Below, piece by piece: positions 1-64,000 of a DNA stretch of 64,000 nt (position 1 is the stretch's first letter; each line of letters opens with the position of its first letter). Where the stretch lies: assembly GCA_028826165.1 (NCBI GenBank), contig JAPDFW010000115.1, forward strand, positions 1 through 64,000. Reading direction: 5' to 3'. The notes beneath the pieces were generated by a model. The model worked only from the letters and a program-made list of their open reading frames with translations, was not told the origin of the DNA and searched no databases. This DNA is from Anaeramoeba ignava BMAN (Eukaryota; Protista; Anaeramoebae). A program made the translations under genes and the position numbers.

Positions 1-3000
1 AAATTATCATTATCAGAAAATATTAGTTGGGCTGAATTTAAATTAAAAAATTCATATTGAGATAATTGAATGATATGACTTTTCATTATTTTCCAAAAAT
101 TATTAAAAATTCTGAAAGTTGGTGTTTCATTATCACTAATTTTTTTGTAAAGGTTTATGAATGTTTCTTTCATAAGCATTTGTTTATCAGGTTCAATATT
201 ATCTAATAACTCTTTCCTTTTTCTTTCATGATCTTCCTTTTCTTCAGCCATTTGAAAATATTGAAATGTATCTTGACTTAATTCAATAAGACGAGCAACT
301 CTTTTCAAATTTAAATCAATTTCAAGTTCAATATCATTTTCATTTTCATTTCTATTTTCATTTTCATTTGAGATTTTATATTTTTCAAATGAAAAAACAT
401 CATCATCAAAAATACATTCATTTTCTTTCATATATCTCAATGAAGGAAAAAATCTCAATCCATTTTCTGAATTATAAGCTCTACTGCTTGGTATTTCGAA
501 TGAAAATTCAAATTGAGGTTGAAAATTAATAACTAATTCATTTCCATTTGTGCTAATTTTTCTTCGATTTTCAATTGATTTCCACATTAAAAATTCCCAA
601 ATAAAATCCTTGGTTTCTCTATTTGATGAAAATGGGAATTCAATATGAAAATAATATTTTTTTGTTGTTTTCTTAAAATATTCTTTTTGATAAATATCTT
701 GAATTTTTTTGATAGTTTCTGTTTTAGTTCCATTTTTCAATGAAATGTAAAAATATTTTTTTCCCATTTCTTTTTGTTTGATAAAAATGTTTCTAATTTG
801 ATAAGTTTTCCCAAGACCTGAAATTTTTGAAGTGAATGTTTGATAATTTGAATAATTTGGATAATTGTTTTCGAATATTTCTTGTATTCCTTTTCTTTCC
901 AAAATTTCAAGTTTTTCTTTAATTTCTCCATCTTTAAAAGCATGTATCAAATTGATGACTTGATATAAATCTCCTGAACATAATAAAACTAATGGGAATT
1001 TGGTTTTGTAGTTGATTCTTTGTATTTGTTCAATTAAAAAATTGTTGATTGATGTTTTTAGTTCTTGTGGATATAAAATTGTAAAAAGAAAATTTCTTGG
1101 ATTTTTTTCCTTTTCATTTGAAAAAATATGAGAAATTGTTTGATCTGTATTATAAATTTTGTAAATTGATAGGAAATTAAGTATGTCTCTTTCTTTTGTT
1201 TTTTTTGAGCAAATTAATACATTTTCTTTTAATGGAAAATGTTCAAAATAACATAAATAAAGTGTTGTCGTGATATCATAAATTTGTTCTTCATCGTTAA
1301 ATCTATAAATATATATTTTAGGATCAATTATTGTTCCTTCTCTTTTTTCTAAAATTTCGTTAAATTGATTTTTTAATTGTTCTTGTTTTTCTTGATAATT
1401 TTGAGGTTTTTTTCTTATACAAATCAACCGATTTTGAATTGAATTTTGAATTGGAAACAATTGAAGTAATTTTGATGTAAAATCAACAATATTTTCTTCA
1501 TTAATTAAACTTAATTCTTTCAATTTCTCTGTTTCTAATTTGGGATTAAATAAATGTAAAAGTGGAATAATTTCTTCAATTTCTTGTTTTAAATAAAAAT
1601 GATGAAGAATTGAAAAAAATTGTTCTTGTGAGAAAAAAGAAATTGATGGGTATTTTTTATAAGCTTTTTCAATTTCTTTTTCCCATTTTTCTAAATCTTT
1701 TGAAATTCATTTTTAGTTTTTTGAATTTCATTCCAATCATCATTTGGTTTGAGAATTAATTCTTTGTGGTAATTCTTTTTCGATATTTGAAATGAGCACA
1801 ATTCAATAATTTATGAAATAAATGAGGAAGAGTTTCAATTATTGGGAATATTCTTTGAAATTGTAATATATAATTTTGAATATTTTCATCTTGAAATAAT
1901 AAATTAGATGTTTTGGTAAGAAAACTATTTGATTGTTCAATTTCTTCTTTCCTTCTAAAATCTTGGAAAATATAATAAATTTCATATAAAGATTTAAGAT
2001 CAATCGAATCATCTTCAATTTCACAAAGAAAAATTTCATTTTCATTTTCAATTTCGTTTTCAGTTTCAATTTTTTGTTTAAATTCGAAAATAAATTTGCA
2101 TCCTTTTGAAAACATTTTTGTAATTCTTTCAACAGCTTGTTGTTGGATTGATTTTTTATTCATTTTCAAAGTTTGAATAAATTCATGAAAGGTTTTGTGT
2201 AAAAATGCAAAATCAAAAGCTCTTTCTTTTTGGTTTTTTTGGAAATCTCTTTCTGATTCATTAATCAAATCTAAAAATTGTTCAATATTTGTAAATTTTT
2301 TCTCATAATATAAATATTTTGTCATTCTATTTCTAAGTGAATTTAATAATTGAGCTGTGATTGAAAGTTTCGAATTTCCAGAAGAAATTGATTCAATAAT
2401 TTTTTGGAATTCATCATTATTTGTTTGTTCTTTCAACCAATCAAGAATCTCTGTATCAAATTTAATAATTTTTCTTTTTTTTTTAAAAAAAAGAAATGTT
2501 CTTTTTGTCTTCTCTTTTTCATATTGTATTCCTCTTTTAGGCATTATTTCACCAATAAAATTTAAAATTTGAGTTGTTAATTTATTGGATGTTTTGAGAG
2601 TTGTTTTTAAAATATCTGATGCTTGAGACAATTTTTGTTTTTTTTGGAAAGTTGGTTGATAGAATTTTGGTTCTTCTTGAAATTCAAATTGATTACAGAA
2701 ATGTTGAAATGATGAATAAGTCTCTGTATTTCGAATAATTTTTCTGTAATCTCGAATTTTATTTTGATCAATATTTATCTTTGCTGATCCAGAAAAAAAA
2801 GCTTTATTTAATTTTTTAATTTCAGATTTTAAATCTTCATCTTTTAAATCATTTGAGAAAAATTGATTTAATTCTTCAAAATTAATTGTTTTTTTTCCAA
2901 TTCTATACCTTAAATCATCCCATTCTTTTTTAACTTTTGGAATAAGTTCTTCTTGAATTTCTTTTAATAAATTTTCTCTCTTTTCTTTTTTGAAAAAGTT

Positions 3001-5243
3001 GATTTTTTCTCTATTCCAAATTTTTAAAAAAATGTAACTTTGTTCTAATTTTTCAAAAAATTCTAAATCATTAAAATTCAAATTAAGAGGTTTGAAAATC
3101 TCGTCAATTTCAGAAAGTTTATGAAAATTTTGAATTTTATCATCTTGAACATATTTTTCTTTTTCAATTTGCGATAAAACATTTTCAATTTCTTTAATTT
3201 GATTATTTTCTTCTTTTGTAAGAAATATTGATGAAAATATTTTTAAGTAATTTTTCTTTTTTTCAAGTTCATCTTTCCTTTTTGAGACTCATCAAAAATA
3301 CAATTTGAATTAAATATTTCAAAAATTTGTTTAAATGTTTTTTCATTTGTCCAAAAATCAAAGAATTCATGAATGGTAACTTTTTCTGGATTGTTTAAAA
3401 GTTGAGATTTTTCTGAAATTTGTCTTTTCCAATTCTCAAGTTCTAAATAAAATTGATTTGATTCTTGTTCAATTTTTTGATTTGTTTTTTGTAAATTATT
3501 AAACCATTTAAGGGTTTTTATCAACATTTCAAATTCTGTTTCATTTAAATTTTTAACTAAAATAAAAAAATCTTTGTTTTGATTTTCTTTTTCTTGAATT
3601 TTCAATTTGTTTTCGAAAAACTGAATTTGGAAAGGATAAACTGGGATATTAGAAATGATTTTGTAATCGTTTATAATTGAATCGATTTTGATAGCATCAA
3701 ATATCTGAGCAACAAATTGGTTGATTGGTTCTTGGATTTTTGGATTTGAAAAATTGATGTTAAAAATTTTTTGTTTAGCAATTTCTTGAAGCATTTGATT
3801 TGGATTAATTTTGTGAAATTCTTGAAATTTGAAATTAGAAGAAATCAGATTTTCGAATTTTGATCTATCAAAAATGTATTTCTCTTTGTTATAATCAAGG
3901 TTTCCATTTTGTCTCATTTCTTCCACTTCTTTTTTTTTCTTTTCAAAATATTGTTCACAATTATTACTAAATGCATTCCAAACTTCAACCCATTTTTTGA
4001 TTTGAGTTGTTTTGATATGAGAAATTAAAGAATAAATGGATTGCTGTCCTAAATCTTCAAATATTTTTTGTAAAATCAAATAATTATTTTGGAGATCAAA
4101 AAAGAAATGAAACTTCAATTCATTTGTGATTAGAAAATTATTGAAAATATCATTTTGAAAAGATAATTTGAAAAATGAATTGCTCGTAATATTGTCTAAC
4201 ATTTCGATAAAATATCTAATAAATGATTGAATTGATTCTTCATTTCCACTTTTTGGTGGAGAAATTGGAAAATAGGTTAAATTAAATTTGAGGTAAATTG
4301 GATAAAAATGCAACAAATGATATTGATCTTGATTTGATTTTTCTGATAATAATTGGTAAATTCCCTGTAAAAAAGTGGATTGTAAATATTGATCTTGTTG
4401 AGATTCTATTGTTAATATCTCAGAAAAATTTTTCAAAAAATCAACCTTTTTTTCTTGAATAAATTGAATTGGAACTAAAACTTTTTTCAAATCTTCATTT
4501 TTACAATAATTAAAATAGTAAATCATAAAAATTCTGAAAATAATGGGATAATTTATATCAGAAACTGATTGAAGTAAATTTGGATTTTCAAAAAATTGAG
4601 AAATAAATTGTAATTTATTCTTTTCATATTGATTTGATAATTTTGATATATTTGTAACAACTTTTATAATTTCTTTTAATTTGAATTGAGTAGAATGTTT
4701 CTCTTTTTCCTTATTCTTATCAAAAAAATCAAGGAAAGCTTGAAGGAAATCTTTTTGAACTTTTTGAATTGGAGATAGTAAGTCAATTTCCATTTTCTTC
4801 CATCTTTCTAGACTTCCATCAATTTTTTCGTCGTCTAATGGAATGTTAATAAAAGAATTAAACCAGAAATCAAATTTGAAAATTGAAAAAACATATTCAG
4901 AATTTGAATCTTCTTTCTTTTCTATTGTGATTAGATTTTTATCTTCAATTTTAAAATCCTTTAGTGTTTCATTAAAAAAGTAAAAAGAAAATGTTTTATC
5001 TTTGTTTTTCTTTTTGTTAAAAGAAATTCTCCATAAATTTTGAAAGTTTCCAATTTTTTCAATTTTTTTGTTCTTCATTTTTGAGTCTGAATCAACTTTA
5101 ATTTTTTCAAATTCAAATTTTCCTTTTAATTTTTTATTTTTTTTCATTTCATTCATCATTTGTTCTTGTAATTTTTGTTTAATTTTTTCGAAATCTGCAT
5201 AAAGAAAAACATGAACATCAAAATATTGTTTATTTCCTTGCAT
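1..5243 (-). CDS. RNF213/mysterin-like giant AAA+ ATPase E3 ligase, 5' part. Runs off the window start and is broken by about 3 frameshifts (~3280, ~1780, ~1705).
   Basis: ORFs 3243-5243 and 1756-3081 plus a frame continuing from ~1705 to base 1. Hand translation gives WEKEIEKAYKKYPSISFFSQEQF, FPLKENVLICSKKTKERDILNFL, Walker A SKISGLGKT (GLGKT at 804-818), YFHIEF..FIWEFL and PTFRIFNNF. These are collinear with RNF213 motifs (YLNFYTAEQL, LPTYDEVLLC, SERAGVGKS, FHLDV, PSWSELRNF). Confidence 0.75.
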
Positions 5244-5554
5244 TTTCTTTTGCGTGTAAAAAAATTCAAAAAAAAAATGAAATTTTTTGAGAAAAAATTA
5301 AAGAAAAAGATCCAAAACAGGAAAAAAAACAGGAAAAAAAACCGGAAAAAAATTTTTGATTTAAATTTTAATTTTAATTTTAATTTTAATTTTGATTTTA
5401 ATTTTAATTTTAATTTTAATTATAATTTTGATTTTAATTTTGAATTGAATTTTAATTTTAATTTTAATTTTAATTTTAATTTTAATTTTAATTTTAATTT
5501 TAATTTTAAATTTTAATTTTAATTTTAATTTTAATTTTAATTTTAATTTTAATT

Positions 5555-7327
5555 TTAATTTTGATCATTAAATTTATTAATTAATAAATCAAATAAATTT
5601 GGATTTGTTTGATTTAATTGAAAATAATCAATTCCTATTTCTAACTCATCAATTATTTCTTGTGTAATTTGAATTTCTTCTTTAATTTGATTTGAATAAA
5701 TCCAATATTCAAATATTTGAAATGATTTATTACTTAATTCACTATAATCTGTAACTTTATTTGAAGTATCATTTATTACAGATAAAAACATTCCTCGATA
5801 TAATTCACTTCTCATTATTAATATTAATTTAGGAAATTTATATTGTTTTTCTTTTCTTTCAATTATAAAATCTTTTTCATTTTCATTTAAATAAATTCTT
5901 TTCATTGTTTCTTCAATTTTTTCATTTGAATTTATAATTTCTTTAATTTCAGAATATAATTTTGGATTTATTTTTCTGTTTGAATAAATCATTTCAAATA
6001 TTTGATTTGATTCTTTAATTGATTTTTTTGAAATAATTTCTTGAAGTTTTTCAAGTTCATTTTGATCTTTTAATCTATATTTTAATATTAATTTATGAGC
6101 TTCAATTATTTCTCCATTTTCGGTTTTAAATGAAATATTACAAAATTCTTTTCTTTCAAATAATTTTATCAAATCTTCTTCAAGATTGGAAAAAGAAGAA
6201 GAAGAATAATAATAATAAAGAAATGATCTGGAATCTCCACAAGAAATATGATAATTGAAAATATCTTCTTTAAATCTTAATTTAGGAAGTTCAATTTGAA
6301 TTGGAGTTGATTTATTTTCTATATTTCCAGTTCCTAATTCACCAGAATAATTATCTCCAAATCCTATTAACTTATTATTGGAAGTTAAAATCAAATTATG
6401 AAAATTTCCAACAGAAAAATCAAGAATATTATCATCATCATTTTCAAATAAAGATGATTTGATTTCAGTAAATTCATAAGTATTTTCATCTTTGCCAAGT
6501 CCATTATATGTATAATCTCCACATGAATAAAATTTTCTTTTTGGATTTTCATTTTGATTTTGATTTTGATTTTCAATCAACATTATTGAATAACCATTTC
6601 CACATTGAATATCAATTATTTTACCTTTTGGAATATTTTGGATTTTGGTTAATTTTTTGATATACATTTCTTTTTTTCTTGATTCTCCTAATCCAAGTTG
6701 GCCATAATGATTATATCCACATGTAAATAATTCTTGATTTGAATTTAAAAGAAAAACATAATTTGAAGAATTTCCTGAAAATATTTTAGAAACATTTTTC
6801 ATCATTAAAAATTTTTTTTTTCTTTTTTTAAGTGTTTTAGAATCAAAACCAAGTTGACCATAACGATTTGAACCAATTCCATAAACATTTTGATTTGAAG
6901 TTAATAGGTAAATTGAAGTTCTTCCAGAAACAATATCTTGAATTATTCTATCATTTGTATCTTCAATTAATGATGAAATATTGATAAATTCATTTGGATT
7001 TTTTGAATTAATATTATTTCCTTTGGCAAATACAATTCCTTCTTTTGTTAAAATAGCTTCATTTAGATAACCAACAGTTACTTTTTGAATATTTTCAATT
7101 TGGATTTTTTGAATATTTTCATTTAAATATTCTATTGCTTTTCCATTTTCAAAAAGGAAAATTGTTGAAAATTCGCCTGTTGAAATTTGTTTAATTTGTT
7201 TTTCATTTTCATTTTCATTTTCATTTTCATTTTCAAATTTAATTGGAATTGGTTTTATTATTTTATTTGATTTATTTTTTAAAAGAATTGGTTTTTGATT
7301 TGAACCAAAAAATAAAATTTCATTCAT
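5555..7327 (-). CDS. RCC1-repeat beta-propeller + C-terminal tandem BTB/POZ protein (paralog 1)
   Basis: 590-aa ORF with RCC1 motifs (VYGIGSNRYGQLG, GFGDNYSGELG) and BTB motifs (FCNISF..IEAHKLILKYR; FPKLILIMRSELYRGMF). Confidence 0.9.
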   Translation of the reverse strand: MNEILFFGSNQKPILLKNKSNKIIKPIPIKFENENENENENEKQIKQISTGEFSTIFLFENGKAIEYLNENIQKIQIENIQKVTVGYLNEAILTKEGIVFAKGNNINSKNPNEFINISSLIEDTNDRIIQDIVSGRTSIYLLTSNQNVYGIGSNRYGQLGFDSKTLKKRKKKFLMMKNVSKIFSGNSSNYVFLLNSNQELFTCGYNHYGQLGLGESRKKEMYIKKLTKIQNIPKGKIIDIQCGNGYSIMLIENQNQNQNENPKRKFYSCGDYTYNGLGKDENTYEFTEIKSSLFENDDDNILDFSVGNFHNLILTSNNKLIGFGDNYSGELGTGNIENKSTPIQIELPKLRFKEDIFNYHISCGDSRSFLYYYYSSSSFSNLEEDLIKLFERKEFCNISFKTENGEIIEAHKLILKYRLKDQNELEKLQEIISKKSIKESNQIFEMIYSNRKINPKLYSEIKEIINSNEKIEETMKRIYLNENEKDFIIERKEKQYKFPKLILIMRSELYRGMFLSVINDTSNKVTDYSELSNKSFQIFEYWIYSNQIKEEIQITQEIIDELEIGIDYFQLNQTNPNLFDLLINKFNDQN

Positions 7328-7421
7328 TTTTGAAAAAGAAAAAAATGAAAAAAATGATTTTTTGGAATTTTAATTTTAATTTTAATTTTTGGATTATTTT
7401 TCAAAATAAAAACAAAGGAAT

Positions 7422-8767
7422 TCAAAACTTTTCATTTTCAATATTTATAGCTGAACAAGAACTTTTTTGAGCTTTTTCCCAATCAATATAATAATTATTT
7501 GTATCACGAAACTTCAAGACTAAATCCTGGTATTCTGACGAGTTAAAATACTGTTTCAAACGGGAAGAAATAGGGAAAACTTGTTCTTCAGAAGTCCATT
7601 CAATTATTTCTTTATTTTGATTTCTTAAGCATTTCATTGAAATTGCCCAAGACACTTTTGCTAGTCCAAATTCATCAAGATCTTTTTTTAAGTCCACAAT
7701 CAATTTCAAGAAGAAAGCCTCAAAAGCAGGACTAATGAAGAGAAAAAGGGTTTTTTTATAAAGCACAGCGTTGTGGAAATGTTCTGGTGTGCATACAATC
7801 CCCTCTTTGTTCCTTTTTTTGCTCAATTTTAGAAGGAATTCTAGCACTGGTCTTGCAATGCCTAATCCAGGGAATTTTTGACCTGGCAACATAGGGCGTT
7901 CTTTGGTAAACTTGGCTTCTGGGTTTTGTAAGGTTAACCATTGAATATTTAATAAATTTGCATTTTTTGGAAAATTTTCTTGAAAAAATTTTTGACCTTC
8001 ATTTAAATAATCCATTGTTTCTCCTGAATAATTTCTTGTTTGGAAATGAATATCTGTAGCTCGGCACGCTAAATAGATTAGGAAGTGATCTTTGGCTTCG
8101 TCTTTCTTGTTGAAGATGATAACTTTGTGACAATAGGGATCATCTGTTTCAATTTTAATTGTGATTTCTTCAATTCCTTTCTTTTGAATTTCTGATAAAA
8201 TTCCATATTTAGAAATGTATTTTTCGATTTTTGATTTTGAATACATTCCTCTTTTTGATTTTCATTTTAATTTCAAAATTAATATTAATATTAATATTAA
8301 TTTTAATATTAATTATAATTTTAATTTTGATTTTAATTTTAATTTTGATTTTAATTTTAATTTTAATTTTAATTTTGATTTTAATTTTAATTTTAATTTT
8401 AATTTTAATTTTGATTTTAATTTTTAATTTTGATTTTAATTTTATTTTAATTATAATTTTTATTTTAATTTTAATTTTAATTTTGATTATAAATAAATTG
8501 AGAATTTTATTTTAATTTTGATTTTATAAATGAATTATAATTTTGATTGTTTTTTTTTTTAATTTACAAAAATTCATCTTCTTTTTTTTTAATTTCTTTT
8601 CTTTTATTTTCTACATTTAATTCTAAAGGATCATCTTTTTCAGATAAAAAATCATCAAAAGAAACTGAATAATCTGCTTTTGCTTGAGAGAAAATCATTG
8701 AAAATAATTTCTCAAATAAACCAAAAAACCATTTTATAGATTCAGAACAAAAAGAAAGAATATCCAT
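7422..8767 (-). CDS. Two-exon gene (8767-8568, 8250-7422) homologous to the uncharacterised C-terminal domain of bacterial (myxobacterial-type) HDAC-family proteins and related stand-alone bacterial proteins
   Basis: GT-AG intron 8251-8567 joins ..EDEF-L-GMYSKSKIEKYISKYGIL in frame. Motifs WLTLQNPEAKFTKERPMLPGQKFPGLG and GIVCTPEHFHNA recall that bacterial family. Confidence 0.65.
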
Positions 8768-8869
8768 TTTAAAAAAAAAAATGAAAAAAAATGAAAATGA
8801 AAAAAATGAAAAAAGTTTTTTTTTTGAAATTAAAATAAAAATCGGAAAAAATTTTAATTACAATTTTTA

Positions 8870-9500
8870 TTTCAATTTTTATATTTAAATTTAAATTGAT
8901 TTCATTTCATATTTAAATGTAAATTGATTTCATTTCATATTTAAATTTAAATTGATTTCAATTTTAATATTTTAATTTTAATTTGATTTCATTTCATATT
9001 TAAATGAATTTTAATTTTAATTTTTATATTTAAATTGATTTCATTTCATATTTAAAATGAATTATAATTTTAATTTTTATATTTAAATTTAAATTGATTT
9101 CATTTCATATTCAAAATGAATTTTAATTTGTATTGAATTTTTAATTTAATTTTTAAATGTAAATTGATTTCATTTCATATTCAAATTGAATTATAATTTT
9201 AATTTTTATATTTAAATGTAAATTGATTTCATTTCATATTTAAAATGAATTTTAATTTTAATTTTTATATTTAAAATGTATTTTAATTTTAATTTTTATA
9301 TTTAAATTTAAATTGATTTAATTTCATATTTAAAATGAATTTTAAATTTAATTTTTAAATTGATTTCATTTCATATTCAAAATGAATTTTAATTATAATT
9401 TTTATATTTAAATGTAATTTCATTTCATATTCAAAATGGATTTTAATTTGTATTGAATTTTTAAATTTATTTTTATATTTAAATTGATTTCATTTCATAT
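8870..9500. repeat. Degenerate tandem repeat built from the WDR13 stop-codon region (aaattgatttcatttcatatt)
   Basis: About ten copies of gatttcatttcatatt(t/c)aaa, identical to the last codons and stop of WDR13 at 9481-9506. Confidence 0.85.
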
Positions 9501-11391
9501 TCAAAATCGCATCGCGAAGATAATCAAAATTCTCAAAATTTTCTGAACTTTCTGAAAAAGAATCAGAATCAGAAACTTTTGTATTTAAATTATTTTTCTG
9601 TTTTTCATCAACAGAAACAATAGGCTTTCGTTTCCAAATAATGACAGTACCAGAAGCATCACCACTCGCAAGCAAAGCTTCATCAAAAGAGAAGTCAGCA
9701 ACAATTACAGGCGTTTCATGAGCTTGCAAGTTGTTAATGACAGGCTTTTGGTGCCGAGTGATGTCGAAGATATAGATCGAATGATCTTCGCTCCCAGAAA
9801 CAATACATACATCTTTGCGCGTAGAAACAAGAGGACAGAAAATAGACCTGCAAGTATAAAACTGCATTTTGACTGACAGCGAATTAAAAAGTGTCAATGC
9901 TCCTGGCTTTTTGGAAGCAAAATCAACCTGAAAAATTCGGATCATATCATCAAGACAATTAGCAAGAATTACAGGATAGCCGCGCGAAACCCGAGGCGCC
10001 GAGAACTGCAGAGACGATATAGCAACCTCGTTGGGCAAAGTGTATTTGAAAGTTTTTTTGATTCTGATTTTATTTCTTCGCAGCTTAAAAGAACTAACCA
10101 TTACTGCATCCTGGACTGCATTGAATGTGTTAATCCCATCGATCCTGAATGTGAACAAGACGCCCTTCGAAGTGCCTGCGAAGATGAAGGATCCACTTTT
10201 GTCAAAGCAGATAGAAGTGATACTTGATTTTTGGTTTGAGGAGATCAAGAAATAGGGTCTGATTTGGGGGTTTTTATCAGCAACGCGCGGGGAATTTTTG
10301 TTGGTTTGATTGTGCCGAGAAGATTTGCGTTGCCGATCTTTTTCAAAGATGTTTTTGACTGATCCTTTTCTTGTGGAAATGGCAGCTCTTCTGCTCGAAA
10401 TGTCGAACTTCAATTCTAGATTTCCAGTACTGAAGTTGTACATCTTGAGACAGGAATCAGCAAAGCCGACAACAAAGAGATTATTGTTCAACGGGTGGAA
10501 CTTTATGCAAAGACTCTCTGTTTTGTCCTGGATCGTGCGGATGCATTTCATTGTCGAAACGCTCCAACAGCGGATTGTTTTATCATAACTGGTCGTGATA
10601 ATGTACTCGTTGGAATACGACCAATCAAGATCGCTGATGCCGCTGGTATGTCCTTTAAGCACACCAAGAACTCTTGGGTTCAAATAAGAGGCAACTATGC
10701 TTAAAGTGCCGTCAAGTGAGGCAAAAGCCAATAGATCGGAATTTTGATGTGCAAATTTCAAACAGGTTATTGCATCTTTGTTGTGATCAAAAAGCTGATG
10801 GATTCCGCTGAACGAGTACGCTTCTTCTGTTGTTTCTTTCTTCTCTCTCGGTTCTGCGATCAGATCCAAATTTGAATCCGTTTTTTCCGTTTTTGTTTCT
10901 TTTTCAAGTCCAAAAAAACTTAGTTTTTCAATCTCTTGATTTTGTTCTAAATACTCTTCAATTCGGTTGATCTATTTTCCATTGTTTTTTTTTCCCAATT
11001 TTTTAATCAAATAAGAAAACAATTTTATTTTTTTTCTTTAAAATTTTTTTCCAATTTTCCAAAATGAATAAAGTCCATTTTGTTTATTGATTAATTTGCA
11101 TTTCTTGTTTACCTCAGTTTTTTGAGGAACATTTCTTGCGCCAAAAGGTGATTTTGATTCTTTATTTGGCGAAATTTTAGATTTTTTTTGTTTTATAATT
11201 TTTTGTTTTTTTTTCTTTTTTTCAGACAATAAAATATTTCTTAAAGAATAATATTGTTTTTTGCGGAATTCAATATCAAAATTTCCTGAAGAAAGTTTAT
11301 TTAAAAGTAATTTTTTTCTTTGAGAAATATAAGAAGAAGAAAATTTATATTTTTCATTTAAAAGAAAATTAATAATTTCTTTATTTTCCAT
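9490..11391 (-). CDS. WDR13: WD40-repeat protein WDR13-like; exons 11391-11113 and 10971-9490
   Basis: N-exon YISQRKKLL..KKQYYSLRNILL matches WDR13 YIRRRSQLL..RRQYLRLRGQLL. YSFSGIHQLFDHNKDAITCLKFA matches YAFAGMYHVFDQH. The phase-0 GT-AG intron 10972-11112 restores the frame. Confidence 0.85.
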
Positions 11392-12145
11392 TTAAAAATT
11401 AAAATAAAAAAAAAAATAAAAAAAAATTTTTTTGCTTTTTTAATTTTAATTAAATTTAATTTAAAAAAAAAAACAATAGGTTTTTTCTTTAAATTGATCT
11501 TATTTAGTTTTTTTTCTATACTTGTAAATTAATATTAATTGGAAAAATTTTAAGAAAAAGATCTCGAGATGAAAAGTATATGTGTAAAATTATATATAAG
11601 TCTGTTAATTAAAGAAATTTTCTTTTGCGATCAATTTTGAAAAAAAAAAAATAAAAAAATAAGTAGATTTTTTTAAATATCAAATTAAATTCAAAAACTA
11701 ATTCAAAAAATATCATACAAAGCATTTACAAAGTTTTTCAAAAAGTTATAAACTGATCAAATTCAATTCAAAAGGGGTTTTTTTCAAGGATCAAAAAAAA
11801 GAAAAACAAAACAAACTAAAAAGAAAGATCAAATCAAAAGAAAAAACAACATGATTGAATAAGATATTAATTTAGAATATATAATAAAAAGAAGAAATCT
11901 CAAAATTTCCAACCGTTAATTCGTTAAAATAAAAAAAAATTAAAAAAAAATTTTTTTAAACAATAATAATTTTTAAAATCCTTCTTTAATATCAAAACTG
12001 AACAGAAAAAACAGCAAGTGTTCGTTGGATTCTCATCTCAAAATTTTATATTAATATTCGACCCACGCAAATTTGTAAATCATTCTTTTATCCATTTTTT
12101 TTATTTTTTCTTTCACTTATTAAATAATTTTTTTGAAGAAAACAA

Positions 12146-13063
12146 ATGAATAAGAAAAGCAAAACTAGTAAGAAAACCGAAACCAAAAGCAAGAAGCAAA
12201 GCAATCCTCCTGTGCAAGATCCTAATGCGCCTCCCAAAAAACCGAAAAACGGTTATTTGATTTTTGCTGCAAAAAAAAGAGAAGAACTTACAAAAGAAAA
12301 CGAAAAAACAAAAATTGGTCAAATGAGTAAACAAATTGGAAAGTTGTGGAAAGCATTAGATAAAGATGAAAAACAAGTAAGAATATGATTTAAAGTTAAA
12401 TTGAAGAATAACGGAAAAAATTTTAATTAAAATTAAATAAAATTTATTTTTCTCCTTTTTAAATAAAAAAAAAATATTTTTCTCCTTTTAAAATTAAAAA
12501 TTAAAATTTAAAATTAAAAAAGAAATATCTTGATGAAGCTGAAGAAGATAAAAAAAGATACCAAAAAGAATACGAAAAATGGGAAAAAGAACATCCTCAA
12601 CCAAAAGAAGAAAGTGAAGAAGAAAAACATTATGTTCGTAAAACAAGAAAACATCCTAAATCTCTTTTTGCTCTTCCTCCCAAAAAACCTAAGAATGCTT
12701 ATTTGATTTTTGCTGATGAAGTTCGTCCTAAATTAATGGAAGAAAATAAAGGAATTAAAGTTGGAAAACTCAGTAAAAGAATCTCAAAAATGTGGAAAGG
12801 TTTATCTTCAAAAGAAGTTAAGGTAATAAATTTTATAATTTTTTTTTTGCTAATCCAAAAAAAAATAACGGAAAAAAAAAATTTTTTTACTTTTTCGAAC
12901 TTTTTTTTAAATTTTTTTAATTTTTTAGAAATACAAAAAAATGGCTGAACAACAAAAAGTCGATTATGAAAAGGAACTTGAAGCTTATAACAAAAGACGT
13001 GCAAAAATGTTCTCAGAATCAGAATCAGAATCAGAATCATCTTCAGAATCCTCTTCAGATTAA
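12146..13063 (+). CDS. Double HMG-box protein (HMGB/NHP6-like); exons 12146-12376, 12523-12822, 12929-13063
   Basis: Two HMG boxes (DPNAPPKKPKNGYLIF..IGKLWKAL; PPKKPKNAYLIFADEVRP..ISKMWKGLS), two phase-0 GT-AG introns, Ser/Glu tail. Confidence 0.9.
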
Positions 13064-13346
13064 ATCAATTTTTTTTCCACATTTCCAAAATTCCTTATTT
13101 TTTACTTGAAGAATTATTTTTAATAATTCATTCCAATTCTTTTTCATTTTTTGGAATTCAAGAATAATTTCCTTCAAAAGAAAAATCAATTCATTTTCTT
13201 TTTTTTTTTACTTTTTTTTCATCAATTCATCATTTTTTTTTTTGATTGTTCTTTTTTTTTTGGAACAGACTTTAATTAATTGAAGGAAAAGAAAAAAACA
13301 AACAATTTTATTTTTCATTTTTTTTCATTTTCATTTTTTAAAAAAA

Positions 13347-13784
13347 ATGATTTCAAAAAATTTATTAAATTTATTAAAAGATCCAATATTTAAAGATATT
13401 CCTCAAAATATTAATATTGAAATAATTGATGCTTTAATAGAAATTGAAAAAGGATTTGGATGGATTTTATTTATTGAGCAATTTATGGGAAAAACATTTG
13501 AAATTCCTGTTATTCAAACACAAAATTTAAAACAATTTAAAAAATCTTTTCAAATTATTTTTGAAAATTCTCAAACAAATAAAAAAATTAAAATAAGTTG
13601 GAAATATATTTGGAAACATTATTTTTTAGTTTTTAAATTAGATGATAAAAAATATAGACTTTCAAATGAAGATAATAATCGAAAATTAGAAGAAATTGGG
13701 ATTAAAAATGGGACAATTTTTCATTTTGAAAAAAGATTAATTCGAAAAAGGAATAAACAAAATTTGAATCAAAATTATAATTAA
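13347..13784 (+). CDS. SNRNP25: U11/U12 snRNP 25 kDa protein (minor spliceosome, ubiquitin-like fold)
   Basis: DPIFKDIP..EIEKG, ISWKYIWKHYFL and KLEEIGIKNG..FEKRLIRK align with SNRNP25 DPLLCDLP..LEYG, ISWSYVWRTYHL and KLRDYGIRN..FIKKLRQK. Confidence 0.88.
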   Translation: MISKNLLNLLKDPIFKDIPQNINIEIIDALIEIEKGFGWILFIEQFMGKTFEIPVIQTQNLKQFKKSFQIIFENSQTNKKIKISWKYIWKHYFLVFKLDDKKYRLSNEDNNRKLEEIGIKNGTIFHFEKRLIRKRNKQNLNQNYN

Positions 13785-13940
13785 AATTGAATTTAAAATT
13801 AAAATCAAAATTAAAATTCATTTATAAAATTATATTCAAAATTAAAATTATATTCAAAATTGAAATTTAAAGTTTAAATTGCTTTTATTTTAAAATTAAA
13901 ATTGTTATAAAATTTCTTTGATTTCCTTTTGGATTTGCTT

Positions 13941-15458
13941 TCATTTTAAACTTAAAGTATTTGTTGTTGTATCATACATGCATAATTGTTGAACAAGTTG
14001 TTTGAAAATCTCTTTTTTTTCATTAGTAATTATTCCATGTTGTCTTCGATAAAGTTCAATTAAATTCTTAAAAGGAAGTTTTTTTCCATTTCCAAGTTCT
14101 TTATGAAGAAAATCAATAATTTGATTCCGCAAAATCTGTCCAAAATCACCAGGAACACTAAATTGATTCTGTTTTAAATCTCTGAGTTTCTCTTCATCTT
14201 GAACAGGATTATTGATTCTTCTTTTGCGAGAATTCGCATCTTGAGAATTTGCTTCTTTTATTTTTTGCCAGTTCAAATTTTCTGGATTTTGATTGATATT
14301 TTTTTGATTTGTATTTTGAATTCCACTGTCTTCATCTGGAGAATCTGATTCAGAATCACTTAAATCACTCGACTCTGTTTCTTCTGAACTTTCCGTTGGC
14401 TGATTTGGATTGTCAAATTTCTTGATTTGGTCTTTGAGATCTTTGCCATCCTTTGTGATCTGTTTTTTTTTATTTTTCACATTTTTTTCACCTTTTTTTC
14501 TGTCAAAAATTTCATCAGAACTTGAAAAACTTGATTCTGAAAACCCCATTTTGTCTTCCTCTCCATCATCAGAAAATTCTGCGTGCATTTTCTCTTCCAT
14601 CAAGGCTTTGTGCTTCTGTTTTTTGACGTGGTCGTGAAGAATGCTATTGTAATTTGAATCTGAATCTTCATCAAAATTTTCCGACTTTTCAGGATTGTCA
14701 GATTTTGTTGCTTTTTTTGTTCCTTTTTTCGTATCTTCTTCGAAATCGTTCTCATCAAAGAAAATGTCCCTGTAAACTTCTTTGTTATCAACTAAGTTTC
14801 CCTTTTGAGATTCTAGTTCGTCTTCTTGATCATCTTCGTCTTGGTTCCGATTTCCTTTTTGGATTGGAATTGAAAATTTGGATTTTCCTTTTTTCATGAA
14901 CTAAAAAGAAAAAAAAAAACAAGAAGAAGAAAAAAAAGGATGAGATCAATAAGGAAGAAAGTACGGGTTTTATATATGAAGAATAATAAAGGGGATAATA
15001 TTGGAATATGTTTTTGGAACGGGAAAAAAAATGGGGGAATTTTTGTGAAAAGAGTGTTTGTGGATATAAATTACCTCATCCACTTGCTCACTGGTATAGT
15101 TTCTTGGCGGTGGATCCCGATGAAATACAAAGGAGTCAGGAATCAAAGTAAATGTGCACGAGTCTTTCTGGAAAGAAATCATTGCATACTTTCCTTTTAC
15201 GGTTGGATTAATTTTTCCTGTATATAACGTTGATTCATTTTCAATTTGACATTTAATTGGAATTCCTTCTTGTCTTAATAAAAATTCTTTGTGTCTTTTC
15301 TCAGATGTTTTCATTCTTGGATTTATTGGAGTTGGTTTATGTTCTCTTGAAAATTGTATTTTTTTTTTTTCTCTTAATTTTGCTGTTTCTGGGAATTGAA
15401 AAAAATGTAATTTGGTGTTTTTGTTTGCAATTCCTTTTTTAACAACTGTTGATTTCAT
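13941..15458 (-). CDS. GTF2F1: Transcription factor IIF large subunit (RAP74/Tfg1)-like; exons 15458-15075 and 14900-13941
   Basis: N-domain (YTGK..YAMISF..FTLIP..F..RNYTSEQVDEFM), acidic linker and C-terminal winged-helix-like segment. Phase-0 GT-AG intron 14901-15074. Confidence 0.65.
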
Positions 15459-15499
15459 TATTAATATTTTTTGAAAAAGAAAAAAAATGAAAAATGAAA

Positions 15500-16059
15500 A
15501 ATGATTTTAATTTTAATTTTAATTTTAATTTGAATTTCAATTTTAATTTTAATTTTGATTTTGATTTTTAATTTTAATTTTAATTTTAATTTTAATTTTA
15601 ATTTTAATTTTAATTTTAATTTTAATTTTAATTTTAATTTTAATTTTAATTTTAATTTTGATTTTAATTTAGATTTTGATTTTGATTTTGATTTTAATTT
15701 TAATTTGAATTTTAATTTTAATTTTAAATTTAATTTTAATTTTAATTTTAATTTTAATTTTAATTTTAATTTTGATTTTGATATTAAATTTAATTTTAAT
15801 TTTAATTTTAATTTTAATTTTAATTTTAATTTTAATTTTTATTTTAATTTTAATTTTAATTTTGATTTTGATTTTAATTATAATTTTAATTTTAATTTTG
15901 ATTTTAATTTTAATTTTAATTTTAATTTTGATTTTAATTTTAATTTTAATTTTAATTTTAATTTTAATTTTGATTTTGATTTTAATTTTAATTTTAATTT
16001 TAATTTTAATTTTTAATTTTAATTTTAATTTTAATTTTAATTTAATTTTAATTTTAATA
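15500..16059. repeat. (AATTTT/GATTTT)n intergenic microsatellite. Same type at ~5355-5554, 17865-18207, 20015-20190, 37135-37489, 39295-40465, 42270-42514 and 44290-44483.
   Basis: Directly visible hexamer arrays. They generate the spurious NF/IL ORFs in the ORF track. Confidence 0.95.
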
Positions 16060-17835
16060 TTAATTTTGATTATTAAATTTGTTAATTAATAAATCAAATA
16101 AATTTGGATTTGTTTGATTTAATTGAAAATAATCAATTCCTATTTGAAGTTCATCAATAATTTCTTGTGTAATTTGAATTTCTTCTTTAATTTGATTTGA
16201 ATAAATCCAATATTCAAATATTTGAAATGATTTATTACTTAATTCACTATAATCTGTAACTTTATTAGATTTATCTTTTGTAACAGATAAAAACATTCCT
16301 CGATATAATTCACTTCTCATTATTAATATTAATTTAGGGAATTTATATTGTTTTTCTTTTCTTTCAATTATAAAATCTTTTTCATTTTCATTTAAATAAA
16401 TTCTTTTAATTGTTTCTTCAATTTTTTCATTTGAATTTATAATTTCTTTAATTTCATAATATAATATTGGATTTATTATTCTGTTTGAATAAATCATTTC
16501 AAATATTTGATTTGATTCTTTAATTGATTTATTTGAAATAATTTCTTGAAGTTTTTCAATTTGATTTTGATTTTGATTTAATCTATATTTCAATATTAAT
16601 TTATGAGCTTTGATTATTTCTCCATTTTCGGTTTTAAATGAAATATCACAAAATTCTTTTCTTCTAAATAATTTTATCAAATCTTCTTCAAGATTGGAAA
16701 AAGAAGGAGGAGAATAATAAAGAAATGAATGATAAGAACAACAAGAAAGATGATAATTAGAAATATTTTCATTAAATCTTAATTTAGGAAGTTCAATTTG
16801 AATAAGAATTGATTGTGGTTCTGTATCTTCAGTTTCTAATTGACCATCTTCATTATCTCCAAATCCAATTAATTTTGAATTAGAAGTTAAAATCAAAATA
16901 TGAGCATATCCACAAGAAATTTCAAGAATATCATCATCATTTTCAAATAAAGATGATTTGATTTCAGTAAATTCATAAGTATTTTTATCTTCATCTTTTC
17001 CAAGTCCATTAAATGGATAATATCCACATGAATAAAGTTTTCTTTTTGGATTTTCATTTTCATTTTCATTTTCATTTTCAATCAACATTATTGAATGAAA
17101 CCATCCACATTGAATATCAATTATTTTACCTTTTGGAATATTTTGGATTTTGGTTAATTTTTCGATTTTCCATTCTTTTCTTCTTGATTCTCCTAATCCA
17201 AGTTTACCATATTGATTATTTCCGCATCCAAATAATTCTTGATTTGAATTTAAAAGAAAAACAAAATATGAAGCATTTCCTGAAAATATTTTAGAAACAT
17301 TTTTCATCATTAAAATTGGTTTTTCTGTTTCTGGAAGTGTTTTAGAATCAAAACCAAGTTGACCACATGAATTATCACCAATTCCATAAACATTTTGATT
17401 TGAAGTTAATAAATAAATTGAATTGTATCCAGAAACAATATCTTCAATTATTCTATCATTTGTATCTTCAATTAATGATGAAATATTAATAAATTCTTTT
17501 GTATTATTTGGATTAATATCATATCCTTTGGCAAATACATTTCCTTCTATTGTTAAAATAGCTTCATTTTGACCACCAACAGTTACTTTTTGAATATTTT
17601 CAATTTGGATTTTTTCAGGTTTTTGTTTTGAATCAAATAAATATTCTATTGCTTTTCCATTTTCAAAAAGGAAAATTGTTGAAAAATAACCTGTTGAAAT
17701 TTGTTTAATTTGTTTTTCATTTTCATTTTCATTTTCATTTTCATTTTCAAATTGAATTGGTTTTGTTATTTCATTTGGTTCATTTTTGATAAGTTTTGGA
17801 TTTTCATTTGAACCAAAAAATAAACAATCATTCAT
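16060..17835 (-). CDS. RCC1-BTB protein (paralog 2)
   Basis: 591-aa intact ORF with the same architecture as 5555-7327. Confidence 0.9.
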   Translation of the reverse strand: MNDCLFFGSNENPKLIKNEPNEITKPIQFENENENENENEKQIKQISTGYFSTIFLFENGKAIEYLFDSKQKPEKIQIENIQKVTVGGQNEAILTIEGNVFAKGYDINPNNTKEFINISSLIEDTNDRIIEDIVSGYNSIYLLTSNQNVYGIGDNSCGQLGFDSKTLPETEKPILMMKNVSKIFSGNASYFVFLLNSNQELFGCGNNQYGKLGLGESRRKEWKIEKLTKIQNIPKGKIIDIQCGWFHSIMLIENENENENENPKRKLYSCGYYPFNGLGKDEDKNTYEFTEIKSSLFENDDDILEISCGYAHILILTSNSKLIGFGDNEDGQLETEDTEPQSILIQIELPKLRFNENISNYHLSCCSYHSFLYYSPPSFSNLEEDLIKLFRRKEFCDISFKTENGEIIKAHKLILKYRLNQNQNQIEKLQEIISNKSIKESNQIFEMIYSNRIINPILYYEIKEIINSNEKIEETIKRIYLNENEKDFIIERKEKQYKFPKLILIMRSELYRGMFLSVTKDKSNKVTDYSELSNKSFQIFEYWIYSNQIKEEIQITQEIIDELQIGIDYFQLNQTNPNLFDLLINKFNNQN

Positions 17836-18207
17836 TTTTGAAAAAGAAAAAAAATGAAAAAATGAAATTTTAATTTTAATTTTGATTTCAATTTTAATTT
17901 TAATTTTAATTTTAATTTTGATTTTTAATTTTAATTTTTATTTTAATTTTAATTTTGATTTTAATTTTAATTTTAATTTTAATTTTAATTTTAATTTTAA
18001 TTTTAATTTTGATTTTAATTTCAATTTTGATTTTAATTTTAATTTTAATTTTAATTTTAATTTTAATTTTAATTTTAATTTTAATTTTAATTTTAATTTT
18101 AATTTTGATTTTGATTTTTGATTTTAATTTTAATTTTAATTTTAATTTTAATTTTAATTTTAATTTTGATTTTGATTTTAATTTTAATTTTAATTTTAAT
18201 TTTAATA

Positions 18208-19986
18208 TTAATTTTGATTATTAAATTTGTTAATTAATAAATCAAATAAATTTGGATTTGTTTGATTTAATTGAAAATAATCAATTCCAGTTTCAATTTC
18301 ATCAATAATTTCTTGTGTAATTTGAATTTCTTCTTTAATTTGATTTGAATAAATCCAATATTCAAATATTTGAAATGATTTATTACTTAATTCACTATAA
18401 TCTGTAACTTTATTAGATTTATCTTCTGTTACAGATAAAAACATTCCTCGATATAATTCACTTCTCATTATTAATATTAATTTTGGAAATTTATATTGTT
18501 TTTTTTTTCTTTCAATAATAAAATCTTTTTCATTTTCATTTAAATAAATTCTTTTCATTGTTTCTTCAATTTTTTCATTTGAATTTATAATTTCTTTAAT
18601 TTCAGAATATAATTTTGGATTTATTATTCTATTTGAATAAATCATTTCAAATATTTGATTTGATTCTTTAATTGATTTATTTGAAATAATTTCTTGAAGT
18701 TTTTCTATTTCATTTTGAATTTGATTTAATCTATATTTCAATATTAATTTATGAGCTTTGATTATTTCTCCATTTTTGGTTTTAAATGAAATATTACAAA
18801 ATTCTTTTCTTCCAAATAGTTTTATCAAATCTTCTTCAAGATTAGAGAAAGAAGAAGGAGAATAATAAAGAAATGAATTATAAGAACCACAAGAAATATG
18901 ATAATTAGAAATATTTTCATTAAATTTTAATTTAGGAAGTTCAATTTGAATTGGAATTAATTGATCATTTGCATCTCCAGTTCCTAATTGACCACAATAA
19001 TTATATCCAAATCCTATTAATTTTGAATTAGAAGTTAAAATCAAATTATGACCATTTCCAACAGAAAAATCAAGAATATTATCATAATCATTTTCAAATA
19101 AAGATGATTTGATTTCAGTAAATTCATAAGTATTTTCATCTTCATCTTTTCCAAGACCATTATATCCATTGAAACCACATGAATAAAGTTTTCTTTTTGG
19201 ATTTTCATCTTCATTTTCATTTTCAATCAACATTATTGAATGAAACCATCCACATTGAATATCAATTATTTTGCCTTTTGGAATATTTTGGATTTTGGTT
19301 AATTTTTGGATTTGTTCTTCTTCTTTTCTTGATTCTCCTAATCCAAGTTTACCTTGATCATTATTTCCGCATCCAAATAATTCTTGATTTGAATTTAAAA
19401 GAAAAACATAATTTGAAGCATTTCCTGAAAATATTTTAGAAACATTTTTCATCATTAAAATTGGTTTTTCTGTTTTTTTAAGTGTTTCAGGATCAAAACC
19501 AAGTTGACTATCATCGTTTAAACCAATTCCATAAACATTTTGATTTGAAGTTAATAAGTAAATTGAATCTCTTCCAGAAACAATATCTTCAATTATTCTA
19601 TCATTTGTATCTTTAATTAATGATGAAATATTGATAAATTCATTTGTATTATTTGGATTAATATCATATCCTTTGGCAAATACATTTCCTTCTTTTGTTA
19701 AAATAGCTGCATTTGCAGAACCAACAGATACTTTTTGAATATTTTCAATTTGGATTTTTGAAGGATTTTCGTTTGAATCAAATAAATATTCTATTGCTTT
19801 TCCATTTTCAAAAAGGAAAATTGTTGCGAAATCTCCTGATGAAATTTGTTTAATTTGTTTTTTATTTTCATTTTCATTTTCATTTTCATTTTCAAATTTA
19901 AATTGAATTGGTTTTGTTATTTTATCTGTTTCATTTTTAATAAGTTTTGGATTTTCATTTTCACCAAAAAATATAATTTCGTTCAT
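18208..19986 (-). CDS. RCC1-BTB protein (paralog 3)
   Basis: 592-aa intact ORF, tandem copy. Confidence 0.9.
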   Translation of the reverse strand: MNEIIFFGENENPKLIKNETDKITKPIQFKFENENENENENKKQIKQISSGDFATIFLFENGKAIEYLFDSNENPSKIQIENIQKVSVGSANAAILTKEGNVFAKGYDINPNNTNEFINISSLIKDTNDRIIEDIVSGRDSIYLLTSNQNVYGIGLNDDSQLGFDPETLKKTEKPILMMKNVSKIFSGNASNYVFLLNSNQELFGCGNNDQGKLGLGESRKEEEQIQKLTKIQNIPKGKIIDIQCGWFHSIMLIENENEDENPKRKLYSCGFNGYNGLGKDEDENTYEFTEIKSSLFENDYDNILDFSVGNGHNLILTSNSKLIGFGYNYCGQLGTGDANDQLIPIQIELPKLKFNENISNYHISCGSYNSFLYYSPSSFSNLEEDLIKLFGRKEFCNISFKTKNGEIIKAHKLILKYRLNQIQNEIEKLQEIISNKSIKESNQIFEMIYSNRIINPKLYSEIKEIINSNEKIEETMKRIYLNENEKDFIIERKKKQYKFPKLILIMRSELYRGMFLSVTEDKSNKVTDYSELSNKSFQIFEYWIYSNQIKEEIQITQEIIDEIETGIDYFQLNQTNPNLFDLLINKFNNQN

Positions 19987-20190
19987 TTTTGAAAAGAAAA
20001 AAAATGAAAAAATAAATTTTAAATTTTTAATTTTAATTTTAATTTTAATTTTGATTTTAATTTTAATTTTAATTTTAATATTAATTTTAATTTGAATTTT
20101 AATTTTAATTTTAATTTTAATTTTAATTTTGATTTTAATTTTAATTTTGATTTTTATTTTGAATATTAAATTTGAATTTTAATTTTAATT

Positions 20191-21993
20191 TTAATTTTGA
20201 TTATTAAATTTATTAATTAATAAATCAAATAAATTTGGATTTGTTTGATTTAATTGAAAATAATCAATTCCATTTTGAATTTCATTAATCATTTCTTGTG
20301 TAATTTGAATTCCTTCTTTAATTTGATTTGAATAAATCCAATATTCAAATATTTGAAATGATTTATTACTTAATTCACTATAATCTGTAACTTTATTAGA
20401 TTTATCTTTTGTTACAGATAAAAACATTCCTCGATATAATTCACTTCTCATTATTAATATTAATTTAGGGAATTTATATTGTTTTTCTTTTCTTTCAATT
20501 ATAAAATCTTTTTCATTTTCATTTAAATAAATTCTTTTCATTGTTTCTTCAATTTTTTCATTTGAATTTATAATTTCTTTAATTTCAGAATATAATATTG
20601 GATTTATTATTCTGTTTGAATAAATCATTTCAAATATTTGATTTGATTCTTTAATTGATTTATTTGAAATAATTTCTTGAAGTTTTTCAATTTGATTTTG
20701 AATTTGATTTAATCTATATTTTAATATTAATTTATGAGCTTCAATTATTTCTCCATTTTTGGTTTTAAATGAAATATTACAAAATTCTTTTCTTCTAAAT
20801 AGTTTTATCAAATCTTCTTCAAGATTGGAAAAAGGAGAAAGAAAAGGAGAATAATAAAGAAATGATTTTTTGTATCCACAAGAAACATGATAATTAGAAA
20901 TATTTTCATTAAATCTTAATTTAGAAAGTTCAATTTGAATTGGAATTAATTGAGATTTTGTATCTCCAGTTCCTAATTGACTACCTTTATTATCTCCAAA
21001 TACTATTAATTTCCCTTTAGTTGTTAAAATCAAAGTATGCTGTCTTCCAACAGAAAAATCAAGAATATCATCATTTTCAAATAAAGATGATTTGAGTTCA
21101 GTAAATTCATAAGTATCTTTGTTTTTGCCAAGTCCATTAAAATAATATCTTCCACATGAATAAAGTTTTCTTTTTGAATTTTCATTTTCTTCTTCTTCTT
21201 CAATCAACATTATTGAATGAAACCATCCACATTGAATATCAATTATTTTTCCTTTTGGAATATTTTGGATTTTGGTTAATTTTTGGATTTTTTTTTCTTT
21301 TATTGATTCTCCTAATCCAAGTTGTTCATAGTAATTATATCCGCATACAAATAATTCTTGATTTGAATTTAAAAGAAAAACAGAATATGGAGCATTTCCT
21401 GAAAATATTTTAGAAACATTTTTCATCATTAAAATTGGTTTTTCTGTTTTTTTAAGTTTTTTAGGATCAAAACCAAGTTGACCATAATCATTTAAACCAA
21501 TTCCATAAGCATTTTGATTTGAAGTTAATAAGTAAATTGAACTATCTCCAGAAACAACATCTTGAATTATTCTATCATTTTTATCTTCAATTAATGATGA
21601 AATATTGATAAATTCTTTTGGATTTTCAAGTAATGATGAAATATTGATAAATTTATCTGGATGTTTTGGATTAATATCATATCCTTTGGCAAATACATTT
21701 CCTTCTTTTGTTAAAATAGCTTCATTGTGTCCACCAACAGTTACTTTTTGAATATTTTCAATTTGGATTTTTGAAGGATTTTGATTTGAATATCCTAAAT
21801 ATTCTATTGCTTTTCCATTTTTAAAAAGGAAAATTGTTGCGAAATCTCCTGTTGAAATTTGTTTAATTTGTTTTTCATTTTCATTTTCGTTTTCATTTTC
21901 AAATTTAAATTGAATTGGTTTTGTTATTTCTTTTGGTTCATTTTTGATAAGTTTTGGATCTTCATTTGAACCAAAAAATATAATTTCATTCAT
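20191..21993 (-). CDS. RCC1-BTB protein (paralog 4)
   Basis: True start MNEIIFF at 21993 by homology to the other paralogs. Carries a 12-aa internal duplication (FINISSLLENPKEFINISSL). Confidence 0.9.
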   Translation of the reverse strand: MNEIIFFGSNEDPKLIKNEPKEITKPIQFKFENENENENEKQIKQISTGDFATIFLFKNGKAIEYLGYSNQNPSKIQIENIQKVTVGGHNEAILTKEGNVFAKGYDINPKHPDKFINISSLLENPKEFINISSLIEDKNDRIIQDVVSGDSSIYLLTSNQNAYGIGLNDYGQLGFDPKKLKKTEKPILMMKNVSKIFSGNAPYSVFLLNSNQELFVCGYNYYEQLGLGESIKEKKIQKLTKIQNIPKGKIIDIQCGWFHSIMLIEEEEENENSKRKLYSCGRYYFNGLGKNKDTYEFTELKSSLFENDDILDFSVGRQHTLILTTKGKLIVFGDNKGSQLGTGDTKSQLIPIQIELSKLRFNENISNYHVSCGYKKSFLYYSPFLSPFSNLEEDLIKLFRRKEFCNISFKTKNGEIIEAHKLILKYRLNQIQNQIEKLQEIISNKSIKESNQIFEMIYSNRIINPILYSEIKEIINSNEKIEETMKRIYLNENEKDFIIERKEKQYKFPKLILIMRSELYRGMFLSVTKDKSNKVTDYSELSNKSFQIFEYWIYSNQIKEGIQITQEMINEIQNGIDYFQLNQTNPNLFDLLINKFNNQN

Positions 21994-22068
21994 TTTTAAA
22001 AAGAAAAAAAATGAAAAAAAAAAATTTGAATTTTTATTGTTTTTGTTTTTGATTTGAAGTGGCGAAAA

Positions 22069-22099
<31 letters not shown>

Positions 22100-22129
22100 A
22101 AAATTATGGATTTTTGTTTAATTTCAATT

Positions 22130-23721
22130 CTATTTCTCGTCAATATTTGTTGATTCTTGAAACCGAGATTGTGTTTTTGTTTGTTTATTTTCTGGTTTTT
22201 TTGTTGTTGGATTTAATGGAGATTTTTCTGGTTTATGTGATTTCATTTTTCGAATTTCTTCAAAATTTTTTAATGGACTTCCCATTTTTTCTTTTTTAGT
22301 TTCTTTTTTAGATATGTTTTGATGTGTTGGATCTGCAAAGAAATCTGCTGAATCAAATCCAGTTGTTGGTTTCTTTTTTTTTTTTATTTTGATTTTAATT
22401 TTAATTTTAATTTTAATTTTAATTTTAATTTTGATTTTAATTATAAATTTTAATTATAATTTTAATTTTAATTTTAATTTTAATTTTAATTTTGATTTTG
22501 ATTTTAATTTTGATTTTGATTTTAATTATAATTTTGATTTTAATATTAATTTTAATTTTCATTTTGATTTTGATTTTGATTTTAATTTTAATTTTAAATT
22601 TTAATTTTAATTTTAATTTTAATTTTAATTTTAATTTTTGATTTTAATTTTAATTTTGATTTTAATTATAAATTTAATTTTAATTTTAATTTTAATTTTA
22701 ATTATAAATTTTAATTATAATTTTAATTTTAATTTTAATTTTAATTTTAATTTTAATTTTAATTTTAATTTTAAATTTTAATTTTAATTTTAATTTTAAT
22801 TTTAATTTTAATTTTAATTTTAATTTTGATTTTAATTTTGATTTTAATTTTAATTTAAATTTTAATTTTGAATTTTAATTTTAATTTTGATTTTAATTTT
22901 AATTTTAATTATAATTTTGATTTTGATTTTTAAATTTTAATTATAATTTTGATTTTGATTTTTAATTTTAATTTTAATTTTAATTTTAATTTTTAATTTT
23001 TAATTTTAATTTTAAATTTAAATTTTAATTTTTGATTTTGATTTTGATTTTAATTTTAATTTTAAATTTTAATTTTAAATTTTAATTTTGATTTTGATTT
23101 TAATATTAATTTTAATTTTTAATTTTAATTTTAATTTTAATATTAATTTTAATTTTAATTTTAATTTTAATTTTAATTTTAATTTTAATTTTTAATTTTA
23201 ATTTTAATTTTAATTTTAATTTTAATTTTAATTTTAATTTTAATTTTAATTTTAATTTTAATTTTAATTTTAATTTTAATTTTAATTTTAATTTAATTTT
23301 ATAAATGAATTTTAATTTTGATTTTAATTTAAATTAGATTTGAATGTTTAATTCCGGTTTCCATTTTTAAAAGAATAAATAAATAAAAGCTCCATTTAAA
23401 TTAAATATAAATTGACTTTTCAAACTTTAATTAAAAAATTTTTTTTTGCATTTTTTTCTCAATTTAAATTTTTTAACGAATTAAAACTTACTTCTTCAAT
23501 TTGTTTAATTGCATATTCTTTTGCTGCTTTTGTTTTCTCTTCAATAACTTTTTCATCTGTTATGTTTTTTTTTTTTAAATCTGCTCTAATTCTCTTTAAA
23601 ATTATTTCGAATTAAAAATTTTTTTTTTTGGATTAAAATTTTTTAATTGATTTTTTTTTATATAATTATTTACTTCTGCTTCATCTCTATCTCGATTTTT
23701 TTTTAATTCATCAAAACTCAT
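22130..23721 (-). CDS. Small 130-aa endosulfine/ARPP19/Igo-like protein; exons 23721-23674, 23593-23492, 22372-22130
   Basis: Three phase-0 exons joined by GT-AG introns: MSFDELKKNRDRDEAE|RIRADL..QIEE|KPTTGFDSADFFAD..*. FDSAD-aromatic is the Greatwall phosphosite motif of endosulfines. Confidence 0.55.
22385..23340. repeat. AATTTT microsatellite filling intron 2 of the endosulfine-like gene
   Basis: Direct inspection. Confidence 0.9.
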
Positions 23722-23886
23722 TTTTTTTTTGAATATAAAAATTTTTAAAAATAAAATGAAAAAAGAAAAATGAAAAAAATGAAAAAAAAAATGTTTAAAA
23801 AAAATTTTTTCTTATTTAATCAAAAAATAAAAAGAAGAAAAAAAAACAAAACACAAATTTTTTCTCCTTTTTTAAATTAAATTAAT

Positions 23887-37489: not shown

Positions 37490-39266
37490 TTAAATTTGAT
37501 TATTAAATTTCTTAATTAATAAATCAAATAAATTTGGATTTGTTTGATTTAATTGAAAATAATCAATTCCCCTATCAAGTTCATTAATTATTTCTTGTGT
37601 AATTTGAATTTCATTTTTAATTTGATTTGAATAAATCCAATATTCAAATATTTGAAATGAATTATTACTTAATTCACTATAATCTGTAACTTTATTTGAT
37701 TTATCTTCAGTTACAGATAAAAACATTCCTCGATATAATTCACTTCTCATTATTAATATTAATTTTGGAAATTTATATTGTTTTTCTTTTCTTTCAATTA
37801 TAAAATCTTTTTCATTTTCATTTAAATAAATTCTTTTAATTGTTTCTTCAATTTTTCATTTGAATTTATAATTTCTTTAATTTCAGAATATAATTTTGGA
37901 TTTATTTTGGAATTGTTTGAATAAATCATTTCAAATATTTGATTTGATTCTTTAATTGATTTTTTTGAAATAATTTCTTGAAGTTTTTCAATTTGATTTT
38001 GATTTTGATTTAATCTATATTTCAATATTAATTTATGAGCTTCAATTATTTCTCCATTTTCGGTTTTAAATGAAATATCACAAAATTCTTTTCTTCTAAA
38101 TAATTTTATCAAATCTTCTTCAATATTGGAAAAAGAAGAAAGAAAAGGAGAATAATAAAGAAATGAATTATTAAATCCACAAGAAACATGATAATTGAAA
38201 ATTTCTTCATTAAATCTTAATTTAGGAAGTTCAATTTGAATTGGAATTGATTGATATTTTGTATCTCCAGTTCCTAATTGACCATAATCATTTTTTCCAA
38301 ATACTATCAATTTTGATTTGGAAGTTAAAATCAAATTATGAGATTCACCAACAGAAAAATCAAGAATATTATCATCATTCCCAAATAAAGATGATTTGAT
38401 TTCAGTAAATTCATAAGTTTTTTGATATTTGCCAAGTCCATTATATTGAGAATATCCACATGAATAAAGTTTTCTTTTTGGATTTTGATTTTCATTTTCA
38501 TTTTCAATCAACATTATTGAATGATTAAATCCGCATTGAATATCAATTATTTTACCTTTTGGAATATTTTGGATTTTGGTTAATTTTTGGATTTTTGTTT
38601 CTTTGGTTTCTAATCCAAGTCTACCATATCTATTAAATCCGCATCCAAATAATTCTTGATTTGAATTTAAAAGAAAATAGATGTTGAAAATCCTGAAAAT
38701 ATTTTAGAAACATTTTTCATCATTAAAATTGGTTTTTGTGTTTTTTTAAGTGTTTCAGAATCAAAACCAAGTTGATTAGAAAGATTTGAACCAATTCCAT
38801 AAACATTTTGATTTGAAGTTAATAAATAAATTGAACTATATCCAGCAACAACATCTTTAATTATTCTATCATTTGTATCTTCAATTAATGATGAAATATT
38901 GATAAATTCATTTGAATTATCTGGATTAATATTTCTTCCTTTTGCAAATACATTTCCTTCTATTGTTAAAATAGCTTCATTTCGATAACCAACAGTTACT
39001 TTTTGAATATTTTCAATTTGGATTTCTGAAGGATTTTGTTTTGAATCTTTTAAATATTTTATTGCTTTTCCATTTTCAAAAAGGAAAATTGTTGAAAATA
39101 CTCCTGATGAAATTTGTTTAATTTCATTTTCATTTTCATTTTCATTTTCATTTTCATTTTCATTTTCATTTTCAAATTTAAATTGAATTGGTTTTGTTAT
39201 TTCATATGGTTCATTTTTGATAAGTTTTGGTAATTTATTTGAACCAAAAAATAAACAATCATTCAT
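37490..39266 (-). CDS. RCC1-BTB protein (paralog 5), two homopolymer frameshifts (~38680, ~37855)
   Basis: Three ORF fragments collinear with the intact paralogs. Pseudogene or assembly indels. Confidence 0.8.
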
Positions 39267-40465
39267 TTTTAGAAAAGAAAAAAAATGAAAAAATGATTTT
39301 AATTTAATTTCGATTTTAATTTAAATTTTAATTTTAATTTTAATTTTAATTTTAATTTTGATTTTGATTTTAATTTTGATTTTAATTTTAATTTTAATTT
39401 TAATTTTAATTTTAATTTTAATTTTAATTTTAATTTTAATTTTGATTTTAATTTTGATTTTAATTTTGATTTTAATTTTAAATTTAATTTTAATTTTAAT
39501 TTTAATTTTAATTTTAATTTTGAATTTTAATTTGATTTTAATTTTTAATTTTAATTTTAATTTTGATTTTAATTTTGATTTTAATTTTAATTTTGATTTT
39601 AATTTTGATTTTTGATTTTAATTTTAATTTTAATTTTAATTTTGATTTTGATTTTTAATTTTAATTTTAATTTTAATTTTAATTTTTTAATTTTAATTTT
39701 AATTTTAATTTTGATTTTAATTTTAATTTTGATTTTAATTTTAATTTTTAATTTTGATTTTGATTTTTAATTTTGATTTTAATTTTAATTTTAATTTTAA
39801 TTTTAATTTTAAATTTTAATTTTAATTTTTAATTTTAATTTTAATTTTAATTTTGATTTTAATTTTGATTTTAATTTTAATTTTGATTTTAATTTTAAAT
39901 TTAATTTTAATTTTTATTTTAATTTTAAAATCTTTTTCAGTGATAACGAGAAAAATTTTAATTTTAATTTTAATTTTAATTTTAATGAAAAATTGATTTT
40001 AATTTAAATTTTAAATTTAATTTTAAATTTTGTGAAACCCAAAAGTTGGGAAAATTTTGAGGAAAGAAAAAGAAAAAGCAAAAAATTTTGAAAAAGAAGA
40101 AATTTTAATTTTAAATTAGGGAAAATTTTCTCAATTTTTAAGAAATTTAATTTTAGTTTAATTTTTGATTCCACAAAGAAATTTTAATTTTGATTTTGAG
40201 TTTTTTAGATTTTGAAAAAATTTTAATTTTATTTTAATTTTTGAATTTTCATTAATTTTAATTTTAAATTTTAATTTTAATTTTAATTTTAATTTTAATT
40301 TTAATTTTAATTTTGATTTTTGATTTTAATTTTGATTTTAATTTTAATTTTAATTTTGATTTTAAATTTTGATTTTAATTTTAATTTTGATTTTAATTTT
40401 GATTTTGATTTTAATTTGATTTTTAATTTTGATTTTGAATTTTGATTTTAATTTTGATTTTGATT

Positions 40466-42243
40466 TTAATTTTGATTTTTAATTTTGATTTTTAATTTTG
40501 ATTTTTGATTTTGATTATTAAATTTCTTAATTAATAAATCAAATAAATTTGGATTTGTTTGATTTAATTGAAAATAATCAATTCCCCTATCAAGTTCATT
40601 AATAATTTCTTGTGTAATTTGAATTTCATCTTTAATTTGATTTGAATAAATCCAATATTCAAATATTTCGAATGATTTATTACTTAATTCACTATAATCT
40701 GTAACTTTATTTGAAGTATCATTTGTTACAGATAAAAACATTCCTCGATATAATTCACTTCTCATTATTAATATTAATTTTGGAAATTTATATTGTTTTT
40801 CTTTTCTTTCAATTATAAAATCTTTTTCATTTTCATTTAAATAAATTCTTTTCATTGTTTCTTCAATTTTTTCATTTGAATTTATAATTTCTTTAATTTC
40901 TGAATATAATTTTGGATTTATTTTGGAATTGTTTGAATAAATCATTTCAAATATTTGATTTGATTCTTTAATTGATTTTTTTGAAATAATTTCTTGAAGT
41001 TTTTCAATTTCATTTTGATTTTGATTTAATCTATATTTCAATATTAATTTATGAGCTTCAATTATTTCTCCATTTTCTGTTTTAAATGAAATATCACAAA
41101 ATTCTTTTCTTCTAAATAGTTTTATCAAATCTTCTTCAAGATTGGAAAAAGAAGAAAGAAAAGGAGAATAATAAAGAAATGAATTATTAAATCCACAAGA
41201 AACATGATAATTGAAAATATCTTCATTAAATCTTAATTTAGGAAGTTCAATTTGAATTGGAATTGGTTGATCATTTGTATCTCCAGTTCCTAATTGACCA
41301 TATTCATTATTCCCAAATACTATTAATTTTGAATTAGAAGTTAAAATCAAAGTATGTTTATTTCCAACAGAAATTTCAATAATATTATCATTTTCAAATA
41401 AAGATGATTTGATTTCAGTAAATTCATAAGTATGCCCATCTTTGTCGAGTCCATTATATCTATCATTCCCACATGAATAAAGTTTTCTTTTTGGATTTTC
41501 ATCTTCATTTTCAATCAACATTATTGAATGAAAAAATCCAGATTGAATATCAATTATTTTACCTTTTGGAATATTTTGGATTTTTGTTAATTTTGGGATT
41601 TTTGTTTCTTTGATTCCTAACCCAAGTCTACCATATCTATTAAATCCACATCCAAATAATTCTTGATTTGAATTTAAAAGGAAAATAGATGTTGAAAATC
41701 CTGAAAACATTTTAGAAGCATTTTTCATCATTAAAATTGGTTTTTCTGTTTTTTTAAGTGTTTCAGAATCAAAACCAAGTTGACTAGATTCATTTGAACC
41801 AATTCCATAAACATTTTGATTTGAAGTTAATAAGTAAATTGAACTATATCCAGCAACAATATCTTCAATTATTCTATCATTTTTATCTTCAATTAATGAT
41901 GAAATATTGATAAATTCTTTTGGTTTATTTGGATTAATATCTCTTCCTTTAGCAAATACATTTCCTTCTATTGTTAAAATAGCTTCATTTTTGAAACCAA
42001 CAGTTACTTTTTGAATATTTTCTTCAATTTGGATTTTGGATTGATTTGAATGTTTTGAATATTCTATTGCTTTTCCATTTTCAAAAAGGAAAATTGTTGA
42101 AAAATAACCTGTTGAAATTTGTTTAATTTGTTTTTTATTTTCATTTTCATTTTCAAATTTAAATTGAATTGGTTTTATTTTATTTCTGGCTCATTTTTGA
42201 AAGAATTGGATTTCATTTGAACCAAAAATAAAATTTCATTCAT
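40466..42243 (-). CDS. RCC1-BTB protein (paralog 6), frameshifted near the 5' end
   Basis: Homologous start ATG at 42243. The 421-aa ORF covers the 3' part, and shortened homopolymers lie near 42180-42230. Confidence 0.8.
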
Positions 42244-42514
42244 TTTTGAAAAGAAAAATGAAAAATGATTTTTAAATTTTAATTTTGAATTTTAATTTTG
42301 ATTTTAATTTTAATTTTAATTTTAATTTTAATTTTAATTTTAATTTTAATTTTAATTTTAATTTTAATTTTAATTTTAATTTTAATTTTAATTTTGATTT
42401 TAATTTTAATTTTGATTTTAATTTTAATTTTAATTTTAATTTTAATTTTAATTTTAATTTTAATTTTAATTTTAAATTTTAATTTTAATTTTAATTTTAA
42501 TTTTGATTTTAATT

Positions 42515-44259
42515 TTAATTATTAAATTTCTTAATTAATAAATCAAATAAATTTGGATTTGTTTGATTTAATTGAAAATAATCAATTCCCCTATCAAGTT
42601 CATTAATTATTTCTTGTGTAATTTGAATTTCTTCTTTAATTTGATTTGAATAAATCCAATATTCAAATATTTCGAATGATTTATTACTTAATTCACTATA
42701 ATCTGTAACTTTATTTGATTTATCTTCTGTTACAGATAAAAACATTCCTCGATATAATTCGCTTCTCATTATTAATATTAATTTTGGAAATTTATATTGT
42801 TTTTCTTTTCTTTCAATTATAAAATCTTTTTCATTTTCATTTTCATTTAAATAAATTCTTTTAATTGTTTCTTCAATTTTTTCATTTGAATTTATAATTT
42901 CTTTAATTTCAGAATATAAAATTGGATTTATTATTCTGTTTGAATAAATCATTTCAAATATTTGATTTGATTCTTTAATTGATTTTTTTGAAATAATTTC
43001 TTGAAGTTTTTCAATTTCATTTTCATTTTGATTTAATCTATATTTCAATATTAATTTATGAGCTTCAATTATTTCTCCATTTTCGGTTTTAAATGAAATA
43101 TCACAAAATTCTTTTCTTCAAATAATTTTATCAAATCTTCTTCAAGATTGGAAAAAGAAGAAAGAAAAGGAGAATAATAAAGAAATGAATTATTAAATCC
43201 ACAAGAAACATGATAATTGAAAATTTCTTCTTTAAATCTTAATTTAGGAAGTTCAATTTGAATTGGAATTGGTTGAGATTTTGTATCTCCAGTTCCTAAT
43301 TGCTCATAAGAATTATTTCCAAATACTATCAATTTTGAATTGGAAGTTAAAATCAAAGTATGTTGTCTTCCAACAGAAAAATCAAGAATAATATTATCAT
43401 TTCCAAATAAAGATGATTTGATTTCAGTAAATTCATAAGCATTTCCATCTTTGTCGAGTCCATTATATTGAGAATATCCACATGAATAAAGTTTTCTTTT
43501 TGGATTTTCATCTTCATTTTCAATCAACATTATTGAATGTGAATATCCACATTGAATATCAATTATTTTGCCTTTTGGAATATTTTGGATTTTGGTAAGA
43601 GTTTTGATTTTTGTTTCTTTGATTCCTAATCCAAGTCTACCATATCTATTAAATCCGCATCCAAATAATTCTTGATTTGAATTTAAAAGAAAAATAGATG
43701 TTGAAATTCCTGAAAACATTTTAGAAACATTTTTCATCATTAAAATTGGTTTTTCTGTTTTTTTAAGTGTTTCAGAATCTAAACCAAGTTGATTAGAAAG
43801 ATTTGAACCAATTCCATAAACATTTTGATTTGAAGTTAATAAATAAACTGAACTAAAACCACAAAGAACATCTTCAATTATTCTATCATTTGTATCTTCA
43901 ATTAATGATGAAATATTGATAAATTCATTTGGATTTTCTGGATTAATATTTCTTCCTTTTGCAAATACATTTCCTTCTATTGTTAAAATAGCTTCATTTT
44001 GATGTCCAACAGTTACTTTTTGAATATTTTCAATTTGGATTTTTTTAGGATTTTGTTTTGAATCATTTAAATATTCTATTGCTTTTCCATTTTCAAAAAG
44101 GAAAATTGTTGAAAATTCACTTAATAAAGCTTGTTTAATTTGTTTTTCATTTTCATTTTCATTTTCAAATTTAAATTGAATTGGTTTTATTATTTTATTT
44201 GGTTCATTTTTGAAAAGAATTGGTTTTTCATTTGAACCAAAAAATAAACAATCATTCAT
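42515..44259 (-). CDS. RCC1-BTB protein (paralog 7), one frameshift at ~43120
   Basis: ORFs 43069-44259 and 42515-43048 are collinear with the paralogs. Confidence 0.82.
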
Positions 44260-44483
44260 TTTTGAAAAGAAAAAAATGAAAAATGATTTTTTAAATTTTA
44301 ATTTTAATTTTAATTTTAATTTTAATTTTAATTTTAATTTTAATTTTAATTTTGATTTTAATTTTAATTTTAATTTTAATTTTAATTTTAATTTTAATTT
44401 TAATTTTAATTTTAATTTTAATTTTAATTTTAATTTTAATTTTAATTTTAATTTTGATTTTAATTTTAATTTTAATTTTAATT

Positions 44484-46226
44484 TTAATTTTGATTATTAA
44501 ATTTCTTAATTAATAAATCAAATAAATTTGGATTTGTTTGATTTAATTGAAAATAATCAATTCCAATTTTGAATTTCATTATTTCTTGTGTAATTTCAAT
44601 TTCATTTTTAATTTGATTTGAATAAATCCAATATTCAAATATTTGAAATGATTTATTACTTAATTCACTATAATCTGTAACTTTATTTGATTTATCTTCA
44701 GTTACAGATAAAAACATTCCTCGATATAATTCACTTCTCATTATTAATATTAATTTTGGAAATTTATATTGTTTTTCTTTTCTTTCAATTATAAAATCTT
44801 TTTCATTTTCATTTAAATAAATTCTTTTCATTGTTTCTTCAATTTTTTCATTTGAATTTATAATTTCTTTAATTTCAGAATATAATTTTGGATTTATTAT
44901 TCTGTTTGAATAAATCATTTCAAATATTTGATTTGATTCTTTAATTGATTTATTTGAAATAATTTCTTGAAGTTTTTCAATTTCATTTTTATTTTGATTT
45001 AATCTATATTTCAACATTAATTTATGAGCTTCAATCATTTCTCCATTTTCTGTTTTAAATGAAATATCACAAAATTCTTTTCTTCTAAATAGTTTTATCA
45101 AATCTTCTTCAAGATTGGAAAGAGAAGGAGAATAATAAAGAAATGAATCATGAAATCCAGAATAAACATGATAATTAGAAATATCTTCATTAAATCTTAA
45201 TTTAGGAAGTTCAATTTGAATTGGAAAAATGAATACTTTATCTGTATTTTCATTTCCTATTTGACCAAAAGAATTATTTCCAGATCCTATCAATTTTGAA
45301 TTAGAAGTTAAAATCAAAGTATGAGCATTTCCAACAGAAAAATCAAGAATATTATCATCATTTTCAAATAAAGGTGATTCAATTTCTAAAAATTCATTAC
45401 ATTTCCCAAAATTTTTCCGTGCATTAAATAGAAAAAATCCACATGAATAAAGTTTTCTTTTTGAATTTTCATCATTTTCATTTTCAATCAACATTATTGA
45501 ATTATAATCTCCACATTGAATATCAATTATTTTGCCTTTTGGAATATTTTGGATTTTGGTTAATTGATCAATTTTTGTTTTTGTTATTAATTTTGCTAAC
45601 CCAAGTTGACTATATTGGTTATTACCGCATGCAAATAATTCTTGATTTGAATTTAAGAGAAAAACATGTTTTGAAGAATTTCCTGAAAACATTTTAGAAA
45701 CATTTTTCATCATTAAAATTGGTTTTTCTGTTTTTTCAAGTGTTTTAGAATCAAAACCAAGTTGACCATATTCATTTGAACCAATTCCATAAGCATTTTG
45801 ATTTGAAGTTAATAAGTAAATTGAATTATATCCAGAAACAACATCTTCAATTATTCTATCATTTTTATCTTCAATTAATGATGAAATATTGATAAATTCA
45901 TTTGGATTTTCTGGATTAATATCTTTTCCTTTTGCAAATACATTTCCTTCTATTGTTAAAATAGCTTCATTATAAAAACCAACAGTTACTTTTTGAATAT
46001 TTTCAATTTGGATTTTTTTAGGATTTTCATTTAAATATTCTATTGCTTTACCATTTTTAAAAAGGAAAATTTTTGAATAATTTCCTGATGAAATTTGTTT
46101 AATTTGTTTAATTTGTTTTAGATTTTCATTTTCAAATTTAAATTGAATTGGTTTTATTATTTTTTCTGGTTCATTTTTTAAAAGAATTGGTTTTTCATTT
46201 TTACCAAAAAATAAAATTTCATTCAT
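44484..46226 (-). CDS. RCC1-BTB protein (paralog 8)
   Basis: 580-aa intact ORF. Confidence 0.9.
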   Translation of the reverse strand: MNEILFFGKNEKPILLKNEPEKIIKPIQFKFENENLKQIKQIKQISSGNYSKIFLFKNGKAIEYLNENPKKIQIENIQKVTVGFYNEAILTIEGNVFAKGKDINPENPNEFINISSLIEDKNDRIIEDVVSGYNSIYLLTSNQNAYGIGSNEYGQLGFDSKTLEKTEKPILMMKNVSKMFSGNSSKHVFLLNSNQELFACGNNQYSQLGLAKLITKTKIDQLTKIQNIPKGKIIDIQCGDYNSIMLIENENDENSKRKLYSCGFFLFNARKNFGKCNEFLEIESPLFENDDNILDFSVGNAHTLILTSNSKLIGSGNNSFGQIGNENTDKVFIFPIQIELPKLRFNEDISNYHVYSGFHDSFLYYSPSLSNLEEDLIKLFRRKEFCDISFKTENGEMIEAHKLMLKYRLNQNKNEIEKLQEIISNKSIKESNQIFEMIYSNRIINPKLYSEIKEIINSNEKIEETMKRIYLNENEKDFIIERKEKQYKFPKLILIMRSELYRGMFLSVTEDKSNKVTDYSELSNKSFQIFEYWIYSNQIKNEIEITQEIMKFKIGIDYFQLNQTNPNLFDLLIKKFNNQN

Positions 46227-46273
46227 TTTCTTTTTAAAAAGAAAAAAATGAAAAAAATGAAAAATAATTATTT

Positions 46274-49200
46274 TTAATCCTTTTTCTTAATCTCAACTTT
46301 TAAAGGTTCAAACCAACTTTTCCAATTTGAATAATATAAATAAACGCAAGAAGCAATTCCAGAAAATTTTCCAGGAATTTGAGCAATAACTTCAAATTTA
46401 ACAACCTTTACTTCATTAGGAAGTAAAAAATCCCAATAAAAAACCAATTTAGTTGAACCAATCAATTCAAAAAAAGAAATCTGATTTGTTTTCATCAATT
46501 CATCCAATCTTTCATAAACCGGTTCAATTCCTGCAGGTAATCCAATAACGCAAGTTGTCATTGATTGAGATTTGTCTGTTTTGTTTTCAAATTTCAACTC
46601 AATTGAACCAATTTCTCCTTCAAACATTTGATGATATTCGGTTGATTTGGAATCAATAAATGAAAGATTGCAAAAATCAACAATAGAATCTTTAATAGTT
46701 TCTGGTTTTTCAACAAAATACTCAAATGATATTGAATAAGGTATTTGGATATTATATTCAAAACTTGGTGAAAAAGAACAAGAAATTTCCATTGAATGTT
46801 CCACAATTTTCTTTTCTTTGTTAATTTTATCCGAAAAATCTTCAAATTTCAAAGCAGAAGTTGAGCGATAGCTTTCGAAAAAATTTGGGAATGAAACTGT
46901 TTCAATCACTTGATCATCGAGAATAAGATTCAAATCAAATTTAATTTCCTTGTTCAATTTTTGGATATCTGGGAAATTCACTTCGTTGAATTTAGTGATT
47001 GATTTCAAAGCAAGAAATGTTGCTTGAGTTGATCCAAAAATTCCAATTCGAGAATTTGACATGATCCAATTATAAGAAGAAAGAGCATAAGCATTAAATA
47101 GTTGATGATTTTGTGATTTTTGTGTGAGATGGGAGCACCAAAGAAGCAAACATAAAGAGGTTGTTTCAACAGTCAAATCATTTCCATAACTCTGCATAAT
47201 TGAAGAGGATGAACCTTTTGTATATCCTTCTTTTGCTAAGTTATTATATCCGAGTTCCAAAGCAATTTTTTCCGATTGAGAAAACTGTTCAAAATTGAAA
47301 AGAGCTAATCCAAGTAAAGCAAGAATATACGGATCCTTGATCTCTTTTTTGGAATGGAATGAATGATCAAGAAGATGATTGATTTCCGTTGTTAGTTGAG
47401 TAAAAGAGACCAAATTTGTCTCACTCAAAACCCAAAGAATATATGCTGTTTGTGTTTGAGGAGTTGATGAATAATAATATCCTTTTGTTTTCTCAAAATT
47501 TCCTTTGCCGTCTCTTTGGTTCAATATCCAATCCAATGTTCTTTTGATTATTGATTTGTCAACAAGATCAGGAAACAATTGGGAAAGTTGATGATATTCA
47601 AGAACTCCAAGACATGTTAGTGGTTTGCTTGCGGGATTTGACCCAAAACAAGAAAATCCGCCTTGCGAACATTCATAAGTGATGAGTCTTGAATAGCCTG
47701 ATTTCAAATATTCGGTTGTTTGCTTCATTTTTGCATAATCTTTGATTCCATTAACAAGAAAATATTGAAAAGCAGCTATCATTGGAATTACTGTGCTTGT
47801 TAGCTGCTCAAAACATCCATGAGGCTCCCGAATTAGTGTTGAAACTCCTTCTTGAATTGATTGCATTGTTGAAAGACATAGTTTTGATGTGATTATCATC
47901 GAATTTGGAACATATGATTCAAGATTCAATTGGATTTTATGCACAAAAGGTTTTTCATTCATTTTGATTAATCCAGAATAGCATTTTTGATAAGGAAATC
48001 CTCGAGAAAATAGTCTGGTTGATTTCGCAATTGAATCTTTCAATGGGATATTTGTTGGTAATGATGATAATGTTGAAAATCCTGAAATCAATACTTCATC
48101 TTCTTTTTTAAGTATTTTTTTCCTGAATTTTTCTGTTAAATCTTTTGGTTCTTCAACAACTAAATGGAAAAATTTTCTAATACTTTTTTGAGGTGATAAT
48201 TCAAAGTTTTGCTTATTCGCTTCATTGTTTGCCAATCTCAAGAAGTTATTAGTGTTGATTCCAATTTCAATATTGCAATTTTCATTTGTTGAATTGACAA
48301 CAGTTACAGGTGAATAAAATTCATCTCCAAAACTAACTTGTGAAGGTATTTTTAAATCAAGATAAAATCGTCGGTTTGTTTGAATTAAGAACTCGTTTGA
48401 TGATCCAATTACTCCATCTTCAGAAAATGCAGTTATAAAAACTCTGAATGTTGTGATTGATTCATTGATTTGAAAGATGAATTTTGTTGAATATTGATTG
48501 ATTTCTTGATTTTGTTTTGTTTGAATAAATTCTGAAGAGAAAATTGTTGAATTGAAGTTTTTTCTTGGTTTAATTTGCATTTTTGGTTTATATTTTTCTC
48601 GAGAAAATTTTTCTTTTTCTTTTAAATTTTCTTTTAAATTTTCTTTTTCTTTTGAATTTTCTTTTTCTTTTGAATTTTTTGGAACATAAGCAACACCTAA
48701 AGATTCTGCAAGTTCTCGAAGTTCTTTCTCTTCATCATCACTATCCCTTTCATTATTTCTATCACTATTTTTTGACTGAATTGAATCATTTGGAGAATCT
48801 AAATATCCTGAAAGATCCTCAAGTTCAGTTCCATAATTTGTTTGATTTGAATCATATTGATTTTTTGATTGTAATTCTTCATTAACAGATTCATTTTCAA
48901 GTTCATCTAATTCTTCAATAAGTTCATCTTCATCCAAAATATCTAGTTGAAGTGGTTGAGAAAGTGCATCACTAATTTCATTTGCATCTTCAATTTCTCT
49001 TTTATTTCATTTTAAATTTTGAATTAAATTTTGAATTGAATTTTGAATTGAATTTTTAATTGAATTTTGAATTGAATTTTTAATTGAATTTTGAATTGAA
49101 TTTTTAATTGAATTTTGAATTGAATTTTTAATTGAATTTTGAATTGAATTTTGAATTGAATTTTGAATTGAATTTTTAATTGAATTTTTAATTGAATTTT

Positions 49201-52200
49201 TAATTGAATTGAATTTTGAATTGAATTTTTAATTGAATTGAATTTTGAATTGAATTTTGAATTGAATTTTGAATTGAATTTTGAATTGAATTTTTAATTG
49301 AATTGAATTTTGAATTGAATTTTGAATTGAATTTTGAATTGAATTTTGAATTGAATTTTTAATTGAATTTTGAATTGAATTTTTAATTGAATTGAATTTT
49401 GAATTGAATTTTTAATTGAATTGAATTTTGAATTGAATTTTTAATTGAATTTTTAATTGAATTGAATTTTTAATTGAATTGAATTTTTAATTGAATTGAA
49501 TTTTTAATTGAATTGAATTTTGAATTGAATTTTGAATTGAATTTTTAATTGAATTTTTAATTGAATTGAATTTTTAATTGAATTGAATTTTACTCAAGAC
49601 TATCAATTCTATCAATATCATAATTTTGATTTGTGCTTCTCATTGCACTATGTCTAAAAAGAAACAAAATCAAATTATTAAAAGGATAAATTTTTTTCAT
49701 TTGAATAAAAAATACCCATTTTGTAAAGCTCTCATTAATTCTAAATTTTGATTTGTTTCTTCACATCTCATCATTTGATTTTCCAAAAGCATACGATTTT
49801 CTTGCATTTTCATTAGTTGTTGTTCATACGCTTTCTTCCTTTTCAAACACATAATTGCAGCTAAAAGAAAAAAAAACCAACATAAAATCAATATTTAATA
49901 ATAATAATAATAAAAGAAATTCCAATTTAAAAACCTCTTTTGTTTTTTGATTTCACAAAATCTTTTGCTTGTTTAACTTGAACTTGAATTTTTTCTTCAA
50001 GAAAAACTTCTCTTTTCTAAAAAATATATAAAAAAATCAATAAATACTCCAAATATAAATAATAAATAATACTTCAATTTGCTCGATTGTATTTCTTAAT
50101 TTTTGAATAGTTTCACTTATTTGAGGTTTATTATTTCTTTTCCTTCCAAAAAGTCTAAAAATTCCTTTTTTTTCTACATAATTATTTTCCACACCAAATA
50201 ATGATTTAAATTTATCATCTTGAATTAAATTTTCCAATTTATCAAAACTCAAATCAAAATAAAGAAATCTTCTCCATCCTTGTGTTCCAAGAAGAAGATC
50301 AAGTTTGAGTTCAGGTTTGAAATTATCAAGAGGATCTTGTTCGAAATACGAAGAAGGATCTTCAAAATGAAGAACTTCGTTTTCAAGAAAAACCATTGAA
50401 AAAAGAGAAGGATTTCTCTTTCTTTTTTGGATCATTCGGAAAATTGAGTCTTCAGTTACAGTTATTGCACAATAAGCAGGAATGGAAATGTTTTGATTGC
50501 TGTGCAAAAGTGTTTGAATATTCATTTCAACAAAATCATTTTGAGTGTAAACATCCTTGTTTTTTGTGATTTTGAACTCAATTTGATCTTTTGGTTTAAC
50601 AAAAATAAGTCTTTCTGCTAAAGGAAGTGATTTTTCTTGATTCCAAATGGTGATTCTTAACACACCATCATTATTTTTAGGATCCAAATCAAAAACTTGT
50701 TCATCTTCTTTATTTTCAAGATGAATATCTTTTTTCATGATTATTTTTTCTTTTTTATACAATCCAACTTGAATATCTTGTTCTTCTAATGAATAAATTC
50801 CAAACTCAATTTTCTCGTTGAATTCAAAACATTCCTTTTTTGAGATGAATGATATTCCTTGATTCAATGGTTTTGGAAGTTCGAAAATTTTTTGAATTCC
50901 AAAAGGTTTTTTGATTTTCAAATGATAAATTTGATTTTTTTCTGGTTTGAAAATAAAATAACCTCTTCCTTCATGCAAAGTTGAGATATTTGAAACAACC
51001 AAGTTTGATGAATCACAAATTTCTGCTTGAATATCAGCTGGTTCACCTGATAAAACTAAAGATGCTTCAAAATAACAACGACATGTTAATCCATAAATTA
51101 AATAACCTCCTTCAGGAAAAAATTCCACATTTAAATTGGTTTGAATCAATGGAATTGTTCTTGTTATATTTCCTTTTATTCCCTGATGTGTTATTATGCA
51201 TGTTATTGTTCCTGTTCCTTCTCCTAAATTTTCTGGGAGTTGAAATGTTATTAAACATTTTGATTCTTCGTTTAAAATGTAATTTTGTTCATGAATTGTT
51301 TTTGCATTTAATTTTGCTATGACTTGAACATTTGCATTTTGAGCTAATCTTCCATCTTTTTTTTTAGCGAAAAAGATTGCAGAAACTTTTGAAATTTAAA
51401 TTAGATTTTAATTTTATAAATGAATTTTAATTTTAATTAAATTTTGATTTTGATTTTGATTTTAATTATAATTATAATTTTATAAATGAATTTTAATTTG
51501 ATTTTGATTTTGATTTTAATTTGATTTTGATTTTGATTTTAATTTTGATTTTGATTTTAAATATAATTTTAATTTTGATTTTAATTTTATAAATGAATTT
51601 TAATTTTAATTTTGATTTTAATTTTATAAATGATTTTAAATATAATTTAAATTTTATAAATGAATTTTGATTTTAATTTTATAAATGAATTTTAATTTTA
51701 ATTTTAATTTTAATTTTAATTTTTAATTTTAATTTTAATTTTAATTTTGATTTTAATTTTAATTTTAATTTTTAATTTTAATTTTAATTTTAATTTTAAT
51801 TTTAATTTTAATTTTAATTTTAATTTTGATTTTAATTTTAATTTTGATTTTAATTTTTAATTTTAATTTTAATTTTAATTTTAATTTTAATTTTAATTTT
51901 AATTTTAATTTTATAAATGAATTTTAATTTGAATTTTATAAATGAATTTTAATTTTAATTTTAATTTTGATTTTGATTTTTAATTTTATAAATGAATTTT
52001 AATTTTAATTTTAATTTTGATTTTAATTTTAATTTTAATTTTATAAATGATTTTAATTTTAATTTTAATTTTAATTTTAATTTTAATTTTAATTTTAATT
52101 TTAATTTTAATTTTAATTTTAATTTTAATTTTAAATATAATTTAAATTTTTAATTTTAATTTTAATTTTAATTTTATAAATGAATTTTTAATTTTAATTT

Positions 52201-52869
52201 TATAAATGAATTTTAATTTTAATTTTAATTTTAATTTTGATTTTAATTTTATAAATGAATTTTAATTTTAATTTTAATTTTAATTTTGATTTTAATTTTA
52301 ATTTTAATTTTAATTTTAATTTTAATTTTAATTTTAATTTTAAATATAATTTAAATTTTATAAATGAATTTTAATTTTGATTTTAATTTTAATTTTAATT
52401 TTATAAATGAATTTTAATTTAAATTAAATTTATAAATGAATTTTTTGAAATAAAAACCAGTTTCATTTGCTCCATAAGTTCTATTTAAATATTCAAAATC
52501 AGTTATAAAAACAGGAGATTGAAAAGAACGAATTGAAAAATCACGAAAAGAAGAAGGAATTCCAAAACAATCTTGATGAGAAATTTTAATTTGATAATTT
52601 CCACCTTTTAAATCCAAAGGAATTTTAAATTGAAAATAATAAACAGAATTTTTTGGTTTTTCAAGAAAAGAAGAAAAAATAGAATTTTTGGTTGAATCAA
52701 TAATTTCAATTTTTGCTTCACAATTTTCAATATTTAAACAAGGATAATGGGAAAAAAGATCAAGTAAAATTGCTTTAATAAAAATAGTTTCTTCAGGTTT
52801 ATAAGTTTGTTTATCTAATAAAATATGAGTATAAAATCTTTGTTTTTCTGAATTAAAATATTTTTCCAT
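46274..52869 (-). CDS. Alpha-2-macroglobulin/thioester-containing protein with an in-frame Snf7/CHMP4 (ESCRT-III) insert in the bait region. Exons 52869-52458, 51385-50073, 50016-49935, 49860-49716, 49653-49594, 48998-46274 (4737 nt, ~1578 aa).
   Basis: MG motif DKQTYKPEETI, VEFFPEGGYL, LDLLLGTQGWRRF, ESITTFRV, thioester PHGCFEQ (GCFEQ at 47804-47818), FGSTQATFLALKSI, C-terminal RBD-like GLPAG..PGKFSGIASCVYLYY. All five GT-AG introns keep the frame. Confidence 0.85.
48692..50165 (-). other. Snf7/Vps32/CHMP4 domain embedded in the A2M gene (spans 4 introns)
   Basis: Spliced translation: GIFRLFGRK..SETIQKLRNTIEQIEKREVFLEEKI..KNKRAAIMCLKRKKAYEQQL..LENQ..EETNQNLELMRAL..AMRSTNQNYDIDRIDSL..EISDALSQP..DEDELIEELDELENE..DDEEKELRELAESLG. 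Confidence 0.9.
49010..49590. repeat. Intronic (gaattgaatttt)n satellite in A2M-Snf7 intron 5
   Basis: Direct inspection. Confidence 0.92.
51400..52440. repeat. Intronic AATTTT / ttttataaatgaatttt satellite in A2M intron 1
   Basis: Direct inspection. Confidence 0.9.
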
Positions 52870-52973
52870 TTAATTTTTTTTAATTTAAAAAAATAAAAAG
52901 GAAAAAAAAAATGAAAAATTATTTTTTAATTTTTTAATTTTTTTCATTTTTTTCTTCACTTTTTTTTTATAAA
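52870..52973. promoter_or_regulatory. ~100-bp bidirectional promoter between A2M-Snf7 (minus) and TFIIA (plus), with TCATTTT initiator-like motifs on both strands
   Basis: aaaatga at ~52908-52914 and ttcatttt at ~52943-52950 lie between the divergent ATGs. Confidence 0.55.
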
Positions 52974-53884
52974 ATGGGTTCAATAAAAGAAATTTATGAG
53001 TAAAATTTTAATTTTATAATTTTAATTTTAATTTAAATTTTAATTTTATAATTTAATTTAGATTTGTTATTAAAGATGTCATCTCAAAAGTAAAAGAAGA
53101 TTTTATTAATGAAGGAATTCACGAACAAGTTTTAAACGAACTTGAATTCTCATGGAGACGTCGATTAAAAGACTCACAAGCACTAGAAGAGATGTCAGAA
53201 AACGAAAGTGATGAAACTGAACAAGATCCACTTGAAAATATTCAAAATGCACCACCTCCAACTAAATTTCGTTCTCCTTTCGGAAAAGTCAATCCAAATC
53301 CAAACAGCATTCCTAACACTCCCCAACTTCTGAACACAAATTCCCCGCAGATTGTCCCTCAACAATTGGCAATAGACTCCAATATTCAACTTTCTAATCA
53401 AAACTTCCCAAATCACAATCAAATTGAATCTCAATTTATTTCAAATATTCCTCAAGAAAATGATTTTGACGACTCTTCCGATATTGATGATGCTGATATG
53501 GATAATCTCGATGGTTTTAGTGATTCAGAACCAGAAAATTCTGATGAAGAAAATGAAAATCTTACAATTGCTCAACCAAATTATGATTCATTTTCAAATC
53601 AAAAAAATCAATTAAATCAATTAAATCAATTAAATCAATTAAATCAATCAAATCAATCAAAAGAAAATCGTTCTTTGAATGATGAGACTTTAAATTCTGA
53701 TGATGATATTGAGGATTCTTCAGAAGAAGAACCTCCAGATTTAGTTTTATGCCAATTTGAGAAAGTTTCTTTAACAAAAAACAAAAATCGAAAATTTAAA
53801 TGCATTTTTAAACATGGAATTATTCATGTTAATAATCGTGATTTTACTTTCTCTTCAGCAAATGCAGAATTGAATTGGAATTAG
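52974..53884 (+). CDS. GTF2A1: Transcription factor IIA large subunit (alpha/beta, Toa1); exons 52974-52999 and 53062-53884
   Basis: IYEFVIKDVISKVKEDFINEGIHEQVLNELEFSWRRRL N-domain and C-terminal LVLCQFEKV..KFKCIFKHGIIHVNNRDFTFSSANAELNW. Confidence 0.92.
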
Positions 53885-54067
53885 TTTTTTCTTTCTTTTA
53901 TGTTTTTTTATTTGTGAAAATTCAACCAAAAATTCAACCAAAATTTAATCCAAAATTGAATCAAAAAGAAAAAATTTCATTAAATTTTTGTTTTGAATTA
54001 AATCAAAAATTAATTCAATAAAAAAAATCAAAATTAATTTGAAAAAGAAAAAAAAAAGAATCAAATT

Positions 54068-54979
54068 TCAAATTGTTTTAAATTCTCCTTTTTTATCAAA
54101 AATAACAGGAAATTTATAATCTTTCTTCTTTCCATTAATCATTTCCTCTTCTTGAATAAATAATTTAGCTTGAATAATTCTTTCGTGAAAAAATTCAGTT
54201 TTTGGAATTTGGAAAAATTCAGAACATTCTTCAAGTTCATTAAGATTTTCCAAAGAAACATTTGATTCAAAAGAATCAGTATAAAAAAACTTGACTAAAT
54301 TGCGAATTGTTTCTTCTGATTTCCCAGTTGTTTCAGGAACAGAATTTGATTCATCATTCACAGAAAGAAACATTGATCTAAATAAATTACTTCTTGATAA
54401 TAAAATGAGTTTATGAGCTTTAATTATTTTCTCATTAACAATAATTGAAAAATTTTTGGATTCATTTTCCAAATAATATTTCTTTAAATCTTTCATTAAT
54501 CCTTTTCGACCCGATTTCTCAATAAATTCTTCCAATAGAATCCCCATTTTTTCTGCTATTTCTATTGTTTCTTTAACTGAAGAATGATTGAATCCAATTC
54601 CAAGAATATTATTTAATGAAAATCTGAAATCATTTTCATCCCAAAATTTTGGACAATCTAAAGAATCTTGTTCTCCATTTTCTCTTGAAAGTAAAATTCT
54701 TGGTAATACATTATAAAGTTCTGGTTCTGATGAAATCATTCCTGAATAAATCCAATTCAAAAAATTTATTGTTGGTTCATATTCTGTTTTCGAAATAATA
54801 TTTGATAATTCTTCTAATGATATTTTTGGAAATCTTAATTTTATTATTGATGAATGTGCTTCAATAATTCTGTTATCTTTTGTTTTGAATTTTAGATCAC
54901 ACATTTCTTGATTTGAAAAAAGTCTTTGCATATCTTGACAAATGAGAAGTTTTCTAAAAGACTTTTTATTATCAAACAT
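54068..54979 (-). CDS. Tandem BTB/POZ domain protein
   Basis: CDLKFKT..IEAHSSII and FSIIVNEKIIKAHKLILLSRSNLFRSMF. Confidence 0.85.
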   Translation of the reverse strand: MFDNKKSFRKLLICQDMQRLFSNQEMCDLKFKTKDNRIIEAHSSIIKLRFPKISLEELSNIISKTEYEPTINFLNWIYSGMISSEPELYNVLPRILLSRENGEQDSLDCPKFWDENDFRFSLNNILGIGFNHSSVKETIEIAEKMGILLEEFIEKSGRKGLMKDLKKYYLENESKNFSIIVNEKIIKAHKLILLSRSNLFRSMFLSVNDESNSVPETTGKSEETIRNLVKFFYTDSFESNVSLENLNELEECSEFFQIPKTEFFHERIIQAKLFIQEEEMINGKKKDYKFPVIFDKKGEFKTI

Positions 54980-54989
54980 TTTTTTTCCG

Positions 54990-55575
54990 ATTTTTTAATT
55001 TTTAATTTTAATTTTAATTTTAATTTTAATTTTATAAATGAATTTTAATTTTATAAATGAATTTTAATTTTATAAATGAATTTTAATTTTCTAAAAGACT
55101 TTTTATTATCAAACATTTTTTTTCCGATTTTTTAATTTTTAATTTTAATTTTAATTTTATAAATGAATTTTAATTTTAATTTGAATTTTAATTTTATAAA
55201 TGAATTTTAATTTTATAAATGAATTTTAATTTTATAAATGAATTTTAATTTTATAAATTAATTTTAATTTTATAAATTAATTTTAATTTTCTAAAAGACT
55301 TTTTATTATCAAACATTTTTTTTCCGATTTTTTAATTTTAATTTTAATTTTATAAATGAATTTTAATTTTATAAATGAATTTTAATTTTATAAATGAATT
55401 TTAATTTTATAAATGAATTTTAATTTTAATTTGAATTTTAATTTTATAAATGAATTTTAATTTTATAAATTTTAATTTTTAATTTTATAAATGAATTTTA
55501 ATTTTATAAATGAATTTTAATTTTATAAATGAATTTTAATTCTATAAATGAATTTTAATTTTATAAATGAATTTT
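54990..55575. repeat. (ttttataaatgaattttaa)n array containing two copies of the BTB gene start region
   Basis: ctaaaagactttttattatcaaacattttttttccgatttttt at 54954, 55091 and 55291. Confidence 0.88.
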
Positions 55576-56159
55576 ATAAATTTCTGTTTGTTTACACGCT
55601 TCGTCATTGGAATTTGATGACCAGCAACTTGATAATAAGTTGGAATAGATCTTCCAAATAAAATCATAGCAATAAAACATTCAAGTTGTCTTATAGAAAT
55701 TGGATTAGGATCAAAACCACGACAAGAATAACCATAAACCCACCAAAAAAGACCAAAAATATCATTAGGACTTATAAACTTTGCCCATGAAATAAATTTA
55801 TGCAAATCAATTTGAGTTTTACTTGAAATATCTTGAAGTTTTGGAAAATTAAAAGATCCATATTTTGAAATGAATTTTAAAATTTTTGCTCTTTTTTTAT
55901 CATTTTTTTCTTTTGCAAAATTTCCAACTGCATATATTAATGCTATTATTGATTCCTTTGGTATTTTTATTGCCCATGATGAATACTTTCCAAATGATAA
56001 TTCTTTCTCAAATTCTTTTGTTTCCGTTATTTTTATCATCTCATTTAATATACTCATTTCTTCATAGTTTTTCCTCCAATTTGTTTTTGAATTTAATATG
56101 TATTTCTTTATTTCTGGAAATTTTTCTTGATATTTTTTTTCCCAAAATTCTTCTGTCAT
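55542..56159 (-). CDS. Hypothetical protein, 205 aa
   Basis: Non-repetitive ORF. The N-terminal FWEKKY..NWRKNY resembles the helix that follows F-box motifs, but no family is recognised. Confidence 0.6.
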   Translation of the reverse strand: MTEEFWEKKYQEKFPEIKKYILNSKTNWRKNYEEMSILNEMIKITETKEFEKELSFGKYSSWAIKIPKESIIALIYAVGNFAKEKNDKKRAKILKFISKYGSFNFPKLQDISSKTQIDLHKFISWAKFISPNDIFGLFWWVYGYSCRGFDPNPISIRQLECFIAMILFGRSIPTYYQVAGHQIPMTKRVNKQKFIKFIYKIKIHL

Positions 56160-56253
56160 TTATTAAATTTGATTTAATTAGAAAAGAAAAAAATGAAAAA
56201 AAAAAATTGAAAAAAAAAATTAATTTGTTCTTAATCCAAATTTTTCAATAATT

Positions 56254-59200
56254 TCAATTAAATTGTAAATTTGGATTTAATTGATAAAAATCTTTTAAAT
56301 CTTGAAAATCTTTTCTTTTAATTTCTTTTGTTTTAAATTCTTCATGATAAAGAAAATAAATTAATTCTTGAATTGTTTCAAATGATTTTCCTGAATAATC
56401 ATGAACTTGATTTGATGAATCTGAAACATTTAAAAACATTCCTTTGAATAATTTACTTCTTAAAATTAATATTAATTTATGAACTTTAATTTCTTTTTCT
56501 GAAACAATTATTGTAAAATCTTTTGTTTCATTCTTTTGATATAATTTTGATAAATCTTTTATTATTCCTTTTCTTCCTTTTTTTAATTCAATCCATTTTG
56601 AATCAATTCCAATTTCTTTAAAAAATTCTTCAATTTTCTTTTCTTTTTCTTTAATTTGATTTTTCAATTTATCAAAAGAATTATCATTAGATTTTTGATT
56701 TTCAACTTCCATTTTTTGTTTATTATGAAAAATTTGATAAATTTCATTTAAATTAATAAATCCACAATAAAGAAAATTTAAAGCTAAATCAACTTCATCT
56801 TTGGTTTTTTGTTTACACAAATTAACAAATTTTATAAGAATAGATTCATCATAATCAAATCTTGTTAATAAAATTAATTTATGAACTTTGAATTTAATTG
56901 ATTCTTTTGATTCAACTTGATAATCTGAAAAAATTTCATCATTTTCATTTAATAATTTGTTTAAATCTTCATTTATTGAATAAAATTTGAAGAAATTCTT
57001 AATTAATTCTTCTGTAATTTCATTTTCCTTCAAATCCAAAATATTTGCTTCATTCTTCATTAATAACTCAATAATTTGATGATTATTTTTTTGAATTGAA
57101 ATAGAAAGAGCTGTTTGATTCCAATAATTTGTTTTTGAATTAATATCAATTCCTTTAGAAATTAAATATTCAATAATTTCAATGGAAATATTCCCATTTT
57201 CACAAGCAATATGTAAAGCTGTTTTATTATAATTTGTTTTTGAATTAATATCAATTCCTTTAGAAATTAAATATTCAATAATTTCAATTGAAATATTCCC
57301 ATTTTCACAAGCAATATGTAAAGCTGTTTTATTTTCATCTGTTTTTGAATTAATATCAATTCCTTTGGAAATTAAATATTCAATAATTTCAATTGAAATA
57401 TTCTTATTTTCACAAGCATAATGCAAAGCTGTTTTATGTTCATCTGTTTTGGAATTAATATTAATTCCTTTGGAAATTAAATATTTAATAACTTGAAGGG
57501 AAATATTCTCATTTTTGCAAGCAATATGTAAAGCTGTTTCATTTTCATCTGTTTTTGAATTAATATTAATTCCTTTTGAAATTAAATACTCAACAATTTC
57601 AGGTAAAATATTCTCATTTTCACAAGCATAATGTAAAGCTGTTTTATTTTCATCTGTTTTGGAATTAATTTTAATTCCTTTGGAGATTAAATATTCAATA
57701 ATTTCAATGGAAATATTCTCATTTTCACAAGCAAAATGTAAAGCTGTTTCATTTTCATCTGTTTTTGAATTAATATTAATTCCTTTTGAAATTAAATATT
57801 CAATAATTTGAAGGGAAATATTCTCATTTCGGCAAACAATATGTAAAACTGTTTCATTTTGATTTGTTTTTGAATTAATATCAATTCCTTTGGAGATTAA
57901 ATATTCAATAATTTCAATGGAAATATTTGGATTTTTACAAGCAATATGTAAAGATGTTTCGTTTTGATTTGTTTTTGAATTAATATCAATTCTTTTTGAA
58001 ATTAAATATTCAATAATTTGAAGTGAAATATTCTTATTTCGGCAAACAAAATGTAAAGCTGTTTCATTTTGATTTGTTTTTGAATTAATATCAATTCCTT
58101 TTGAAATTAAATATTCAATAATTTGAAGTGAAATATTTGGATTTTTACAAGCAATATGTAAAGATGTTTCATTTTGATTTGTTTTTGAATTAATATCAAT
58201 TCCTTTTGAAATTAAATATTCAATAATTTGAATAGAAATATTCCCATTTTCACAAGCAATATGTAAAGCTGTTTTATTTTGATTTGTTTTTGAATTAATA
58301 TCAATTCCTTTGGAAACTAAATATTCAATAATTTGAAGTGAAATATTCTCATTTCGGCAAACAAAATGTAAAGCTGTTTCGTTTTGATTTGTTTTTGAAT
58401 TAATATCAATTCCTTTTGAAATTAAATATTCAATAATTTGAAGTGAAATATTCTTATTTCGGCAAACAAAATGTAAAGCTGTTTCATTTTTATCTTTTGT
58501 TTTTGAATTAATATCAATTCCTGAAGAAATTAGATGCTCAATAACTTGAAGTGGAATATTCTCATTTCGGCAAGCAATATGTAAAGCTGTTTCATTCCAT
58601 GTTGATTTTGAATTAATATCAATTCCTTTGGAAATTAAATATTCAATAATTGGAAAGGAAATGTTCTTATTTCGGCAAGCAGTATGTAAAGCTGTTTCAT
58701 TTCTATATTTTGATTTTGAATTAATATCAATTCCTTTGGAAATTAAATACTCAATAACTTCAATGGAAATATTTGGATTTTCACAAGCATAATGTAAAGC
58801 TGTTTCATTATCTTTTGATTTGGAATTAATATCAATTCCTTTGGAAACTAAATATTCAATAATTTGAATGGAAATATTTCCCCATAAGCAAAGATAATGT
58901 AAAGCTGTTTCATTTTTATCTTTTGTTTTTGAATTAATATCAATTCCTGAAGAAACTAAATATTTAATAATTTCAATTGAAATATTCGAATTTTTGCAAG
59001 CAATATGTAAAGCTGTTTCATTGTTATAATTTGTTTTTGAATTAATATCAATTCCTGAAGAAATTAAATATTCAATAATTGGAAAGGAAATATTCTTATT
59101 TTGGCAAGCGAGATGTAAAGCAGTTTTGTTTTCATTTGTTTTTGAATTAATATCAATTCCTGAAGAAATTAAATATTCAATAATTTGAATTGAAATATTC

Positions 59201-59964
59201 TCATTTTGGCAAGCATAATGTAAAATTGTTTCATTATCTTTTGATTTGGAATTAATATCAATTCCTTTGGAAATTAAATATTTAATAATTTCAAGTGAAA
59301 TATTCCCCCATAAACAAAGATACTGTAAAGCTGTTTCATTTTCTTTTGTTTTTGAATTAATATTAATTCCTTTGGAAAGTAAATATTCAATAACTTGAAT
59401 GGAAATATTCTTATTTTCACAAGCATAATGTAAAGCTGTTTCATTTTCTTTTGTTTTTGAATTAATATCAATTCCTTTGGAAAGTAAATATTCAATCATT
59501 TCAATTGAAATATTTGGATTTTTACAAGCAAGATGTAAAACTGTTTCATTTTCATTTGTTTTTGAATTAATTGGAACACCAGTTGAGAGTAATAATTGAA
59601 AAAGTTCAATATTTGGATTATTCATAATAGCAATATGTAATGAATTATTTCCTTTTTGATCTTTCATTTTGGGATCTATTCCTTTGGAAATTAAATATTG
59701 AATTTTTTCAATTTTCATTTGTTTTTCAATTGCAAAATTTAAGATTGTTTTTTCATTTTTGATAATTTGACTTTTTGGAATTGATTCAATTTTTTCTAAT
59801 GTTTGAATATCATTATGTTCAAAAAAATCCCAGAAATCTATTTGATTTGTTTGAATCTTTCTATTAAATTCTGAAATATCTTGAATTTCTTTAAGTGGTA
59901 ATTTATATAATTCGTTGAGATCTTCTTTCTTATTGTTTTTATTATTTTGTTGATGATTCATCAT
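56254..59964 (-). CDS. Ankyrin-repeat (about 25 or more repeats) + C-terminal BTB protein
   Basis: Near-identical 34-35 aa repeats TALHxAC.N.NIS..IIEYLISKGIDINSKT. BTB motifs KVHKLILLTR and KVHKLILILRSKLFKGMF. Confidence 0.93.
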   Translation of the reverse strand: MMNHQQNNKNNKKEDLNELYKLPLKEIQDISEFNRKIQTNQIDFWDFFEHNDIQTLEKIESIPKSQIIKNEKTILNFAIEKQMKIEKIQYLISKGIDPKMKDQKGNNSLHIAIMNNPNIELFQLLLSTGVPINSKTNENETVLHLACKNPNISIEMIEYLLSKGIDINSKTKENETALHYACENKNISIQVIEYLLSKGININSKTKENETALQYLCLWGNISLEIIKYLISKGIDINSKSKDNETILHYACQNENISIQIIEYLISSGIDINSKTNENKTALHLACQNKNISFPIIEYLISSGIDINSKTNYNNETALHIACKNSNISIEIIKYLVSSGIDINSKTKDKNETALHYLCLWGNISIQIIEYLVSKGIDINSKSKDNETALHYACENPNISIEVIEYLISKGIDINSKSKYRNETALHTACRNKNISFPIIEYLISKGIDINSKSTWNETALHIACRNENIPLQVIEHLISSGIDINSKTKDKNETALHFVCRNKNISLQIIEYLISKGIDINSKTNQNETALHFVCRNENISLQIIEYLVSKGIDINSKTNQNKTALHIACENGNISIQIIEYLISKGIDINSKTNQNETSLHIACKNPNISLQIIEYLISKGIDINSKTNQNETALHFVCRNKNISLQIIEYLISKRIDINSKTNQNETSLHIACKNPNISIEIIEYLISKGIDINSKTNQNETVLHIVCRNENISLQIIEYLISKGININSKTDENETALHFACENENISIEIIEYLISKGIKINSKTDENKTALHYACENENILPEIVEYLISKGININSKTDENETALHIACKNENISLQVIKYLISKGININSKTDEHKTALHYACENKNISIEIIEYLISKGIDINSKTDENKTALHIACENGNISIEIIEYLISKGIDINSKTNYNKTALHIACENGNISIEIIEYLISKGIDINSKTNYWNQTALSISIQKNNHQIIELLMKNEANILDLKENEITEELIKNFFKFYSINEDLNKLLNENDEIFSDYQVESKESIKFKVHKLILLTRFDYDESILIKFVNLCKQKTKDEVDLALNFLYCGFINLNEIYQIFHNKQKMEVENQKSNDNSFDKLKNQIKEKEKKIEEFFKEIGIDSKWIELKKGRKGIIKDLSKLYQKNETKDFTIIVSEKEIKVHKLILILRSKLFKGMFLNVSDSSNQVHDYSGKSFETIQELIYFLYHEEFKTKEIKRKDFQDLKDFYQLNPNLQFN

Positions 59965-60045
59965 TTCTTTTTTTTTATTTTTGTTTATTTGTGTTTTTGT
60001 GTTTATTTTTTAGTTAAATTTAAATTAAAGAAGAATTTGAATGAC

Positions 60046-62170
60046 TTACTTAAATTTTCTTTTATTAGAAAAGAAAAAAAATGAAAAAAAAAAAGCAAAA
60101 AAAAAAAAATTAAAAATAAAACATTCTTTATTATTTTGTTTTGAATTTTGTTTTGTATTTTGTTTTGTATTTTGTTTTGTATTTTGTTTTGTGTTTTGTT
60201 TCTTTTTTTGTTTAATTTCAAATTTAATAAATTCTTGTTTTATTAAATCTAATAAATTTGGATATGTTTGATTTAATTGAAAATAATCAATTCCTTTTTC
60301 AATTTCTCCAATAATTTTTTTTGTAATTTTAATTCCTTTTTGATCTTGTTTGTTTTTATTATCAAAATGTTTTGAATTTTTAAATTTTTCTTCATTTAAT
60401 TCATTATAATCATCAAATTGAATAATTTCTTTTGTAATTTGATTTGTATTATCAAAATATTCAAATACTTCAAATTTTTCTTCATTTAATTCTTGATAAT
60501 CATCAACTTGAATAATTTCTTTTGTAATTTGAATTCCATCTTTAATTTGATTTGAATAAATCCAATATTCAAATATTTGGAAAGCTTCATTGCTTAATTC
60601 ACTATAATCTGTAACTTTATTAGAAGTATCATTTGTTACAGATAAAAACATTCCTCGATATAATTCACTTCTCATTAATAATATTAATTTGGGAAATTTA
60701 TATTGTTTTTCTTTTCTTTCAATTATAAAATCTTTTTCATTTTCATTTTCATTTAAATAAATTCTTTTAATTGTTTCTTCAATTTTTTCATTGGAATTTA
60801 TAATTTCTTTAATTTCAGAATATAATTTTGGATTTATTTTGGAATTATTTGAATAAATCATTTCAAATATTTGATTTGATTCTTTAATTGATTTATTTGA
60901 AATAATTTCTTGAAGTTTTTCAATTTCAATTTGATTTTGATTTAATCTATATTTCAATATTAATTTATGAGCTTCAATTATTTCTCCATTTTTGGTTTTA
61001 AATGAAATATCACAAAATTCTTTTCTTTGAAATAGTTTTATCAGATCTTCTTCAAGATTGGAAAAAGAAGGAGAATAATAAAAAAATGATTTATGAAACC
61101 CAGAATAGATATGATAATTGGAAATATCTTCATTAAATCTTAATTTAGGAAGTTCAATTTTAATAGGAATTGATTGGTCGTTTGTATCTCCAGTTCCTAA
61201 TTCACCAAATGCATTCCATCCGAATCCTATTAATTTCCCTTTTTTTGTTAAAATCAAAGTATGTTCATATCCACAAGAAATTTCAAGAATATGATCATTT
61301 TTAAATCGAGATGATTTGATTTCAGTAAATGGTTTTGAATCTTTATTTTTATATTTGGAGATTTGATTATATTGATCAAGAGCAGATGAATAAAGTTTTC
61401 TTTTTTGATTTTGATCTTCAATCAACATTATTGAATACCAATTCGCACATTTAATATCGATTATTTTGCCTTTTGGAATATTTTCGATTTGAGTTAATTT
61501 GTTGATATACCATTCTACTGTATATCCTAATCCAAGTTGTGCCCAAATATTATCTCCGCAACAAAATAATTCTTGATTTGAATTTAAAAGAAAAACGAAA
61601 TTGGAAAAATTTCCTGAAAATATTTTAGAAACATTTTTCATCATTAAAATTGGTTTTTCTGTTTTTGGAAGTGTTTCAGAATCAAAACCAAGTTGACCAT
61701 ATTCATTTGAACCAATTCCATAAGCATTTTGATTTGAAGTTTAATAAGTAAATTGAACGAGCTCCAGAAACAACATCTTGAATTATTCTATCATTTGTAT
61801 CTTCAATTAATGATGAAATATTGATAAATTCATTTGGATTTTCTGGATTAATATGCTCTCCTTTTGCAAATACATTTTTTTCTATTGTTAAAATAGCTTC
61901 GTTTTTTTCTCCAACAGTTACTTTTTGAATATTTTCAATTTGGATTTTTTGAGGATTTTGATTTAAATCATTTAAATATTCTATTGCTTTTCCATTTTTA
62001 AAAAGGAAAATTGTTGATAATTCTCCTGATGAAATTTGTTTAATTTGTTTTAGATTTTTATTTTCATTTTCATTTTCAAATTTAAATTGAATTGGTTTTT
62101 TTATTTTTTTTGGTTTATTTTGAAGAAGTTTTGGTGATTGATTTGAACCAAAAAATAAAATTTCATTCAT
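60046..62170 (-). CDS. RCC1-BTB protein (paralog 9), one frameshift at ~61740 and a duplicated C-terminal segment
   Basis: ORFs 61703-62170 and 60046-61644. Extra t in gaagtttaataag. The C-terminus repeats QITKEIIQxDDYxELNEEKF. Stop position uncertain. Confidence 0.8.
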
Positions 62171-62318
62171 TTTTGAAAAAGAAAAAAAATGAAATTAAAA
62201 AAATTTGGAATTTTAATTTTTTGAAAAGAAAAAGAAAAAGAAAAAAAAAAAGAAAAAGAAAAAATTTTGGAAATTTGAATTCTTTCTGTTTTTAGAAAAA
62301 TTAATTATTATTGTTGTT

Positions 62319-64000
62319 TTAATTATTTTCTTTTTTGTTTTTCTTAGATTTCCTAATCAAAATAACTAAAACAACAATAAGTGCAATCACAACAACTGGA
62401 ACAACAACAGAAAGTGAAATAACTTTATCTTTTGAAGAATCACTGGCTGTTTCAACAGGTGCTGGTAAAGTTGTAACTGATGTATATATTGGTAATCCTG
62501 ATAAATCAGATTCTTCACATCTCCAATCAGCTGATGCAAATATTGAAATTTGATAATATGTATCTCCAAGTAAATTAAAAACCGAATAACTTGTCATTGC
62601 TGCTGATAAACAAACATTTATTGAATTGTAACTTAATGAATATCCTTTTAATCCTGTTGATAATTCTAATGCTTCCCAATCACATTCAAATCCACAAATT
62701 GTTGCATTGCAATTAATTGAACTCATGTTTCCTAATTTAGGTGTTATTGAGACTGGTGAACTGGCTAATCCTAATGATTGTGTTTCACAACTTGAATCAG
62801 TACATCCTCGAATTGAAACAAGATATTCAACATTTCCTGCTAATGGTTTTATTGTTCCAATCATTTCATTTCCATTTGATTGAATTGTTGTGAAATTTTG
62901 CCAATTAATTCTGTTATCGATTGAAACTAAATAAGTTTCTGCTTGTGTTAATTTTGTAAATATTATCTCAATTTCTTCAATTTTAGAAATTGATTGATTA
63001 ATTGTTGGTGCTGATAATGGTAAAGTTTTAAGTGATAATGTTGAAGCTAATCCTGAATATTCATTATAATTACAATTTGAATCAGCTGATGCAAATATTG
63101 AAATTTCATAATTAGCTTTTCCAATTAAACTATCAAATGGATAATTTGTTGTTGATGGTGGTAAACAAATTGGTGTTGAATTGAAACTTAATGAATATCC
63201 TTTTAATCCTGTTGATAATTCTAATGCTTCCCAATCACAATCAAATCCACAAGATATTGGATTACAATTAAATGAACTTATGTTTCCTAATTTAGGTGTT
63301 ATTGGAATTGGTGAACTGGCTAATCCTAAATATCCACTTTTGCAATTTGTATCAGTACATCCTCGAATTGAAACAAGATATTCAACATTTCCTGCTAATG
63401 GACTTATTGTTCCAATCATTTCATTTCCATTTGATTGAATTGTTGTGAATTTTTGCCAATCAATTCCATTATTAATTGAAACTAAATAAGTTTTAGCTAA
63501 TGTTAATTTTGTAAATATAATCTCAATTTCTTCAATTTTGGAAATTGATTGATTAATTGTTGGTGCTGATAATGGTAAAGTTGTAAGTGATAATGTTGAA
63601 GCTAATCCTGAATATTCATTATAATTGCAATTTGAATCAGCTGATGCAAATATTGAAATTTCATAATTAGCTCCTCCAAATAATTTGTCAACTACTGAAT
63701 AACTTGTTGTTGATGGTGGTAAACAAATTGGTGTTGAATTGTAACTTAATGAATATCCTTTTAATCCTGTTGATAATTCTAATGCTTCCCAATCACAATC
63801 AAATCCACAAATTGTTGCATTGCAATTAAATGAGCTTATGTTTCCTAATTTAGGTGTTATTGAGACTGGTGAACTGGCTAATCCTAAATATTCACTTTCA
63901 CAATTTGGATCAGTACATGTTTTAATTGAAACAATATATTTAACATTTCCTGCTAATGGACTTATTGTTCCAATCATTTCATTTCCATTTGATTGAATTG
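62319..64000 (-). CDS. Cys-containing fibronectin-III repeat type-I membrane protein, 3' part (5' end outside the window)
   Basis: ~186-aa tandem units (PLAGNVxY.VSI..C; DWEALELSTGLKGYSLSY..YEISIFAS), TM VISLSVVVPVVVIALIVVLVILI, short basic tail. Confidence 0.85.
   Translation of the reverse strand, partial: IQSNGNEMIGTISPLAGNVKYIVSIKTCTDPNCESEYLGLASSPVSITPKLGNISSFNCNATICGFDCDWEALELSTGLKGYSLSYNSTPICLPPSTTSYSVVDKLFGGANYEISIFASADSNCNYNEYSGLASTLSLTTLPLSAPTINQSISKIEEIEIIFTKLTLAKTYLVSINNGIDWQKFTTIQSNGNEMIGTISPLAGNVEYLVSIRGCTDTNCKSGYLGLASSPIPITPKLGNISSFNCNPISCGFDCDWEALELSTGLKGYSLSFNSTPICLPPSTTNYPFDSLIGKANYEISIFASADSNCNYNEYSGLASTLSLKTLPLSAPTINQSISKIEEIEIIFTKLTQAETYLVSIDNRINWQNFTTIQSNGNEMIGTIKPLAGNVEYLVSIRGCTDSSCETQSLGLASSPVSITPKLGNMSSINCNATICGFECDWEALELSTGLKGYSLSYNSINVCLSAAMTSYSVFNLLGDTYYQISIFASADWRCEESDLSGLPIYTSVTTLPAPVETASDSSKDKVISLSVVVPVVVIALIVVLVILIRKSKKNKKENN

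Follow-up and report, generated by a model that had tools for sequence, protein, structure and literature searches.

Background

Thioester proteins such as those of complement, alpha-2-macroglobulin (A2M) and the TEPs are viewed as tools of the extracellular space or the periplasm. In the A2M family the molecule carries a variable segment whose cleavage triggers it. A2M, A2ML1, CD109, insect TEP1 and E. coli ECAM share with the protein described below the MG-A2M-TED-RBD order of domains, the CxEQ motif and a variable segment at the same site. They differ from it in being extracellular or periplasmic and in having an unstructured bait, and we know of none among these five that uses a folded host protein as bait.

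We report here on a gene of the protist Anaeramoeba ignava BMAN, located in a window of 64,000 nucleotides (the whole stretch of DNA analyzed, positions 1 to 64,000 of contig JAPDFW010000115.1), in which an A2M-type reading frame encloses an ESCRT-III subunit, Snf7. A sequence-only reading of the locus knew of no described A2M-Snf7 fusion. Our literature search agrees: nothing relevant was found on cytosolic or fused A2M/TEP proteins, on A2M or ESCRT in Anaeramoeba, or on PspA and Snf7 fusions. In the Anaeramoeba genome paper, the family appears only in a PANTHER table.

Gene structure

The gene model covers positions 46274..52869 of the minus strand and consists of six exons and five GT-AG introns. 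As proposed from the sequence alone, these would splice to a single frame of 4737 nt (1578 codons) running from ATG to TAA with consistent exon phases. Exon 1 (52458..52869; 412 nt, ending in phase 1) begins at the first MG domain and is followed by an intron of 1072 nt and 4% GC (51386..52457), nearly all of it an ATTTTA-type tandem repeat. Exon 2 (50073..51385) encodes an MG3-MG6 and LNK-like body, then residues 1-31 of the Snf7 part. Intron 2 (50017..50072; 56 nt, phase 0) lies within the Snf7 part, which continues through exon 3 (49935..50016; part of helix 1), intron 3 (49861..49934; 74 nt, phase 1), exon 4 (49716..49860; helix 2), intron 4 (49654..49715; 62 nt) and exon 5 (49594..49653; the middle part). 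After intron 5 (48999..49593; 595 nt, a 12-mer tandem repeat), exon 6 (46274..48998) supplies the C-terminal 101 residues of Snf7, a K/E-rich linker, the MG7-CUB-TED-RBD region and the stop codon. GC content is 21-30% in the exons and 4-15% in introns and spacers alike, for a genome at 20%. At the sequence level, the observation of an A2M/Snf7 gene is confirmed. All domain searches and AF2 folds reported below were run exon by exon.

An A2M/C3-type thioester body

Outside the Snf7 part, exon 1 contains an MG2 domain (52576..52830, minus strand like all features of the gene; PF01835, 35.6 bits). Exon 6 contains an A2M domain (48263..48499; PF00207, 41.5 bits), a thioester domain of the TED_complement type (46991..47872; PF07678, 85.3 bits) with the motif GCFEQ at 47804..47818, and a C-terminal receptor-binding or MG8-type domain (46331..46567; A2M_recep, PF07677), whose 21.7 bits are at the cut-off. 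The protein thus presents the features of the A2M/complement/TEP superfamily: N-terminal MG domains, A2M (MG7) followed by CUB-TED-MG8/RBD, and a CxEQ motif within TED. A secretion signal, usual in this superfamily though not strictly defining, is absent.

Predicted structures point the same way. The AF2 model of exon 6 (pLDDT 83, pTM 0.79) aligns with native C3, A2ML1 and CD109 at TM 0.58-0.60 (Foldseek E ~1e-36), versus 0.27 with activated C3b. The exon 2 model (pLDDT 88) aligns with the C3 beta chain as far as the chain end (Z 10-11 over 320-340 residues of MG3-MG6/LNK), and also with ECAM residues 505-930. Of 18 other proteins aligned with this gene, 17 keep GCFEQ, the exception being the C74 paralog, which has lost the Cys. 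The Snf7-bearing protein itself keeps 34 of the 40 columns that are invariant across all the others. By domain content, the outer parts are an A2M/C3-type thioester protein, with a thioester predicted from its motif.

A complete Snf7 module at the bait position

The insert is a complete Snf7/Vps32 module of 228 codons (48695..50165), from GIFRLFGRK at the end of exon 2, through exons 3 to 5, to ..AESLG in the head of exon 6. On its N-side, the motif GTQGWRRF (50265..50288), a landmark that the family conserves immediately ahead of the variable (bait) segment, is followed by 33 residues (50166..50264) that can still be aligned with paralogs; landmark and Snf7 start (from 50165) both fall within exon 2. 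On the C-side, a 43-residue K/E-rich linker (48566..48694), mostly a low-confidence prediction, leads from the Snf7 end (48695) to the RKNF..TTFRV entry into MG7, all within exon 6. Both A2M/Snf7 junctions therefore lie inside exons, as had been claimed.

That the insert occupies the bait position had also been proposed, and the alignments bear this out. The exon 6 A2M domain aligns from residue 758 of human A2M, 784 of C3 and 690 of CD109, that is, from just past their bait or anaphylatoxin segments, and exon 6 residues 167-177 correspond to the stretch immediately after these segments in the three proteins. Judged by modeled structure on the N side and by sequence alignment on the C side, Snf7 sits exactly at the position of the C3 anaphylatoxin and the A2M bait.

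Exon-wise searches recover the ESCRT-III Snf7 profile over the helical core. Exon 4 matches positions 43-89 of Pfam Snf7 at 24.9 bits for a 47-residue piece, and at 32.4 bits, above the cut-off, in a second search; its best PDB sequence match is yeast Snf7, which the head of exon 6 matches too. The insert start FRLFGRKR aligns with MKLFGRKK, the start of the genome's canonical Snf7, and is thus a basic N-terminal start of the membrane-binding type. The sequence-only reading had described this start, the core and acidic C-terminal helices. The start and the core stand, the latter on the profile and yeast Snf7 matches; the C-terminal helices are low-confidence AF2 predictions (exon 6 residues 23-46 and 86-100), in a model where the Snf7 tail and K/E linker are predicted to be disordered. 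The putative terminal helix of the acidic tail may be a counterpart of the Bro1-binding helix of yeast Snf7.

As stated earlier from the sequence, the Snf7 part has no ATG of its own; nor does it have a stop at its end. Tethered on both sides, it yields no free-standing subunit, and a nested independent Snf7 gene is rejected on these grounds. A separate Snf7 gene, which the sequence-only reading suggested looking for, does exist on contig C106. It is about 48% identical to the insert over the best-aligned core piece; its first intron is matched by intron 2 of our gene in position and phase, and another of its introns lies near the position of intron 5. From this sequence comparison, the insert is shown to derive from the genome's own Snf7 lineage. 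Since the insert shares introns with its parent gene, a retrogene origin is rejected. An intein was also considered, as Anaeramoeba is rich in inteins according to the literature; this is likewise rejected, the insert being Snf7 and the exon-wise Pfam scan giving no Hint-type domain hit. Separately, an 884-residue ORF on contig C1 with a Snf7-tail-like start had no Pfam hit and showed weak bacterial structural neighbors only.

Probable cytosolic location and the paralog family

The protein has no signal peptide: only 10 residues precede its first MG motif (MG1). A divergent TFIIA gene (52974..53884, plus strand) has its ATG at 52974; 104 bp separate it from the ATG of the A2M gene, too little for an upstream exon encoding a signal peptide. 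Both points had been made in the sequence-only reading, which placed TFIIA about 100 bp upstream.

The A. ignava genome contains 12 paralogs of this A2M/thioester family, 11 of them besides the present gene, and a search among them for other inserted host domains, also suggested beforehand, was successful: four carry about six ubiquitin-like domains each at the bait site. Each of these arrays lies in one uninterrupted open frame, and for one of the four the annotation gives a single protein of 1935 residues. All four end in ..GG, retained despite strong divergence. Seven paralogs have instead a disordered linker at the bait site, long and fast-diverging, and a myristoylation-type start, MGxxx(S/T), is found in five of the six of these whose start is readable. 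Family members in A. flamelloides carry a C-terminal SPRY domain; in that species we saw no ortholog of the Snf7-bearing gene, which sits on a long branch of 1.8-2.0 changes per site.

No signal peptide was found on any start examined in the paralog family. Together with the myristoylation-type starts of the linker-bearing paralogs and the ubiquitin-like and SPRY modules of relatives, this indicates that the protein is very probably cytosolic.

A bacterial parallel

PspA is a bacterial relative of ESCRT-III. An uncharacterized metagenome protein, P0040, is a bacterial A2M-type homologue in which PspA_IM30 (E 7e-42) occupies this site. Its insert begins at the PspA N-terminus, some 45 residues after GWRRF, and is a complete protein of the ESCRT-III superfamily. 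P0040 has the GWRRF landmark, GCFEQ and no signal peptide, and flotillin/NfeD genes adjoin it. In our tree P0040 does not fall next to the amoeba clade as its sister, so the PspA insertion was independent of the Snf7 insertion. One search for further A2M-PspA proteins returned P0040 alone. A PspA module related to that of P0040 is found fused to a VIT-VWA protein.

Possible functions and alternative explanations

The reading we prefer, tentatively and with a probability of about 0.4, is that of a cytosolic A2M/C3-type thioester protein that is directed to ESCRT-III assemblies or triggered at them, its bait having been replaced by an intron-bearing Snf7. The Snf7 module would act as an address, either co-assembling with ESCRT-III or being bound by its partners (Vps4 by its MIT domain, Bro1 proteins, an MIT-calpain), at damaged or remodeling membranes. 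Cleavage, pulling or opening of the segment would then free a spring-loaded body, and the thioester would react locally. In the paralogs, the same role may be played by an N-terminal myristoyl or polybasic start, by the ubiquitin-like array or, in A. flamelloides, by the C-terminal SPRY domain. Candidate ESCRT-III partners are present in the A. ignava genome: Vps4, Bro1 proteins and one calpain. The following weighs against an address. In every A2M/C3 protein studied, to our knowledge, the segment is a cleavage substrate and not an address; and bulky additions at either end of ESCRT-III proteins usually disturb autoinhibition or assembly, so that the embedded Snf7 may not polymerize normally.

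A live rival, although on balance an unlikely one, is an integrated decoy bait. The protein would be a cytosolic protease trap whose insert mimics a host protein attacked by a bacterial or viral protease, or by an endogenous one that docks on Snf7; cleavage within the insert would spring the trap and the thioester would tie down the protease, the ubiquitin-like arrays serving likewise in the paralogs. The exact bait position of the insert suits this idea, as do the bait-like segments of the linker-bearing paralogs and the predicted disorder, hence accessibility, of the Snf7 tail and K/E linker. The GG cleavage motif kept in 4/4 ubiquitin-like arrays suggests that the sister clade is triggered by proteolysis, a point against the address that also fits a bait. 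We know of no protease that targets Snf7 and identified none in this analysis, which counts against a decoy. In favor of a decoy, a related species, A. pumila, harbors a cytosolic member of the Legionellales that is equipped with a Dot/Icm system and predicted to have 184 effectors (bioRxiv 10.64898/2026.04.11.717937). However, a mimic of a host protein makes less sense in a bacterial cytoplasmic homologue, where PspA occupies the same site; other paralogs have address-type modules outside the bait (the myristoyl-type start, SPRY); and the Snf7 module is complete down to its membrane-binding start, which a cleavage decoy would not need although it could tolerate it. The sequence-only reading had offered the decoy and, as its alternative, co-assembly with ESCRT-III; its interpretation is partly supported. 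Because ubiquitin-like arrays in four paralogs and a bacterial PspA share this site, the alternative, an ESCRT-III address or coupling, fits at least as well as a decoy. Much more doubtful is a clearance or sorting tag built into the protein, with the body capturing a target covalently and the exposed Snf7 or ubiquitin-like array routing the complex to ESCRT sorting, autophagy or the proteasome. Such a tag would do in the cytosol what the receptor-binding domain does outside the cell, where it clears A2M complexes. Sorting machinery and AAA unfoldases can take hold of ubiquitin as well as of Snf7, the two kinds of module occupy the same site in sister clades, and in the model, which takes up the native conformation, this site is buried or constrained. 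The tag is nonetheless purely conjectural: the C-terminal receptor-binding-type domain is still there, and Snf7 forms polymers and is not known to tag cargo.

All these readings suppose that the fusion is made. We consider it improbable that it is not, that is, that we are dealing with a recent or degenerating chimera which is silent, or whose mRNA skips Snf7, or which gives separate products. NCBI- and EukProt-derived collections, searched with exon 2, with exon 6 and exhaustively among representatives, yielded no annotated or transcript-derived protein of this gene and no ortholog, yet the neighboring gene's protein is present there; a C-terminal version of the protein starting at a Met, looked up by exact identity, gave no match either. 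The long branch could also be that of a chimera, and a published survey found some eukaryotic Snf7 fusions to be annotation errors (PMC11237479). Against this, 1578 codons are free of stops where introns and spacers are 4-15% GC, and the thioester motif and most family-invariant residues have been retained on the long branch. Furthermore, the Snf7 part lacks its own start and stop, both junctions are intra-exonic, and four paralogs hold their inserts in one uninterrupted frame, including that of the annotated 1935-residue protein. An assembly artefact joining an A2M gene to a Snf7 gene is very improbable, with no positive point in its favor: two sequencing studies, whose runs are DNA or of unstated kind, contain 86-96% of the sampled 31-mers of the stretch, the insert is bordered on either side by sequence homologous to the linker flanks of paralogs with the frame kept on each side, and the architecture recurs with other inserts in the paralogs. 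As to the run with 0.86 of the sampled words, this share is near the exonic share of the stretch, and we do not take the run as RNA.

A further reading may be envisaged, in which we have little confidence: Anaeramoeba would have a cytosolic, complement-like covalent tagging system whose members bear host signaling modules (ubiquitin-like arrays, ESCRT-III) at the activation site and where, in the Snf7 and PspA versions, a closed-to-open switch or polymerization at a damaged membrane would fire the thioester instead of proteolysis, a solution reached independently in amoeba and bacteria. The independent PspA insert of a bacterial relative suggests that the link between ESCRT-III and thioester is functional and not an accident. 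With ubiquitin-like domains at the same spot in sister genes, we seem to be looking at an intracellular thioester system that has not been described: a whole thioester family appears here without secretion signals, and it has acquired modules of the cytosol. The presence of ESCRT-III right at the activation site would join two fields that seldom meet, complement-type covalent tagging and membrane repair or sorting. The system lets one ask whether a thioester protein can work in the cytosol and what triggers it, and whether protists may have built a cell-autonomous immunity from thioester and ESCRT or ubiquitin-like parts.

Comparison with known systems

Complement C3, C4 and C5 have the same fold and domain order as the outer parts of the A. 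ignava protein, with the thioester motif in TED, and the predicted body matches native C3. C3 likewise has an inserted module here, the small helical anaphylatoxin, which follows the end of the beta chain and precedes MG6-alpha/MG7. C3 is, however, secreted and processed by furin, and its disulfide-rich anaphylatoxin is released by a convertase, whereas the present protein has no signal peptide and a 228-residue ESCRT-III insert. The insert resembles Snf7/Vps32/CHMP4 in its Pfam Snf7 and yeast Snf7 PDB matches, its basic start, helical core and acidic tail with a putative terminal helix, and in the introns shared with the genome's Snf7. Snf7/Vps32/CHMP4 is a free protein of 220-240 residues; here, both ends are tethered within a protein of 1578 residues.

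Two further systems offer analogies. In the Rim101/PacC pathway, the calpain-like protease Rim13/PalB and the Bro1 protein Rim20/PalA assemble on Snf7. Docking on Snf7 thereby brings a protease beside its substrate, and the A. ignava genome has both Bro1 proteins and a calpain. Snf7 is, however, a free subunit in that pathway, and the binding of such partners to our insert would be an analogy only. The integrated decoys of plant NLRs, in which a host target domain is built into the sensor, offer a likeness of logic only: protein families and read-out are different, and targeting of the Snf7 insert by effectors is again an analogy. P0040, finally, belongs to the same family as the A. ignava protein and combines, like it, the lack of a signal peptide with an ESCRT-III-superfamily insert, differing in that the insert is PspA instead of Snf7 and the host a bacterium.

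A Snf7 domain inside an A2M/C3-type thioester gene

The thioester gene lies on the minus strand at 46274-52869 and is predicted to comprise six exons (52869-52458, 51385-50073, 50016-49935, 49860-49716, 49653-49594 and 48998-46274). All five introns are of the GT...AG type with compatible phases, and splicing yields a frame of 4737 nt (1578 codons) that opens with ATG and closes with TAA; a sequence-only reading had proposed the five introns and the frame length. We consider the predicted frame confirmed at sequence level. GC content is 21-30% in exons versus 4-15% in introns and spacers, and two of the introns consist of long, AT-rich tandem arrays. Nearly all of intron 1 is a 6-mer repeated about 167 times (51405-52425), and nearly all of intron 5 a 12-mer repeated about 46 times (49015-49567); introns of the canonical Snf7 gene are similarly filled. 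The predicted protein lacks a signal peptide, and 104 bp separate the ATG from the start of a divergent TFIIA gene, both in agreement with that reading.

Profile searches and folding of the A2M-Snf7 model were run exon by exon. Pfam places MG2 in exon 1, Snf7 in exon 4, and three domains (A2M, TED_complement, A2M_recep) in exon 6. Exon 4 also passes the Snf7 cut-off in a six-frame scan of the genome; its best match among solved structures is yeast Snf7, which the head of exon 6 matches likewise. The gene retains the GCFEQ thioester motif and 34 of 40 family-invariant columns. Both A2M/Snf7 junctions fall within exons: exon 2 holds the GTQGWRRF landmark, which directly precedes the variable bait segment in this family, together with the Snf7 start GIFRLFGRK, while in exon 6 Snf7 ends with ..AESLG and the sequence passes into MG7. 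The Snf7 part spans 228 codons and has neither a start nor a stop codon of its own. Junctions and missing start codon had both been correctly read from the sequence.

Position and origin of the insert

Aligned to the C3 beta chain, the AF2 model of exon 2 (pLDDT 88) covers MG3 through to the chain's end (LNK region); it also aligns with ECAM residues 505-930. For exon 6, the model (pLDDT 83, pTM 0.79) shows a folded structure starting near residue 145, the Snf7 tail and a 43-residue K/E-rich linker being predicted with low confidence. At sequence level, exon 6 residues 167-177 correspond to human A2M 758, C3 784 and CD109 690, just past the bait/anaphylatoxin segments of these proteins. Snf7 thus occupies the bait/anaphylatoxin position; it had been proposed to lie at the bait.

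The closest relative of the insert in the genome is a separate, canonical Snf7 gene on contig C106, with about 48% identity over the best-aligned core piece. An intron after ..LE|KRE.. has the same position and phase in both, and a second intron lies at a nearly equal position. These common introns mark the insert as a DNA-level copy of an intron-bearing gene and rule out a retrocopy. On contig C1 (about 642465-645119; L025:4466-7120), we also observed an ORF of 884 residues in which the first 60 score as the C-terminal part of Snf7 (36 bits). The remainder matches no Pfam domain, and its structural neighbors, all weak, are hypothetical proteins of bacteria; immediately upstream is an RCC1-BTB gene.

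Paralogs and bacterial relatives

Named cluster members assign the genome to Anaeramoeba ignava, and it contains 12 A2M-type paralogs. Seven form a clade with a low-complexity linker of 190-270 residues at the bait site; five of the six readable starts are of the myristoylation type, MGxxx(S/T) followed by basic residues, one of them confirmed by a transcript-derived protein. The sequence-only reading had raised the possibility of paralogs with other inserts, and four such genes were found, on contigs C70 (L026:1844-6115), C59 (L028:2026-6120), C24 (L029:1803-6167) and C74 (L036:1731-6170, thioester cysteine lost). These carry about six ubiquitin-like domains exactly at the bait site in a single uninterrupted open frame, and one is annotated as a single protein of 1935 residues. 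The final domain ends in ..GG in all four; it is near true ubiquitin, and further G residues follow. Some A. flamelloides relatives have a C-terminal SPRY domain, as in P0078 and P0079, two A2M-type thioester proteins without signal peptide.

Phylogenetically, the Anaeramoeba genes fall into a single clade (support 97), which lies, together with a few amoeboid eukaryotes, within bacterial diversity. The A2M-Snf7 gene sits on a long branch and its placement relative to the short-linker and ubiquitin-like clades is unsettled; no A. flamelloides ortholog occurs among the best 150 representatives. Transcriptomes of Flabellula, Physarum and Protostelium also contain members of the bacterial-type clade that group with Anaeramoeba (P0015, P0016, P0032). 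A single ancient transfer into eukaryotes may explain this amoeboid distribution, or the genes may have passed from one eukaryote to another.

The segment following GWRRF is a hot spot throughout the family, with lengths of 14-743 residues. In Bacteroidota members it contains CarboxypepD_reg and Plug domains (the Bacteroidota-type P0004, P0005 and P0007 have CarboxypepD_reg and TonB Plug between GWRRF and MG7), so the site tolerates folded inserts. In P0040 (L038:4206-8738), an A2M-type protein without signal peptide from a bacterial metagenome contig of 56% GC with flotillin and NfeD genes, this segment holds a complete PspA_IM30 (E 7e-42) whose first residues are the N-terminal motif of PspA. 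In the tree, P0040 and the amoeba clade are not sisters, so an ESCRT-III-superfamily protein entered the bait site twice. In P0170, a VIT-VWA protein is fused to a related PspA module.

Neighboring genes

RCC1-BTB genes form a large family, with copies in the window at 5555-7327, 16060-17835, 20191-22143, 40466-41731, 44484-46226 and 60046-61644, and others at L026:6235-8013 and L035:8147-9901. Copies sit immediately downstream of three or more A2M paralogs, and at their N-termini they look much more alike than the A2M genes do. Gene conversion, linkage as a pair, or simple coincidence, given the size of the family, could account for this. At 56254-59964, we observed an ankyrin-repeat protein of 1236 residues with a BTB domain at its end, the exact sequence of which is absent from the protein collection.

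Possible functions

We tentatively favor, at a probability of roughly 0.4, a model in which Snf7 couples the thioester body to ESCRT-III: the module would link this body to ESCRT-III assemblies or partners, where the bait segment would then be cleaved, pulled or opened. This preference comes from the completeness of the Snf7 module, from the variation of modules by clade (myristoyl-type start, ubiquitin-like array, SPRY, Snf7) and from the PspA parallel in P0040. Vps4, Bro1 proteins and a calpain are encoded in the genome. The insert might instead act as a protease decoy, which we judge somewhat unlikely; its location at the bait site, the disordered and fast-changing linkers of paralogs, the GG kept in every ubiquitin-like array and the cytosolic Legionellales hosted by a related species, with many predicted effectors, all support such a role.

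It is less probable again that the gene is silent or spliced differently; no annotated or transcript-derived protein for it occurs in the protein collection searched, which does contain the neighboring gene, an absence that may be an annotation gap, and the sequencing runs identified are of DNA or of unknown kind. A role as a clearance tag seems improbable, and an assembly artefact highly so.

Relation to known systems

In the Anaeramoeba genome paper, the sole mention of the A2M family is in a PANTHER table. Neither an A2M fusion nor the A2M-PspA and PspA-VIT-VWA architectures of P0040 and P0170 appear in a broad survey covering PspA/Snf7 architectures, and other literature searches found no description of an A2M-Snf7 fusion, in line with the initial impression of novelty. 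The predicted exon 6 structure of the A2M-Snf7 gene resembles native C3, A2ML1 and CD109 (TM 0.58-0.60), unlike activated C3b (TM 0.27).
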